DNA of 64,000 bases, taken from positions 145,273 to 209,272 of the forward strand of contig CAWDXN010000004.1 in the NCBI GenBank assembly GCA_963806355.1, given 5' to 3'. The notes beneath the pieces are model-generated. The model was not told where the DNA came from and searched no databases. It saw nothing but the letters and a program-made list of their open reading frames with translations. This stretch comes from Methanomassiliicoccaceae archaeon. Its GTDB lineage: Archaea; Thermoplasmatota; Thermoplasmata; Methanomassiliicoccales; UBA472. The position numbers were made by a program, and so were the translations under genes. Positions 1 to 64,000 of this stretch are shown one piece after another (position 1 is the first letter of the stretch; the number at the start of each line of letters is the position of its first letter).

Positions 1-463
1 TTCCCCCATGGGAAATTGACCAAGGTAGGCTTCCCACGCGGTTCGGATCCACCTCCGGAGAACGCCTTGGAAAGGCACTCCAGGACGATACCGATCGGGC
101 CACTATCCCTCACATCGTCAAAGGCAACGCCTGTCTTATCGGCGATGCCGCATGCCAGGCCAATCCGATCACCTTCGGGGGACTTTCGAACGCATTCGTT
201 GCCGCCAGATTACTGGCCGATGCCATTAAAGGTGGGGACCTCGATCGCTATCAGCAAAAATGGAGGTCCCATCCTCGTTCTGATCCAGTTTTTTTCCATG
301 CTTTCGAAATCATACGATCGGCGGACAACGCGAGATGGCCCAGATATTGTCCCCCCTTCGGTACGGGGCCAGTGCCAACCTGATCATGCAAGGTCTCATG
401 GCAGATGAGAGGTTCAGGACGATCTATAGGAGCCAGATGCTAAAGGCCGACATCGGTTGGTAA
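1..463 (+). CDS. geranylgeranyl reductase-family FAD oxidoreductase, C-terminal part (5' end outside window; one apparent frameshift near 300-335)
   Basis: Frame 3 reads ...HIVKGNACLIGDAACQANPITFGGLSNAFVAARLLADAIKGGDLDRYQQKW (GDAA...NP-x-x-GG FAD motif of the GGR family). The tail MAQILSPLRYGASANLIMQGLMADERF...DIGW continues in frame 2 to TAA 461-463. Confidence 0.6.
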
Positions 464-518
464 CTCATGGAACACGGAATTTATTTATCTATCCGGAACT
501 TCAATTGACGTTAGAGGC

Positions 519-800
519 GTGGCAATGGCAAAAAAGAAGAGCTTTAACGCGAAAGAGGCAAGGGAGATAGGGAACGATCTGGGCATCACATGGAATGATT
601 TTGACGTGGAGCAGTTCCGCATGGGATTGGACGTAGAGCTGGAGCATGGCACGAGGAGCCCGGCCACGAACGTTACGGATGACGACCCCATCTTGACCGG
701 CAAGATCGCCCTGGCCCATTTGAACGAGTTCCCCGATTATTACACAAGGCTGGCAGTATTGGAGAAAGAGGCCGATCAGGCTTTGAAGCAGAAAGGGTAG
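519..800 (+). CDS. conserved hypothetical protein (DUF5661-like, assigned from memory)
   Basis: Intact 93-aa ORF. FRMGLDVELEHG...DDDPILTGKIALAHLNEFPDYYTRL matches the E-x-EHG / AHL-x-E-x-PDYY pattern I recall for that family. Confidence 0.55.
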   Translation: MAMAKKKSFNAKEAREIGNDLGITWNDFDVEQFRMGLDVELEHGTRSPATNVTDDDPILTGKIALAHLNEFPDYYTRLAVLEKEADQALKQKG

Positions 801-830
801 AGTAAAAAAGGGAACGTACTTGAAATGGAC

Positions 831-1596
831 CTATGGAACATTCTTGATGTTCCCTAGGTCATCGTACAAAAAGCCGGAGAAGGTGAGGTCCCGTCCCGCC
901 TTCGCCTTGATCTCCTTGACCAGGCTGGAATAGATGGCGGATGCCATATCTCGGGAGTACTTGCTCTCCGGATAGAACAAGGCCAGAGACCCGATCTCCT
1001 TTGCGACCTCGACATAATCGTCGAGCATGGAGATGTTGCCGGCGGTGGAGCTCGATTCGATGAACTCGATCCTGATCAATGCCCCGTTGCTGCTCACATT
1101 CAGAACGGCCCTTAGCCCAGAATCGTCCACTATCTGGCTGATCTCCAAGTCCGGGCGGTTCTTCTTCATCGCATCCATCCGCCTTTTCGCCACCATCTCC
1201 AGGATCGCCTTCGTCTCTTGTCTCATCGTCGCTCTATGGTCCTTCGAGGGCAATATCCTTTGTGCGAATTCGATCGTTTTATCGGTGCGGAACGCATCTG
1301 TCATCATCGGTGTCGATTTGGGAGGCGGTCGGGATATCGTCTTCATATCCAGGTCCCATTTTGGAGCGTGGGCAGGCGAAGGCATCGTGCCAGGATTGGA
1401 GGCATTGGATCGGAAGGTGGAAGGGGTCGATCTTTGCGGTCGGTCCTGGCAGGAAGAGCCCAAGGACCTTTATGATCTCATTCTCAACACCTTCAAACCC
1501 ATCTTCTGTGAAGGGAGGAAAGGTGACGGATCGCTCACCCTCGGACATGTTCCTTGACAAGGTGAATTGGTTCATCCTCACGAAGGACGGGTCCAT
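831..1596 (-). CDS. hypothetical protein, apparently split between ORFs 1279..1596 and 831..1463
   Basis: Only non-shadow-looking reading on this strand. The C-terminal part (KTIEFAQRILPSKDH...LVKEIKAKAGRDLTFSGFLYDDLGNIKNVP) has ordinary composition. No family recognised, and the start is uncertain (may extend toward 1740 with further frame changes). Confidence 0.35.
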
Positions 1597-2078
1597 CCAC
1601 CGTTGGGAAAGCCAGAGAGGATCGTAAGCCTATCTGGATTGAGAGACAATGTATCGATGGCGCGCCTACTGATCATCGCCTCCACCCATGCTACCAAGGC
1701 TCTCTTGGGTGGCAGCATAAGGCGGCTTTATCTCTTTCATTCTCAGAGGAACGTCCAAAGCGGGGGTTCGCCCTTGTTTCTCCGTGATATCGTCCCCCTA
1801 CTTCAGTTCTCCATTTGAGCGCTTGAACGAGGAGGCCCAGTCAAGAATAGAGCTAGCGATCCTACCCGATCCCGCCCAACCGTCGCGATATCGCCAATAT
1901 TATGCTGATGATGAGAGGGACGATACCACTTTCAGTGAACTGAGGATAAACTACCTGAGAAGGGTGCACTTATCACTAGGGTGCGAACAACATGCAATCT
2001 GGTAGCACTGGACAGGCGTCCAGATGGTTGAAAGATAACGCTTATTACGAGGCAATCAGGTGAGGGTGCGTCCTATCC

Positions 2079-3056
2079 ATGAACAGCGAGACCGTGATCG
2101 AGTGCAAGGACCTGGTGCGCATCTACCGCTCATCGGACCGGTTCCTCAAGAAGAAGAGGGAGACGTTGGCAGTGAACAACATATCCTTCGAAGTAAGGCG
2201 CGGCGAACTGTTCGGCATGCTCGGCCCAAACGGGGCTGGCAAGACCACCACCATCAAGATGATGACCACCCTGCTCCTGCCCACCTCTGGTCAGATAAAG
2301 GTCTTAGGGCACGATGTGGCCAAGGACCCATTCGAGGTGCGCAAGCGCATCGGGCTGGTCTTGGGAGGGGAGAGGGGGCTTTACACCCGCGTCACCGCCA
2401 GGCAGAACCTGCGCTACTTCGCCGACCTGTACGCGGTGCCGATGAACATCAGGGAGAAGCGGATCAACGACCTGTTGGAAAGGGTCGACCTCAAGGAGAG
2501 GGCGGACACCCGGGTGGAGGATTACTCCCGAGGAATGAAGCAACGTCTGCATCTGGCCAAAGGTCTGATCAACGACCCGGAGGTGATCTTCCTGGACGAG
2601 CCCACCATCGGGCTGGACCCCCAGGCCGCCTTGGATGCGCGCCGGATGATCAAGGAGCTGGTACAGGAGGGGAAGACCCTCTTGCTCACCACCCACTACA
2701 TGTACGAGGCTGACGAGCTATGCGACCGCATCGCCGTCATCAACAAGGGCAAGATCGTGGCCCTGGACACGCCGAAGGGCCTCAAGTCCCTGGTCAAGGA
2801 CCTGTGCATCATCGAGGTGGAGGGTTTCGGCATCACGGACAAGGACACGGAGATGCTTCGTTCTCTACCTGGCGTGAAGGCGGTGTCCGCCACCATGAAC
2901 GAGGACAAGCAGGTCCTTCGGGTGCAGGTGGTGGAGGCCTCGGAGATGCTGACCCCGGTGGCCAACAAATTGGGCGAGAGCAAGGTCATAGGGGTCAGGG
3001 TGAAGGAGCCGACCCTCGAGGACGCCTATCTCTGGCTGGTGAAGGAAGATGCCTAG
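2079..3056 (+). CDS. ABC transporter ATP-binding protein (ABC-2/DrrA-like exporter)
   Basis: Intact 325 aa. Walker A GPNGAGKTT, signature YSRGMKQRL, Walker B VIFLDEPT. Overlaps the downstream permease start by 8 nt. Confidence 0.93.
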   Translation: MNSETVIECKDLVRIYRSSDRFLKKKRETLAVNNISFEVRRGELFGMLGPNGAGKTTTIKMMTTLLLPTSGQIKVLGHDVAKDPFEVRKRIGLVLGGERGLYTRVTARQNLRYFADLYAVPMNIREKRINDLLERVDLKERADTRVEDYSRGMKQRLHLAKGLINDPEVIFLDEPTIGLDPQAALDARRMIKELVQEGKTLLLTTHYMYEADELCDRIAVINKGKIVALDTPKGLKSLVKDLCIIEVEGFGITDKDTEMLRSLPGVKAVSATMNEDKQVLRVQVVEASEMLTPVANKLGESKVIGVRVKEPTLEDAYLWLVKEDA

Positions 3057-3845
3057 GGTACGCGCGGTCACCGCCTCGTTCCGTCATCAATTCCTGCATT
3101 TCCTCGCGGACCCGCAGTGGTTGATACCCAATGTCATCCTGCCCTTCGTCATCACCATGGTGGCGCTCATCATGTTCGAGAGCGTCCAGGAGGGGGAGGG
3201 CAACTTCGTCCTCTACGCGGTGCTGGGGGGCGGCATGATGAGCATGTGGGGCAACACCCTGTACTCATCTGGCTGGAGCATCGCGTTCGATCGATGGAAC
3301 GGCACCTTGGAAGAGGTTCTGGCCACGCCCTCCGGTCTGGTCTGGATCATCATGGGTCGGTCTTTATGGAACGCCCTGATCGGCATTCTGAACGGGGTGC
3401 TCATACTCGTGATCGCCGTGGTATTCTTCGAGGTCGATCTGGAGCTGGCCTATCCGATCTTGTTCTTCTTCGCCTTCTTCATGACCTTGCTCTCACTGTC
3501 GGCCCTGGGCATGCTGTTCAGCTCGGCCTTCGTGCTCACGCGCCAGGCAGGGGTGCTCACCAATGGCCTGGAGTATCCCGATCTACATAGGCACGGGATG
3601 CATGTTCCCCATCGCCCTGCTGCCCTTCTGGACCAATCCGCTCTCTCTTTCCCTAGGCCCGACCTGGGGCATCGACGCCATAAGATACGGGGCGCTCGAG
3701 GGCTATGAGGGCTTCGGCATCGGTTATCTGGGGCGACATCGGGATAATGTTCATGATCTCCATTGCTTACCTGGCCGCGGCCTTCTATCTTTTCGGGGTG
3801 GTGGAGCGCAGGGCCAGGGAGGACGCGAATTTCGCGAGGCACTGA
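3049..3845 (+). CDS. ABC-2 type transporter permease (two apparent frameshifts near 3570 and 3735)
   Basis: Hydrophobic multi-TM reading passes from ORF 3049..3708 to ORF 3563..3886, then to frame 3 ending ...AYLAAAFYLFGVVERRAREDANFARH with TGA 3843-3845. Confidence 0.7.
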
Positions 3846-3846
3846 C

Positions 3847-4653
3847 ATGTTCACCTACATCATGCAAGGCACCAGGGTCTTCGTGAGCAGCGCCGTCCTG
3901 GCGAAGAGGGCTCTGTTCTCCTGGCTCAACCCCGCGCTGTGGGCCATGCAGCTGTTCTTCATGTCGCTCTTCCAGATGGCCTTCTTCGTCTACATCGTCA
4001 AGTTCGCTGGAGGGGAGGAGATCGGGATCGCCTTCGTGGCGGTCGGTAACGCCATCGCCTCCGTGGCCTATGTGGCGATATTCTCGGTCTGCAACATCAC
4101 CGGAGAGGAGAAACAAGGAGGGACGCTGACCCCGTTATTGGCCACCCCGGCCAATCGCATGGCCATGTTCGTGGGCAGGGCGATGTTCCAGGTGTTCAAC
4201 GGCATCGCCACGGTCTTCATCGCCCTGTTCTATGCCTGGGCGGTGTTCGGCGTCGATTTCAGCATGACCAACTGGCCTGCCTTGATCGTGGTGGTGGTCC
4301 TCACCTCGTTGACGACCGTGGGTTTCGGCCTGATGCTCAGCTCGTTCGGGCTCTACCTCAGGACGTCCATGGTCATCGCCAACATCTTCCTGTTCATAGG
4401 GCTGCTGTTCAGCGGCGTCAACTTCCCGGTGACATACCTGCCAGATTACCTTCAGCCATTGGCCTACATCTTCCCGTTGACCTATGGCACGGAAGCGGCA
4501 AGGGAGGCGGTGTCGGGAACGGGCCTGATGGGCATGGCGGACCTCCTCATCGCCCAGATTATCGTGGGCACCATCGCCCTGCTCATCGGTTATCTGATCT
4601 TCAAGCTCTTCGAGGACCTGTCCCGCCGCCTCGGGACCATGGACAAGTTCTGA
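3847..4653 (+). CDS. ABC-2 type transporter permease (second permease)
   Basis: ATG 3847 lies 1 nt after the upstream stop, inside ORF 3763..4653. About 268 aa (MFTYIMQGTRVF...) with several TM segments. Intact. Confidence 0.8.
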   Translation: MFTYIMQGTRVFVSSAVLAKRALFSWLNPALWAMQLFFMSLFQMAFFVYIVKFAGGEEIGIAFVAVGNAIASVAYVAIFSVCNITGEEKQGGTLTPLLATPANRMAMFVGRAMFQVFNGIATVFIALFYAWAVFGVDFSMTNWPALIVVVVLTSLTTVGFGLMLSSFGLYLRTSMVIANIFLFIGLLFSGVNFPVTYLPDYLQPLAYIFPLTYGTEAAREAVSGTGLMGMADLLIAQIIVGTIALLIGYLIFKLFEDLSRRLGTMDKF

Positions 4654-4680
4654 TCCTTGTCCATTAAGGGACGGGGCGTC

Positions 4681-5218
4681 TCACTTCAATCCGAAATTGT
4701 TCCTGAACAGGTTGAGACTGTAGTTCAAGGCCTCGATCGCTTTGTCCTTGCCCTCCCATCCTAAGACCTCGGTCATCTTCCCCTCCTCCAATCTTTTGTA
4801 GGTTCGGAAGAACTCCGCTATCTCGTCCAGATAGTGCTGGGGGACATCCTCCAAGGAGTCTATCTCCTTGTTTCGAGGGTCTCCGATGGCGACGCAGAGG
4901 AGCTTGTCGTCCACACCTTTCTCGTCCCTCATGCGCAGGACCCCGATGGGCTTGGCCTCCACGACGCAACCGGGGAAGGTAGGCTCGCTGAGCATGACCA
5001 TCGCGTCCACGGGGTCTCCGTCGTCGTAGTAGGTACGGGGCACCAGGCCATAGGCGACAGGGAACACGACGCTGGAGTGCAGGACCCGGTCCAAGATAGA
5101 TGAAGTCGAACTCCTTGGAGACCTCGTACTTGTTCTTGCTGTCCTTTGGCGTCTCGACGATGACGTTGATGATCTCCGGCGGATTACGGCCAGAGGGGAC
5201 CTTCTTCCATAATGACAT
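4681..5218 (-). CDS. ppa: inorganic pyrophosphatase, family I (one apparent frameshift near 5090)
   Basis: MSLWKKVPSGRNPPEIINVIVETPKDSKNKYEVSKEFDFI (ORF 4664..5218) continues as ...DRVLHSSVVFPVAYGLVPRTYYDDGDPVDAMV...KLLCVAIGDPR (ORF 4681..5094). Classic PPase motifs. Confidence 0.85.
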
Positions 5219-5368
5219 TCAGATCAACCCTGATGCCTGTCATTTCCCTTCCATACTTATCTCTTTTGTCATAACCGACCTATCGAAGAATCTGGTCAGA
5301 ATTATAGATTCCAATAATAATCAATTCCCATGTCGTTCATCGGATTCGTCTCGACTAAATGAATAATA

Positions 5369-6742
5369 ATGGAAAGACCATTAGGGTCAAGAATTGCCAT
5401 GGCGATCAGTGAAGCGGACATCGGGATAATCATCCTGGACCTGGCGGTCATCTTCACCATGGCAAAGGTCGCTGGTCTTCTCTGCGAATGGGCCACCGCG
5501 GCGATGAAGAACAAGATCGTGATACCAGGCGTGATCGGTGAGATCCTGGTCGGTGTGATCCTGGGCAACACCCTCCTTTATGGGGCCTTGAACCTGGATT
5601 CCGAGTCGACGGCCCAGTTCTTCGAGGTCTTCGCCCAGCTGGGGGTGATCTTCCTGCTCTTCGCGGTCGGGCTGGAGACGCCATACAGCGAGCTCAGCAA
5701 AGTGGGCAAGAAGGCCTTCCTGGTGGCGTTGCTGGGGGTCGTCATACCCTTCTTCGGTGGGTACCTCCTGTTCATCGGCCTCAACTATGGCAGCAGCGAG
5801 GCCATGTTCGTGGGGGCGGCGATGGTGGCCACCTCGGTGGGCATAACCGCCAGGGTGATCAAGGACCTGCATCTGATGAACTCCGTGGAGGCGAGGATCA
5901 TCATCGGGGCGGCGGTGATCGACGATGTCATGGGGCTGATCGTCCTCTCCATCGTCATCGCGCATGTCGGAGGGGGACTCCGACCAACTACGCTGACACA
6001 GTGCTCACCATCATGATCGCCATCCTGTTCGTGGTGATGATGATGCTCCTTGGCAGCTACATAAGCAAGACCAAGAAGAACGGGCAAGCCTTCCCAGTGG
6101 TCGGAAAGGTGAACCACCATCTCAACCAGAGGAAACGAAGAAAGCCTGTCAATGAGGACGGGACCGTTTGCAGCCCGAACACACCAGAGGGTCGTGCGAG
6201 GACGCATACCGGCCTTTACCTGGCCCTGATACTGTGCCTTTTCCTATCAGCCATATCCACATTCCTAGGACTGGCAGCCATCGTCGGGGCTTTCCTGGCG
6301 GGCATGCTCTTCGCTGAGTTCCAGGACCGCTGGTTCTGCAAGGAGAAGATCGAGACCATCAACGAGTTCATCGTGCCCTTCTTCTTCGTCTTTGTCGGGG
6401 TGCAAGGTCGACATCGACTCCTTCAGCGCAGTGATCGGCATCGCATTGATCCTGACCATCGTCGCGGTCGCCACCAAGTTCGTTGGTTGCGGCGTCGGGG
6501 CATTAAGTATGGGCAGAACCTCGGCGGGGATCGTCGGCTCTGGAATGTTCCCCCGAGGGGAGGTGGCGATGATCGTTGCCACCATCGGTCTCGCGGCGGG
6601 CATCGTGGAGGACTCGGTCTTTGGTATGGTCGTGTTCATGGCGATAGCCACCACATTGATCGCCCCGCCGTTGCTGACCTATTTCTTCAATAAAAAATAT
6701 GGAAAGATACGTGATAACAATCTCAAAACTAGCGAGGAATGA
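5369..6742 (+). CDS. cation:proton antiporter (CPA2, Kef/NapA-type); two apparent frameshifts (about 5980 and 6400)
   Basis: Multi-TM reading across ORFs 5369..6016, 6001..6693 and 6392..6742. Contains VIGEILVGVILG, FLLFAVGLE, GAFLAGMLFAE and PRGEVAMIVA, typical of Na+/H+ exchanger family proteins. Confidence 0.75.
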
Positions 6743-6754
6743 CCGAAAGATGTT

Positions 6755-6922
6755 TCAGGTCGGCCATAGCCAGTTACAGGCGATGACAATGGCGCTGACC
6801 CCTACCGCCAGACCTACGATGTAGTAGGGATGGATCTTGATGGACTTCTCGTCCTCGCTGTCGAAGTAGCGTATGAGACCGGCAGAAGATTGGAAACCGC
6901 TCTTGTCCTTGTCCTTTGCCAT
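6755..6922 (-). CDS. protein translocase Sec61 beta subunit (archaeal)
   Basis: 55-aa ORF below the track cutoff: MAKDKDKSGFQSSAGLIRYFDSEDEKSIKIHPYYIVGLAVGVSAIVIACNWLWPT. SAGL-x-RYF plus a single C-terminal TM is the Sec61-beta signature. Confidence 0.7.
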   Translation of the reverse strand: MAKDKDKSGFQSSAGLIRYFDSEDEKSIKIHPYYIVGLAVGVSAIVIACNWLWPT

Positions 6923-7013
6923 TGTAATCGATTCTGCTTACTGGAAAATCAGTATATAATCTTTCGTCCGACTGAATCCGATCGAGGCCGGTCGGGGATG
7001 GCTCGCACAATGC

Positions 7014-7021
7014 TTATATTT
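7014..7021 (+). promoter_or_regulatory. TATA-like box (TTATATTT) upstream of lysK
   Basis: AT-rich octamer about 30 nt upstream of ATG 7050, consistent with a short-leader archaeal promoter. Confidence 0.35.
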
Positions 7022-7049
7022 AGCCGGGCATTCGGTCCGCTTGATAGCC

Positions 7050-8603
7050 ATGCAATGGGCAGACGTGATCGCTAGGGACCTCCTGAAGCGGGGAAGCAAG
7101 CACCTCATCAACACGGGCATCAGTCCCTCCGGTTTCATACACGTCGGTTCCTTGAGGGAGGCGATCACCGCCAACGCGGTCTACAAGGCAGCGGCCGACC
7201 AGGGGGCCGATGTCCGACTGATCTACCTGGTGGACGATTACGACCCTCTGCGCAAGCGCTACCCCTTCCTTCCCGAGTGCTACGACAAGGAGATCGGCAA
7301 GCCCCTTTGCCAGATACCCTGTCCAGGGGACGGATGCCACGAATCCTATGGGCATCACTTCATCCAGCCGTTCCTCGACGCCATCGCGGAGATGGGCATC
7401 CGACCCGATGTCTACTACACCCACGAGCTGTACGAGCAGGGCAAGTTCGCCGAGCTCACGGACCTGGTGATCCGGGAGAAGGAGAAGGTGGCGCCAGATC
7501 CTAAAGGAGGTCACCGGCAGGGCCGTGCCTGAAGGCTACTATCCGGTCAGCCCTCAATGCGCCAGTTGCCGCCGTTTCACCGATAAGGTAACTGGCTATG
7601 AGTACCCCTTCGTCCACTACCAGTGCGGATGCGGTCATGAGGGCAAGGCGGACATACGCATCGGGGAGGCCAAGCTGCCCTGGCGCATCGAGTGGGCCGC
7701 CAAGTGGAAGATCTTGGGGGTCACGTGCGAACCGTTCGGCAAGGACCACGCCGCCGCTGGAGGTTCCTATGAGACCGGGGAGCGCTTCGCCCGGGACCTT
7801 TTCGGCATCGAGCCTCCTTTCCCAGTACCTTACGAGTTCATCCAGTTCAAAGGCAAAGGCCAGATGCACAAGTCGACCGGAGTGGTGGTCACCGGGACCG
7901 ATGCTCTGCAGATCACCCCCGCCCCGGTGCTGAACTTCAGCGTGCTTCGTTACAACCCGGACAGGCACATCGATTACGACCCAGGACTTGGGCATACTGG
8001 ACATCGTGGACGAATATGACCGGGTGGAAGCTCTTTACTTTACTGGAGGAGCGGAGGACAAGGACAAGGACCTGCTCCGCGCCTACGAGATCGCCCAGGC
8101 CAAGTGCGTGAGGGACAAGCTGCCTTTGCAGGTGCCCTACAGACATCTGGTCTCCATGGTTCAGATCACGGAGGACTTCGATGGCGTCATGGAGATCCTG
8201 ATGAGGACCGAGGGCATCGTGGAGATAGCCCCCGCGGATCGTGGAGGTCCTATTGCAACGGGTCAATTGCGTTAAGCATTGGTTGCTGAACTTCGCCCCG
8301 GATGAGGTCAAGTTCTCCCTGGCCAAGCAGTTGCCACCGGTGAAGCTCACCGCTCAGGAGGTAGGTTTCCTGAGCGCGTTGTCGGATAGGCTGACAACGA
8401 CCGAATGGCTTGGCGACAACATCCACAACTCCGTCTACGATTGCGCCAAGGACTCCGGCATCCCCGCCAAGTCTGGTTTCCAGGTCTTGTACCAGATATT
8501 CATCGACAAGAAGCAGGGCCCTCGCCTGGGCTATTTCCTCTCCACCTTGGACAAGGCTTTCGTGCTGCAACGGATCGCCGAGGCGGTCCGCTCCAACGCC
8601 TGA
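7050..8603 (+). CDS. lysK: lysyl-tRNA synthetase, class I (three apparent frameshifts near 7495, 7985, 8245)
   Basis: Reading runs through ORFs 7041..7532, 7525..8019, 7988..8275 and 8241..8603. Contains SPSGFIHVGSLREA (HIGH-like), CPGDGCH zinc region, WRIEWAAKW, GKDHAAAGGSY and GQMHKSTG (KMSKS-like). ATG at 7050 (a TTG at 7041 is also possible). Confidence 0.85.
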
Positions 8604-8607
8604 GCCA

Positions 8608-8976
8608 TCAGCCTCTTTTCGGCCTCATGGTGAACAGCAACGCGGAGATGGCCAACCAGACCAGCACGATCACGAACAGCCAGATGCCGTTGCCTGGGTA
8701 ATAGTGGTTCACGAGCAGGACCAACCCGATCAAGGCCAACAGGCTCCCCCAGAACATGAGGAACGAGCCGCTGGCATACTTGAACCGGTCAGCCGTGGTC
8801 GAATGGTCAGATAGCCCCACCAGCATGATGTATGCGCCCACGCCCACCATCAGGATGGGCAGGAATAGGAACCAATCATCCTCGAACCAACTGGCCATGG
8901 TGGCCACGGCTACCGTTAAAAGAACCACGGCGGCCGAGACGCTGGCCAGACCGACCCTCCCCGGTCCGTTCTGCAT
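8608..8976 (-). CDS. hypothetical integral membrane protein
   Basis: Intact 122-aa ORF with four hydrophobic segments. No family recognised. Confidence 0.5.
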   Translation of the reverse strand: MQNGPGRVGLASVSAAVVLLTVAVATMASWFEDDWFLFLPILMVGVGAYIMLVGLSDHSTTADRFKYASGSFLMFWGSLLALIGLVLLVNHYYPGNGIWLFVIVLVWLAISALLFTMRPKRG

Positions 8977-9021
8977 TGGATATCACATATCGATTGGAGG
9001 CTGGGATTTTAAAACTAACCC

Positions 9022-10131
9022 TCAGCGGTGGGTCACTCCCATGTTGGTCAGCTTGTCCGGCAGGTACTTGTCCGTGACATAGTCCAGGCCGTACTTGGCC
9101 AGCGCCTGCTGTTCAGCCTTCTTGTTGAGCTTCAGCATGGTCTCGATCTCCCCGCGCCAGAAATCGTCGTTGAAACGGGGGTCCTTCAGCTCGGCGTTCA
9201 GCGCCCTGACGTCCATGTCGGTCAGCTTGTCGGTCGGAAGGTCGTAGTTCGTGATGTCCGAGGCGGTGATGCCGATGTACTCCGCGGTCGGCGTGGCCAG
9301 ATACTCGGATATGTGCGCGGTCTTGATGGCGCCGTAGGCCACGGAGGCGAAGATGCGGAAGGACCAGGGATCGCCATCGGTGAACACGATCACGGGCAGC
9401 TTCAGCTCTTCGTTGACGCCGCTTGATGAAGCGCCGGGTGCTCCGGGCCGGCTGTCCCTTGAGGTGCACCAGCACGGCATCGAAGTCCTCGTCGAACCCG
9501 TTCTCCACCAGACGGTCGAACATACCGCCGGTCTCGATGGCGATGAGGAACTTGGCATCCGTGCTCACCAGGTCGAGCTTGTCCTTCTCCACGTTGTAAG
9601 GTATGCCGTAGCCGGAGTCGCCGACGTCGTCCCGGCAGTTGATGCGTCTTCTTCTTGCCCTTGCGGTCCGTCTCCACGATGGTGATGTCGCCCATGACCC
9701 TGGCGCCATCCTCCTCGGGGCGCAGCTTGAAGTCCTCGCGCATGCAGTCGGTGACGATCTCCAGGTCCTCGGCCAGGAAGTTGCGATCTCGTCCTGGGAG
9801 TGGAACTTCGCCTTCTCCCAGCCCTCGGAGATGTAGTACATCTCCCTGAGGGTGGAGGACTTCTTCTTCTCGATCATGTCCTCGATGAGCTCCAGCACAT
9901 ACATGGTGCGCAGCAGCATCATCGCCCCGTTGGTCTTCTTGGCGGTCCTGGCTCCGGTGGCCTTGCCGTACTTCCAGACCCCGTGCTTGGGGTCGAACCG
10001 GATGTTGCTCTTGGTGCGCAGCGGAAGCACCATCTTCGGGATCTTGCCCGAGTCGATCTGGTCATAGATGGACTCGGCGATGTCGTACAGCTCCTTTATC
10101 GCCTTCCTCTGACCGTCTCCTGCTCAGTCAT
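9022..10131 (-). CDS. top6A: DNA topoisomerase VI subunit A (Spo11-like); about four apparent frameshifts
   Basis: [15 protein letters not shown]...[13 protein letters not shown], then [13 protein letters not shown] (Toprim), [16 protein letters not shown]...YGAIK and KAEQQAL. Reading switches among ORFs 9113..10033, 9402..9743 and 9022..9558. ATG 10131 overlaps the top6B stop. Confidence 0.85.
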
Positions 10132-12152
10132 CGCTCAGCGCCTCCTTCTGTTCGTCATAGTCGACCTCGTCCTCGTCCTCCTCGACCGGTTCCGCCGAGG
10201 CGGCACTCGGATATCTGCAAGGCCTTGACGTCCCAGTCGCCAGGCAACGGATCGGCCCCGATGACCAGCGCCGGGTCGATGCCGCTGACATAGATCTCGT
10301 TCTCCTCATAGGCCTCCTGGTCCAGCCCCTTCAGGTCGAACTGATATCTCCACCTTCTGCGGTGGATGGGGATGGACCTCAGCTCCCAGGTGATCTTGCC
10401 ATCGTCCTTGACCTCGGTCGGGGAACATGCTGCAGCCCAGTGTAGTCGAGCTTGTCCTGGGGCAGGACCATGTGGAGGTTGAACTTCTGCCCCTTGCGGC
10501 GTGTAGTTGTAGATGGTGACCCTGACCTTGTGGCGCTTCTTCTCGTAGGTGACGGCATCATCGATCCAGACCACGTTCATGATCTTGGTGATGCGTGCCG
10601 GAGAGGGATGGGCACCGGTTTGCCGACGATCTTGGCGCTCTTCTCCGCGATCAGCGGCAGGATGACCTGCACGATGTCGAACTTGGCCTTGGTCTTGACC
10701 TTGGTCTCCTTCTTGTTGAGATGGGTCTTGAGGCTGCGACCGCAGGTCTTGAGGGCCAGTTCGATCTCCTCCTGGATCTCCGGGATGCTGGCGATGGCCT
10801 CCTTGGCCTCGGAGGTGAACGGGACCTTGGTGGAGGCGACGTGCACCATGATGATGGCCGGTCCGAACGGGATGCCCTCGCCGCCCCTCTGCTCCAGGCC
10901 GTAGCGGCGCCAGTCGGTGCTCTCGATGGCCTTGGTGACCGCACATGCGCCTTGCTGGTAGAGCAGTGGCACGCGGTTGGCGAAACGCAGTATCTGCACC
11001 GGCTGTTCCTTGGGCAGATCGCCGCCGTAGACGATGCCCACCTCCACCAGGAAGGGGTTGCCGGCGTAGACCTTGCGGCTCGCGGGTGACCGGGGGGGCG
11101 TAGAACTCCGGTCGTATCTCGTCGAGGACGTTCTTCAGGCCCTTGCGGATCAGGTTCTCCGCCGATGGGCGACAGGCAGTCCGTCTGGGGGGCCATTATC
11201 TTCACGGAGCCGAGCGCCTCGAGCAGCCGCTTGTAATCCTCCAGCCGGAGGCCTCCCGGGTTGTCCTTCTTGTCCACAGGCGCAGGTTGGTCCTTTCCGG
11301 GTCCAGACCGGCCTTCTCGCAGATCTCCTTGGCCAGCCGGTCGCTGATGCGGCTGAAGTCGGTCTGGAGGAACTTGGACAGGGTCTTGGCCTTGGTCTCG
11401 TTGGCCATGTTCATCAAGGTGCCCAGCTCGAGGCCCTCGGGATGAGGCTTGATCTCCTTGGTCGGTGGCGGGAGGTCATCGGTGGCCCTCTCGAAGGTGA
11501 TGCTCCGCCCCTCTGGATCGACGAAGGTGAACTTGGCATGGGGGTTGACGATGGCGGTCTGTTTGAGGTACTCCAGCACCGACTGCTTGCCGGACAGGTA
11601 CCGCCCGTTCATGAAGAACTCCACCCTGGTCCCGTGCTCCTTCTCGTCCCAGATGCTCGAGGTTCCTCGCGCAGCACCTCGGGGAGGTTCTTCTTGGTGT
11701 TGATCATGATGTCCAGCTCCCAGGCGGTCTCCTCGTGGGCGGTCTTGGAGCGGACCGTGGTCGGCCTTACCGGTGGTGATCTGGCCGAACATGACCGTGG
11801 CGGAGATGCCGATGCCCTGCTGCCCCCGGGACTGTCGCACCGCGTGGAACCTTGAACCGTAGAGCAGGCGACCGAAGACGTTGGGTATCATCCTCTTGAC
11901 GATGCCCGGACCGTTGTCCTCCACCGTCACCTTGTACTCGTTCTTCTCGACCCTCTCGATGCGGACCTGGATCTCTGGCAGGATGGACGCCTCCTCGCAG
12001 GCGTCCAGGGAGTTGTCCACCGCCTCCTTGACGCCCATGATCAGCGCTTTCACCTGCGAATCGAAGCCGAGGATCTGCCGGTTCCTCTCGAAGAACTCCG
12101 AGACGGATATCTCCTTCTGCTTCTTGGCCAGCTCTTCAGCGATAGAACTCAT
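10124..12152 (-). CDS. top6B: DNA topoisomerase VI subunit B (GHKL ATPase); at least eight apparent frameshifts
   Basis: Bergerat-fold motifs [15 protein letters not shown] and RGQQGIGIS in ORF 11202..12152. Continuation is seen in ORFs 10651..11277, 10577..11047 ([20 protein letters not shown]), 10155..10946, 10379..10561 and 10124..10309 (acidic tail ...[18 protein letters not shown]). Confidence 0.85.
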
Positions 12153-12238
12153 GGTATCGACCTGGGCTACACTGGATAATTAACGAATGCATCCCTGGGG
12201 CTTAGTATCCCCAGGGACGTAAATAAAAGTTGTTGGGC

Positions 12239-13263
12239 TCAGTCCTGCTTAGGCGGGGCGATGAGCTCGGTGCCGCAGTTCCAGCATTTCTTGTCCGTGT
12301 CGAAGATGACGGCATTGCACTTGGGGCACTTCTTCTCCTCGGCCGTGGCGTTCTTCTGAGCATCGTCGAAGCGTTCTCCGCATTGAGGGCACTTCTCGGC
12401 ATCGACCGGGACGTCCGATCCGCACTCCGAGCAGACCATTTTCTCGGTGGCGACCGCCTTGGCCGCCTCGCGCTTCTTCACTTCGCCCTCCATCTTCTTT
12501 CGGCTACGGTCCATCCAGAAGACCAGGAGCAACAGCATGTAGAACAGCAGGCCGATGTTGAAGAAGGCGATCATCATGCCGGACTGCAGCCAGTAGCATC
12601 AGGATGTCATTGTTGTCGGCGTTGACCGGTCCATAAGCCCCATTGGTTATCTCCCAGGTCCCACCGGCAGCTGTCGTGTCGAGCAAGAACTCGAAGCCAT
12701 AGAGGCCCGATTCGTTCAATTGGATGGTCCTTGAATAGACCGCCCCATTGGACGTGTTATGGGAGAACGGCATGCTCGTGTTGGTGATCGCCGATTCCCC
12801 TGTATCCCAATCATTGGTCAGATAAAGATGAACTGAAGCGTCTGTGGCCCCAGAGGTCAGAGTGACATTGAACGTGTAGAACGTGCCTGGGACGACCCAC
12901 CGCGGGGTTGACCATCCCATCGACCATCGCACCGTTGGGGGATTCCACGGTGTCGCCCTCGAAGTTGACGGTCTGGTTGTACATCATGGTCGTCCAGGTA
13001 AGGCCGAGGACCACAAGCATGACCGTCCCGAAGACGGCCAACCATTTCTTGTTCTTGAACCCGAATATGGTCGGGACCCCATAGAGGACCAAGGCTATGG
13101 CGAGGAAGCTGAAGCATACCCACCATGCGAAGACCATCAGTAGGACCGATATCAAGGCCGCCAGCCCTAAACCCAATGGGGTGGCGTACTTGCTCTTTCT
13201 TATGCCAGATAACATGGACCCGGAACCGTCCTCGGGCGACATCGGCAGGGCATGGTGATGCAA
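12239..13263 (-). CDS. membrane protein with extracytoplasmic domain and C-terminal double zinc ribbon (two apparent frameshifts)
   Basis: Joins ORFs 12811..13263 (TM segments), 12504..12932 (TFYTFNVTLTSGATDASVHLYLTNDWDTGE..., beta-rich) and 12239..12577 (TM, then CSECG...CPQCG...CPKCN...CWNCG). Confidence 0.55.
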
Positions 13264-13347
13264 TCCTTAAATCTATTGCAGTTGCCCCACTGCATCAGAC
13301 GCCACCCAGCTCCATCCTCCCCTCAAGGGCGACATCGCAAAGAATAG

Positions 13348-14334
13348 ATGCCCGACGCTACCATTGGTCATTCAATGATCGAGGGACTTGGACTTGCCGT
13401 CATCGCCTTGGGGGGGAACGCCATACTCCGTCCCGGAGAGGAGGCCACCTTCGCCGTCCAAATGCGTCATCTCCATGCGACGATGCGTCGTGTGGTGAGC
13501 GTCATGGAACGTTTCAGTGGCATGGTCATCACCCATGGCAACGGCCCCCAGGTGGGGGACATCCTATTGCAGAACGAGATGGCCCGTGGCAAGGTCCCGC
13601 CCATGCCATTGGACGTCTGCGTGGCGCAATCGCAAGGTCAGATCGGTTATATGGTCCAATTGGCCCTGATGAACGAAATGCGGAGGGCAGGGATCGAAAC
13701 TGACGTCATCTGCGCCCTGACCGCCGTGACCATCGACCCAGGACATAACAACGAACGGGCCATCAAACCCATCGGACCATATTATTCGGAACAGGAGGCG
13801 GTCGAGATAAAGGCGCAGAGGGGTTGGGAGATGGTCGAGGACGCTGCCCGAGGGGGCTATCGCCGGGTCGTCCCATCCCCGCCCCCCTTGGAGGTTTTGG
13901 GCATCAAACATCTGGGGGAATTGGTTATGAGGCAGGGGAGACGGACCATCCTCATTGCTGGTGGAGGGGGTGGCGTGCCGCTCCGCCGTCAGGGGGACGT
14001 ATATTCAGGGATGGAGGCGGTCATCGACAAGGACCTGACCTCCGCGCTCATCGCTAGGGACCTGAGCGCCGATATGCTAATAATGCTGACCGATATTGAG
14101 GCAGTCTACAAAGGGTTCCGGACCCGGTCCCCCCTCGCCATAACCAAGGCCACCCCCAACGAGATGATGGCACTGATGGTCGAGGGTCAATTCCCCGCAG
14201 GGACCATGGGCCCCAAGGTGAGGGCGGCCTGCGGGTTCGCCGAGGAAGGTGGCACGGCGTTGATAACCGACGCTGACCACCTGCCATCGGCCCTAGAGGG
14301 TCTTTCCGGAACGACCATAGTCAAAGAGCGGTAA
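13348..14334 (+). CDS. arcC: carbamate kinase
   Basis: Intact 328 aa. IALGGNAIL, ITHGNGPQVG, SQGQIGYM, GYRRVVPSPPP, GGGGGVP, AVIDKDL and GTMGPKV all match carbamate kinase. Confidence 0.9.
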   Translation: MPDATIGHSMIEGLGLAVIALGGNAILRPGEEATFAVQMRHLHATMRRVVSVMERFSGMVITHGNGPQVGDILLQNEMARGKVPPMPLDVCVAQSQGQIGYMVQLALMNEMRRAGIETDVICALTAVTIDPGHNNERAIKPIGPYYSEQEAVEIKAQRGWEMVEDAARGGYRRVVPSPPPLEVLGIKHLGELVMRQGRRTILIAGGGGGVPLRRQGDVYSGMEAVIDKDLTSALIARDLSADMLIMLTDIEAVYKGFRTRSPLAITKATPNEMMALMVEGQFPAGTMGPKVRAACGFAEEGGTALITDADHLPSALEGLSGTTIVKER

Positions 14335-14336
14335 AA

Positions 14337-15452
14337 ATGGGCTCCCCCATAGAAGAACAGATCAAAGAGGTCCAGGCGGAGATCGACAAGACCCAGGTCA
14401 ACAAGCATACCGAGTATCACGTCGGTAAGCTGAAGGCCAAGATAGCCCGCCTCAAGATGGAACAGGAGAAGCGCCGCTCCGCCTCCGGGGGCGGGGGGCG
14501 GGTCTATGGAGTAAAGAAGTCAGGGAATGCCACCGTGGCCTTGGTGGGCTTCCCCAGCGTGGGCAAGTCCACGCTCCTGAACAAGCTCACCGATGCCGAT
14601 AGCGAGGTGGGCGCCTATGACTTCACCACGCTGGACGTTGTGCCAGGCATTATGGAGTACAAGGGCGCCAAGATCCAGATACTCGACCTGCCTGGTCTGA
14701 TCCGGGACGCGGCCAAGGGCAAGGGTCGGGGGAGGGAGGTGCTTTCGGTGGTGCGGGCCGCCGACCTCATCCTTTTCATCATGGACCCCTATGATACGAA
14801 CCTGCATGTCCTGATAAACGAGCTGGAGGGCACCGGGATGCGACTGAACACCCGACCTCCGGACGTGGTCATCACCAGGCGCGAGCAGGGGGGCATCGAG
14901 ATCAAGACCACCGTCCCCCTCACCAAGATGGACGAGGAACTTGCCAAGGAGGTGGTGGCGGAGTATGGCTACATCAGCGCCGATGTGGTCATCCGCGAGG
15001 ACGTGACGGTGGACCAGCTCATCGATGTGCTTACCGGGAACCGGATCTATAGCAAGGCCATCCTGACCATCAACAAGATGGACACCGCCGACAAGGAGCA
15101 CTTGAAGCAGTTGAAGAAGGAGCTGCGTCAGTGGCACCCCATATTCATCTCCGCCTCCAAGGAGCAGGGTCTGGACGAGCTCAAGGAGTCCATCTTCAAA
15201 CACATCGACCTCATCCGGGTGTTCCTGAAGAAGCAGGGGCAGGATGCCGACCTCAAGGAACCCTTGATTGTGCGCAAGGACAGCACCGTCGGGGAGGTTT
15301 GCGACTCGTTGCACCGTGTCTTCCGGCAGAACTTCCGCTACGCCGTGGTCTGGGGCAAGAGCGCCAAGTTCCCAGGGCAGATGGTGGGCTTGGACCATGT
15401 TCTCCAGGACGGGGACGTGCTGAGCGTGATCATAAAACGCACCGGCGAATGA
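14337..15452 (+). CDS. DRG/Obg-family GTP-binding protein with C-terminal TGS domain
   Basis: Intact 371 aa. G1 GFPSVGKSTLLN, G3 DLPGL, NKMD, and a TGS-like C-terminus. Confidence 0.9.
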   Translation: MGSPIEEQIKEVQAEIDKTQVNKHTEYHVGKLKAKIARLKMEQEKRRSASGGGGRVYGVKKSGNATVALVGFPSVGKSTLLNKLTDADSEVGAYDFTTLDVVPGIMEYKGAKIQILDLPGLIRDAAKGKGRGREVLSVVRAADLILFIMDPYDTNLHVLINELEGTGMRLNTRPPDVVITRREQGGIEIKTTVPLTKMDEELAKEVVAEYGYISADVVIREDVTVDQLIDVLTGNRIYSKAILTINKMDTADKEHLKQLKKELRQWHPIFISASKEQGLDELKESIFKHIDLIRVFLKKQGQDADLKEPLIVRKDSTVGEVCDSLHRVFRQNFRYAVVWGKSAKFPGQMVGLDHVLQDGDVLSVIIKRTGE

Positions 15453-15465
15453 AGGGCCGGGACGA

Positions 15466-16679
15466 ATGTTTAATCATGGGGAAGCGTTTTTTCGAAGCAT
15501 GAAGCCAAGGCAAGGCCCATCCACCAAAGCGGTGCATGCAGGCGAGCTCGTGGGCGTCATGGGGTCAGTGAACACCCCGATCGTCCAGACGGCCACCTTC
15601 TACTACCCCACCGAGAACGAGTCCACTTGGAAGGGTGAGCTCCCGGAGGGCACGTACATCTACTCTCGGCATGGCAACCCCACCATTAGGGCGGCGGAGG
15701 AGAAGATCGCCTCGTTGGAGGGAGCGGAGGACGCCTTGGTGTTCGCCTCGGGCATGGCAGCGACCTCGGCCATAGCCCTTTCGTTGCTGAGCAAGGGGGA
15801 CCGGATAGTCTCCATGGAGGACATCTATGGCGGCACGTTCAACCTGTTCAAGAACGAGCTACCTCGGCTCGGGATAGAGACCTCTTTCGTGCCATCGGTG
15901 CGGACCGAGGACATCCTGTCCGCAGTGGACAAGAGCACAAAGCTCATCTGGTTGGAGAGCCCCACCAATCCATTGCTGAAGTTGGTGGACGTTGAGGCGG
16001 TGGCGAAGGGCGCCCACGACACTCGGCGTCAAGGTCGCCATCGACAGCACCTTTGCCAGCCCCATGAACCAGAACCCATTGGCCATGGGCGCCGACATCG
16101 TGATGCATTCCTGCACAAAGTACCTCAATGGGCATTCGGACCTGGTGGCAGGGGCGGTGGCCGGTCCCAAGTCGATCATGCAGGAGATCTGGAAGCGCCG
16201 CGTCACCATAGGTGGGAACCTGGACCCGATGGGCGGGTTCCTTCTCCTCCGGGGTATGAAGACCTTGGCGGTGCGCATGCAGAGGCACAACGAGAACGGA
16301 ATGGCCTTTGGCCACTCATCTTCAGAGCCATGAGAAGGTGCAGAAGGTGCATTATCCTGGTCTGCCGTCCCATCCCCAATACGATCTCGCCCGGCGTACA
16401 TTACGGGGCTTCGGAGGCATGGTCTCCTTCGAGATCAAGGGCGATCAGAAAGCCGCCTTCAAGGTGATGAGGTCCTTGCGCATGATAGCTCTGGCCCCTA
16501 GCTTGGGCGGCGTGGAATCGTTGGCCAGCATGCCGCTAAACACATCCCATGTGGCCTTCTCCGCCGAGGAGCGTAAACGCCTGGGCCTAAACGATTCGCT
16601 CATCCGCATATCCGCTGGAATAGAGGACATCGAGGACATCATCGAGGACCTGGACCAAGCCTTGGACTCGGCAAAATAG
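15466..16679 (+). CDS. Cys/Met-metabolism PLP enzyme (cystathionine gamma-synthase/lyase or O-acetylhomoserine sulfhydrylase family); two apparent frameshifts (about 16010, 16315)
   Basis: YSRHGNPT, VFASGMAA, DSTFASP and the PLP-lysine motif HSCTKYLNGHSD, then SLGGVESL...RISAGIEDIEDI. Reading spans ORFs 15466..16467, 15992..16333 and 16308..16679. Confidence 0.8.
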
Positions 16680-16750
16680 GAAAGCTGGTCAAGGCTGATG
16701 GAGGGCCAGTCCACGAAAAGGTTAAGTCCGACCAAAATATTGCTCGGCAG

Positions 16751-18202
16751 ATGATCCAAAGACCGCGCGGCACGAGGGATTTCGGGCCTTCCGAGATGGA
16801 GACCAGAAGATATTTCGAAAGCATGATGCGTTCGATATGTCTGGCCCATGGCTTCCGCGAGGTCCAGACCCCCACCTTCGAGCATACCGAGCTATTCACC
16901 ACAAAGTCCGGGCCAGGGATCGTTGACGAGATCTATGCCTTCAAGGACAAGGGGGACAGGGAGATATGCCTCCGCCCAGAGCTCACCGCACCGGTCATCC
17001 GTTTCTTCATCAACGATCTAACCAACTATCCCCGCCCGCTCAAGCTGTTCTACTTCGGACCGTGCTTCCGGTACGAAAGGCCCCAGGCCGGTAGGTTCCG
17101 TGAGTTCTACCAGTTCGGGGCCGAGGTCATCGGTTCCTCGACCCCGGAGATGGACGCCGAGGTCATCGGTCTGGCGGCCTCCATGCTCGAGGCCACCGGC
17201 CTTCAGGACTATCGCATCCGCATCGGGCACATCGGCATTCTGCGGTCGCTGCTCGCCGACGCGGGGGTGGCGGGTGATGCGGCGTTGCCCATATTGCAGA
17301 AGCTGGACAAGAAGCTGTACGACGAGGCGGCCCCATTGATGAAGGGGGCGGGCATGTCCGATGAGGCGATGGAGAAGGTCGTTCGGACCACCCAGATATC
17401 TGGCCCCATCAGCGTGTTAAAGGATTATGAAGGCGAGGCCAAAGCCTACCTGGAGGAGGTCTTCGACATCCTTCAGCACTATGGTTTCCGCAACCTGCAG
17501 GTCGATCTGGGCGTGGTCCGTGGGCTGGCCTATTACACTGGCGTGGTGTTCGAGGTCGACGCCCCCAAGCTAGGGGCGGAGAAGCAGATCTGCGGGGGAG
17601 GGTCTTACTCCCTGAGCGAGCTGTTCGGCGGTGAGAAGGTCCATTCCACCGGCTTTGGCATCGGTTTCGACAGGACCCTCATCGCTTTGGAGAAGGAAGG
17701 ATCGCTTCCGATCAAGGTCCGTTTGCAGGCTTACGTGGTCCCGGTGGGCGATTCCACCCGAAGCAAGGCCTGTGAGATCACCGCCATGTTGCGCAAGGGC
17801 GGCATTTCTGCCGACATGGACCTGATGCGACGGAACATGGGCAAGAACTTCAAGTACGCCGACGCGGTGGGCGCGGAGAAGGTAATAATCGTGGGCGAGA
17901 AGGAACTGGAGACCGGGTCGGTCAACGTCCGGGACATGGCGAGCGGCACCCAGACCCTGGTGGGCATCGAGGAGCTCGTCGTCATCTCGGACCGACAAAG
18001 TCTTGAGTTCGATCAGATTATGGTCGGTCTTCCTGGGCTCGCTTCCAATCTCCGATCTGGCTCTCTCCAGCTCATCATCGTCCATGTCATCTATGGATTT
18101 CCCGCAGCGACGCTCGATCTCCCTCTTCTTCTCATCGTCCATGACCATCATGATCATCCATCGCTTGCGGGTCCGCCTCTTGGGCAGACCATCCGAGGAT
18201 GA
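16751..18202 (+). CDS. hisS: histidyl-tRNA synthetase (the last ~65 codons of the as-sequenced ORF look non-native; true end probably near 18000)
   Basis: Class II motifs MIQRPRGTRDF, CLRPELTAP, FRYERPQAGRFREFYQFG and GGGSY...GFGIGFDR, plus an anticodon-binding domain. The tail after ...LVGIEELV is antisense to a small acidic ORF. Confidence 0.85.
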   Translation: MIQRPRGTRDFGPSEMETRRYFESMMRSICLAHGFREVQTPTFEHTELFTTKSGPGIVDEIYAFKDKGDREICLRPELTAPVIRFFINDLTNYPRPLKLFYFGPCFRYERPQAGRFREFYQFGAEVIGSSTPEMDAEVIGLAASMLEATGLQDYRIRIGHIGILRSLLADAGVAGDAALPILQKLDKKLYDEAAPLMKGAGMSDEAMEKVVRTTQISGPISVLKDYEGEAKAYLEEVFDILQHYGFRNLQVDLGVVRGLAYYTGVVFEVDAPKLGAEKQICGGGSYSLSELFGGEKVHSTGFGIGFDRTLIALEKEGSLPIKVRLQAYVVPVGDSTRSKACEITAMLRKGGISADMDLMRRNMGKNFKYADAVGAEKVIIVGEKELETGSVNVRDMASGTQTLVGIEELVVISDRQSLEFDQIMVGLPGLASNLRSGSLQLIIVHVIYGFPAATLDLPLLLIVHDHHDHPSLAGPPLGQTIRG

Positions 18203-18502
18203 TTTCCGACACCGCCATCCCCTATCTCCAATTTTTCATATGATGTTCATCTGCGAAGATATTAATGAGGTTGCCAGGCTCGAACATGATCAAAGGGCAA
18301 CGACCTCGCAAGGCAATAATGAAAAGTTGGTGCGAGGCCGATGAAGATGGGGGGATAAACTAACTCTATAAGGAGGAGAGTTGAGCCACCGGCCCTCAGC
18401 ACCGAAACACACTCATCAGCCCCCCCTATAAATAATTAATCAAGAGAGGTCCAATCACACACGAATTAATCGAAGCCATATCGCCATAAGGCGTCACCTC
18501 TG

Positions 18503-18921
18503 TCAATGAGGTACGGTGCAGATGTCAAGCTCCTGGTTCACCAAGGCATCCGCCTGCCTGATCATAGGGTTCTCTCGGGGGACATGTTTGATGCGGTAGT
18601 GTTCGGAGATCGGCCAACGCTGCCATGACCTTTTCATAATGCGGCCGCAGGTTGGCCGCCTTGACCGCATATCTTCCCGAGGACATGGTTCACCACCAGT
18701 TCGCTGTCCATGAAGATCTCCAGCTCATCGGCGCCATGTTGCTTCGCCGCCTCGATGGCCGCAAGAAGTCCAAGGTATTCCGCCTCGTTGTTCGTCATTC
18801 GGCCAAGATATCTCGCACCCTTCTTGATCACCTTGCCCTCCTGGTCGCATAGCAGGAAGCCATAGGCCGCCGCCCCGGGGTTGCCCCTGGACCCACCATC
18901 GGAATACGTCGTCAGCTTCAT
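18503..18921 (-). CDS. rnhA: ribonuclease HI (type 1 RNase H); two apparent frameshifts
   Basis: YSDGGSRGNPGAAAYGF, NNEAEYLGLLAAIEAA and MDSELVV, then (after frame changes) YAVKAANLRPHYEKV and HYRIKHVPRENPMIRQADALVNQ with TGA at 18503-18505. Confidence 0.75.
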
Positions 18922-19259
18922 AGGTCCTTCACGTACCGGTTCATATCGTCGACGAATATCACTTTGGGCTTGATCGGACGGTCAGTGAGCTCGAAGGACA
19001 TGATTATGACCTTATGCCCTTCTTTCACCAGATGTGCTGCTCCGCCGTTCACGGATATCGTCCCGGACCCTCTCTCCCCCTCGAAAACATAGGTCTCGAA
19101 GCGAGCCCCATTGTCCGCATCTGACACCAGCACCTTCTCCCCTGGCCAGATGTCCGTCTTCTCGAGGAGCAGGGGGTCGATGACGATGCTCCCTATGTAG
19201 TCCGGGTGCCTCTCGGTGATGGTGGCCCGGTGTATCTTACCTCGAAGGACGAAGCGCAT
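18918..19259 (-). CDS. panD: aspartate 1-decarboxylase (pyruvoyl-dependent PanD)
   Basis: Intact 113 aa. GKIHRATIT, processing site YIGS, and ISVNGGAAHL. Collinear with E. coli PanD from memory. 4-nt overlap with rnhA. Confidence 0.88.
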   Translation of the reverse strand: MRFVLRGKIHRATITERHPDYIGSIVIDPLLLEKTDIWPGEKVLVSDADNGARFETYVFEGERGSGTISVNGGAAHLVKEGHKVIIMSFELTDRPIKPKVIFVDDMNRYVKDL

Positions 19260-19537
19260 AATCCCTCCATAATCACCATTCCCAAATATCTTTTCCTTAT
19301 ACCATTCGATTGTTCAGCTAAGGCCAGTGTATATACGCTGACATAATGTTTTCGAAAGTTAGTATGGCTCGCACCATCCTTTCTCAAATTATTGTTATTA
19401 GAAAATATATCAAGGAAATCATCAGCTAGGTTATGGGTATGTTAAGACCACATAGTCGAATGATGAGCAGGCCCGGTATTCTAGAGATTCATAATCATTA
19501 TTACATGGATTTGTCCATTTAGATTAGAGGTTCGAAC

Positions 19538-21035
19538 TTGGCCAAGGGTCTTGTCAAAGAGAAAAGGTTCATCGGAACGAGAGCCCGTTATGACGCGATC
19601 TTGGGCTCGTTCTGGTTCACGCCTTTGTTCATGAGCGCCATTTCGATCGTCCTTGCATTACTATTGATATGGTTAGAAAATAATGGATTCATGGATTGGA
19701 TTGTTTATCGGAATCCATTCAACCCCGATACGGTCAGAGGGAACACGATCACGCTGACCGCGACCTTGATCAGCCTATTTGGCGTGATCATGTCCGTGGC
19801 TTTGATCCCATTCTCCCTTGCAGTGGGTCAGTATGGGCACACCGTGGTTGCCATTTATATGAAGGACAAAGGCATCCAGAACGTCACCGGTTGGTTCGGG
19901 GCTGCGATCTTCTATAATGCCACAGTATTATTCGCAATGCCGACTTCACCAACCGCGGCCACTCTCCCCGAATTCGCTGTGATGTTCGGGTGGTTCTTCT
20001 TCGTCGGGTCCCTTGTCGTGGTGATCTATTTCTTCAGCCACGTGGCAGGATTGCTCTCCGCTATGACGGTCGCGAACCTCATATCAAAACAGACTATGGA
20101 GGAGATTGAGAATCCAAAGGCCCTACGACCGGGTATTTAATTATTCACCGGAAATGATAGAGAAATTCGAGGCCACGTTAAAAAGAATAGAGGTAGATGG
20201 ATATTACATTCGGTCCCGTCATTCGGGGTATGTCAGAGGCGTTGACTATAGTCGAATGGTTCGAAAGGCGGAGAAAAGGAAAATCACCATCCTTGTACAA
20301 AAATCTCCTGGAGATTACAGTGCGGTCGGAGAACCTCTGGTCAGATACCTCCCTGAAAGGTCGACCGCCCATCTTAGAAGAAGGGTCTGGCAAAGAGCAA
20401 AAATGAGCAGAAAACCTGAGAAGGTCCGTAATGACCGTTGGTTGCTCAAGAGAAGGGAACGATTGAGAATATGGGAGCGGAACGAGGATGTCTATCGAAT
20501 GATAGACGAGAAGGTCATAAGTCGTTGGGTCAACAAATCATATAACTTTGGGATGCAGCGCTCTCTGCTCCAGGACATTGATTACGGTCTTCAACAACTG
20601 GTGGTGATGGCTTGCACGGCCCTATCGCCAGCCATTAATGCACCTTTGACAGCGATCATTTGCGTCGACAGGCTTGGTCTTGTGCTTGGAGAGATCACAG
20701 CAAGACCCTCACAATCCCCCTATAAGATCAGCAGGAAGGAGGAATTAAGGGTCATCTCAAAACCTGATACGTTTGATCTACTGATGAACACAGGTTTCAA
20801 TCAGATCAGACAATATGGACATGCACAATTCGAGGTCATGGAGAGACAGCTGAACGCCATCGAAGCGATCGCATATCGTTCTACAAAAGCCAATCACCTT
20901 GACATCCTTCAAATGCACGCTGAGCTGGTTCGCAATGAAGCAAATCAATTCATTGCGACAGAATGGGGGAAACAACAGGTAGAGGTCGCATATCTTTCCG
21001 CGGTCAAGGTGATCAATTCTAAAAGAGTGATCTAG
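19538..21035 (+). CDS. DUF2254-family membrane protein (one apparent frameshift near 20115; TTG start)
   Basis: N-terminal four TM segments (ORF 19538..20140) plus a soluble C-terminal domain with DIDYGLQQLVVMACTALSPAINAPLTAIICVDRL (ORF 20106..21035), the motif I recall for DUF2254. Confidence 0.65.
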
Positions 21036-21045
21036 GTCGACGAAT

Positions 21046-21596
21046 ATGGAAAGAGAGCAAGCGCTGGACCTGGCACGAAAACACGTTTCGAAGGAATCGA
21101 ACCTTAAGCATATGATCGCGGTTGGAGGCATAATGCGAGAGCTGGCCATCCAACTGGGACAGGATGTCTCAGGACTGGGAGGCCGTGGGCATCCTTCACG
21201 ACATCGATTTTGAGATGTGCACGGGGCCTCAGGACCACACGATCGTGGCAAGGGACATTCTTTGCGACCAACTCGACCAAACCCTGATAGAGGCCATCAT
21301 GGCACACAACCATGAGCATACGCGGGTTCCGGTGGACAACGATATCAAACGGGCCTTGATCTGCAGTGACGCGGTCTCAGGGCTCATCATCGCAGCCACA
21401 CTGGTCCTTCCCAGCAAGAAGATCGCCGATGTCAATCCCAAGTCCTTGATGAAAAAATACAACTCCAAGGACTTCGCCAAAGGGGTGAGCCGAGAACGGA
21501 TAGCCCTATGCGCAGAGCTCGGGTTTGAGCTTGGAGGAGTTCCTAGGGATAGCCCTCACCGGTATGAGGGGGATCGCAGCAGAGATCGACCTCTGA
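21046..21596 (+). CDS. HD-superfamily hydrolase (COG2316-like); two apparent frameshifts
   Basis: MEREQALDLARKHVSKESNLKHMIAVGGIMRELA..., then GILHDIDFE...AIMAHNH...SDAVSGLI, then EFLGIALTGMRGIAAEIDL with TGA 21594-21596. H...HD...H...D metal-ligand pattern. Confidence 0.7.
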
Positions 21597-21663
21597 TCGT
21601 TCGTGCGAGGAGCGATGCATCAAACTATTTGGAATTGAACACATTCATGAGAGTGCCATATGA

Positions 21664-23865
21664 GTGAATGACCCCATCACCGTACGCCAGATGATGACGG
21701 ATTGGCTTGACGCCATCGATCCAGGGCGCCTTCGCTCCCTCAATGCATTACGTGCGACGCTGGCCATGTTCGCCACCTGGGCCATAGTTTATTTCATAAC
21801 CCCCGAAATGGGCTGGTATTTCGTCGGGATCGGTGTCTTCGCGCTATTGGCCAGCTTCATATGTGACCTGATGATGCACCAGGTTCCCCCAGACGACCGG
21901 TTCATCGCTCTCCCTTTGGCGTTCATTCCGATGGTCGCCGCCATTGTTATAGTTGCATTGGTCGACCGAGACCCTTTCTGGACCGCCGTCGTGATCATCA
22001 TGACCTTTTACCTGGCTTACTTTTTACGAAGGTTCGGAGTGATATTGTTCCTCTTAGGTTTCACCGCGGTGACAATGTTCTACGTCTCATTCTTACTTAG
22101 GATCGATCAATCCGTCATTGATGGCCTGGTGTTCACCATCGGGGTCGCCGTTCTCATCAATTTCGTATTTTGGTTCATGCTCATGCCGGCCCGACCTGGT
22201 CCAGCGTTCATCCGAGGGGTCAGATCCTACAACCGGCGAAGTCACCGGATCATATTGACCGCAAAACAATCCTTTGACGAAGGACATCTGGACATTCGAA
22301 GTAAAAAACACATCGTTCGAGATCTGAGAAGACTCACGGAATCGAGACGGATGATAGAGATCCAGATGATGGACATCCTAAGTTCATATCCTTCCTTGTC
22401 CGAACCCATCGAAAGGATGAAGGTCGACCTGTTCTCGTACGAGCGCGCAACCCGATTATTAGTGAACGACATCGACGACCTCTCCCAGAACAGTTATGAT
22501 CCTCCACAAGAGGTTCGAAAGGCGCTTTCAGACCTTTTGGGGGCAATGGCAGATTGGGTTCAGGATCCATTTTCTGAAGATAAGAGGAAGGTTATCTCGG
22601 ACCGATTGAACACGTTGAGGGATTTGATCCATACCTATGAGTCGGACGGATCGGCAAAGGCCTGGATCGTCGGTTTGGGCATTTTCTACTTGGATGGCCA
22701 ATTGTTGATGGGGAGCATTATCGATTTCATTGGGAACTTCGAGAAGGCATCGGCCAAGGTCAGGAACAGGAAGGAAACCAGGGCCAGGATAATCCCTCAG
22801 ATAAAACCCAGTTCCCCTGTGCCCATGTCAAAATTGTTCGGTCGATGGAAGATATCCATCACTAGCCTGATGGCCTTCCAGGCGTTGGCAGCGGCGTTTA
22901 TCGCCTTGAGCGTGGCGGAACTGCTAGGCCTCACCAGCATCGTCCAATCCTTCTGGTTCGCGCTACTTACCGTCTCAGGTTCCTTGGGAGCCACGAAGGC
23001 GAAATCGCTATCCCGGGTGGTAGGGACCGTGCTCGGTCTCGCTATAGGTTTGGCGTTGGGATTTGTCGCTGGAGAGGTGATGTTCGTAACGGTCGGATTC
23101 GTCCTGGTCCTTTTCTTCATCATGGAGTTCACCAGGACCATTTCTTTGAACTGGTTCATTCTATGTCTCGTCGCCATGAGCGTTGTGTCATTGGCCCAGG
23201 TAGGCACGGATTATGTTGAAGCGGCCAAGTTGCTGTTGATAAGCAGCATGATAGGGGTGGGAGCGGCCATTCTCGCCACGACGGTCCTGTTCCCCATCAA
23301 GGTCAGGAAGCAATACATGATGGCTTTCTCGGGTTACCTGGCCGCCACAGACCGTTACCTCCACTCCTTCAACGAACGTCTAAAAAGAGGTCAAGGCTCG
23401 GCCACGATAGAAGGGTCGGCCGATCTCGACAAAGGACAGATGGTGCTTGAGGCCTCTTCGAGGGCGAACCTGTACGAGGCCAACCCGTTCTCCTCTGCCG
23501 ACCGAGAGAACAGCTATGACATGACCACCGCGGTCCAGACCCTGCACCTGGCATTGGTGGGATTGAGGCGCAAGCAAGATGATGTAAAGATCGATGAATT
23601 CAGACTCGACATCCTCAATTCCCTTATCGGCGTTATCTCAAAGAACATCTCCAAGACACGCAAGATCTTGGAATCCAAGGGCGGGAATGGATCCGACCTC
23701 AGTCTCGATGAAGGTCAAGATGTCATTCATTCCTTTGAGGGACTGGACATTAAATTGAGTGCGGATGTTGGTATCACCGCATTCCGTTCCTACATGAAGG
23801 ACATGTTACAGGTTCATGGGATCATCCTGGAGCTAGGTCAAGGGATTCAAAAGGGAAGGTTATAG
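21664..23865 (+). CDS. FUSC/ArAE-like (aromatic or fusaric acid resistance-type) integral membrane protein
   Basis: Intact 733 aa. Two clusters of TM helices separated and followed by long helical soluble regions. The architecture is typical of the FUSC family. GTG start. Confidence 0.65.
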   Translation: MNDPITVRQMMTDWLDAIDPGRLRSLNALRATLAMFATWAIVYFITPEMGWYFVGIGVFALLASFICDLMMHQVPPDDRFIALPLAFIPMVAAIVIVALVDRDPFWTAVVIIMTFYLAYFLRRFGVILFLLGFTAVTMFYVSFLLRIDQSVIDGLVFTIGVAVLINFVFWFMLMPARPGPAFIRGVRSYNRRSHRIILTAKQSFDEGHLDIRSKKHIVRDLRRLTESRRMIEIQMMDILSSYPSLSEPIERMKVDLFSYERATRLLVNDIDDLSQNSYDPPQEVRKALSDLLGAMADWVQDPFSEDKRKVISDRLNTLRDLIHTYESDGSAKAWIVGLGIFYLDGQLLMGSIIDFIGNFEKASAKVRNRKETRARIIPQIKPSSPVPMSKLFGRWKISITSLMAFQALAAAFIALSVAELLGLTSIVQSFWFALLTVSGSLGATKAKSLSRVVGTVLGLAIGLALGFVAGEVMFVTVGFVLVLFFIMEFTRTISLNWFILCLVAMSVVSLAQVGTDYVEAAKLLLISSMIGVGAAILATTVLFPIKVRKQYMMAFSGYLAATDRYLHSFNERLKRGQGSATIEGSADLDKGQMVLEASSRANLYEANPFSSADRENSYDMTTAVQTLHLALVGLRRKQDDVKIDEFRLDILNSLIGVISKNISKTRKILESKGGNGSDLSLDEGQDVIHSFEGLDIKLSADVGITAFRSYMKDMLQVHGIILELGQGIQKGRL

Positions 23866-23969
23866 GTCATAATTGCCCCATGAACGAACGGCTCATTCGA
23901 TGTCCATCTGTGATAAACATGATGTATCAGCATATCTGTCCCTGATTTGGTGGTATCATCACATCTCGA

Positions 23970-24285
23970 GTGAGAGTTGACGCGCCGATATGCGATCATC
24001 AGACCATTGTGGCGGCGGAGCGGTCCGGCGATGAGACCCTGATCACGATCACCTCTGATTGCAAGTCGGTGCATGTCTACGCTGAGCGATTGAGGAAGGT
24101 CTCGATGAGCGACCTGATGGATCTGGAGGGTTCCCAGATCATGAAGATGGCCAGCTGAATCAGGGCTGACCCCCACCTGCCTCGTGCCGGTGGCGGTCTA
24201 TAACGCATGCTGGATGGAGCAGGGCATGATCTCCAAGAACTTGGCCATGCAGAAGCGAACCATCTGCATCGAATTTTTGGACTAG
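23970..24285 (+). CDS. small Cys-containing conserved hypothetical protein (one apparent frameshift near 24150; GTG start)
   Basis: MRVDAPICDHQTIVAAERSGDETLITITSDCKSVHVYAERL...KMA, then ...ESGLTPTCLVPVAVYNACWMEQGMISKNLAMQKRTICIEFLD with TAG 24283-24285. Confidence 0.45.
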
Positions 24286-24343
24286 GACGCTGGTGCATAT
24301 TATTATGGTTTGAACAACCTTTCACTGGGAGGAACACGCTGCG

Positions 24344-25424
24344 ATGTCTGGGACCACCGCCTTCTATTACAGCGATGCCATGTTGAAGTATTACTTCGGC
24401 CCAGAGCATCCTTTCCAGCCGATCAGGTACCGCAAGATAAGGGACACCTTGGAGGAGATCGGAGCCTTCGGTCATACCTTGCACCTGGTGGAGCCGAAAC
24501 CGGCCCGGGTCGATTGCCTGAATATGGTGCATAGCCCAGCCTATATCGACATGGTGCGGGAGATGAGCGAGGTCGGAGAGGGCTATCTGGACCGCGGGGA
24601 CACTCCAGCCACCCCCACCTTATATCAGGGTGCTCTGGCGGTCACCGGAGGCACAGTGGCAGCGACTGAGGCGGTGGCGAAGGGCGTGTTCGCCCATGGG
24701 CTCAATCCCGCAGGGGGAATGCATCACGCCCATCCAGACCGCGCCTCCGGTTTCTGCGTCTTCAACGACCTGGCCATCGCAGCCCGGGTATTGCAGAAAG
24801 CGGCATGGCCTGAAAAGGATCGCCATCATCGACATCGACGGGCATCATGGTGATGGCACCCAGCACATATTCTACAACGAGAAGGTGCTCACCATCTCCC
24901 TGCATCGCTACGGAAAGGGGTTCTATCCGGGCACTGGCTCAGAACGGGAGATCGGTCGGGGCGAAGGATATGGATATTCCATCAATGTGCCATTGCCAGC
25001 GAACACTCCGGACGAGGCCTACCTTAACGCCTATCGAATGGTGGTCAAGGAGGCCCTGGACGCCTATAGGCCAGAGTTCATATTGCACCAGTTCGGAACA
25101 GACGCCCATTTCGGGGACAGCCTGGTCGATCTCAGCCTCACCACCAAGGCCTATGAGGGCATAGCTGAGTTCACCCACGACCTGGCGCACAAATATTGTG
25201 ACGGGCGGTATGTGGTCACGGGCGGGGGTGGGTACAACATAGACGCGGCGCGCCGGGTATGGGCCATCGCTGCCTGCGCCATCTCCGGGGCCTGTCCATA
25301 CGAGCCTGAGGGCCTGCACCACCTTCAGGACAGCTTGATCCATACCAGGCATCATTTTGCCGCTGAAGACCTAAATGATAAGTTGGAATATCTGCAGAAG
25401 TTCGTCCTACCGCTCATCCAGTGA
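24344..25424 (+). CDS. histone deacetylase-family protein (AcuC / acetylpolyamine amidohydrolase-like); one apparent frameshift near 24800
   Basis: EHPFQP, HSPAYI, GGMHHA...ASGFCVFND, then IDIDGHHGDGTQHIFY, GFYPGTG and GTDAHFGDSL...GGGGY. These are class I/II HDAC zinc and catalytic motifs. Confidence 0.85.
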
Positions 25425-26054
25425 ACCCAGCGGCCTTGGATGCCCTCTCATCATGTTCTGTCGACAAACCACCCCTTCCTCAGTGAGGGAGACCGACGCA
25501 TCAGGCAGCGCTGATTCGACCCGGACCATTCCCGACCGTTTCAATTCCAACAAAACCCGCTTGACCGCATCCCTCCTGTTCCCTGGCAGCCTGAGCCCGT
25601 CCATCCTCGCCCCGGGACCGATCTGCAACAGCAGTGCGCGTTGCTCCGAGCTCAACCTAGAACTGATACTGACACCCGATAGCACAGGTAATCGGATAGG
25701 ATCCCGATCGATGTGCCATGTTTCGACACCCAGGTTCATGGCGGTAAGCAAAGCGGCTAGGCTCAGTGTGTGCACCCCTCCGCCGATGTCCATGCACACC
25801 GCGAACCCCTCGGACCTGAGCCTCCCCACCAGGTCCTGGAACACGCTCATGCTGGCCAACACATCGAACTTATCGGTGGTCATCACCTCGAAAGGGGTCC
25901 TTAACCGATGGCACAGTGAGGAAATGCGATCGAACGAATCATGTTCCAGGTTGTCGGTCCCGGTCACGAGCACCAAGCGGTCGTGCTTGATGCACTTCAT
26001 GGCCAGGATGATCTTGTCCGCATCGAAGCCGAAAGTGCAGATCAGGGCGCGCAT
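25407..26054 (-). CDS. Csa3-like regulator (CARF domain + C-terminal wHTH), copy 2
   Basis: MRALICTFGFDADKIILAM...RLVLVTG...CMDIGGGVHTLSLAALL, then RLSSEQRALLLQI...AVKRVLLELKRSGMVRV. The T-x-GF N-terminus and D-x-x-GG-x-H/R motif match Csa3. ATG 26054 overlaps the copy-1 stop (TGATG). Confidence 0.65.
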   Translation of the reverse strand: MRALICTFGFDADKIILAMKCIKHDRLVLVTGTDNLEHDSFDRISSLCHRLRTPFEVMTTDKFDVLASMSVFQDLVGRLRSEGFAVCMDIGGGVHTLSLAALLTAMNLGVETWHIDRDPIRLPVLSGVSISSRLSSEQRALLLQIGPGARMDGLRLPGNRRDAVKRVLLELKRSGMVRVESALPDASVSLTEEGVVCRQNMMRGHPRPLGSLDER

Positions 26055-26712
26055 CAAGGCCTCCCCAGCAAGAGCTCCATGGACTCCTCCACCTTGATCA
26101 ACTTGATGCGGGAATCCTTGGGGGAGGGCATCAGCTGCACCGCTCCTCGGGCCACAAGCTCTTTGATGTGGTGGTTCACCGTGGCCTTGTGCAGACCGAA
26201 GGCCAATCCCAGCCCCTTTTGGGTGATGTCCTCCCCGCGGTGCGCCAGACAGATATCTCAGGATATCCCTCTGCACGGGCGTGAGCACATCCGAGTAACG
26301 GATCTGGAGCATGGGCAGGGGTATCTCCTCCAAGGTGTCATCATGGACATAGACGCAGTTCACCCCCTCAAGGGTGCATACCAGCAGGGCGCATGCGCTC
26401 ATGATGCGCGTCCCGCCTGCCACATTGAAAACCTGCAGCGCATCTCCCGCAGCCCTCATCGCCGCGATCTCGTCTCTGGATGGCCTTGGAGACCCTCATG
26501 AAGTTGAACGCGTCCGGGACCTCATGATGGCTGAATCTGAGCCCCATCTGCTCGCAGATGTCCCTGACCTCGGACACCGCCTCCCTGGAGCGCACATGGT
26601 CGCTGTGGAAGACCACCACCCTCTGCAGCCCCTCAGTGGACCTTATCGTCGGCAGGATGGTGTCTGGCCTGAAACCCAACGTCCCCATTATTGATACCAT
26701 ATCTTTCCCCAA
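26054..26712 (-). CDS. Csa3-like regulator (CARF + wHTH), copy 1; two apparent frameshifts (about 26450, 26235)
   Basis: MGTLGFRPDTILPTIRSTEGLQRVVVFHS...FNVAGGTRIMSACALL...LTPVQRDILRYLSGA, then EDITQKGLGLAFGLHKATVNHHIKELVARGAVQLMPSPKDSRIKLIKV...LLGRP. Confidence 0.6.
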
Positions 26713-26716
26713 CCTA

Positions 26717-26779
26717 CGATATGATATCGAACTTTTTAGATTTTTTTAATACCGTATGAAAATATTTGATACTTTTCAT
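26717..26779. promoter_or_regulatory. two inverted repeats in the AT-rich leader of the Csa3-like pair (candidate operators)
   Basis: CGATAT-G-ATATCG at 26717-26729, and ATGAAAA-N10-TTTTCAT at 26756-26779, immediately upstream of the copy-1 start (26712, minus strand). Confidence 0.35.
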
Positions 26780-26818
26780 AAAAACAAATTGTCCAACACA
26801 TCGAAACAAATGACAGAA

Positions 26819-26894
26819 TGGCGCCCTGGTCGGGATTTGAACCCGAGTCGAAGCCTCGACAGGGCTTCATGATAGGCCGCTACACTACCAGGGC
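26819..26894 (-). tRNA. tRNA-Asp (GTC), CCA encoded
   Basis: Reverse complement is GCCCTGGTAGTGTAGCGGCCTATCATGAAGCCCTGTCGAGGCTTCGACTCGGGTTCAAATCCCGACCAGGGCGCCA. Cloverleaf has a 7-bp acceptor stem, anticodon loop CTGTCGA and T-loop TTCAAAT. Confidence 0.9.
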
Positions 26895-26920
26895 TTGTAG
26901 ACACCCAAACATTGAACTCA

Positions 26921-26928
26921 TATTTATG
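26921..26928 (-). promoter_or_regulatory. TATA-like box for tRNA-Asp
   Basis: ATAAATAT on the minus strand, 27-34 nt upstream of the tRNA 5' end, within the palindrome ACTCATA-TT-TATGAGT. Confidence 0.4.
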
Positions 26929-27042
26929 AGTTAAGGTCCCTCGAATGAGGGACTGGCTGCTCCAGACGATGGTAGCGGCCAATCCAGAAAGATATTTATC
27001 CGAAGGTCGCCTCAAAGGGCCGGTTGAGGCAGGTGTCGTGAG

Positions 27043-27877
27043 ATGACAGAAAGGAAGCCAAAGGTGGAGGATTACATCGTTCGCGACGTCCAGTACATTC
27101 CCCACACTTTCACGGTACGGGAGGCCACCAAGAAGCTGATCTCCACCGAGTTCCATGGCCTGCCAGTGTGCGAGGACTCCAAGCTCATCGGTTTCATCAC
27201 GGCCAAGGAGCTGCTCCGAGCCGCCCATCAGCCCGATGCCTGCGTCTTGGACATCATCACGCCATGGCACCTACACCGTCACTCCCAACATGGACCTGGA
27301 CGACGCCGCCCGGATCCTTTTCCGCTATGGGCTGCGCAACGTGCCGGTGGTGGACGAGAAGGGCAACCTGATCGGCATCATCTCCAACCTCGACATCGTT
27401 CGTTCGCACATCGAGAGGGCCACCCCGAACAAGGTGACCATGGTGAAGACCTTCCTGGAGACGAAGCACGGCATCACCATCACGGTCAAGCGCCGCAAGA
27501 TCGTCCCGATGGAGCTGCTCCGTCCAACCCAGCGACGAGGTCTTCGCCGATGAGCTGCTCGGGCCGAATGGAGGAGATCAAGCGAGGACTGGTCGAGCCG
27601 CTCATCGTGGTGCAGAAGAACGGACCATTACGTCCTGGTGGACGGTCACCACCGAGCGTTGGCCTCCAAGCAGATGGGCGTGAGGCAGTTCTCCGCCTTC
27701 GTGCTGGAGCCGAGCCGGGACGTCGAGCTGGGCATGGAGAAGCCGGCCGAGGAGATGGGCCTGCGCACCTTGGACGATGTCAAGATCATCGAAGGCTCGC
27801 ACCATCCCCTGATGGAGATAACCACCCGGTTCCTGAAGGACGAGGGCAAGCAGATCGAGGACCGGGTATCTAAATAA
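27043..27877 (+). CDS. CBS-pair domain fused to a ParB/Srx-like N-terminal domain; at least three apparent frameshifts
   Basis: CBS-like VRDVQYIPHTFTVREA...GLPVCEDSKLIGFITAKELL and YGLRNVPVVDEKGNLIGIISNLDIV. Then LRPTQ...EEIKRGLVEPLIVVQKNG...VLVDGHHRALASKQMG (DGHHR ParB-fold motif). Spans ORFs 27043.., 27155..27553 and 27638..27877. Confidence 0.7.
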
Positions 27878-27892
27878 TTGAAAGGATGGGGC

Positions 27893-30242
27893 TTATGCCC
27901 CGCTTATCTTTCTGGCCGCTTCCAGGAGCATCCTCTGCTCCGCCGAGGCGATGATCGAGATGGTCTTGATCACGGTGTCCGGGTTCAGGCTGATGGAGTC
28001 GATGCCCGCCTTCACCAGGAACTCGCGTGAACTCCGGGTAGACCGATGGTGCCTGTCCGCAGATGCCCACCGGTGCGACCCTTCTTGTGGGCCGCATCGA
28101 TGAGGATGCTTGATGGCCCGCTTGATGGCCTCGTTCCGCTCGTCGAAGTAGCCCATCTTGCCCAGGACGTCCGAGTCGCGGTCCGCGCCCATGGTCAGCT
28201 GGGTCAGGTCGTTGCGTGCCGATGGAGAAACCATCGCAGACATCGGAGAACTCCTCGGCCATGAAGATGATGCACCGGGATCTCGGCCATGAGGTAGAGC
28301 TTGAAGTCGCGGTTCGCGCTCCAGTCCGACCTCGTTCATCATCTCGGTGATCTTCTTGAGCTCCTCGACGGTGCGGACGAAGGGCAGCATGACCATGACG
28401 TTCTTCAGGCCCATCTCGTCCCGCGACCTTCTTGATCGCCTGCAGCTCCAGCTTGAACGCCTCGCGGTACTGAGTCGGAGACGTAGCGGGAGCAGCCCCT
28501 CCATCCGATCATGGGGTTCTGTTCCTTCGGCTCGTACTTCTCCCCGCCCTTCATGTCCCGGTACTCGTTGGTCTTGAAGTCGCGAGGTGCGCAGGATGAT
28601 CGGCCGGGGGATAGAACGCCTTGCCCACTATGGCGATGCCATCGGCGAGCTTGTCCACCAGTTCGTTCTGACCTGCCCTGCTCCATCAGCGAGCAGAGGG
28701 TGCTCCTGGATGTAGGAGGTGAAAAGGAACTCGATGCGCATCAGGCCGACGCCCGAGACCGGCAGTTTGGAGTATTCCTCGGCCTTGTGGGGGACGCCCA
28801 CGTTGACCAGATCTTGGTGCCGGTGACCGGAACGCTCGCGGCCGATCGCTGCCGGGACGGCCTTGGCTCTCCTCCTTCTTCTGCTCACGCCCCTTCGGTC
28901 ACCACACCGGTGTTGCCGTCCACGGTGACCATCATGCCTTCCTTGAGCATCTGTGGTGGCGTTGGATGGCGCCCACGATGCATGGGATGCCCAGCTCCCT
29001 GGCCACGATGGCGGCGTGGCAGGTCATCCCGCCCTCGTCGGTGACGATGGCCGCCGCGCGGGTCATCGCCGGGACCATGTCCGGAGAGGTCATCACGGTG
29101 ACCATTATGTCACCCTTCTTGACCACGTCCAGGTTCATCTCCTCCGAGACCATGCGCACCGCACCGGACGCCCGTCCCGGGCGATGGCGGCCAGCCCTTT
29201 GACCAGGATCTTTCCCGATTTCTTCAGTTCGCCCTCGGCATGTGTCCTTCCTCTCGCCATGTCCTCACCCTTTGTCGACTTCAAGGTGGTCACGGGCCTC
29301 GCCTGGACCACATATATCTTACCTTCCTCCACGGCCCATTCGATGTCCATGGGCTTGGTCGTAGTGCATCTCGATCTGGTTGCCGATCTCGCGCGAGGTC
29401 TAGGATCTGCTCGTCGGTCAGCTTCTGCGCGCTGGATCAGCTCTCTGGGATGTCCTCCTTGACGCGTGTCCCCGGTCTTGCCCCGGACGCAGCTTCCAGG
29501 TCTGCTTGGCGATGCGCTTGTTGATGATCTTGTTATGGAACTTGTCGACCACGTAGGTGTCGGGGGTGACCTTCCCGCCCACGATCGCCTCGCCCAGGCC
29601 GTAGCCGGCCTCGATGATGATGTGCGGCATCTCCGAGTTCGGGTCGACCGTGAACATGATGCCGGAGATATCTGAGTTGCACCATCTTCTGCACCACGAC
29701 GGCCAACTTGACCTTCGAATGCTCGAAGCCCTTGGTGACCCGATAGGATATGGCCCGGGGCGTGAACAGCGAGGACCAGCACTTCTTGATCTTGTCCATG
29801 AGGTCCTCCGGCGTCGCCCACGTTCAGGTAGGTGTCCTGCTGGCCGGCGAAGGATGCGGTGGGCAGGTCCTCGGCGGTGGCGCTGGAGCGCACCGCCACG
29901 AAACCGCTCTTGCGGCCTTTCCACATCCTCTGCCACTCGGAGCGGATCTGTTCAGCGAGGTCCTTGGGGATAGGCATCTGCTCGAACAGACCTACGGATC
30001 CTTACCGATGCGGACTGTAAGGAACTCTCGCTGCTGGCATCTATGCCCTCGAGGATATCCTCGATCCTCTTCTCGATGTCGTTGCTCTTGACGAAATAAT
30101 CATAGGCGATGGTGGTCAGCACGAACCCGGGAGGGACATTGAACCCTGCCCCGACCAGCTCCCCCAGGTTGGCACCCTTGCCTCCTGCGATAGGTATGTC
30201 ATCCTTCGTCAGATCGGAAATCTCCACTATCCTGTCGACCAT
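27893..30242 (-). CDS. ppsA: phosphoenolpyruvate synthase (pyruvate, water dikinase); roughly ten or more apparent frameshifts
   Basis: N-term [11 protein letters not shown]...[62 protein letters not shown], phosphohistidine region [24 protein letters not shown], and a PEP-utiliser C-terminus. Fragments lie in all three minus frames. Confidence 0.85.
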
Positions 30243-30330
30243 CCATCATCCCTCAGAACATGGGTCCCGCCTGAAGATAGTCCCTCTTCGCGGTCCTCAC
30301 AATCGCAGGATAGCCCTAAAAGGTATAAAC

Positions 30331-30405
30331 TTTTGTTCGACGGGTAGTTACATATTTTAGTTGTAGGTAGCCAATCATTTTGTTCGAACCCGAAAATCAT
30401 GTTCG
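30331..30405. repeat. direct repeats TTTTGTTCGA (30331-30340, 30378-30387) plus a third TGTTCG (30400-30405) in the ppsA/por divergent intergenic region
   Basis: Read directly from the sequence. The second copy contains the palindrome TTCGAA. Confidence 0.6.
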
Positions 30406-30564
30406 CGATATGGCCTTACTGAAAGTAGGGCTCAGTGCCATGCTATGGCAATTCTAGCCTCCTCTATCCGTTCATTTTCATAGGGAATCGGCTAATAATG
30501 ACATGTTTATGGTGACTTAAGCAAGGTATTCGTAAAAATATAGTTAGCTTTCGTAAAGAATTTA

Positions 30565-31179
30565 ATGGAATCCTTATATATCATGAGCCTTTTCAGGGAT
30601 GATTGTACGGTGCTTCACGTGACGACCATAGAGATACGTTGGCATGGGAGAGGAGGCCAAGGAGTGGTCACCGCGAACGAGCTTCTCGCAGGCGCCGCTC
30701 TGAAGGAGGGCAAGTACATCAAGGCCTTCCCAGAGTTCGGGCCGGAGCGCATGGGCGCCCCGATCAGGGCGTTCACTCGATTGTCGGACGATCCGATTGT
30801 CGTCCATAGTCAGGTCTACTATCCTGACATGGTCGTGGTCCTGGATTCGACCCTCCTGAAACAGGTCAAGGTACTGGACGGAATGAAGGAGAATGGGCAT
30901 CTTGTGGCCAACTATCCGGAGGGCAGAGGTCACCTTAGGGAGCTCCTGGCCACGAGCGCCGACGTCCATGCCGTCAATGCCACCAAGATCGCCATGGAGG
31001 AGATCGGCAGGCCTACCGCCAACACCGCCATGCTGGGCGCGGTGGTCAAAGTACTGGACTATGTGAAGCTAAGCTCAGTGTTGGAGGAGCTGGAGAGCAA
31101 GTTCAGCGGCAAGTTCTCCAAAGAAGTGGTGACCAAGAACCTACGTGCCGTGCAACGGGCCTACGAGGAGGTGGAGTGA
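30565..31179 (+). CDS. porG: pyruvate:ferredoxin oxidoreductase gamma subunit
   Basis: EIRWHGRGGQGVVTANELLA...FPEFGPERMGAP. Intact. The true start may be GTG 30619 (VTTIEIRWHG...). 4-nt overlap with porD. Confidence 0.88.
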   Translation: MESLYIMSLFRDDCTVLHVTTIEIRWHGRGGQGVVTANELLAGAALKEGKYIKAFPEFGPERMGAPIRAFTRLSDDPIVVHSQVYYPDMVVVLDSTLLKQVKVLDGMKENGHLVANYPEGRGHLRELLATSADVHAVNATKIAMEEIGRPTANTAMLGAVVKVLDYVKLSSVLEELESKFSGKFSKEVVTKNLRAVQRAYEEVE

Positions 31180-31460
31180 TGTCGGAGAAGCGTTCCAAGG
31201 ACCTGCCATCTGGCGCCATGATCATTGAGCCCGGTAATGCCGTGAAAGTACGAGACGGGGACTGGAGGTCCAAGCGGCCCGAGGTGGACAAGGAGAAGTG
31301 CACCAACTGCCTGATCTGCTGGATCTACTGCCCTGACAACAGCATCATCGTCGAGGAAGGGAAGATGAAGGGTTTCAAGTACTCACATTGCAAGGGCTGT
31401 GGCATCTGCGCGATCCAGTGCCCGGCGAAGTGCATCACCATGAAAGAGGAGGGGAGCTAA
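31176..31460 (+). CDS. porD: pyruvate:ferredoxin oxidoreductase delta subunit (2x[4Fe-4S] ferredoxin)
   Basis: Intact 94 aa with [12 protein letters not shown] and [12 protein letters not shown]. Confidence 0.9.
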
Positions 31461-31471
31461 ATGGAATCACA

Positions 31472-32625
31472 ATGGCGTTCAACGGCGACCAGGCCATCGC
31501 ATTCTCGTGGAAGCAGATAGACCCGGACGTGGTGGCATCCTATCCCATCACCCCGCAGACCATCATCGTGGAGAACTTCTCCGATTTCGTGGCCAACGGG
31601 GAGGTCAACACCGAATACGTCTGCGCCGAGTCGGAGCACAGCGCCATGTCCATCTGCATCGGCGCCGCCGCGGCCGGGGCCAGGGTGGCGACCGCCACCG
31701 CCTCGGCCGGACTGGCATTCATGTGGGAGGTGCTTTACATCGCCTCCGCCATGCGCCTCCCCATCGTCATGTCGGTGGCCAACCGAGCCCTGAGCGGGCC
31801 GATCAACATCCATTGCGACCACAGCGACGCCATGGGCGCCACGGGACTCTGGCTGGATCCAGTTATTCGGTGAGAACGTGCAGGAGGCCTACGACAACTC
31901 CCTCATGTCCTTCAAGATCGCGGAGCACATGGACGTGCGGCTGCCGGTGATGAACTGCATCGACGGTTTCATCGTCACCCACTCCCTGGAGAAGTTCGAG
32001 CCCTTGGACGACGCCGTGGTCAAGAAGTTCATCGGGGACTTCAAGCCGGTCCGCCCACTGCTGGACCTCAAGAACCCCACCACCATGGGACCGTTCTCCT
32101 GCACCGATTACTACTTCGAGCACAAGTACCAGCAGGTGGAGGCGATGAACAAGGCCATGCCGGTCATCAAGGACACCTTCAAGGAGTACGCGAAGATCAC
32201 CGGGCGCCACTACGATGTCATCGAGGGTTACCGCCTGGACGATGCCGACTATGTCATCATGGCCATGGGTTCGACCGCCGGCACGCTAAAATATGTCGTG
32301 GACGAGCTGCGTGCCGAAGGCCACAAGGTGGGCTCCATCAAGCTCCGTCTGTTCCGGCCCTTCCCCGCCAAGGAGATCGCCAAGATGCTGGAGGGCAAGA
32401 AGGCCGTGGCGGTCATCGACCGGGCCATCAGCATCGGTTCCACCGGACCGATGTTCCCCGAGGTCCGCTCCGCGCTCTTCGACGTCAAGGACCGCCCCAA
32501 GATCGTGAACTACGTCTACGGTCTGGGCGGAAGGGACGTCACGACCGAGGAGCTGAAGGACGTGTTCAAGCAAGCTGATGTCCGGGAATGTGAACGAGCT
32601 TAACTTCCTGGGGGTGCGGATATGA
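31472..32625 (+). CDS. porA: pyruvate:ferredoxin oxidoreductase alpha subunit (two apparent frameshifts, about 31860 and 32580)
   Basis: [30 protein letters not shown]...SEHSAMS...; continues in ORF 31878..32603. The inferred end ...[14 protein letters not shown] with TGA 32623-32625 overlaps the porB ATG at 32622. Confidence 0.85.
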
Positions 32626-33571
32626 GCGCATCACTCTGAAAGAGCTGTCCAAGCAGGAGACCGGTTCACCGAAGGCCACCGTCTCTGCGCCGGTTGCACC
32701 GAGCCGATCATCGCCAGGCAGATATTGATGGCCACCGAGAAGCCTGTCGTGGTGTCCAACGCCACCGGCTGCTTCGAGGTCTCCACCTCCATCTACCCGT
32801 ACACCTCCTGGAACGTGCCATGGATCCACAGCGCCTTCGAGAACGCCGCCGCGACCATCACCGGCGTGGAGGCCGCTTATCTGGCCTTGAAGCGCAAGGG
32901 CATGATCACCGAGGACATCCGCTTCGTCTCCTTCGGCGGGGATGGCGCGACCTACGATATCGGGTTCCAGGCGCTGTCTGGGGCGATCGAGCGCGGTCAC
33001 CGTTTCCTGTACGTCTGTCTGAACAACGAGGCCTACATGAACACCGGGATCCAGACGGTCCGGGGCGACCGGAAGGGGTGCCCAGACCACCACCTGCCCG
33101 GCGGGCACATGCATCCCGGGCAAGAGGGAGTTCCCCAAGGACATGACCAAGATCATCATCGCCCATGACCTGCCCTACGCGGCGCAGTGCTCCCCCCATA
33201 ACTGGAAGGACCTGATCGAGAAGGCGAGCAAGGGATTCGAGGCGAACGGCCCGGCATTCCTCAACGTCATCGCTCCCTGCCCTCGCGGCTGGCGCTACGA
33301 CCCGTCCCAGACCATCGAGATGGCCAAGCTGGCGGTCGAGACCTGCGTCTGGCCTCTGTACGAGTATCGAGAACGGCAAGTGGACGCCCTGACCGCTGAC
33401 AGCAAGCGCATCGCCGAAGGAAGCAAGCCCAAAAAGCCCATCAGCGACTGGTTGAAGTCCCAAGGCCGTTTCAGCCACCTGCTCAAGCCCCAGTGGGCCT
33501 CGGTGGCCGAGGAGATCCAGCAGAACGTCGACAAGAAATGGGACGAGCTGCTGAAACTCTGCCAGATATAA
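32622..33571 (+). CDS. porB: pyruvate:ferredoxin oxidoreductase beta subunit (TPP-binding); several apparent frameshifts
   Basis: [16 protein letters not shown] (after frame correction), [47 protein letters not shown], and C-terminal ORF 33143..33571 ([11 protein letters not shown]). Confidence 0.82.
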
Positions 33572-33592
33572 ACACTTTCAAATTTCCATTTT

Positions 33593-34301
33593 TTATGGTT
33601 CGCCGTCAAAGACCGTGCGCACCTTGAAGGCGCTGAAAAGTTTAGCTACCTCAGCCAGGTCCTTTCGGGAAAGTTCCGAGGATGTGCCTCGCAAGGGCGT
33701 GTTCAGATATACAAGGTCTGGCCGGAACGTCTCGCAAATGTTGACGATGCGCTCCATCTCCCCCAGGTTCTGGCGCACCGCGGTAACTTGCACCCGGAAG
33801 CTCCCCTTGTGCGATCTCCTGGCCCTTAGCATGAAATCCATCATCCGATCGTAATTGACGGAGCAATGTGGACGATTTATGGCATGGAATGATTGGGAAT
33901 CGGCGCAATCTAGCTTGACCACCACAATATCGAACGAGTCCAATTCGGACTGGACGTCCGGTCGGCAAAACATAGAGCCATTGGTGACCACACATATCGG
34001 GGCGTCGGTCAGCCCGCGCAGGCCCTTGACGATCTCCACCAGGTTCTTGGCCAGGAACGGCTCTCCGGTCCCCCTGACCTCCACGGCATCGACTCGATTC
34101 TGATTCAGTAGGTCCCGGGCCTCCTCAAGGACCGACCGTTCGTCCACGAACCTGCAACGCTCGGTCACCATAATGCCGCCGTGTCCCAGCCTGCAGTACA
34201 CGCATTTGTAATTGCAGACCTTGGGCTGCCTGCAGATGGGGTCCAACCCCATGGCAACGACCCAAGCGCCAAGACCGCAACGGTCCGTAAACCGATTTCA
34301 T
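33593..34301 (-). CDS. radical SAM protein (small, COG0731-like); one apparent frameshift near 34255
   Basis: MKSVYGPLRSWRLG..., then GLDPICRQPKVCNYKCVYC (CxxxCxxC cluster motif), GTGEPFL and VVTNGS. Confidence 0.75.
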
Positions 34302-34515
34302 CCTTCCACCATTGACTGCACAGCTCCATCTCTTCATGGGTCAGTTGCACGCCTTTATTGCCCCGGCAGCGAGGAGACGCACATGCGTCGACGGCATCGT
34401 TTAACGAAGCTTGTAGCGCATAGCCGTGCCTTTCCACCATAAAGATTTGCTTCAGGGCCGCGCAAAATGAGCGGGGAAATCCGATAAAATAGCGGTATTG
34501 GACTTGGTTCCCTTC

Positions 34516-34743
34516 TTAATCGGCTTGGGAGGTATGGGCGAGCATCTCCTCCCAAAGTTGGATGGTCTCTTTGGCCTCATCCTCGTCGATCACCTGGATG
34601 GCGAAGCCTGCGTGAACGATCACATAATCGCCCACCCCCACTTGGACCATGGAAATGTTGGCCTCTCTCATGACGCCTCCGAAATCGATCTGGGCGTCCT
34701 TGCCTTCGATGGACACGATCTTACCTGGGACCGCTAGACACAT
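34516..34743 (-). CDS. hypC: hydrogenase assembly chaperone HypC/HupF
   Basis: Starts MCLAVPGKIVSIEG... (the invariant N-terminal MCL-x-x-P). 75 aa, internal start within ORF 34516..34797. Confidence 0.85.
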   Translation of the reverse strand: MCLAVPGKIVSIEGKDAQIDFGGVMREANISMVQVGVGDYVIVHAGFAIQVIDEDEAKETIQLWEEMLAHTSQAD

Positions 34744-34753
34744 GGATATGACC

Positions 34754-35140
34754 TCACGATGAAATGATCTTGATGATGGCCTCGGCCGGTTGGCCATCGG
34801 TGTCCTTCAATGCCTGCAGGGCCTTCTCGCGGGAACAACCGGTCTGCTCCATGACCAATTGCACATCCTCCTCCGGCACTGATGGGGCGGAGGTGGCAGC
34901 CTTATCCTGCTTTGACGATGGACCGGTTATGGCCCTCACCTCCGGCTCTCCGACGATCTGGAAGGTCTTCTGCCCTTGCACGTTCATAATGGACACTGAG
35001 GCTTCCTTGAAGACGTATTCCTTGTCCTTGGTGCGTATGATTATCTCCTCCACCCCATCGAGGTCCTCGGTGGAGATGCCCATGCGCTTCATGGCCTGCT
35101 TCATCTGCCGGGGGTTCACTCCCCGCATACCTGGCATCAT
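34754..35140 (-). CDS. nac: nascent polypeptide-associated complex protein (archaeal NAC)
   Basis: MMPGMRGVNPRQMKQAMKRMGI...EEIIIRTKDKEYVF...IMNVQGQKTFQIVG plus a UBA-like end REKALQALKDTDGQPAEAI. Internal start of ORF 34754..35185. Confidence 0.85.
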   Translation of the reverse strand: MMPGMRGVNPRQMKQAMKRMGISTEDLDGVEEIIIRTKDKEYVFKEASVSIMNVQGQKTFQIVGEPEVRAITGPSSKQDKAATSAPSVPEEDVQLVMEQTGCSREKALQALKDTDGQPAEAIIKIISS

Positions 35141-35245
35141 GACGGTCCTTGGAGTGATTACTCCACCTATATATAGCATTTTCAAAAAAGGGACGGAGGT
35201 CCGGGCGGACCTCCGGAAGGAGGTGGGAAAATGTTTGTCCCTGGC

Positions 35246-36589
35246 TCAGAGCACGGGCAGGTAACGGTTCACTTCCCAGTCCGTCACATATTTCCTGTAA
35301 TCGTCCCACTCCTTCCCTTTGATGTACAGGTAGTTGTTGAAGATGTGGTCGCCCAGGCATTCCTTCATCAGCTTGCTCTTCGCCATGCAATCAAGGGCCT
35401 CTCCCAGGTTCATCGGCAGGGAGTCTATGCCCTGCCTCGCCCTCTCCTCCTTGCTCATGTGGTAGATGTCCTTCTCCACTGGCTCCGGAGGTTTGATATT
35501 GGACTTAATTCCATCCAGGCCCGCTGCGAGCATGACGGCGAACTGCAGGTAGGGATTTCCTGCTGGATCCGGGTTCCGCAGCTCGACCCTCGTCCTGCCG
35601 CCTCTACCGGCAGGGACGCGGATGAGCGCGCTCCTATTCATATTCGCCCAGGATAGGTAGCAGGGAGCTTCATATCCCGGTACTAGGCGCTTGTACGAGT
35701 TGACGTAGGAGGCCAAGATCGCACAGTTGTCCCTTGCGTGCGCCAGCAGTCCGCCGATGTATTTCATCGCCATATCTGATAGGCCGAATGCCCCGTTCGG
35801 GTCATCGAAGGCGTTCTTGTCCTTGCTCGCCATCGATTGGTGCACGTGCATGCCAGACCCGGCCAATCCGAAGATGGGCTTGGGCATGAACGTGGCATAG
35901 AACCCGTACTGCATGGCCATTGTCTTTATGCCGTACTTGAGGGTGAGGACACGGTCGGCCATGGTCAGGGCATCCTGGTAGCGCATGTCCACCTCGACCT
36001 GACCGGGAGCCACCTCATGGTGCGAGGCCTCCATGTCGTAGTGGAGCTCGTCGAACATGAGCATGATGTGCTTCCTGGCCATCTCCCCTGCGTCCATAGG
36101 CATCAGGTCGAAGTAACCGCCGGAGTCGGCGGGCTTCCTGACCGGCTTGCCCTCATCGTCCATTGGGAAGAGGAAGAACTCGAACTCCGGGCCGACGTTG
36201 AAGTTGTAGCCCATGTCCTTGACCTTGGCCACCATCTTCTCCAGGACCCATCTGGGGTCTCCCTTGAAGCGGTTGCCGCTGTGGTCGGAGATGGTGCACA
36301 TGAACCTCGCGGTCTGCATGTTCGCCTCTTCGATCCAGGGGTATATCTGGAACGAATCGAGGATGGGGTTCGCGCGCATGTCGCTCTCTTCGATGGTGGC
36401 ATAACCGAGGATAGAGGACCCGTCGATGTAGACACCATCATCGATGACATGCTCGATCCTGGTCATCGGGATGGACACGCTCTTCACCATGCCCAGGATG
36501 TCCGAGAACTGCATCTCGATGAACTTCACGTTCTCCTTTTTGACCCTAGATAGGATCTGCTCTTTCAACTCGTATTCCGATAGCGCCAT
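35246..36589 (-). CDS. glnA: glutamine synthetase, type I
   Basis: Intact 447 aa. FSDILGMVKSV, GPEFEFFLF, KPIFGLAGSGMHVHQS, NSYKRLVPGYEAP and VELRNPDPAGNPY. Confidence 0.93.
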   Translation of the reverse strand: MALSEYELKEQILSRVKKENVKFIEMQFSDILGMVKSVSIPMTRIEHVIDDGVYIDGSSILGYATIEESDMRANPILDSFQIYPWIEEANMQTARFMCTISDHSGNRFKGDPRWVLEKMVAKVKDMGYNFNVGPEFEFFLFPMDDEGKPVRKPADSGGYFDLMPMDAGEMARKHIMLMFDELHYDMEASHHEVAPGQVEVDMRYQDALTMADRVLTLKYGIKTMAMQYGFYATFMPKPIFGLAGSGMHVHQSMASKDKNAFDDPNGAFGLSDMAMKYIGGLLAHARDNCAILASYVNSYKRLVPGYEAPCYLSWANMNRSALIRVPAGRGGRTRVELRNPDPAGNPYLQFAVMLAAGLDGIKSNIKPPEPVEKDIYHMSKEERARQGIDSLPMNLGEALDCMAKSKLMKECLGDHIFNNYLYIKGKEWDDYRKYVTDWEVNRYLPVL

Positions 36590-36700
36590 GGATTGATGTA
36601 AAATAAAATTACTAGAAGAACCTTTGCTTTGGCTACAAATATCTACAATATTCAGAATAGAATAGATGAATGTATAGTTATTTTAAAAATATTTGTACAT

Positions 36701-37921
36701 TTAATGCTGGCTAGATGGCACTTCCTTCACGGCGTCTTGATGAGGAGATCCCGTCCTCTCTCCAACATCGACCCTGCACGATCCGGTGCCGCCAAGACCT
36801 CCGCTCGCGAAGGTCTTGTTCCCTCCACCTTTACCACCGTGCTCGTTGATCACCGCTTGGAGGATGGAGTTGGCATCGATGCCGTCCAGGTCCTTGGAGA
36901 CCGCCACCACCACCAAGGTCCGCTCCGCCTCGTCCACGAAAAAACAGGCGGTCTTGGGCGACAGCGCCCTTTTGGTCGCCTCTTCCGACAATGTCTTTCG
37001 GTCCAGTCCATGGGTCACTGCGTGTAAAGCGAGGCCTCCCCGACCTTCTCGGCCGTAAGGTTGCCCAGCCAAGCCTTGGCGTAGCATCTTAGCGCATCCT
37101 CTGGTCCTCTCAAGTTCCTCTACCTGATTGCGCAACGCCTTGAGCAGGTCCTCCGGGTGGGCGCCATAGAGTTCGGACACTTGCTGGGAAATGGTGGCCA
37201 GCTGCAGACTTCGGCGCATCGCCTCCTCCCCCACCTTGAACTCCACCTCGTGATCCCCAGCGGGTTTGGCCGAGGATACCTTCTCCACCAGCAGCATGCC
37301 GATCTCGCCGGTCCTGCGCACATGCACACCAGCGCACGCGGCCAGGTCAAAATCGCCGATTCGCACCAACCTGATGCGGTCACCAGGGATGCGTTCCAGC
37401 TTGACCCTGGATTCCGCCACCAGCGGGTCATCACGGGTGACATGCATGTCCTCCGTCTCGACGTTCGCCGCTATCACCTGGTTGACCACGGTCTCTGCTT
37501 GCAGCACTATGTCCCAGTCTAGCTTGCCTTTGACGATGAAGCTCTTCTTGGTCGGGGTGATGGCTATCTTGACCAGTTCCAGATCCGCGACCAACCTGTT
37601 CAATGACGAGAAGAGCAGGTGCTCGCCGGTATGGGCCCTCATCAGGTCGAACCGCCTCGGCCAGTCTATCATTCCCTCCACCTCCTGACCTACCTGGAGG
37701 TTGTGCCCCTGGACCCTGTGCATGATCGCACCGTTCTTGTTCTGCACCTCAGAGACGACGAGTCCAGCGAGGGTACCCACGTCAGGGTCCTGACCCCCGC
37801 CCCCAGGATAGAAGGCGGTCCTGTCCAGCTCCACCATGTCACCTGAGATCCCGACCACCTGGGCGACGAAATGCGTCAGATAAGGTTCCCCCTCATAGAG
37901 TTTCACGGTGGTGGATCTCAT
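36701..37921 (-). CDS. alaX: alanyl-tRNA editing protein AlaX-L (Ala/Thr-RS second additional domain + DHHA1-like C-terminus)
   Basis: FYPGGGGQ, zinc/editing motifs HTGEHLL and CAGVHV, and C-terminal GGKGGGNKTFASGG. Residues around 37050-37120 look locally scrambled, possibly a compensated frameshift pair. Confidence 0.8.
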   Translation of the reverse strand: MRSTTVKLYEGEPYLTHFVAQVVGISGDMVELDRTAFYPGGGGQDPDVGTLAGLVVSEVQNKNGAIMHRVQGHNLQVGQEVEGMIDWPRRFDLMRAHTGEHLLFSSLNRLVADLELVKIAITPTKKSFIVKGKLDWDIVLQAETVVNQVIAANVETEDMHVTRDDPLVAESRVKLERIPGDRIRLVRIGDFDLAACAGVHVRRTGEIGMLLVEKVSSAKPAGDHEVEFKVGEEAMRRSLQLATISQQVSELYGAHPEDLLKALRNQVEELERTRGCAKMLRQGLAGQPYGREGRGGLALHAVTHGLDRKTLSEEATKRALSPKTACFFVDEAERTLVVVAVSKDLDGIDANSILQAVINEHGGKGGGNKTFASGGLGGTGSCRVDVGERTGSPHQDAVKEVPSSQH

Positions 37922-38071
37922 ATGCCATGCATCGTTACGGGTATTAAAAAACCCGATGCTCGGCAGCGAGGTCTTGGGAAGAGGCCGTTAGATGAATGGC
38001 TCATCATATTTATAATGAAAAGGACATATGTCCACAATTATCCTCCAGCACGCGAAAATGGAGCGTTCTAT

Positions 38072-38539
38072 ATGAAGATCGATGACCTTGACAAGAAGAT
38101 CGTTAAGGAGATATGTCATTCCAGCCAAGGCTCCTACCGCCAAATAGCGAAACGACTGGGCATACACCCCACCACGCTGATCCAGAGGGTCAAGCATCTG
38201 GAGGAGGAAGGGGTGATAAAGGGGTACCGTGCCCAGGTCGACTACATGAAATTAGGGTACGAGTTCATGGCCATAGTCCACATCTATGTCGAGGGGGACC
38301 TCATGGACGTGCAGAAGAAGATAATGGACCTCACCAACGTGGTGGCCATATTCGATGTCACCGGCGAGTGCGATTCCATAGCCTGGGTGGCATGCCGCAG
38401 CCGGGAGGAGTTCAGCAGCGTGGTTAAGGGCATGCTCACCATACCTGGGGTGAAGAAGACCAATACCTATGTCATACTGAACATGATCAAGGACCCGTTC
38501 AACTTCATGCCCGATTTCGAAGAGTCCAAAGAACGATGA
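38072..38539 (+). CDS. Lrp/AsnC-family transcriptional regulator
   Basis: MKIDDLDKKIVKEICHSSQGSYRQIAKRLGIHPTTLIQRVKHLEEEGVIKGY (HTH) plus a RAM-like C-terminal domain. 155 aa, internal start of ORF 37871..38539. Confidence 0.85.
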   Translation: MKIDDLDKKIVKEICHSSQGSYRQIAKRLGIHPTTLIQRVKHLEEEGVIKGYRAQVDYMKLGYEFMAIVHIYVEGDLMDVQKKIMDLTNVVAIFDVTGECDSIAWVACRSREEFSSVVKGMLTIPGVKKTNTYVILNMIKDPFNFMPDFEESKER

Positions 38540-38733
38540 TCCTGAGATCTAACCGCGACATCCGTTAAATATTTCGTTCAGATTATTACAAATATCATCG
38601 ATAAATCATCATTTTGTCAGGTTTATTTGAAAAATGTAACATTATTGGAATCATATTATGGCCCTTGGTTGGAAAAGGGTTTAATATCCTAGGACATTTA
38701 ACCGCAATATCGAAGCTATCTTACCCAGAGGCA

Positions 38734-40563
38734 ATGAGCATGATGAAGACACAGGATTGTGGGAGCCTTCGCGCCAAGGACATCGGCAAGAGGGTCAAGC
38801 TCGCTGGCTGGGTGCGCTTCTATCGGGACCATGGTGGGGTCAGGTTCATCGACCTGGCCGATGCCATGGGTTCGACCCAGACCGTATTTGACCCGGAAGC
38901 GTACCAGTCGAACGTGGACATAGTTGGATTGGGCAAGAAGCTGAATAATGTCGCAAGAGAGTATGTCATTTCCATTTCAGGCGTCGTTAGGGAACGGGTG
39001 CCTGGTACCGAAGATGAGAGAAACCCCACAGGCAAGGTGGAGGTGCTCATCGAGGAGGCAGAGGTGCTGAACTCCTCCAAGCCCATACCGTTCGAGATCG
39101 CCGACCAGAAGAACTCCATGTTGCCCGGAGAGGACCTTCGCCTGAAATATCGTTACCTCGACCTTAGACGATCGGACATGGTGGCCAACCTTCGGTTCAG
39201 ACATTCCCTTCTCGCCTCCATCAGACGGCATCTCGACGCCATCGATTTCATCGAAGTGGAGACACCCACACTGACAAGGAGCACGCAGGAGGGGGCCAGG
39301 GATTTCCTGGTGCCTTCGAGGATCATGCCCGGGGCTTTCTACGCCCTGCCGCAGTCGCCCCAGCTCTACAAGCAGATGCTCATGGTAGGGAGCGTGGAAC
39401 GATACTTCCAGATCGCTCGCTGCTATCGGGACGAGGACGCCCGATCGGACCGCCAACCAGAGTTCACCCAGTTGGACATGGAGATGGCATTCGTGGACCA
39501 GGAGGACATATTCCACATGGTGGAGAGGCTCTATTCTCAGGTTTGGAAGGACCTGTTCGGAAAGGAGCTGGTCACGCCATTCCCCCGCATACAGCTGGAG
39601 GATGCCATGTCTCGCTACGGGACGGACGCTCCGGACATCCGTTTCGGATTGGAACTGACCGATGTCACCGACATCGCCGCGCACGCCCACTACGAGATAT
39701 TCCAGAAGGTCCTGCAGAAGAAGGGCGTCATCTTCGCCATCAATCTCAAGTCCTCACTGGTACAGGAGAAGTCTCTGGACGCCAATGTGGGCCGAAAGGA
39801 GGTGGACCGCCTCATCGATTGGGCCAAGCAACAGGGCATGGGCGGTCTGACCTGGATGCGCATGACCGATGAGGGGTTGAGCTCCAACATCGTGAAATAT
39901 TTCGACAAGAAGGTCCTTGAGGACCTGGCCTCCCGCCTCAAGGCGGAGAGAGGGGACCTATGCCTCTTCCTCGCAGGTCCGAAGCACCCGACCCAGAAGG
40001 CGGGTGGGCTGCTCCGTCTGAAGTTGGCCCAGGACAACGGACTTCTCGAGGGCAAAGGTCACCAGTTCGTATGGGTGGTCGACTGTCCGTTGTTCCAGGC
40101 CGACCCGGTCACGGGCAAGCTGGCCTCGTTCCACCATCCGTTCGTGCGGCCGGTCCAGGGGGACATCCTTGAGGGCTCTGACCTCATGGCCCTGAAGGGC
40201 TACTCCTACGACCTGGTCCTGAACGGGAGCGAGATCGGATCGGGCTCGTTGCGTAACCACAACGTGGAGGTGCAGCGCAAGATGTTCAAGGCCCTGGGCA
40301 TGAGCGAGGAGCGCATCGAGAGGGAGTTCGATTTCTTCCTGGAGGCGCTGTCGTTCGGAGCCCCGCCCCATGGGGGCATCGGCATGGGCATGGACCGGCT
40401 TTGCGCCATCCTGTTGGGTTGCGAGAGCATCCGTGACGTGATAGCGTTCCCCAAGAACAAGAAGTTCCAATCCCTGGTGGACGGGTCGCCCAACCCCGTG
40501 GACCAGTCCAAGCTCGACGAGCTGCAGCTCATGTCCCTGGCCGACGAGGATGAGGAGAGCTGA
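38734..40563 (+). CDS. aspS: aspartyl-tRNA synthetase, bacterial-type (with large insertion/GAD-like domain)
   Basis: Intact, about 609 aa. LRLKYRYLDLRR, EGARDFLVPSR, FYALPQSPQLYKQMLM, RCYRDEDARSDRQPEFTQLDMEM, a ~130-aa insertion, HHPF, NGSEIGSGSLR and GAPPHGGIGMGMDRL. Confidence 0.9.
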   Translation: MSMMKTQDCGSLRAKDIGKRVKLAGWVRFYRDHGGVRFIDLADAMGSTQTVFDPEAYQSNVDIVGLGKKLNNVAREYVISISGVVRERVPGTEDERNPTGKVEVLIEEAEVLNSSKPIPFEIADQKNSMLPGEDLRLKYRYLDLRRSDMVANLRFRHSLLASIRRHLDAIDFIEVETPTLTRSTQEGARDFLVPSRIMPGAFYALPQSPQLYKQMLMVGSVERYFQIARCYRDEDARSDRQPEFTQLDMEMAFVDQEDIFHMVERLYSQVWKDLFGKELVTPFPRIQLEDAMSRYGTDAPDIRFGLELTDVTDIAAHAHYEIFQKVLQKKGVIFAINLKSSLVQEKSLDANVGRKEVDRLIDWAKQQGMGGLTWMRMTDEGLSSNIVKYFDKKVLEDLASRLKAERGDLCLFLAGPKHPTQKAGGLLRLKLAQDNGLLEGKGHQFVWVVDCPLFQADPVTGKLASFHHPFVRPVQGDILEGSDLMALKGYSYDLVLNGSEIGSGSLRNHNVEVQRKMFKALGMSEERIEREFDFFLEALSFGAPPHGGIGMGMDRLCAILLGCESIRDVIAFPKNKKFQSLVDGSPNPVDQSKLDELQLMSLADEDEES

Positions 40564-40569
40564 ACCCCC

Positions 40570-41927
40570 TCAACCCAACCTTTTCCTGACCTCTGCCTCC
40601 ACGCATGACACGATGTCCTTCGAGGAGTAGAGGCCTTTCGTCTCTTTCATCAGATGGCCGATGACGCGGTTGGCTGCCTTAGGGTTCTTCTTGCAATCCT
40701 CAAGCACCTCGGGGTGGGCCTCGAGGTATTGCGTCGACCAATGATTCCAGGTTCGATCCCGGCTCACAGGTCGGACCGCTCTCATGCTCGGCCTCCCCGA
40801 TCAAACGGAGCAATCTCAAACGGGCCTCGTTGTCGGTGATCGTGCCATCGACGTCGGCCTTGATCACCGCGCCGATATCGTCGGTGCGACCTTCCTTTAC
40901 CAAGACCTCGAACTTCGACCAGTATGCTGAGATCGGGCCTAGCAACCAGGTCAACGCCTTCTCCACCGGGACAAACTCGCACAGGGACTCGAAAAGGTCG
41001 GCCATGGACCAAGAGGTGCTCACCATCTGTCGCGCCGTCTGATGCTCGATGCCATATTGACTGGGCGAGGCGCTCCGCTCTCCGGTATGGCGTCTCTGGG
41101 ATCACCAGCTCGCGCGCCATGGGCCCGATGGTGAACTCACCCAGGTCCGGCTCGCCTATGTAGCCGTAATCCTCCTCGAACTCCTTCTCCCGCGCCGGCA
41201 GGGTCACCTTTCGCTCCTCGTCGTAACGACGGGTCTCGCGCACCACCTTCTTGCCCGCTTCGAGCACCTTCGTCTGGCGGTTCGCCTCGTAGCGCAGCGC
41301 TCGCTCCAGGTTGCGCAGCCCTTGGACGTTCTTGACCTCCACGCGCTCCTCCCCCACCGAGATGTTGGCGTCCACCCGCACGGTCTGCTCGTCCTGGACC
41401 GAAAGACCCACCAGATGCCTGAGCTCGGTGACGAGCATATCGATGTATTCCCTGGCCTCGTCCGGCGACCTTAGGTCCGGAGCGCTGACGATCTCCACAA
41501 GAGGGATGCCAGATCGGTTGTAATCGATGAAGGAGACCTCCTCCCCGCTGCGCCCGACGCGCTTGATGCGACCAGGGTCCTCCTCCAGGTGCACTCGCCA
41601 GATGCCAATGCGATGGTCATTCAGTGTGAAGTGCCCGTCCGTGCCCAGGGGCGACTCGTACTGTGTGATCTGGAAGTCCTTGGGCAGGTCTGGATAGAAG
41701 TAGGTCTTGCGGGAGAACCACACCTTCTCGTTGACCTTGCAGTCGAGGAACTTGGTGATCATCAGTCCTAATTGCAGCGCTCGTCGGTTCATCACCGGCC
41801 TAGAGCCAGGGAAGCCCAGGCAAGTGGGGCAGACCGCGGTGTTCGGCTGCTCGGCCGTGGTGGGGCAGGAGCAGAACAGCTTGGACCTGGTGGGGAGCTG
41901 CAGGTGCACTTCCAGCCCGATCTTCAT
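40570..41927 (-). CDS. gatB: Asp/Glu-tRNA amidotransferase subunit B (about three apparent frameshifts in the C-terminal third)
   Basis: MKIGLEVHLQLPTRSKLFCSC...GFPGSRPVMN, RKTYFYPDLPKDFQITQ, VHLEEDPG and NRSGIPLVEIVS. The tail is in ORFs 40700..41026 and 40570..40785 (...KKNPKAANRVIGHLMKETKG). Confidence 0.85.
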
Positions 41928-43249
41928 GGCGACACCTCCGGGAAATGGTAATGGAAGTGCCGTTCCCAGACCTCGGCCGTCCTGATCAGGCCGCCCTCCT
42001 CCCAGTGAGGGGCCACAAGCTGCAGCCCTATGGGAAGCCCACCTTCATAGCCACAGGGCACCGAGATATGCGGTAGGCCCGTGAGGTTCGGTGGTATGGT
42101 CAGGAAGTCGGCCTGGTACATCTCGATGGGCCTCATCTTGGAGATCTCATCGAAACGTGGCGGAAGGAAAGGCATGGTCGGTGAGACGATGAACGAGTGG
42201 TCGGCCAGCACTTTTTTGTATTCCTCCAGCACCAGGTCCCTGACCCCGAGCGCCTTGAGGTAGTATTTGTTCCTGAACCCGACCATGCGACAGAAAGTAC
42301 CGAGGAGGATGCGTCGTTTGGCCTCGTCCCCGAACTGCTCAGAACGCACACCGCTGAAGTAGTCGTTGAAGTGTTGATGATATTCCTTCTCTGGCACGCC
42401 GAAGCGCATGCCACAATAACGCGCCAGGTTGGTGGAGGCCTCGGTCGTCGCGATGACATAGTAGGCGGGCATGGCGAAGCGCAGGCTCGGCATGCTGATC
42501 TCGTGCACTTCCACACCGAGATGATGGCTTAGCTTGTCCAAAGCCCTAAGGAACGCCTCCTTTACCGTCGGGGCGAGGCCATCGAGGCATTCGGTGGGCA
42601 ATGCCAGCGGACCTTCCCTGATCTGGTTCAGGTCCAAGGGAGGCTGCACGCATGAGGTCGGGTCCTTGGGGTCCGACCCAGAGATGACGGGAAGGAAATG
42701 GGAGAGGTCCTTGACGGTGCGGGACAGCAGGCCGACCTTGTCCAGTGAGTTGCCGTAATCGATCAGGCCATAGCGCGAGACCCGACCATAGGTCGGGGTC
42801 AGGCCGACCACTCCGCAGAATGAGGCCGGGCAGGCGATCGAACCGCCTGTGGACACTCCCAGCGAGACATGGCCCGGGATCAGGCAAGCCGCCGCGGCAG
42901 CGCCCCCACTGGAACCTCCGCAGGCCCTTTCCTCATCGAAGGGGTTTCGCGGCACACCGAACGCGGAGTTGGTGCTGAAGGTGCCGAACCCGAACTCGTC
43001 CATGTTGGTCTTGCCGATGAGCAGTCCACCCTCTTGCCGCATACGGTGGACCGGGGTGGCGTCGAAGGGTGGGCGATAACCCTCGAGGATGTGGGACCCA
43101 GCTCTTGCCTGGAACTCGGTGGTGCAGAGGTTGTCCTTGGCGGAGAATGTGAAGCGGTGATCGGGCAGGGGCCCTCCTTCGATCAACTGGCAGAAGATGG
43201 AATACCTCTCGTTCAGGCGAAGCAATGCCTGAGGCGAACAACCCGTCAC
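41924..43249 (-). CDS. gatA: Asp/Glu-tRNA amidotransferase subunit A (amidase)
   Basis: Intact 441 aa. Amidase signature GGSSGGAAAA...STGGSI, and KTNMDEFGFG. 4-nt overlaps with gatC and gatB. Confidence 0.9.
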   Translation of the reverse strand: MTGCSPQALLRLNERYSIFCQLIEGGPLPDHRFTFSAKDNLCTTEFQARAGSHILEGYRPPFDATPVHRMRQEGGLLIGKTNMDEFGFGTFSTNSAFGVPRNPFDEERACGGSSGGAAAAACLIPGHVSLGVSTGGSIACPASFCGVVGLTPTYGRVSRYGLIDYGNSLDKVGLLSRTVKDLSHFLPVISGSDPKDPTSCVQPPLDLNQIREGPLALPTECLDGLAPTVKEAFLRALDKLSHHLGVEVHEISMPSLRFAMPAYYVIATTEASTNLARYCGMRFGVPEKEYHQHFNDYFSGVRSEQFGDEAKRRILLGTFCRMVGFRNKYYLKALGVRDLVLEEYKKVLADHSFIVSPTMPFLPPRFDEISKMRPIEMYQADFLTIPPNLTGLPHISVPCGYEGGLPIGLQLVAPHWEEGGLIRTAEVWERHFHYHFPEVSP

Positions 43250-43590
43250 GAGAGCTTAGGCCCCCTTACGTATCCATCATAGGTATCCATCGGTCCGATG
43301 AGCTTCTCCGGGTCGATGTCGCAACCGACCTCGTCCTCACGCATCACGTCGTCTATGGGGACGGGATTGAACGAGAAGCTGTCCCGGGAGGGGGCTTGGT
43401 CCAGAACATCGAAGCTATTGAGTATCTCCTCCAGGTCCTGAGCGTAACGCTCCAGCTCCTCTTCGCTAAGCCTTAGCCTGGCCACCTTGGCGACCCTTTG
43501 CACTGTTGCCCGGTCCACAGGATCCACTCCACCGCAATGATATGGCAGGAGGCAATGTCGAACTGGCATAGGAACCTTTCGAAGGACCAT
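43246..43590 (-). CDS. gatC: Asp/Glu-tRNA amidotransferase subunit C (start uncertain; conserved part begins near 43530)
   Basis: VQRVAKVARLRLSEEELERYAQDLEEILNSFDVL...PVPIDDVMREDEV. Small protein immediately upstream of gatA. Confidence 0.75.
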   Translation of the reverse strand: MVLRKVPMPVRHCLLPYHCGGVDPVDRATVQRVAKVARLRLSEEELERYAQDLEEILNSFDVLDQAPSRDSFSFNPVPIDDVMREDEVGCDIDPEKLIGPMDTYDGYVRGPKLS

Positions 43591-43684
43591 CAGGTTCGGA
43601 GGCAGCCTCGATAATTAAAGAATAATCGTTATATTATATATTAATTAAAATAATATAAATCGATGATAAGCCCAGCTATATAAT

Positions 43685-43700
43685 TTATCTCATGAGATAA
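43685..43700. repeat. perfect 16-bp palindrome TTATCTCATGAGATAA within a ~225-bp very AT-rich tract
   Basis: Read directly from the sequence. It lies in the 43611-43835 tract, whose GC is far below the window average. Confidence 0.9.
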
Positions 43701-43908
43701 TTAATTATTTTTCATTATTGATAATATGGCCAGTATGACAATTTTTCATATGATGATAACAAAAATTATCTTAAATAATTCATATTAAACACAAAATATT
43801 AGTATAAAGGAACACGTTAAAATTATCCGGAAAGATAAGAAAGGCAGGCGCAGCGCCCTGCCGCATCTCGGACGGACCGTCCGTCTAATCAGGGGAGGAG
43901 CATTAGAG

Positions 43909-44502
43909 ATGTCCATCAGCAAAGTCAGGCTTAGCGCTAGCCGTAGGGGAGAGACCGGGATAGGGGCCACCATAATACTGATGTCCCTTCTTTTGGTCTC
44001 CGGATCCGCGGCCAGCTTGATCATCGACACCAACAGCGATTCCGCTCAACAGGCGGAACAGACCGCCCAGGATGCCCTGTCCCAGGTCTCCACCGGCCTG
44101 GACGTGGTGGACATGGTTGGACATTATGACGACGGCAAGATAACCTCGGTCGAGTGTGCTGGTGAGACTGGGTCAGGGAAGCGCCCCCATCAACCTCGAT
44201 CATCTCCTCGTCAAGGTCATGACGATGACCAGCTCCATCGATCTATACCTTGAACTCCACCTCGTCAGAAACGAGGTTCACCGCCAGGCAGGTCTGCCTG
44301 GCATCAAACCTTCCTGCATGGTCCAATGGCGTTCCACCGTTGATAGGCCAGGGGGACCTCGTCAAGATCGTGGTGGACATACCCTCCGGTGGCGATCGGG
44401 CAGTCGGCGTCGATCAAGCTCATCCCGGCAGAGGGGCATGCCACCTTGGAGACGTTCACCGTCCCGGACAACATAGTAGGCACAGTCGTCTCCCTACGAT
44501 GA
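43909..44502 (+). CDS. archaellin-family (FlaB/ArlB-like) protein with class III signal peptide; about three apparent frameshifts
   Basis: MSISKVRLSASRRGETGIGATIILMSLLLVSGSAASLIIDTNSDSAQQAEQTAQDALSQVSTGLDVVDMVG matches the archaellin N-terminus. Later segments are VRLGQGSAPINLDHLLVKV and IKLIPAEGHATLETFTVPDNIVGTVVSLR with TGA 44500-44502. GGAGG lies 8 nt upstream of the ATG. Confidence 0.65.
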
Positions 44503-44612
44503 TATCCGAACGAAGATCAAGGAAGGCCAGCATGCACGACTCATTCACAAGAGGCGTTCACTGACTCAAAATCTTTATCAATCATCAGCACTTACTCGAT
44601 TTCAGTGATCCG

Positions 44613-45104
44613 ATGGCGGACGAGTTTGAAAAATTGATGAAGCAAGGATTCCAGCTGATGGGCGAGGGGGAGTATCAGCAAGCCCTCACCAAGTTCGACA
44701 AGGCCATCAAGCTCGACCCCAAGAACGCAGAGGCCTACCTAGCCAAGGCAGATGCCGCGGTATTGGTCCCGAAGGTCCCTCAGGAGGAGATCGTGGCGTT
44801 GTACAAGAAGGCCATCGAGCTCCAGCCAGACAACCCGTTCATGTACCAGTCCTACGCGGCCTTCTGCATGGACATAGGTACGTTCAACGAGGCGGAGACC
44901 GCCTACAACAAGGCGGCAGAGGTCGACCCAGACAACTCCTCCTATTATTATTCAGAGTTCGGAGTGGAGTATTATAAGAGGGCACCGGCGGTCTTCGAAC
45001 AGCATCTCGACGAGAACACCAAGCAGATCATCGCCAAAAAGTCGCTCAAATATCTGCTGAAGTCCATCGGTCTGGATGAAGCGGCGGCCAAGAAACTGCT
45101 CTAA
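44613..45104 (+). CDS. TPR-repeat protein
   Basis: Intact 163 aa. Repeated A-x-x-x-F/Y-x-K-A-I/L-x-L-D/Q-P-x-N units (AIKLDPKNAEAYLAKA, AIELQPDNPFMYQSYA, AAEVDPDNSSYY). Confidence 0.8.
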   Translation: MADEFEKLMKQGFQLMGEGEYQQALTKFDKAIKLDPKNAEAYLAKADAAVLVPKVPQEEIVALYKKAIELQPDNPFMYQSYAAFCMDIGTFNEAETAYNKAAEVDPDNSSYYYSEFGVEYYKRAPAVFEQHLDENTKQIIAKKSLKYLLKSIGLDEAAAKKLL

Positions 45105-45106
45105 AT

Positions 45107-45289
45107 TCAGTGCAATAGACGGTCCATGTCCTGGCCGTCCTCTTTTCTCCCCTTTCTGACTTTGAGGGCGCAGTTGTAACATAGCCCACTCGCTCTATCG
45201 AAGTGTTCCTCGCAGAACATACCTCCGCAAAGGGAGCAGGAGTGCCTTGCTGGCCTGGAGCAATGTTGGCAAAGTCCTAAGGTCTCCAT
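45107..45289 (-). CDS. small zinc-finger protein (HIT-type-like Cys/His pattern)
   Basis: 60 aa with CQHC-x8-CSLC-x4-CEEH-x7-CYNC. Confidence 0.5.
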   Translation of the reverse strand: METLGLCQHCSRPARHSCSLCGGMFCEEHFDRASGLCYNCALKVRKGRKEDGQDMDRLLH

Positions 45290-45326
45290 GCCGAATCATT
45301 GGTAGTCCACGTATATACGCTTTTCT

Positions 45327-46009
45327 TCACAAAAGGCCTAACATGATCAGACCCTCCACCACGCCTTCAGCCTGGTTTGCCTTGCTGACGTACTTCGCCG
45401 CCGCTTTGGCCGCTGGTGAGGCGTTGCCTACCGCGATGCCGTAGCCGCAACCCTCCAACATCTTGACGTCGTTGTCCGCGTCGCCGAACGCGACCACCTC
45501 GGCGGGGGAGATCCCCAATAGCTCACAGGCCTTTTCGCACGCCCTTCATCTTGGAGTGTCCTTTCTCCATGATGTGTATGGCGAAACCGGTGGCCTCGAT
45601 TTCCAGGTCCCAGCCGGCCAATGCGTTCCGCACCTTGTTCAGGTCCTGGTCCCGGCGTAGTCCCACCTCGGTGGTCCTCCAATTGTCCGTGAAGAGGCGT
45701 TTGGTCTCCGGCATCGCCCTCTCCAGCTCATGGAACGCCCTCTCCGGAAGATCGCCCGATTGCAATTGGTAGATCCGGTCCTGGTAGCAGACCATGCCGC
45801 CGTTCTCGGCGATGACCGGACCTCGCAATCCGATGAAGGCCGAAAGACCATATGCCACTGGAAGGACGTTTCCGCTCGCCAGCATGACACTTGAGCCCCC
45901 TCTCCTGCGCCTGGCGCAAGGCCTCGATGCCGCGGCACTGGATATGCTTAGTCTCATCGGTGATGGTGCCATCGACATCGGACACCACTGCCTTGAACCG
46001 CCCGATCAT
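45327..46009 (-). CDS. HAD-IIB phosphatase (archaeal phosphoglycolate phosphatase-like); two apparent frameshifts
   Basis: VVSDVDGTIT (motif I), VMLASGN (motif II) and FGDADNDVKML (motif IV). Joins ORFs 45728..46009, 45523..45978 and 45327..45518. Confidence 0.75.
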
Positions 46010-46021
46010 GATGACACCCTA

Positions 46022-46922
46022 TCAGTCACAACAGCGCAACTGGCCGAGGGTAGTGACCCTCTCCGCGAAGGCGTTGTGCTTATGGATGGACTCCTGGCTC
46101 TCGCTCCGGACCGTGATCACCGTGTCATCCGGCAGATGGGTGAACTGCTTCAGGATGTGCGAGAGGTTCACTCGCACCACATCCTCCACGAACTTGGGGT
46201 TCTGGTGCGCGACGATGACCACCTGGGCCTCCTCCGCACGCTTCAGGATCTCGAACGTGGGGCTGCTGAACGACCGCTCTGCGATGTCTATCAGGTCGTC
46301 CGCCTCCACATCGAAGGCCTCTGGCACCTCCATCATGAGCGTGGTGATGTTGCGCTGGTTGTGTGTGATATTCGGCCCATCGCATGACTTGTCGCGCAGA
46401 TTCCCCTTCTGCAGGTCCTGGACGGTCTCCATGGCGCAGGGGCAGGCGGTCATTCCGATGACCTCGACGCCGATCATCTTCTTCATGCCGTTCCCCTTCT
46501 TGTCGGTGGCCCTGGCCAGGAGCTTGTAGGACTCCATGGTCTTCCTTCCGCTCGGGACGGTGCGTTCCAAAAAGTACTCAGCGGTGACGTGCGCCTCGGA
46601 ATGGGTCGCGTACTCGTGACGGTCCAGCAGGTCCTTGCTGATGATCGCGGCCAACGCCTCGATCCCGGACACGGGCTTGCTCAGGCTCTGCTCCACCACG
46701 TCGGAGATGACCTCCAGATTGCGGGAGAGATGGGAGCCCTTCTGGCTGGAAGGGAGGTCGACGAACACGTCGATGGTGCAAATCAAAGTGACCTTCTTGT
46801 CCCCGCGGCAGACCTGCACCGGTTTCTTGACCCCGGTGACGCCCACCCGGGTGAGCATGAACCCACCGGTCATGCGCCTCCCCTGGACATCGCTCAGCTC
46901 TATGCTATCACCGCCCCTTCAT
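46022..46922 (-). CDS. mptA: GTP cyclohydrolase, FolE2/MptA family (one apparent frameshift near 46905)
   Basis: LSDVQGRR...LTRVGVTGVKKPV, QKGSHLSRN, GMTACPCAME, THNQRN and ESIHKHNAFAE. Main ORF is 46022..46873; the likely ATG at 46922 is in another frame. Confidence 0.75.
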
Positions 46923-46967
46923 TTCAAGATGTTTTATAAATAATGCCCCATCGACCTTTTTTAGTAG

Positions 46968-48107
46968 CTAAACATGTTCATGGTTGATCAGAGCTTGGTC
47001 AGTTTGTACTCTGCGCTCGCCCAGTCCTATGCTCTCCCCATATTCCAGTTGCACGGACCAATCGAGGTCGAACAGGGCCTTGAACTTGTCATCGCCCACT
47101 CTCATGCCCTTCTTAAGCTTCGTTCCTTTCAGTCCAGGGGAGCCGTTCACCAGGTCCGCCGCCGCCTGGTCGATGGCCACGATGTCCTTCGAGGCCAGGA
47201 TGCCCACGTTCGGCACGATCGGGGCGTCGTTGAAGGGAGCGCAATCGCAGTATGGCACCACGTCCATGATGAAGGTGATGAATCCGAAGCGGCCCTCCCG
47301 CCCTTTCATGATGCCATAGCAATATTCGGCGATCTTCTCCTGTATGGCGGTGGAGTCCATGCAACAGTCCCCGAAGTCCACCGCGCTATAGGGGCAGACG
47401 ACAAGACATTCGCCACAACCGATGCACTTCTCATCATCGATCATCGCCTTCCTCTTGCTAAGCTTGATGGCATGCTCAGGGCACTTGCGCACGCAGGTGC
47501 CGCAGCCCCGGCACTTGTCCTTTTTGACCTGGGGCGTCACCTCCATGTGCATGTCCAGCTTGCCCGCCCGGGAGCCGAAGCCCATGCCCAGGTTCTTCAT
47601 TGCGCCACCGAAGCCGGTGAGCATGTGCCCCTTCAGGTGGGAGACGCACATGATGCTGTCCGCTTGCATGGCCGCCGAACCCACTCGGATGGACCGGCAT
47701 CGCTTCAGATTGACATCGATCACGGCCTCGTCCTTGCCCTTGAGGCCATCGGCGATGACCACCGGTGCGTTAACCACTGGGTAGGAGAAACCATGCAAGG
47801 CCGCGGTCTCCAAATGGTCGACGGCGTTGGCCCTCATCCCTACGTACAAGGTGTTGCTGTCGGTGAGGAACGGCCTACCGCCGTTGGCGGCGACGAGGTC
47901 GACCACCTTGGCCAGGTACTGCGGTCGGAGGAAGGCGGTGTTCCCTCTCTCCCCAAAATGGGTCTTGATGCCGACCAGGTCCCCCTTGCTGAACGTGCCA
48001 TCTAGGCCGGCCTTCTTGAACAGGCGCCCGATCTTGTTGGGCACATTGTCCTTCTCGCTCTCGGTCCGCAGGTCGGCGAAGAAAACATCTGACATGGTAT
48101 CGAACAC
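46968..48107 (-). CDS. DUF362 domain protein with inserted 2x[4Fe-4S] ferredoxin domain
   Basis: Intact 379 aa. GIKTHFGE, FLTDSNTLY, SHLKGH, CRGCGTCVRKCP and CIGCGECLVVCP. Confidence 0.8.
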   Translation of the reverse strand: MFDTMSDVFFADLRTESEKDNVPNKIGRLFKKAGLDGTFSKGDLVGIKTHFGERGNTAFLRPQYLAKVVDLVAANGGRPFLTDSNTLYVGMRANAVDHLETAALHGFSYPVVNAPVVIADGLKGKDEAVIDVNLKRCRSIRVGSAAMQADSIMCVSHLKGHMLTGFGGAMKNLGMGFGSRAGKLDMHMEVTPQVKKDKCRGCGTCVRKCPEHAIKLSKRKAMIDDEKCIGCGECLVVCPYSAVDFGDCCMDSTAIQEKIAEYCYGIMKGREGRFGFITFIMDVVPYCDCAPFNDAPIVPNVGILASKDIVAIDQAAADLVNGSPGLKGTKLKKGMRVGDDKFKALFDLDWSVQLEYGESIGLGERRVQTDQALINHEHV

Positions 48108-48165
48108 CGAACCTACGGCCGATGATATCAGGTTTGGCCTGAATGTGAGCCATTAATATGAAGCG

Positions 48166-48820
48166 ATGACACTCAGGGTCGTGCTCTGCGGGGTGGACGA
48201 GGCGGGGAGAGGCCCGGCCATGGGGCCTTTGGTGGTGGCAGCCGTGGCCATAGCCGATGACGCCCCATTGCGAGAGATCGGGGTCAAGGACTCCAAGAAG
48301 CTGTCCCCCAGCGAAACGAATCGAGCTTTCCGTTCGGATCCGCGAGATGGCGAGGGTGGAGGTCAGGGTGGTCCCGGCAGAGGAGATCGACGCTCGGGAG
48401 AACAGCCTGAACGAGCTCGAGGCCGAGCTGTTCGCTGAGCTCCTGGACCGAATCGCCCCTACCGAGGCATTCCTGGACGCCTGCGATACGAACGAGGCGC
48501 GGTTCGCCAGGACGGTCGGCTCCAAGCTTAGATGCCACCCCCGATTGGTGGCCAAGCACAAAGCGGACGACATCTATCCAGTGGTATCTGCCGCCTCCAT
48601 CATCGCCAAGACGGTGCGGGATGAGGAGATGGAACGGATATGCCGTTCATTGGGCATCGTGGGGATGAGCGGTTACTGTGGCGATAAGCGGACCAATGAT
48701 TTCGTAGAGGGTTACCTTAAAGAGCATGGGAGCCTTCCGCCACATACCAGGAGATCCTGGAAGAACATCAGGAAACTGAGTTCGGACAGCAAGGTGTCCA
48801 AGCTCAGCGATTGGGAGTGA
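48166..48820 (+). CDS. rnhB: ribonuclease HII (one apparent frameshift near 48310)
   Basis: CGVDEAGRGPAMGPLVVAAV, VKDSKKLSP, then DACDTNE, KHKADDIYPVVSAASIIAKT and GSGY-like SGYCGD. Confidence 0.85.
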
Positions 48821-48825
48821 AGAAC

Positions 48826-49158
48826 ATGTCATCGAGAAAGATCCTTCAGGACACCATTGATCGTTTCCACAAAAAGGTCGAATGCGACCCCAAGCTCAGG
48901 CAGGAGCTTCTCGGCATCAAGAAATGCGTCAACATCGACCTCGGTTGCGAATCCTACCATTTCATCCTGAAGGACGCTCACATCGATCAACTCTGCGATG
49001 GGATGGTGGATTGCCCAGACATCCTCATAACTTCCGACCCTCAAACGGTGGAGGACCTCTACACTGGCAAGATGAAGATCATGAAGGCCTACGCCTTGCG
49101 CAAGATCCGTGTCAAAGGCTCCATGGAGGACGTGATGCGGTTGAGGAACCTGTTCTGA
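48826..49158 (+). CDS. SCP2 sterol-carrier-like domain protein
   Basis: Intact 110 aa. ...ITSDPQTVEDLYTGKMKIMKAYALRKIRVKGSMEDVMRLRNLF, typical of an SCP2 C-terminus. Confidence 0.7.
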   Translation: MSSRKILQDTIDRFHKKVECDPKLRQELLGIKKCVNIDLGCESYHFILKDAHIDQLCDGMVDCPDILITSDPQTVEDLYTGKMKIMKAYALRKIRVKGSMEDVMRLRNLF

Positions 49159-49170
49159 CCGTCAAAAGGT

Positions 49171-49178
49171 TTTAAATA
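49171..49178 (+). promoter_or_regulatory. TATA box (TTTAAATA) for initiator tRNA
   Basis: Located 29-36 nt upstream of the tRNA 5' end at 49207. Confidence 0.45.
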
Positions 49179-49206
49179 AGGCATGTCCGATAGGAGCTTT
49201 CCACAT

Positions 49207-49284
49207 AGCGGGGTGGGGTAGCCAGGACATCCCGTCGGGCTCATAACCCGGAGACCGGTCGTTCAAATCGACCCCCCGCTACCA
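49207..49284 (+). tRNA. initiator tRNA-Met (CAT), archaeal type, CCA encoded
   Basis: AGCGGGGTGGGGTAGCCAGGACATCCCGTCGGGCTCATAACCCGGAGACCGGTCGTTCAAATCGACCCCCCGCTACCA. A1:U72 pair, three G:C pairs closing the anticodon stem, CAT anticodon. Confidence 0.9.
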
Positions 49285-49297
49285 TTTATATTTTCTT
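49285..49297 (+). terminator. T-rich tract after the tRNA (TTTATATTTTCTT)
   Basis: Oligo-T stretch directly after the CCA end. Archaeal terminators are typically oligo-T. Confidence 0.3.
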
Positions 49298-49359
49298 AAG
49301 CCGTTGGACGTCCCATCCATGTCGTTCCTCTCCATTTCTGTTCAGGAGGCGGGCTGTCG

Positions 49360-50937
49360 ATGCGCATAGATGTCCTCATCATCGGCGGAGGCACAACCGG
49401 AGCAGGCATCGCCCGTGACATGGCCATGCGCGGGGCTTCGGTGATGCTTTTGGAGAAGGGCGACTTCTCCGGGGGCGCCAGTGGAGGGAACCATGGCCTG
49501 CTCCACAGCGGGGCCCGTTACGTTGTCCGTGACCAGGAGTCGGCCAGGGAATGCGCGCAAGAGTGCGAGGTTCTCCGCAACATCGCCTGGCATTGCATCG
49601 AGGACCTGGGCGGTCTGTTCATCCGATTGGCGAACGATGATGGCGATTATGTCGACCGGTTCGAAACAGGCTGCCACGACTCCAGCGTTCCCGCTGAGCG
49701 CCTGACCCGGAAAGAGGTCCTGGAATTCGAGCCGATGCTCTCTGCTCAGGTGGAGGAGGGATTCCAGGTCAGAGATGCTTCCATAGACCCTTTCCAATTG
49801 GTGTTGGCGAACGTACAATCCGCCCGGGCCTTGGGGGCCATCGTTCACAATCATTCTCCCGTTATCGAGATGGTGAGGGAAGAGGAAAGGATCGTCGAGG
49901 TCCGATACAAGGACCGTCGAAATGGGCAGATTTCGACCATCAGGCCTGAACTGGTGGTCAACGCCGCAGGAGCATGGTCAGATGAGGTGGCCAAGCTGGC
50001 CGGATGCCACGTCGATCTGTCCAAGGATTGCGGCGCCCTCCTGGTCATGAGTGGAAGATTGGTGAACACGCTGGTGAACCGGCTCCGTCCCCCATCCGAC
50101 GGTGATATCGTTGTCCCCAATCGGACCAGCATGGTGATAGGGACCACCTCCAGGTCGATCCAGGACCCACGTTCCGCCAAGGTAGGGGACGAGGAGGTAA
50201 GGCTTTTGATGAGGGAGGCGGTCCAGATGGTACCGAAACTTGCCGAGTGCCGCCCCATCCGCGCCTATGCTAGCGTCAGACCCTTGGTGCGCAACCAAGG
50301 CGAGAGCCGTCGGGCGAGCCGTTCCTATCAAATATACGAGCACACCGACGATGGGCTGGACAATTTCTTCAGCATCGTCGGAGGTAAGTTGACCACCTAT
50401 CGTTCCATGGCGGAGCATCTCTCCGACCTTCTCGCCGGCGAGCTCGGGACCACCGATCCTTGCAGGACGGCGGTGGAACCATTGGTGGAAAGGGGCGAGG
50501 ACATTTCGGACCTTGGCCTGCAATCATTACCGACATCGCAGCTACAACGACGCTATGGGCAACTGCCAGAAGGCATGCGGGCAAGGGCCATGGGCACCAC
50601 ATCGGCCAGGTCGATCGCGTGCAGCTGCGAGCAGGTGACCCGCTTCGAGCTGGAACACTTCGCCGCAAACGAGGACGTCATCGACCTATCCGACCTCATG
50701 AGGCGGACCCGTGCCGGGATGGGGTACTGCCAAGGAACAGGATGCAGCATCGCCATGCTCTCCGCCCTATGCAACAAGGGCGGCGTCCCACGCGAGGCCA
50801 TGTCCCGGTTCCTTTGTGATCGACATCGGGGCATCGCCCCGGTCCTGGAGGGTGACCAGCTTCGCCAAGAGATGTTCCGCGCCGATCTGTTGAAAGGAGT
50901 ATATGGGTTCTCCACCGGGGAGGAGCGATGCCGATGA
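49360..50937 (+). CDS. glpA: anaerobic glycerol-3-phosphate dehydrogenase subunit A
   Basis: Intact 525 aa. FAD fold VLIIGGGTTGAGIARD, HGLLHSGARY, and a C-terminal BFD-like [2Fe-2S] segment CSCEQVT...GYCQGTGC. Confidence 0.88.
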   Translation: MRIDVLIIGGGTTGAGIARDMAMRGASVMLLEKGDFSGGASGGNHGLLHSGARYVVRDQESARECAQECEVLRNIAWHCIEDLGGLFIRLANDDGDYVDRFETGCHDSSVPAERLTRKEVLEFEPMLSAQVEEGFQVRDASIDPFQLVLANVQSARALGAIVHNHSPVIEMVREEERIVEVRYKDRRNGQISTIRPELVVNAAGAWSDEVAKLAGCHVDLSKDCGALLVMSGRLVNTLVNRLRPPSDGDIVVPNRTSMVIGTTSRSIQDPRSAKVGDEEVRLLMREAVQMVPKLAECRPIRAYASVRPLVRNQGESRRASRSYQIYEHTDDGLDNFFSIVGGKLTTYRSMAEHLSDLLAGELGTTDPCRTAVEPLVERGEDISDLGLQSLPTSQLQRRYGQLPEGMRARAMGTTSARSIACSCEQVTRFELEHFAANEDVIDLSDLMRRTRAGMGYCQGTGCSIAMLSALCNKGGVPREAMSRFLCDRHRGIAPVLEGDQLRQEMFRADLLKGVYGFSTGEERCR

Positions 50938-52111
50938 GGGACCTCCCTGCCATCGAGACCGAGGTCGTTGTCATAGGCCACGGTGCCACCGGGCTCTTCG
51001 CCGCGATCGAACTGGCCAGCACTGGTCATGAGGTATTGCTGGTAGGGAACGGCACGCCGAGCAGCGAGATGTCCACTGGTTGCATATCCTTCCCTGAGGA
51101 GGCGGAGTGGTGGAGGGGGCTCGGATTGGACGATGGGTTGATGCAGGATGCCTCCGACAGGGTGGACCAAGGGATACAGAAGGCCCTGACCGTTGGACCG
51201 TGCACCTGGGAGGGCACCTCCGAGAAGAGGATGGCACTTGTCACGAACTTAGGCACGATCATTAGGACCAACTATGCGCCGTCCACCTCATCCAGACACG
51301 ACATCATTGCCATTCGAGGTGCGAAGGTGGCGACCCTAGGGTTCCATGGGAACAAGGACCTCGACCCTGGCCTTTTCAACAATATGCTAAGGAGCGAGGC
51401 GGGGGTGGAAGCATCATCATCCTGGGCCGCTCCCGTGCCGGCAGAACCTCATCGCCCTCACATCGAGATGAACCATGGGATCAGGCATTCCCATGATGCT
51501 TTTTCAGAGGTCACTCCAAGGGATCGATGCCGATATGGTGATGCTCCCGCCATTCACGCAAAGGGGAGGTCACGACAGGGCCTGGAGGGATCTTGCGGAC
51601 GAGGTGGGCAAGCGACTTTGCGAGGTCATCACCCCTCTTTCCCTACCCGGCCGCTCTCTTGTGGATTCGTTCGGGAGGGCAGCACTTCGAGGCTGGAGCA
51701 AGGGACCTGAACGGAACGCTCCTGGAAAAGATCGATCTGAGGGATGACGATGTGATCGCCCTTTGCCGGTCCGGATTGAGGCGGGTCGAGGTCCGGGCCG
51801 CGATGATGTTGTTCTGCGGCGGGAATGCGGTCGGGGGCGGTCTGGACATCCAGGGTCGTGACGTCATCGATCCCCTATCGTTCTTCGACATCAGGAACGG
51901 TGCCGCAGGCTCATCGAATTTTGACATGGCGACGCACTCTGGCATAGCCTGCGATCCCTACTTCCGGTCGGTCAGGAAAGGAGCGAGGATGGACAAGGTG
52001 CTGGTCGCTGGAGCGGCGCTGCCCGGTTTGAACTTCGCCAACGGATACGGGCTCGGGGCCTGCCTGACGACCGCCTTGGCCGCCTGCCGTGCCATCGAGG
52101 AGGCGCTCTGA
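50928..52111 (+). CDS. glpB: anaerobic glycerol-3-phosphate dehydrogenase subunit B (two apparent frameshifts, about 51475 and 51665)
   Basis: VVVIGHGATGLFAAIELA (FAD fold) at the N-terminus. Reading spans ORFs 50928..51710, 51475..51747 and 51593..52111. Position between glpA and glpC, with overlapping junctions. Confidence 0.7.
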
Positions 52112-53158
52112 TGCCGGGAACGGACCGTTGCGTGAAGTGCAGCAGCTGCGTCCGCGCCTGCCCCGTGGTGGCCGAGATCGGGGAGATGACATTCCCCGGG
52201 CCCCGCACCGTCGCCGTGGACGCGCCTCGCTTCGGTCCTTCCAGCGTTGCCATAGCGGAGGTGGCCTGGCTCTGCTCCATGTGCGAGCGTTGCGCAGAGG
52301 CCTGCCCTTCCCGCATAGGGCTTCCCAAGGCGATGTTGGACCTGAGGACGTCCCTCTATCCGAACGTCAGGGTCCGCCCTGGCCATGAACGGTTATTGGA
52401 CAACATCGACCGTTATGGACTGTCGATCGAACCGGTTCGAAAGGTCGGCGAGGGAGTCCATGCCTAAGGCCAAGATCGCCTATTTCCCTGGCTGCATCGC
52501 CTCGCAGCGCGAGGTGGAGACCATGGAATGCTCCTTGGGACTGCTGGAGGCAGCTGGAGCCGAGGTCGAGGTGCCAAGCGGGTTGGTCTGCTGCGGGTCG
52601 CCCCTGGCCAAGCTCGGTGACGAACGCAGGCGCGGGCGGCTCATGGATGCCAACCTGAAGATACTGGAGAGATACGACCAGGTGGTCACCTCCTGCCCCG
52701 GTTGCACGGTCCAGTTGGTGGAAGGATATGGCTTGGAGGCTTTGCACATCACCGAGTTCCTCACCGAGGTCACCGGGACCAAAGGGATGAGGTTCAGACC
52801 TGGTTCACAGACCATTCGCCTGGCCGTGCATCATGCCTGCCATCTGTCCCGCGGCGTGGGGCCCCACACCAAGGAAAGGACGTATGAGCTGTTATCGGAA
52901 GTGCCAGGCATCGAACTGGTATCGACCGGGGACGAGACGGTGTGCTGCGGCGCCGGCGGGTCGCTGCTCTCCGGCTACCCGGACGTGGCGGGCCGCATGG
53001 CCGCCCGCAAGGTCGATAACGCCATCTCCTGTGGCGCACAGATGATCACCGCCGCCTGCCCCTTCTGCGCCGTGAACCTGCGCCGACCAGGAGGGATCGA
53101 GGTGATGGAGTTGACCCAGCTCATCTCCTCCAGGCTGAGATTCCCAGGGCAACACTAA
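52111..53158 (+). CDS. glpC: anaerobic glycerol-3-phosphate dehydrogenase subunit C (Fe-S + CCG domains); split into ORFs 52111..52467 and 52458..53158
   Basis: CVKCSSCVRACP and CSMCERCAEACP, then YFPGC...CCG...CPGC and HHAC...CCGAGG...CPFC (two CCG domains). The junction has ATG 52458 just before TAA 52465-52467, so it is either a frameshift or a genuine split. Confidence 0.8.
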
Positions 53159-53187
53159 AATAGCTCCAGATATTCTTTGGCAGCAGA

Positions 53188-53401
53188 ATGAACGAGAATC
53201 CTCTCTGTTGTACCTGCCTGCACCGGGAGAGACCGGCCCGAGCTCGGACTGGGCGGGAAGTTGATCTATTGCCGGAAGAAGGAGATGGTGGTCAGCCCAA
53301 AGCTGAAATGCGACATATACTCCCGCGCCACCAAACAATCCATCAAAGAGCTGGAACGCTCCCTTTACGGCGTCATCCAGGAAGGAGAGGGCGAGTACTA
53401 G
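53188..53401 (+). CDS. small Cys-rich (zinc-ribbon-like) protein, one apparent frameshift near 53230
   Basis: MNENPLCCTCLH..., then ...DRPELGLGGKLIYCRKKEMVVSPKLKCDIYSRATKQSIKELERSLYGVIQEGEGEY with TAG 53399-53401. Confidence 0.35.
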
Positions 53402-54084
53402 TGCCATTCTAGCAACGGGTGGGCATGCCCGTTGCCGTTCGCCCTGATCTCGAAGGGGACCCATTGGTTGGCCAAGGGCACACCCCTCATATGCCGCACC
53501 CTCATCATGCGGTTCAGCTCATCATCGAAGCGCAGCTCGATGACCCCATCCGCGATCGCCATCAGGTGATTGACGGTCTTATCATCGTGCACACCGTCAT
53601 GGATGGAGAAGATGGCTGTGCCGAACTCGTTCCTCACCCTTGAAGCGGATATCTGGAAGAACTTCAATACCACATTGGCCTGGTTGTACAGGAACAAAGT
53701 GGACAGGGTATAGAAGAAGATGCGCACCGGCTTGCCCTGCTCGTGCGCTATGCTGGAAACATTGAACATTATACCCTCGATGTCGCCGGCGGACCGGACC
53801 TCTTGGCGCGGATAGGACTTCTTCTCCTCCAAGGAACCGAGCAGACTGGTATGGTAATCGATGATGAACAGGTTCTTGCCCAGCGACTCGTCGAGCTTGA
53901 TGTCGAAACCCTTCATGAGGTCTATCAGGTCCCCGGGCAACATGTCCATGGTGACGAAGATCACCGTCTCTCCCGCATCGAGATAGTCCTTTGCCAGACT
54001 GACCTCGAACTCCAACATGCCGATGCCTGGGCTGCCGATCATGAGCACGGAACAGAGGTCCGGTAACGAGGCCTTGAGCAACAT
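53398..54084 (-). CDS. KaiC/RecA-superfamily ATPase-like protein with degenerate Walker A
   Basis: Intact 228 aa. The P-loop position reads GSPGIGMLEF (no GK[ST]). Overall single KaiC-like domain pattern (...LFIIDYHT..., ...VIELRFDD...MRVRHMRG). Confidence 0.65.
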   Translation of the reverse strand: MLLKASLPDLCSVLMIGSPGIGMLEFEVSLAKDYLDAGETVIFVTMDMLPGDLIDLMKGFDIKLDESLGKNLFIIDYHTSLLGSLEEKKSYPRQEVRSAGDIEGIMFNVSSIAHEQGKPVRIFFYTLSTLFLYNQANVVLKFFQISASRVRNEFGTAIFSIHDGVHDDKTVNHLMAIADGVIELRFDDELNRMMRVRHMRGVPLANQWVPFEIRANGNGHAHPLLEWH

Positions 54085-54088
54085 GGCA

Positions 54089-55576
54089 TCACACTATGGG
54101 GGTGAGCGAGAGCTTACCGCCTTGGCCGCGCTCCTCTATCGCCAACGCGTTGCATTCAGTGAATGGTTCCTCACCATACAGGACGACCGTGCCCCCCAGC
54201 CGCTCCACTTTCACATGGAGGTTGGCCAGATCGTTCAACTTGCGGACCGAATGGGAGGAGGGCGAGGTGATGGCCACGCACACCCCTTTCTGCCGCTTCA
54301 TCATCCCGACATGATCGGTGAGTTGGTCCATGACGTTCGGACCATAGGTGGATTCCAGGGTGTCGAAGCCCAGTAAGGATAGGAATGGAGCCTCGGTCCC
54401 GCTCAGGCTGTAGGAAATGTTCTTCCATTTGAGGTCCGCCCCTGCGTCGGTTCCCTCGACAGCCATTATGTACGGGGCCGAGACCTCTACTTGAGAGGCG
54501 ATCTCGGGTATGCGCACGAAGCGCTCGAACTGGTCCTTGGTCAGGGAGGACGACATCTGGGCGCGCATCGCCTCAGCGCCGGCCTTGCGCAAGGGCACCC
54601 ACACCACTCCACGCCCCAGAGCCACGAAGTTGGCCACCAGCGACTGTTCCAGCATGCCACCTACTGAAGAGGGCACGCTTTGGCCCAGCTCCACCAGGAC
54701 GGTGCTGCCCCGAGGCAGGCCGCCTGCGATGACGCGGTCCAGGTCCGTGATGCCGGAGGAGACCCTGCCGTCATTGTCCGGGACCGCTCTCCAGCCGTTC
54801 ATGGCCGGGGCATGCTGGTCCGCGCCGTAGGCGAAGGTCTGTATCCTTCCTCCTTTCAAAGTGAACAGGTATTTCGGCTGGGCGATCTCGCAACCCCTCA
54901 TCTTGAGGAGGTCGATCTCCCTGACACGGCGACGGTTGAACTCGCCGCGAGAGACTATGACCACGCCATCGCCCAGGTAATCTAGGCCCTGGTCGCTGTT
55001 CTCCAGCACATAGAGCAAATTAGCGCCCTTGCCTTCCACAAGGTCCTTCTGCAGGGCGGAGATGAGATTGGCATAGGTGAGCCCGTAACGGTCCGCCAGG
55101 GCATCGATGCTATCGATGACCACCAATAATCGACCTTCGCTGCCTTCCACCAACTTGTAGAGGTCCTCCAGATCCCCCAGGTCCTTGCCGATGGAGATGG
55201 TCATGACCTTCTTCTGGGGGTTCGATGGTTGGGCCCCAAGTCCCTTCAGCCTCGAAAGCCCGGACCGGTTCCCGTTGTTCCCGCTCTTGATCGCTCCCCC
55301 CACTAGCTTCTGCTCCAGCCAGGGGAAGTGGTTCAACAGGGCATGGTCGGAGACGCGAGTGGAGAAGTAGTAGCCCCGTTCCGTCGCTGCCAGGTCCTCG
55401 ATGACCTGCAGGGCGAAGGTGGTCTTTCCCGCCCCAGCGTTGCCCCTGATGATAAGCGAATGACCGCCTGGTGCCGTGAAGAAATGGTGCACCTCAGCAG
55501 GTATTCTCAATTTAGGTGCGGGGTCCATTTGATTACCTTCTCCCAATGATTCCTCACCCCCTTCTCTATTCAACAA
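54089..55576 (-). CDS. two-domain KaiC/RecA-superfamily ATPase (domain 1 with intact Walker A, domain 2 degenerate)
   Basis: Intact 495 aa (likely start MDPAPK at 55528). Domain 1 has GNAGAGKTTFALQ and VVIDSIDAL. Domain 2 has GGLPRGSTVLVELGQSVPSSVGG, lacking GK[ST]. Confidence 0.75.
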   Translation of the reverse strand: MLNREGGEESLGEGNQMDPAPKLRIPAEVHHFFTAPGGHSLIIRGNAGAGKTTFALQVIEDLAATERGYYFSTRVSDHALLNHFPWLEQKLVGGAIKSGNNGNRSGLSRLKGLGAQPSNPQKKVMTISIGKDLGDLEDLYKLVEGSEGRLLVVIDSIDALADRYGLTYANLISALQKDLVEGKGANLLYVLENSDQGLDYLGDGVVIVSRGEFNRRRVREIDLLKMRGCEIAQPKYLFTLKGGRIQTFAYGADQHAPAMNGWRAVPDNDGRVSSGITDLDRVIAGGLPRGSTVLVELGQSVPSSVGGMLEQSLVANFVALGRGVVWVPLRKAGAEAMRAQMSSSLTKDQFERFVRIPEIASQVEVSAPYIMAVEGTDAGADLKWKNISYSLSGTEAPFLSLLGFDTLESTYGPNVMDQLTDHVGMMKRQKGVCVAITSPSSHSVRKLNDLANLHVKVERLGGTVVLYGEEPFTECNALAIEERGQGGKLSLTPIV

Positions 55577-55684
55577 CCTTTTGTAGCAATTATCAAAACG
55601 GGGACTTACGCTCCTGTCTGGAATGTTATTTCCTATGAAAGGTTTATATCAAAAAATCGGGATGTTGAAAGGGAAGGGGATGCT

Positions 55685-56875
55685 ATGAAGGCCGTCATTC
55701 TGGCAGCAGGGGAAGGGACAAGATTGAGACCGTTCACGAACAGCCGCCCCAAGGTGATGCTGCCCATCGGTAACCGCCCCATCCTCGAGTATGTCGTTCA
55801 TGCGCTGGTGGCCAACGGCGTGCGCGACCTCATCCTTGTGGTCGGTTACAAGAAGGAGCGCATCATGTCCTATTTCGGGGACGGTTCCAGATTCGGGGCC
55901 AACATCAGCTACATGGTGCAGGACCGCCAGCTCGGCACCGCCCACGCCCTGACCTCCGTCAAGGACCTGGTGGACGACCGGTTCCTCGTGCTCTCGGGCG
56001 ACAACGTCATCGACAAAGAGATGGTTTCCACCCTGCTTTCATTGGGCGAAGGCAACTCGGTCCTGGTCACGGAGAGCAATGAGCCCTCCAAGTATGGCGT
56101 GGTGCTGCTCAAGGACGATCGTGTGGTGGCCATCGAGGAGAAGCCCCGGGACCGCATCGGCAACATCATAAACACCGGGCTATACAGTTTCGAACCTGAC
56201 ATCATCCCCATCATGGAGGCGGGCGTCAAGGTCGGCAATTATGGCATCACCCAGGTATTGAGCGCCCATGTGCCGGACATGAGACTACGGGCAGCTCTGG
56301 CCAAAGGGGAATGGGACGATGCGGTCTATCCATGGGACCTGGTGCGCCTCAACGAGATAGTGCTGGAGAGCCATGGCCAAGCCATCTCCGGGACGATCGA
56401 ACCAGGGGTCACCATCAAAGGGTCCGTGCAGATCGGCAAAGGCACGCGCGTCCGCTCGGGAACGTACATCGAGGGACCGGTCATCATCGGCGAAGGCTGC
56501 GACATCGGCCCTTCCAGCTGCATTTTCCCATCAACCAGCATCGGTGACGGCGTCTCCATCGAGCCCTTCGTGGCCATCAAGAACTGCGTCATCATGAACA
56601 ACATAGTCATCGGCGCGCATTCCCATCTCTGCCAGTCCGTTGTGGATGACAATGTGCGTCTGGGTCCCGGTTTCTCTTGCTATTGTGGCACCGCGTACGT
56701 GCGCATGGACGACGGATTCCATAACGTGCCTAAGATCGGCTGCATGATCGGGGACGAGAGCACCACCGGGGCAAGGGTGGTCATTTCGCCTGGTTGCATA
56801 ATTGGCCAAGGTTGCCGCATCGGAGATGGTGCCAAGGTCTCAACGAACGTGGAGAACAGGAGCATTGTGATCTGA
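55685..56875 (+). CDS. bifunctional sugar-1-phosphate nucleotidyltransferase / left-handed beta-helix acetyltransferase (GlmU-like)
   Basis: Intact 396 aa. AVILAAGEGTRLRP...PKVMLP at the N-terminus, and hexapeptide repeats (IGKGTRVRSGTYIEGPVIIGEGCDIGP...) at the C-terminus. Adjacent to glmS. Confidence 0.85.
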   Translation: MKAVILAAGEGTRLRPFTNSRPKVMLPIGNRPILEYVVHALVANGVRDLILVVGYKKERIMSYFGDGSRFGANISYMVQDRQLGTAHALTSVKDLVDDRFLVLSGDNVIDKEMVSTLLSLGEGNSVLVTESNEPSKYGVVLLKDDRVVAIEEKPRDRIGNIINTGLYSFEPDIIPIMEAGVKVGNYGITQVLSAHVPDMRLRAALAKGEWDDAVYPWDLVRLNEIVLESHGQAISGTIEPGVTIKGSVQIGKGTRVRSGTYIEGPVIIGEGCDIGPSSCIFPSTSIGDGVSIEPFVAIKNCVIMNNIVIGAHSHLCQSVVDDNVRLGPGFSCYCGTAYVRMDDGFHNVPKIGCMIGDESTTGARVVISPGCIIGQGCRIGDGAKVSTNVENRSIVI

Positions 56876-56876
56876 G

Positions 56877-58669
56877 ATGTGCGGCATCATCGGATATACC
56901 GGACAGAGGGAGGCCTCCGAGGTCATCCTGGACGCCCTGAGACGCCTGGAGTACCGCGGTTACGATTCCGCCGGCATCGCCATCATGAACCCTGAGCTCA
57001 CGCTGCATAAGAACAAGGGCGAGATCACCGAGATGCAGAGGACCCTGCCCCAGATAAACGGGCACGTGGGCATCGGGCACACCCGCTGGGCCACCTGCGG
57101 CAAGCCATCCAATGAGAACGCCCACCCGTTCCTGGATTGTCACGGACGCATCGCCCTGGTGCACAACGGCATCATCGAGAACTACATGGCCTTGAAGAAG
57201 CAGCTGCAGAACGAAGGTCACGTCTTCACCTCGCAGACCGACACCGAGGTCATCGTCCATCTGATCGAGAAGCATGACAAGGGCGATCTGCACCAGGCGG
57301 TGCGAGCGACCGTGGCGGAGATAAAAGGCACCTACGCCATCGCTGCATCGAGACAGGCTCTGAGCAAATCGTCGCCGCCAGGAAGGAGAACCCACTGGTG
57401 CTCGGCCTGGGCGTCGAGGAGAACTTCGTCGCCTCTGACGTCACCGCCATCCTGAGCTACACGAACAAGGTCAAGTACGTCATGGACGGGGAGACGGTGG
57501 TGATAACCCCTGAGAGAGTCACCATCTATGACCCGGACGGGGAGATGGTGGAGCGTACATCCCAGACGGTGACATGGAACGCGGAGGACGCCCAGAAGGG
57601 CGGTTTCGAGCATTTCATGCTCAAGGAGATATTCGAGGAGCCCCAGGCCATCCACAATTCCCTGCTGGGCGCCCTGGACGTCATCGAGAACGGCGAGATC
57701 CTGCCGAACGTCCAGTTCAATTCCATCAAGATCATCGCTTGCGGTACCTCCTACCATGCCGCCATGGTGGGCAAGTACGTCCTGGAGGAGTTGGCCAAGA
57801 TCCCGATCACGGTGGAGCTGGCCTCCGAGTACCGTTATTCGCCCGGGGCCAAGGAATTCCCCTTGGTGGTGCTGATATCCCAGAGCGGGGAGACCGCCGA
57901 CACGCTGGCCGCCGCCCGGGAGGCGAAGCGCCGGGGTTGCAAGACCTTGGGGATCACCAACGTGATCGGTACCACCATCACCCGCGAGGTGGACGAGGTG
58001 TTCTACACCCGGGCCGGACCGGAGATCGGCGTGGCCGCCACCAAGACCTACCTCACCCAGCTCATCGCGCTCTACATCATCGCCATCCGCATCGGATATG
58101 CGAGGCGCAACCTCAGCCACGACGCCATGTGGAACGAGCTCTCCAAGCTGCGGGCCATGCCCGGTGCGGTGCAAAGCGTGCTGGACAAGGCCTCCGAGGT
58201 AGAGGCGGCGGTGGACCTGTTGGTCCCCGCCCGGGACGTCTTCTTCATCGGGCGGAACATCAACTACCCGACCATGCTCGAGGGCGCCTTGAAGTTGAAG
58301 GAGATATCCTACATCCATGCCGAGGGCTTCGCCGCGGGCGAGCTGAAGCACGGCCCCCTCGCGCTTCTGGACAGCACCACGCCGGTGGTGGCCGTCGCCT
58401 TGACCAAGGATCACACCTACGACAAGATGATGGCCAACATATCCGAGGTGGCGGCCCGGGACAGCCCGGTGCTCGCCATCGGCTGCGAGGATGACAAGGA
58501 GCTGCCCCAGGTGGCCGATCTGGTCCTGAGGGTTCCATGCGTCGACCCGCTGTACTCGCCGGTGCTGGTGACGGTGGTGCTGCAGCTCATCGCGTACTAC
58601 GCCGCCCTGAAAAGAGGTTGCTCCATCGACAAGCCCAAGAACCTGGCCAAGAGCGTCACGGTGGAGTGA
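56877..58669 (+). CDS. glmS: glutamine--fructose-6-phosphate aminotransferase (one apparent frameshift near 57345)
   Basis: MCGIIGY (Ntn Cys), GHTRWAT, two SIS domains (ACGTSYHA, SQSGETADT) and C-terminal KPKNLAKSVTVE. Confidence 0.9.
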
Positions 58670-59653
58670 TCAGGCCAGGCGTTCTGGGCAGATGTCCCGG
58701 CGCGAGCAGGAGTGGCACTTGCCCGGCCGATTGTGGTTGCGATGGGCCTCGCCCTCCTCCAGCGTGCGGTGCATCTCCTCGACCTTCGTCAAAACGATCT
58801 GACGCAGGTTCTCGTCGAACTCCACATCGAACTCCGCCTCGGAATATTTCAACACACCGCGGTTGACCTTCTTGCCGGTGTGGTCCTCCAACAGCAGGCA
58901 ATAGGCCGCCACCTGCACGATGTGCGAGAAAAGCGGTCCCTTGGGGGTGCGCCCGCTCTTCATCTCCACGGGGACCAGCTCCCCGCCCTCTTGCAGCACG
59001 TAGTCCGGCTTCCCGCTCAGGCCGTAACGCTCGGAACGGTAGATCGGCGCCTCGTCGTTGCCAACATAGAGAACGTTGCCCTTGAGATGCATCTCCTGAC
59101 GTTTGATCTCCGCCCTGCGTTGCGCCGACAGAGACCAGTATAGGACGATCCCTGTGCCTATCAGCCAGATCAGGGCGAGAATGAGCATTATGTTGGAAAT
59201 TTGGGTCGGGACGTCCAAGACGATGATGAGGTTGAGGACGACGAAAAGGAGCACCACGCCCGCCACCGCCGCCGCCCGTTCCTTGCGAAGTTCCTTGGCA
59301 TGCTCCCCCCTTCCTGAGCGGTAGACGAGATAGAGGATGAGCGATATCCAGAGCACGGAGGGGATGGCGCTCAACCAGATGGACTCCTGAGCCAGGGTCT
59401 GGTTGACGATCAGTATGGCCACCAATGCCAGCATCGTGGCCACCAATGAGAACCAAAGCACCGCCCTCTCCCAGGACATCACCCTCTTCTCAGAATCTAT
59501 CACCTGTTGCAGATCGTTGGACAGGTCTCCATGTCGTCGCTCCCCCTCCTCCAATCGCTCCGATGTGGTGTCCTGGCTCCGGCTCAGCCACCAGCTCAAT
59601 GGGCAATAGCTGAAACGCTCCAGCTCGCTGGCCGAGAGGATCTCGGAAGCCAT
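58670..59653 (-). CDS. Cas4-family PD-(D/E)xK Fe-S nuclease-like protein with four inserted transmembrane helices
   Basis: Intact 327 aa. N-terminal Cys in FSYCPLSWW. Four hydrophobic ~20-aa segments (AVLWFSLVATMLALVAILIV, IWLSAIPSVLWISLILYLVY, AAVAGVVLLFVVLNLIIVL, IMLILALIWLIGTGIVLYW). Nuclease core GKPDYV...VPVEMKSG, QVAAYCLLLE and C-terminal CHSCSRRDIC. Confidence 0.7.
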   Translation of the reverse strand: MASEILSASELERFSYCPLSWWLSRSQDTTSERLEEGERRHGDLSNDLQQVIDSEKRVMSWERAVLWFSLVATMLALVAILIVNQTLAQESIWLSAIPSVLWISLILYLVYRSGRGEHAKELRKERAAAVAGVVLLFVVLNLIIVLDVPTQISNIMLILALIWLIGTGIVLYWSLSAQRRAEIKRQEMHLKGNVLYVGNDEAPIYRSERYGLSGKPDYVLQEGGELVPVEMKSGRTPKGPLFSHIVQVAAYCLLLEDHTGKKVNRGVLKYSEAEFDVEFDENLRQIVLTKVEEMHRTLEEGEAHRNHNRPGKCHSCSRRDICPERLA

Positions 59654-59704
59654 GCCCTAGGAATGCCCTGACCCTTATAATACGGTTCTCGGCCGGTTAT
59701 CAGC

Positions 59705-60475
59705 TCACTGCATGTAGTCGCAGCAGTGCTCCACCAGCGCCGAGTCCATGATGAAGATGCCCTCGGGGATCTCCACCTCTTCCAGGTAACCGAACCAATA
59801 GACGACCAGACCTTGGCCGAAGAGCTCCAGGTACGGGGCCAATTGCTTCTTGAGGTTCTTGTTGACCTCCACCTTGTCCCCGAAGGTGGCCTTGGACTCG
59901 ATCCAGTTCACTTCCCAGCCGTTGACGGTGACGGGCTTGTCGAAGAGGCAGTCCGGGGTCTTCTGGAACTCGCCACGGAGGTCCTTCTCTGTCCTGAAGG
60001 TGATGTTGTTCTCTGCTAGCCAGCCCTGCAGCTTGGCCTCGCCCCATATGCCCCTCTTGCACTGCACCTCGTTGGCCCAGGGCGAGTAGACGTAGTCGGC
60101 AGCGGTGATCTCCTCGATCTCCTTTCGCATCCTCCGGTCAGGGATGATCTCCGGATTGCGGACGAAGCTCCAGAACTGCTTGCGGGATTTCCCCATCTCC
60201 TTGAAGATGAGAAGTGCAGTGAGTATGGGGGAGAATTCCGCCTTCTCCGAGATCTGTAAAAGGGACTTGCCCTTCTCCCAATCCCGGACCATCTCCTTTC
60301 CGTAGCGTTGCACTCTGTAGAACGCCCGAGTGGTCTCTCTCACGGTCCTCTGGGTATAGATGACCGTGACAAGTTCCTCATCGAGACCAAGTTCCTGGGA
60401 AAGGATTTTGATGTCCGAGGGTCGGTTCAGACTATCGTAAATTTTTTTGAACTCATGATACTGCATTAAATTCAC
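59705..60475 (-). CDS. TPD-domain (C15orf41/CDIN1-like) PD-(D/E)xK nuclease-family protein
   Basis: Intact 256 aa. Helical, HTH-like N-terminal half. C-terminal EFQKTPDCLFDKPVTVNGWEVNWIESKATFGD carries the TPD motif and an E-x-K element. 51 nt upstream of the Cas4-like gene on the same strand. Confidence 0.6.
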   Translation of the reverse strand: MNLMQYHEFKKIYDSLNRPSDIKILSQELGLDEELVTVIYTQRTVRETTRAFYRVQRYGKEMVRDWEKGKSLLQISEKAEFSPILTALLIFKEMGKSRKQFWSFVRNPEIIPDRRMRKEIEEITAADYVYSPWANEVQCKRGIWGEAKLQGWLAENNITFRTEKDLRGEFQKTPDCLFDKPVTVNGWEVNWIESKATFGDKVEVNKNLKKQLAPYLELFGQGLVVYWFGYLEEVEIPEGIFIMDSALVEHCCDYMQ

Positions 60476-60758
60476 TCTATCGGATAGTTACAATCGCCAT
60501 GTAGAGAGAGGGCCACTATTTGAAAATATCGCCGGTTCTAAGCTATAGAACGAAGTGCTGGACATTTTTTGGTAGTAAGAACTTTATTATTATTTATTTT
60601 CAAATTAAATATTTGTTTCGACCTGTTCTCCATGTCCGATGAATTCCCATTCTGGTTCAACATCGTCGAACCTTGATGGAGATGGGGTCGGAGGCGTTCG
60701 TCTGTCCCACATAATCCTTCTTAGACGAGCTCGGAGGGTCGGACCCTATGGTTCACTC

Positions 60759-62408
60759 TCAGGTCACCGATTCCTTGAGCCATTGATCGATCACCTTCTG
60801 AACGGACATGCCAGGGTTCAGCTCCCCGATCTTAGCCTCCAGCCCCGCCTGGCGTATGGAGTCCCGGCAGGACCCGGAGGCGTCGGACAATCTTAGCGTG
60901 GCCCCCAGGTCCTTCAATTCCATGTACAAGGTCTCGATGGTTTGTGTCGCGGAGAGGTCTAGATAGGGAGAGCTGCGTAGGCTGAGCACCACCAGCTTGA
61001 TGTTGCTCGATCGCCTGACCTGGGTAAGGACCTCCTGCCTCACCTTGGAGACGTTGGGGAACATCAATGGACCGTCCACCCGGAAGACCATCACACCGGT
61101 GATGGTCTCATTCTCGGGATTGCGGTCAAGGTCGGTGAACTCTTGGGTCCCCGGTATGCGACCAAGCTGCCTTATGCCAGGCTGGGAGATGCGGTAGAGC
61201 AGGTCGAGCATGGTCAGCGCCACACCGATGAAGATCCCCTCCAACAGTCCGAAGATCAGGACGCCCAGGATCGCCGCCACCGCGAAACCGAACTCCTTCT
61301 TGTCGAAGGCATAGACCCCCTGCAAGGACTTGATGTCGATGAGGGTGATCATGGCGGCGATGATGATCACCCCGATGACGACCCGAGGAAGGTTACTGAA
61401 GAAGGATGTGAAGAATAGCAGGACCAGTATGAGGACGATCGCCGCCACCGCACTGGAGAGTTGGCTCTTGGAGTTGTTCTCGTAGTTGATGGCCGTGTTC
61501 GAAGCGCTGCCGTTCAAGGGCATGCCTTGGAAGAAGCTCGCCGTCAAGTTGGCAGCGCCATATGCCGTGAACTCCTGGTTGTTATCGATCTCATACCCTC
61601 CCTTCTTGGCAAAGGTCTTGCTCACGGATATGCCTTCGATGTAGGTGATGAGGAATAGGCCCACAGCGATGGTCAAGAGAGCTGTTAACGACTGCCCGCC
61701 GGTATTCGGGACGACGAAATCGGGCAAGCCCTCGGGGATGGAGCCCACCACTTCTATCCCCCAATCCACGACGGGCAGGACCGTGGCCAGCGCCGTGGCC
61801 ACGATGATGAGCACGAAATTCCAAGGGATCCTTCTGTAATATCTTTTTCCGATAAAGATCAGGGCGAAGGCCATCAGGGCGATGGAGATGGTGGTGAGAC
61901 TGGCCTGGTCGATGTTTTTTATATAGAAAATGGCCACCTCGAAGAAATTTCCACTTGCCCCGCTTATGCCCAGGACCCTCCCCATCTGGAGATTGATAAC
62001 ATAAAGGGCCAACCCTATCTGGAAACCGATCAGCACGGTCTGGGAGATGAAATTGACGATGAATCCCAGCTTGACCACTCTGGCCATGAGGAGCATGAGA
62101 CCCGTGATGAAGGCGAGCATGGCCACGGCCGCTATGTACTGACTCTCGTCAGCGAAGACCAGACCCACCAGGCCGGCCCCTACCAGCGCCGCCGGTCCGG
62201 ACGATGGCACCACGATCAGATGCTTGGACGAGCCGAAGATGAAATAGGCGATCAGGGAGGCTACCGCGGCGTAAAGCCCATATTGGGTGGGCAGGCCGGC
62301 CAAGGTGGCCCAGCCCATGGCGGAGGGGATGACGACCGCCCCCACGGTCAGACCGGCCACAAAATCGATCCTCAGGTCCTTCCTTTCATATTTTGGGAGC
62401 CAATCCAA
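60759..62408 (-). CDS. SulP-family anion (sulfate) permease with C-terminal STAS domain
   Basis: Intact 549 aa. DFVAGLTVGAVVIPSAMGWA, YGLYAA, many TM segments, and a STAS-like end (VMVFRVDGPLMFPN...LVVLSL...LSDASG). Confidence 0.88.
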   Translation of the reverse strand: MDWLPKYERKDLRIDFVAGLTVGAVVIPSAMGWATLAGLPTQYGLYAAVASLIAYFIFGSSKHLIVVPSSGPAALVGAGLVGLVFADESQYIAAVAMLAFITGLMLLMARVVKLGFIVNFISQTVLIGFQIGLALYVINLQMGRVLGISGASGNFFEVAIFYIKNIDQASLTTISIALMAFALIFIGKRYYRRIPWNFVLIIVATALATVLPVVDWGIEVVGSIPEGLPDFVVPNTGGQSLTALLTIAVGLFLITYIEGISVSKTFAKKGGYEIDNNQEFTAYGAANLTASFFQGMPLNGSASNTAINYENNSKSQLSSAVAAIVLILVLLFFTSFFSNLPRVVIGVIIIAAMITLIDIKSLQGVYAFDKKEFGFAVAAILGVLIFGLLEGIFIGVALTMLDLLYRISQPGIRQLGRIPGTQEFTDLDRNPENETITGVMVFRVDGPLMFPNVSKVRQEVLTQVRRSSNIKLVVLSLRSSPYLDLSATQTIETLYMELKDLGATLRLSDASGSCRDSIRQAGLEAKIGELNPGMSVQKVIDQWLKESVT

Positions 62409-62724
62409 GACAGGGATGTTCGATTTGAGCCATCCTTTGACATCGATCTTCGTAAAGACACCCCCAATCCTCAGATCTGAACATGACCATTCAAGGACCT
62501 ATATTTGACCCGATTCCTAATCCTTCAATGTGATGATGATGTCCAAATAAGTATGTTCATCATGCATCCTGATAAAGAATCCCCTCCTTCATGGTCAGAT
62601 GAGCAACTGTCCATGTTGCCATCGAACGCTCAGTCATCTCTCTACGTGAAAAACTTATATTACGAACATGATTCACTTGACATTCCAGCTGTAAGCTGGT
62701 CAGAAGGGATAAGGAGTTGAGACG

Positions 62725-63339
62725 ATGGACGCTTTAAACAATATACCATTCATGCCTAACTCGAGGGGGCCGCCATGGCTCCCAGCGCCCGCCGCACAGG
62801 GAAGACAGCTCGCCTACTACGGCGTCCTGTTCGCCTTCATCATGTTTGTGGTCGGCATCATTTGGTTGATAATCGCAATGTTGTCCTGGTCGGTCTATCT
62901 GTACGGGTTCGTGCTGTGGATCATCATCGACATAATATTCTTCTTCCTGATCAAGTCCACAGTGTTCGACCAGATCGATCAAGGAAGGTTCCATGATGCC
63001 AATGTCATGTTCCTGCTCTGGAGCATCCTGATGTTGTTCGTCGGTCTGATCCCAGGCATCTTGATGATAATCGGTTGGATAAAGTTCCAGGAGGTCTTCC
63101 AGCCCCAGTATGCCCAGTACCAGGCCCAACCGGGTCAGGTCGGACCCCCACCGGCGCAGCAGCCGTCCCAGTACGCGCCCCCGCCACCGGCCCCGCCCCA
63201 ACAGGCCCCCCCACCCCCGCCCGCAGCTGAGCCCCAGCCGGCCCAGCAGCAGAAGGTGGACATGGTGAAGTGCAAGAAGTGCGGCGTTAACTACCCGGCC
63301 TTCATGCACCACTGCCCCAACTGCAACGAGCCGCGGTGA
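62725..63339 (+). CDS. membrane protein with Pro/Gln-rich linker and C-terminal zinc ribbon
   Basis: Intact 204 aa. Three or four TM segments, then QPQYAQYQAQPGQVGPPPAQQPSQYAPPPPAPPQQAPPPPP, then CKKCG...CPNCN. Confidence 0.6.
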   Translation: MDALNNIPFMPNSRGPPWLPAPAAQGRQLAYYGVLFAFIMFVVGIIWLIIAMLSWSVYLYGFVLWIIIDIIFFFLIKSTVFDQIDQGRFHDANVMFLLWSILMLFVGLIPGILMIIGWIKFQEVFQPQYAQYQAQPGQVGPPPAQQPSQYAPPPPAPPQQAPPPPPAAEPQPAQQQKVDMVKCKKCGVNYPAFMHHCPNCNEPR

Positions 63340-63372
63340 ACGAAGGACCTCCAAACCCCTTCCATCACTTTT

Positions 63373-63604
63373 CTATCTGTCCGGGAACACCACTTTCTGT
63401 CTGAAGACTATCCTCACGATCCTATGGTACGGGATGGTCGCCTCCCCGGTCGAGAAGAAGGAACGGCCCAGCTCGACGATGTCCTTGCCAGTGATGGTCA
63501 ATACGTCACCTGGCGCCCCGCGGTGCACATAGGTGATATAGAGTCTCGTCCAAGGCCTGGTGGTGCCACTTGATCTCGTTCAACACCTCCCGGGGATAGG
63601 TCAC
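63373..63604 (-). CDS. UPF0248/DUF504 (MJ1316-like) small protein; one apparent frameshift near 63535; GTG start
   Basis: TYPREVLNEIKWHHQALDETLY, then ITYVHRGAPGDVLTITGKDIVELGRSFFSTGEATIPYHRIVRIVFRQKVVFPDR with TAG 63373-63375. IPYHRI is the family hallmark as I recall it. Confidence 0.6.
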
Positions 63605-63666
63605 AACGTTCAGACCGTGTCCCGATTAAAAGTATTTTTATGGCATCAGGTACGATTGGTTCGACC

Positions 63667-64000
63667 ATGGAGCCGAGGTCGGTCGAGGGGCAGTTCGTGG
63701 ACGTCATCGAGGGCAAGGTCTATCCCGCCCGGGTCAGCTTTGCGGACGGAAGGGTCCTGGCAGTGGAAAGGTTGGACCAAGCGCCCGAGCATCACATCCT
63801 GCCCGGTTTCGTGGAAGCCCATATACACATCGAGTCCTCACAACTTTGCCCATCCAGATTCGCCGAGGCCGCCGTGCCACATGGCACCACCTCGGTCATC
63901 AACGACCCTCATGAGATATCCAACGTGCTGGGCATGACCGGTGTGCGGTACATGCTCGAGGACGCCAACGGGGTTCCGTTGCGCACATACTTCACCGCCC
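63667..64000 (+). CDS. ade: adenine deaminase, N-terminal part (3' end outside window)
   Basis: MEPRSVEGQFVDVIEGKVYPARVSFADGRVLAVERL...ILPGFVEAHIHIESSQLCPSRFAEAAVPHGTTSVINDPHEISNVLG. Amidohydrolase H-x-H and DPHE motifs of Ade. Confidence 0.8.
   Translation, partial: MEPRSVEGQFVDVIEGKVYPARVSFADGRVLAVERLDQAPEHHILPGFVEAHIHIESSQLCPSRFAEAAVPHGTTSVINDPHEISNVLGMTGVRYMLEDANGVPLRTYFTA

What the first reader, a model, noticed from the sequence alone, without database searches (positions are those of the whole stretch)
58670..60475. Two-gene unit of PD-(D/E)xK nucleases: a TPD/CDIN1-like protein followed by a membrane-embedded Cas4-like Fe-S nuclease
Both genes lie on the minus strand, 51 nt apart, and both are intact in a window where many genes are broken.

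- The upstream 256-aa protein carries the K-T-P-D ... I-E-S-K arrangement typical of the TPD family. Its eukaryotic member, C15orf41/CDIN1, is a predicted nuclease.
- The downstream 327-aa protein has every Cas4 hallmark: an N-terminal Cys (FSYCP), D...E-x-K (GKPDYV, VPVEMK), Q-x-x-x-Y (QVAAYC) and C-x2-C-x5-C (CHSCSRRDIC).
- About 110 residues forming four strongly hydrophobic helices are inserted between the first Cys and the nuclease core.

Canonical Cas4 and AddB-type nucleases are soluble, so an integral-membrane Fe-S nuclease paired with a second nuclease is not a described system as far as I know. No cas1/cas2 genes or CRISPR array occur anywhere in the window. The unit could act on DNA at the membrane (entry, uptake or defence), but that is inference only.
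Basis: partly seen in the sequence, partly recalled or inferred. Interest (0 to 1): 0.7.

Follow-up and report, generated by a model that had tools for sequence, protein, structure and literature searches.

The report
Membrane-embedded Cas4 nuclease beside CDIN1 homolog
A Cas4-type DNA-cutting enzyme, normally soluble, is here built into the cell membrane by two inserted helical hairpins; the design is conserved across a large archaeal group, occurs split into two genes elsewhere, and has no description in the literature I could search, while its neighbour, an archaeal relative of the human anaemia gene CDIN1, sits beside it through inherited gene order rather than any demonstrable partnership.

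Summary
Two intact minus-strand genes lie 51 nt apart: a TPD/CDIN1-family protein (PF14811, 154.9 bits) and a 327-aa Cas4-family protein (TIGR00372, 100.5 bits against a cutoff of 65). About 120 residues forming four transmembrane helices interrupt the Cas4 domain. The insert splits both the Fe-S ligand set (Cys17 vs Cys313/316/322) and the active site (His41 vs Asp217/Glu230/Lys232).

New findings:
- The insert is a tandemly repeated two-helix hairpin.
- Relatives carry 1, 2 or 4 hairpins (2, 4 or 8 TM helices, essentially always even).
- Loop charges place both halves in the cytoplasm.
- Some apparently bacterial relatives are split into two adjacent genes at the hairpin loop. This shows independently that the two halves work together.
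- At least 351 Thermoplasmatota species genomes encode a relative, always in housekeeping contexts without cas genes.

The "two-gene nuclease unit" is only weakly supported. The adjacency (68 of 80 loci) tracks a larger syntenic block that includes convergent glmS. Cas4-TM has its own TATA-like promoter. Each gene occurs without the other (53 TPD-alone loci, plus natural single-gene deletions). Human CDIN1 is now reported to be an RNA nuclease, not a DNA nuclease.

Verdict: a real, apparently undescribed architectural variant of solo Cas4. Its biological role is unknown.

The parts
58670..59653 (-). Cas4-TM gene (327 aa): a solo Cas4-family PD-(D/E)xK / Fe-S nuclease with an intradomain four-helix membrane insert
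   Evidence: ORF. TIGR00372 100.5 bits, PF01930, PF12705. PADLOC Cas4 models. Foldseek top hits are Cas4 structures 8d3q, 8d3l, 7mi4, 4ic1. dN/dS 0.026-0.063.
59480..59653 (-). N-terminal Cas4 segment (residues 1-58), carrying the first cluster cysteine (Cys17 in SASELERFSYCPLSWW) and the metal-binding His41
   Evidence: Cys17 and His41 are invariant in 72 homologs. They align with the first Cys and the His of solved type I-C Cas4 once the insert is removed. pLDDT is 92 for residues 11-20. The same segment is encoded as a separate small gene in split relatives.
59300..59479 (-). Membrane hairpin A (residues 59-118: TM1 about 62-84, short outside loop, TM2 about 91-112)
   Evidence: Hydropathy. 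AF2 helices. Hairpin profile hpA. Loop 1 has a mean of 0.3 K+R.
59120..59299 (-). Membrane hairpin B (residues 119-178: K/R-rich cytoplasmic loop, TM3 about 127-146, short outside loop, TM4 about 150-175); homologous to hairpin A
   Evidence: Profiles hpA and hpB cross-match hairpin units in relatives. Loop 2 has a mean of 4.1 K+R, loop 3 has 0.1, and the post-TM4 flank has 5.4.
58670..59119 (-). Cas4 nuclease core (residues 179-327 plus stop): Asp217, Glu230-x-Lys232, Gln247-xxx-Tyr251, Cys313-x2-Cys316-x5-Cys322
   Evidence: Residue conservation. Profile matches cover residues 160-323. Structural matches to Cas4, Dna2, MGME1 and Exo5.
59675..59682 (-). TATA-like element TATTATAA, centred about 25 nt upstream of the Cas4-TM ATG, inside the 51-nt gap; probable own promoter with a short or absent leader
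   Evidence: Sequence. AT content peaks at 0.78 at -30..-26 against about 0.45 background across 77 loci. 62 of 77 loci have an octamer with at least 7 of 8 A/T centred at -40..-15, including loci without TPD.
59705..60466 (-). TPD / CDIN1 (C15orf41)-family gene (253 aa from the ATG; the longest ORF reaches a GTG at 60475): N-terminal all-helical domain plus C-terminal PD-(D/E)xK domain
   Evidence: PF14811 154.9 bits. Tetrad E143, D172, E190, K192 invariant in 41 homologs. AF2 pLDDT 95.8. dN/dS 0.044-0.054.

Best explanation
SHOWN OR STRONGLY SUPPORTED.

The downstream gene encodes a solo (not CRISPR-linked) Cas4-family nuclease. Its single catalytic domain is interrupted, between the helix that carries the metal-binding His41 and the first beta-strand, by two tandem copies of a homologous two-helix membrane hairpin.

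The number of helices is even and the loop charges follow the positive-inside rule. So the N-terminal segment (Cys17, His41) and the C-terminal core (Asp217, Glu230, Lys232, Gln247, Tyr251, Cys313/316/322) both lie in the cytoplasm. There they reassemble into one Cas4 fold, held directly under the membrane by two long helices that continue into TM1 and out of TM4.

INFERRED.
- The four cysteines bind one [4Fe-4S] cluster that clamps the two halves together.
- The enzyme is a metal-dependent nuclease on DNA ends or ssDNA, like other Cas4, AddB and Dna2-type enzymes.
- Membrane tethering restricts it to nucleic acid at the inner face of the membrane and keeps it off the nucleoid.

My preferred biological role is processing or destroying linear DNA as it enters the cell (virus, plasmid or environmental DNA). 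I give this role about 0.35.

The upstream TPD gene is an independently functioning archaeal orthologue of CDIN1. By analogy with the human enzyme it more likely cuts RNA, or the RNA strand of RNA:DNA hybrids, than DNA. It lies next to Cas4-TM because of lineage-specific conserved gene order. It may be partly co-transcribed, but it is not an obligate partner.
For: Family and residues.

Split domain:
- The Cas4 profile matches only residues 160-323 in the native protein.
- With residues 60-176 removed, the protein aligns from profile position 2 of the Cas4g and TM0106 models.
- The same construct aligns end to end with solved 8d3l_I (query 6-210 to chain 9-202), with the Cys, the His and CxxCx5C in register.

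Membrane insert:
- Hydropathy and an AF2 model with pLDDT 80.7, pTM 0.70 and four long helices.
- The insert is a hairpin repeat.
- Among complete representatives the TM count is 2 (n=14), 4 (n=28) or 8 (n=13). The only two odd counts are borderline calls.
- Loops 1 and 3 carry 0.1-0.3 K+R on average; loop 2 and the post-TM4 flank carry 4.1 and 5.4.
- One relative has two C-terminal TRAM nucleic-acid-binding domains. This fits a cytoplasmic C-terminus that acts on nucleic acid.

Natural split:
- About 50 of the best 150 representatives are roughly 160-200 aa 'TM plus core' proteins without the N-terminal segment.
- In 3 of 4 independent loci an 80-97 aa gene abuts them upstream and encodes 'ASEL..Y.FC..W[WYR]L...H' plus one TM helix.
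- A profile of query residues 1-60 finds only those ORFs among 344 six-frame ORFs (E = 1.4e-8, 2.6e-6, 1.5e-4).

Vertical, housekeeping character:
- 351 species genomes encode a relative.
- Neighbours are glmS, a GlmU-like transferase, IF-2B family, AcnX, SMC, thiamine and POR genes. No cas genes and no CRISPR array.
- No relatives in IMG/VR viral contigs.
- dN/dS 0.03-0.06.

Independence of TPD:
- Own promoter for Cas4-TM.
- TPD-alone loci.
- Natural deletions L166 and L072.
- The 2-TM and 8-TM variants and the large Thermoplasmata clade lack TPD nearby.
- CDIN1 is an RNA nuclease (PMC13463051).

Precedent that membrane anchoring can spare self DNA: SNIPE (PMC13190303).
Against: - No biochemistry. 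Fe-S binding, nuclease activity, substrate and topology are all predictions.
- No dedicated TM predictor (DeepTMHMM or TMHMM) was available. Topology rests on hydropathy, the positive-inside rule, parity and the AF2 helices.
- The role in handling incoming DNA is conjecture. The gene behaves like a vertically inherited core gene rather than a patchy defence gene, and there are no uptake or defence genes nearby.
- No oligo-T terminator separates TPD from Cas4-TM, and the pair stays contiguous over deep divergence (Cas4-TM identity down to about 37%). Co-transcription and some functional link are therefore not excluded.
- In M. mazei Solo-Cas4 the cluster cysteines are dispensable for cleavage (PMC12501428). 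The cluster here may be structural only.
Confidence: 0.6

Rival explanations
1. One reading: TPD and Cas4-TM form a dedicated two-gene system. They are co-transcribed and act together on the same nucleic-acid substrate at the membrane. For example, TPD removes RNA from RNA:DNA hybrids and Cas4-TM resects the DNA.
For: - Same strand, contiguous, never interrupted in 68 of 80 Cas4-centred loci, across Cas4-TM identities from 99% down to about 37%, and in 11 TPD-centred loci.
- No oligo-T terminator in the 51-nt gap.
- Both genes are under strong purifying selection.
- The substrate preference reported for CDIN1, RNA:DNA hybrids, could complement a DNA-end nuclease.
Against: - The convergent Cas4-TM/glmS junction cannot be an operon, yet it is conserved in every paired locus with downstream room and breaks together with the TPD junction. 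Adjacency therefore does not discriminate here.
- An internal TATA-like promoter is conserved before Cas4-TM.
- 53 of 64 informative TPD-centred loci lack Cas4-TM within 6 kb.
- Either gene can be cleanly lost from the same frame: L166 and L072.
- The 2-TM, 8-TM, split and large Thermoplasmata clades have no TPD nearby.
- No TPD-Cas4 fusion protein appears among the top hits.
Confidence: 0.2
2. Cas4-TM is a housekeeping enzyme of chromosome biology at the membrane rather than a handler of incoming DNA. It might trim DNA ends during segregation or division, repair membrane-attached DNA, or load DNA into vesicles.
For: - Vertically inherited, with a syntenic single locus per contig in at least 351 species genomes.
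- Housekeeping neighbours, once next to SMC.
- No viral relatives.
- Very low dN/dS.
- The closest structural relatives include the repair and replication nucleases Dna2, MGME1, Exo5 and AdnAB.
Against: - No conserved linkage to any repair, replication or division gene.
- The gene is dispensable in at least one lineage (L166).
- It was not seen beside TPD in the host-associated clade.
- Split relatives are patchy, and one sits among mobile-element-like genes: ParA-like, SNase, DUF5131 and a ResIII helicase.
Confidence: 0.25
3. It is an ordinary CRISPR adaptation Cas4, as public annotation says, working in trans with cas1-cas2 encoded elsewhere in the genome.
For: - It scores above the curated cutoff of the NCBIfam 'cas4' equivalog and matches PADLOC Cas4 models.
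- Databases name its relatives 'CRISPR-associated protein Cas4'.
Against: - No CRISPR repeats in 64 kb.
- No cas gene in any neighbourhood inspected.
- The locus is fixed next to glmS across the order.
- A 120-residue membrane insert is unknown in adaptation Cas4.
- The nearest relatives by HMMER are other membrane-anchored forms, not soluble cas-operon Cas4.
Confidence: 0.05
4. The hydrophobic insert is not membrane-spanning; for example it could be a buried helical bundle or an oligomerisation domain. The protein would then be soluble.
For: - No dedicated TM predictor could be run.
- pLDDT is lower (54-67) across TM2-TM3.
Against: - Four segments of about 20-25 residues with Kyte-Doolittle peaks of 2.1-3.0.
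- Strict even parity (2, 4 or 8) in relatives and textbook positive-inside charge asymmetry.
- Single-pass 'signal-anchor plus core' relatives and split genes that each carry one helix.
Confidence: 0.03

Closest known systems
CRISPR-associated Cas4 (TIGR00372 / PF01930; solved examples SSO0001 4IC1, Pcal_0546 4R5Q, type I-C 8D3L, type I-G Cas4-Cas1 7MI4)
   Same: - Same fold and motifs: N-terminal Cys, metal-binding His, D...ExK, QxxxY and C-terminal CxxCx5C.
- Scores above the curated cutoffs.
- These are the best structural matches.
- Aligns end to end with 8D3L once the insert is removed.
   Different: - About 120 residues (four TM helices) are inserted inside the domain.
- No cas1, cas2 or CRISPR context.
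- Vertically inherited at a fixed housekeeping locus.
Solo-Cas4 proteins, e.g. Methanosarcina mazei Solo-Cas4 (PMC12501428) and the solo-cas4 groups of Hudaiberdiev et al. 2017 (PMC5704561)
   Same: - A Cas4-family gene outside any cas operon in an archaeon.
- Four cluster cysteines.
- The M. mazei enzyme binds a [4Fe-4S] cluster, is a Mn/Mg-dependent DNA nuclease and forms a large oligomer.
   Different: - Those proteins are soluble.
- The 2017 phylogenomic survey does not mention transmembrane forms, Thermoplasmata or TPD neighbours.
SNIPE, a membrane-bound anti-phage nuclease of E. coli (PMC13190303)
   Same: - Cytoplasm-facing nuclease anchored in the inner membrane.
- Anchoring keeps it off the chromosome, so location provides self/non-self discrimination.
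- This is the best mechanistic analogy for what membrane tethering could achieve.
   Different: - GIY-YIG fold with a DUF4041 domain.
- Single N-terminal TM helix, not an intradomain insert.
- No Fe-S cluster.
- Bacterial, patchy defence gene.
- Neither Pfam nor the PADLOC defence library gave a GIY-YIG, DUF4041 or other SNIPE-type match to Cas4-TM.
Fe-S / RecB-like end-processing nucleases: AddB/AdnAB, Dna2, Exo5, MGME1
   Same: - Related PD-(D/E)xK nuclease domains that thread DNA ends. In AddB, Dna2 and Exo5 an Fe-S cluster staples the N- and C-terminal parts of the domain (established knowledge).
- These are significant Foldseek hits.
   Different: - All are soluble, and most are fused to helicase domains or act in repair or replication complexes.
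- No such partners occur here.
CDIN1 / C15orf41 (Pfam TPD, PF14811), for the upstream gene
   Same: - Full-length family match.
- Same catalytic tetrad with nearly identical spacing: E143/D172/E190/K192 here vs E166/D196/E214/K216 in human.
- Helical N-terminal domain plus PD-(D/E)xK C-terminal domain.
- Archaeal orthologues in Euryarchaeota were already noted by Swickley et al. 2020.
   Different: - There is no Codanin-1 partner; Swickley et al. 2020 describe Codanin-1 as younger than C15orf41, and only C15orf41 has archaeal orthologues.
- Activity is untested. The human enzyme is an RNA nuclease with no DNA cleavage.
- There is no solved structure to compare with.
Membrane nucleases of bacterial DNA uptake (ComEC nuclease domain, EndA, NucA); from my own knowledge, not tested here
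   Same: - A nuclease physically coupled to the membrane that processes DNA crossing it.
   Different: - Unrelated folds, and EndA and NucA face outward.
- No competence genes lie near Cas4-TM.
- One split relative lies in a cluster that begins with SSB. This is only a hint.

Membership tests
Cas4 family (PF01930 / TIGR00372) | Profile HMM score above the curated cutoff | tested here: met
   TIGR00372 100.5 bits vs 65; PF01930 45.8 vs 22.7; PF12705 58.5 vs 22.
Cas4 family (PF01930 / TIGR00372) | RecB-type active site: His, Asp, (D/E)xK, QxxxY | tested here: met
   His41, Asp217, Lys232 and Tyr251 are invariant and Gln247 is at least 90% conserved in 72 homologs. Glu230 is Glu or Asp in all 15 sequences of A1. 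The His and the core motifs are in register with 8d3l_I.
Cas4 family (PF01930 / TIGR00372) | Four cysteines, C...CxxCx5C, arranged to bind one Fe-S cluster | tested here: met
   Cys17, Cys313, Cys316 and Cys322 are invariant. Cys17 aligns with the first cluster Cys of solved Cas4. Actual cluster binding was not testable.
Cas4 family (PF01930 / TIGR00372) | Fe-S cluster actually bound; metal-dependent DNA nuclease activity | not testable with these tools
   Needs purified protein (UV-vis at 420 nm, EPR, nuclease assays).
Cas4 family (PF01930 / TIGR00372) | Compact soluble single domain (about 170-220 aa) | tested here: not met
   A 120-residue, four-TM-helix insert lies between His41 and the first beta-strand.
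CRISPR adaptation module (functional Cas4) | Encoded with cas1/cas2 and/or next to a CRISPR array | tested here: not met
   No repeats in 64 kb. No cas genes in any neighbourhood inspected. The rest of the genome was not available.
TPD / CDIN1 (PF14811) | Profile HMM score above the curated cutoff | tested here: met
   154.9 bits vs 27, covering profile positions 2-137 of 138.
TPD / CDIN1 (PF14811) | Catalytic tetrad E...D...ExK with CDIN1-like spacing | tested here: met
   E143, D172, E190 and K192 are invariant in 41 homologs. Spacing is 29/18/2 against human 30/18/2.
TPD / CDIN1 (PF14811) | Two-domain build: helical N-domain plus PD-(D/E)xK C-domain | tested here: met
   AF2 pLDDT 95.8, with helices 3-152 followed by a mixed beta-sheet. 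PDB neighbours are only weak PD-(D/E)xK matches.
TPD / CDIN1 (PF14811) | RNA nuclease activity; complex with Codanin-1 | not testable with these tools
   The activity is known only for the human protein. I did not search for a Codanin-1 homolog.
SNIPE-type membrane-bound defence nuclease | GIY-YIG nuclease plus DUF4041 domain | tested here: not met
   Pfam and PADLOC scans give only Cas4 / PD-(D/E)xK matches (PADLOC adds weak DruK-type PD-(D/E)xK hits).
SNIPE-type membrane-bound defence nuclease | Membrane anchor with the nuclease in the cytoplasm | tested here: met
   Prediction only: even TM number and the positive-inside rule, plus a C-terminal TRAM fusion in a relative.
Dedicated two-gene operon/system (TPD + Cas4-TM) | Adjacency maintained beyond background synteny and in both directions | tested here: not met
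   The junction with convergent glmS is equally conserved. There are 53 TPD-alone loci. Single-gene losses occur in L166 and L072.
Dedicated two-gene operon/system (TPD + Cas4-TM) | Single transcription unit | tested here: inconclusive
   A conserved internal TATA-like element lies before Cas4-TM. There is no obvious terminator after TPD. Transcript data are needed.

The most novel reading that the evidence does not exclude
Membrane-integrated Cas4 proteins form a previously unrecognised, widespread class of membrane-coupled nucleic-acid processing machines. Like soluble Cas4 and Solo-Cas4 they would oligomerise, here into a ring whose hairpins form or flank a conduit in the membrane. They would cut DNA as it crosses the membrane (viral entry, uptake or export). 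In Methanomassiliicoccales they would cooperate with the CDIN1 orthologue, which would give the first prokaryotic handle on the cellular function of a human disease nuclease.
Probability: 0.1. Interest if true: 0.85.

Novelty: new variant of a known kind. Interest (0 to 1): 0.62.

Why it matters
Cas4, AddB and Dna2-type Fe-S nucleases are textbook soluble enzymes. Here the catalytic domain and its cluster ligands are split by 2, 4 or 8 membrane helices, and in some organisms the protein is split into two genes at the hairpin loop.

Three consequences follow:
- The fold tolerates, and evolution repeatedly maintains, a membrane module inside the domain. This implies a conserved need to hold this nuclease at the inner face of the membrane.
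- The family is large. At least 351 Thermoplasmatota species genomes encode a relative, and hundreds of metagenomic clusters exist. Public databases annotate it as 'CRISPR-associated protein Cas4', which is functionally misleading.
- The natural split genes offer a ready-made experimental system for testing Fe-S-mediated reassembly across a membrane anchor.

The neighbouring CDIN1 orthologue is of independent interest, because the human enzyme's cellular substrate is still unknown. This work shows, however, that its link to Cas4-TM should not be taken for granted.

Tried and rejected
1. Cys-Cys distances in the AF2 model. Coordinates are not exposed. I relied instead on alignment to solved Cas4, residue invariance and the natural split genes.

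2. Neighbour-joining tree of Cas4 cores, to test whether TM forms are monophyletic against soluble forms. It was uninformative, because nearly all of the best 150 representatives turned out to be TM-bearing. My first, lenient TM caller also mislabelled sequences. This failure is what exposed the single-TM 'core-only' proteins.

3. Cross-matching contig lengths between the L065-type Cas4-TM hits and the TPD hit list, to show that both genes sit apart on one contig. No matches, so co-occurrence within a genome remains untested.

4. Sequence and profile searches of TPD against PDB chains, and Foldseek of its model. No solved relative exists; there are only weak PD-(D/E)xK neighbours.

5. Viral contigs: no relatives.

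6. Rfam and tRNA scans of 56-64 kb: nothing.

7. Literature: seven searches and five targeted reads found no description of a membrane-inserted Cas4. The JCVI-syn3.0 'Cas4-like' protein (PMC13621843) is a different family: DUF2779, soluble and fused to a DEDD nuclease. The '{1}' flag in the Cas4 row of the 2012 PD-(D/E)XK survey is a count of sequences per taxon, not a TM flag.

8. Weak Pfam/NCBIfam hits of the insert to membrane families (SUR7, DUF1129, YfhO, EPS sugar transferases). I rejected these as compositional similarity between TM regions.

Full report
1. THE OBSERVATION

All quoted motifs are present.

Profile searches confirm both families above curated cutoffs:
- Upstream protein: PF14811 (TPD) at 154.9 bits.
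- Downstream protein: TIGR00372 cas4 at 100.5 bits (cutoff 65), PF01930 at 45.8 bits and PF12705 at 58.5 bits, plus many PADLOC Cas4 models.

Both genes are under strong purifying selection against the closest relatives. dN/dS is 0.026 and 0.063 for Cas4-TM, and 0.054 and 0.044 for TPD.

The organism is a Methanomassiliicoccaceae archaeon. The closest public locus is L001 (JACXTP010000182.1), with 95% DNA identity over 5.2 kb.

The TPD start is probably the ATG at 60466 (253 aa), as in most homologs.

2. THE CAS4 DOMAIN IS SPLIT BY A MEMBRANE INSERT

In the native protein the Cas4 profile matches only residues 160-323. Four segments (about 62-84, 91-112, 127-146 and 150-175) have Kyte-Doolittle peaks of 2.1-3.0.

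An AlphaFold2 model built from 72 homologs has pLDDT 80.7 and pTM 0.70. It shows four long helices at those positions. The first (32-84) runs continuously from the soluble N-terminal part into TM1. The last (150-187) runs from TM4 into the beta-sheet core. The N-terminal Cys block is confidently placed, with pLDDT 92.

Foldseek finds CRISPR Cas4 (8d3q, 8d3l, 7mi4), SSO0001, Dna2, MGME1, ACE1, Exo5 and AdnAB, which are all soluble.

When residues 60-176 are removed in silico, two things happen. The protein aligns from position 2 of the Cas4g and TM0106 models. It also aligns end to end with solved type I-C Cas4 8d3l_I. In that alignment Cys17 pairs with the first cluster Cys, His41 with the metal-binding His, and CxxCx5C with its counterpart.

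So the insert separates both the Fe-S ligand set (Cys17 from Cys313/316/322) and the active site (His41 from Asp217/Glu230/Lys232). Cys17, His41, Asp217, Lys232, Tyr251 and Cys313/316/322 are invariant in 72 homologs at 43-87% identity; Glu230 is Glu or Asp in every sequence and Gln247 is at least 90% conserved.

3. THE INSERT IS A REPEATED HAIRPIN, AND THE FAMILY IS LARGE

A whole-library HMMER search found 1331 representatives with E below 1e-3. Relatives share the same N-terminal 'SASDxExxxYCPLSWW' block and the same C-terminal core. Between them lie 2 TM helices (about 265-285 aa), 4 TM helices (about 325 aa) or 8 TM helices (about 500-600 aa).

Profiles of hairpin A and hairpin B of the query cross-match each other's positions in relatives. 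They detect four units in the 8-TM proteins. The insert is therefore 1, 2 or 4 copies of one homologous two-helix unit.

Among 59 complete representatives the TM count is 2 (n=14), 4 (n=28) or 8 (n=13). The only two odd counts are borderline calls.

Loops 1 and 3 carry 0.3 and 0.1 K+R on average. Loop 2 and the post-TM4 flank carry 4.1 and 5.4. This gives N-in/C-in topology, with both Cas4 halves in the cytoplasm, where Fe-S assembly occurs.

One relative carries two C-terminal TRAM nucleic-acid-binding domains. That fits a cytoplasmic C-terminus acting on nucleic acid.

4. NATURAL GENE FISSION CONFIRMS THAT THE TWO HALVES BELONG TOGETHER

About 50 of the best 150 representatives are proteins of roughly 160-200 aa that I first took for soluble Cas4. 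Each one starts with a single TM helix that aligns with TM4 of the query, continues into the core with CxxCx5C, and lacks the N-terminal Cys/His segment.

In three of four independent loci an 80-97 aa gene abuts or overlaps the core gene upstream on the same strand. These loci are L086 (same as L087), L088 (same as L089) and L091; L090 lacks the gene. The small gene encodes 'ASELGQYSFCAKAWWL...H', 'ASEIAEYEFCPTAWYL...H' or 'ASEVGDYLFCALAWRL...H', followed by one TM helix.

A profile of query residues 1-60 finds only these ORFs among 344 six-frame ORFs from those loci (E = 1.4e-8, 2.6e-6 and 1.5e-4; all others above 1).

These are two-gene versions of the 2-TM form, cut in the external loop of the hairpin. 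Their neighbours are of bacterial type: SSB, a sigma-54 activator, FecR and BlaR/BlaI. That these loci are bacterial is an inference from those neighbours.

5. CONTEXT AND THE 'TWO-GENE UNIT'

Cas4-centred survey. In GTDB species representatives, 351 loci encode a relative, and I examined the best 80.
- In 68 loci TPD lies immediately upstream on the same strand.
- Every one of those with downstream room also has convergent glmS (gap about 0-20 nt) followed by a GlmU-like nucleotidyltransferase.
- Ten loci lack both TPD and glmS: nine with at least 2.2 kb of upstream sequence, plus L079, which has only 336 nt of upstream room.
- L072 keeps glmS but has no TPD.
- L053 has no upstream room.

The convergent junction cannot be an operon, yet it is as conserved as the TPD junction. 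Adjacency therefore reflects block synteny. The loci without TPD sit among IF-2B family, AcnX, SMC, Rce1-like and TPR genes. The 8-TM and 2-TM variants sit among thiamine and POR genes. A large Thermoplasmata clade of 330-340 aa proteins shares the non-TPD context.

TPD-centred survey. I seeded this metagenome scan with a Ca. Methanoplasma TPD.
- 53 loci have TPD with no Cas4-TM within 6 kb. These come from gut, rumen, termite and fermentation samples.
- 11 loci have the pair. Ten of these also show glmS; the eleventh (L165) is a 2.1-kb contig that ends too soon.
- 16 loci are too short to judge.

Locus L166 keeps orf204-like, TPD, glmS and the GlmU-like gene in order, but Cas4-TM is cleanly missing.

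Promoter. The 51-nt gap contains TATTATAA (59675..59682), centred about 25 nt upstream of the Cas4-TM ATG. Across 77 loci the AT content peaks at 0.78 at -30..-26 against about 0.45 background. A TATA-like octamer is present in 62 of 77 loci, with or without TPD upstream. Cas4-TM therefore very probably has its own promoter and a short or absent leader. No oligo-T terminator follows TPD, so read-through is not excluded.

The window neighbours are housekeeping genes: a CCG-domain protein, two KaiC/GvpD-like ATPases, a GlmU-like transferase, GlmS and SulP. There are no CRISPR repeats, no RNA genes and no viral relatives.

6. THE TPD PROTEIN

It is a full-length CDIN1/C15orf41 family member. The tetrad E143/D172/E190/K192 is invariant in 41 archaeal homologs. 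Its spacing (29/18/2) almost matches the human catalytic residues E166/D196/E214/K216.

The AF2 model is very confident (pLDDT 95.8). It shows a helical N-domain followed by an alpha/beta nuclease domain. No solved relative exists.

Archaeal orthologues were already noted by Swickley et al. 2020 (PMC7092493). Human CDIN1 showed no activity on DNA. [quoted passage not shown] 'Second DNA nuclease' is therefore not the best current reading of this gene.

7. HOW IT MOST LIKELY WORKS

Shown or strongly supported: this is a Cas4 fold reassembled in the cytoplasm from two segments that are joined through membrane hairpins.

Inferred:
- A [4Fe-4S] cluster clamps the N-terminal helix to the C-terminal Cys triad, as in Cas4, AddB and Dna2.
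- The enzyme is a metal-dependent nuclease on DNA ends.
- Tethering limits it to nucleic acid at the membrane and protects the chromosome. SNIPE demonstrated this principle experimentally for an unrelated bacterial nuclease (PMC13190303).

I favour action on DNA entering the cell (about 0.35). A housekeeping role at the membrane gets about 0.25. The vertical, core-gene-like inheritance argues for the housekeeping role. The patchy and sometimes mobile-element-like contexts of the split relatives argue for the DNA-entry role.

8. COMPARISON AND NOVELTY

By sequence, motifs and fold it is a Cas4-family member. It fails two features of canonical Cas4: a compact soluble domain, and cas/CRISPR linkage. 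It is therefore best filed as a solo Cas4 with a new intradomain membrane module.

The following sources do not describe such a form: the Cas4 phylogenomics paper, the PD-(D/E)XK survey, the archaeal 'dark matter' survey, the M. mazei Solo-Cas4 study, and four keyword searches. Absence from the open-access library is not proof of absence elsewhere.

Public annotation as 'CRISPR-associated protein Cas4' is functionally misleading.

Rating: new variant of a known kind; interest 0.62.

Noticed in passing
window 56877..58669 (+), break near 57344: glmS is split into 192-aa and 423-aa ORFs by a 1-nt deletion relative to the intact 599-aa gene of the closest relative L001. This is either a sequencing or assembly indel or a recent pseudogene.
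   Followed up: partly
window 62725..63339 (+): orf204 is a membrane protein with a Pro/Gln-rich linker and a C-terminal zinc ribbon (CKKCG...CPNC), with no Pfam match. A homolog lies upstream of TPD on the opposite strand in most of the 80 loci, so it belongs to the same syntenic block. In this lineage a SulP/STAS permease (60759..62408) is inserted between it and TPD.
   Followed up: partly
L086 1561..3860 and L087 3131..5534: The split Cas4-TM pair ends a co-directional cluster: SSB, DUF3467, a 215-aa unknown, then the 80-aa N-fragment and the 177-aa core. The cluster recurs on two contigs from different samples. It may be an operon linking membrane Cas4 to ssDNA handling.
   Followed up: partly
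L088 / L089 (around 3813..10519): Another split Cas4-TM pair sits among mobile-element-like genes: a ParA/MipZ-like ATPase, an SNase-domain nuclease, DUF5131 (phage Gp37/Gp68-like) and a ResIII/ERCC3 helicase.
   Followed up: no
L166 6001..8708: Natural deletion: the frame orf204-like / TPD / glmS / GlmU-like gene is preserved, but Cas4-TM is absent, and the TPD stop overlaps the glmS stop by 4 nt.
   Followed up: yes
L083 5001..7432: In a Ca. Methanoplasma contig, TPD stands without Cas4-TM, and an RNase HII gene lies two genes downstream. This is suggestive given CDIN1's activity on RNA:DNA hybrids, but it may be coincidence.
   Followed up: no
protein P0315 (635 aa): A Cas4-TM relative carries two C-terminal TRAM domains (PF01938, 57.2 bits). 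P0322 has a soluble segment of about 110 residues inserted between TM helices, and P0306 and P0312 have N-terminal extensions.
   Followed up: partly
window 53398..55576 (-): Two tandem KaiC/RadA-like P-loop ATPase genes lie here. The larger one has GvpD-like P-loop and basic-region matches. They are unrelated to the finding.
   Followed up: no
window 60476..60758: The 283-nt gap upstream of TPD holds a very AT-rich stretch (AAATATTTAATTTGAAAATAAATAATAATAAAG, about 60577..60610) and a TATA-like ATATTTTCAAATA about 55 nt before the ATG. No Rfam family matches here.
   Followed up: partly
Cas4-TM residues 141, 61/62, 102, 163 (window about 59165..59472): Within the otherwise variable TM helices a few polar or aromatic positions are (nearly) invariant: Asn141 in TM3, Trp61-Glu62 before TM1, Trp102 and Trp163. 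The even helices carry an 'ALxWLxGA' motif in every hairpin unit of relatives. This suggests specific helix packing or oligomerisation rather than a mere anchor.
   Followed up: no
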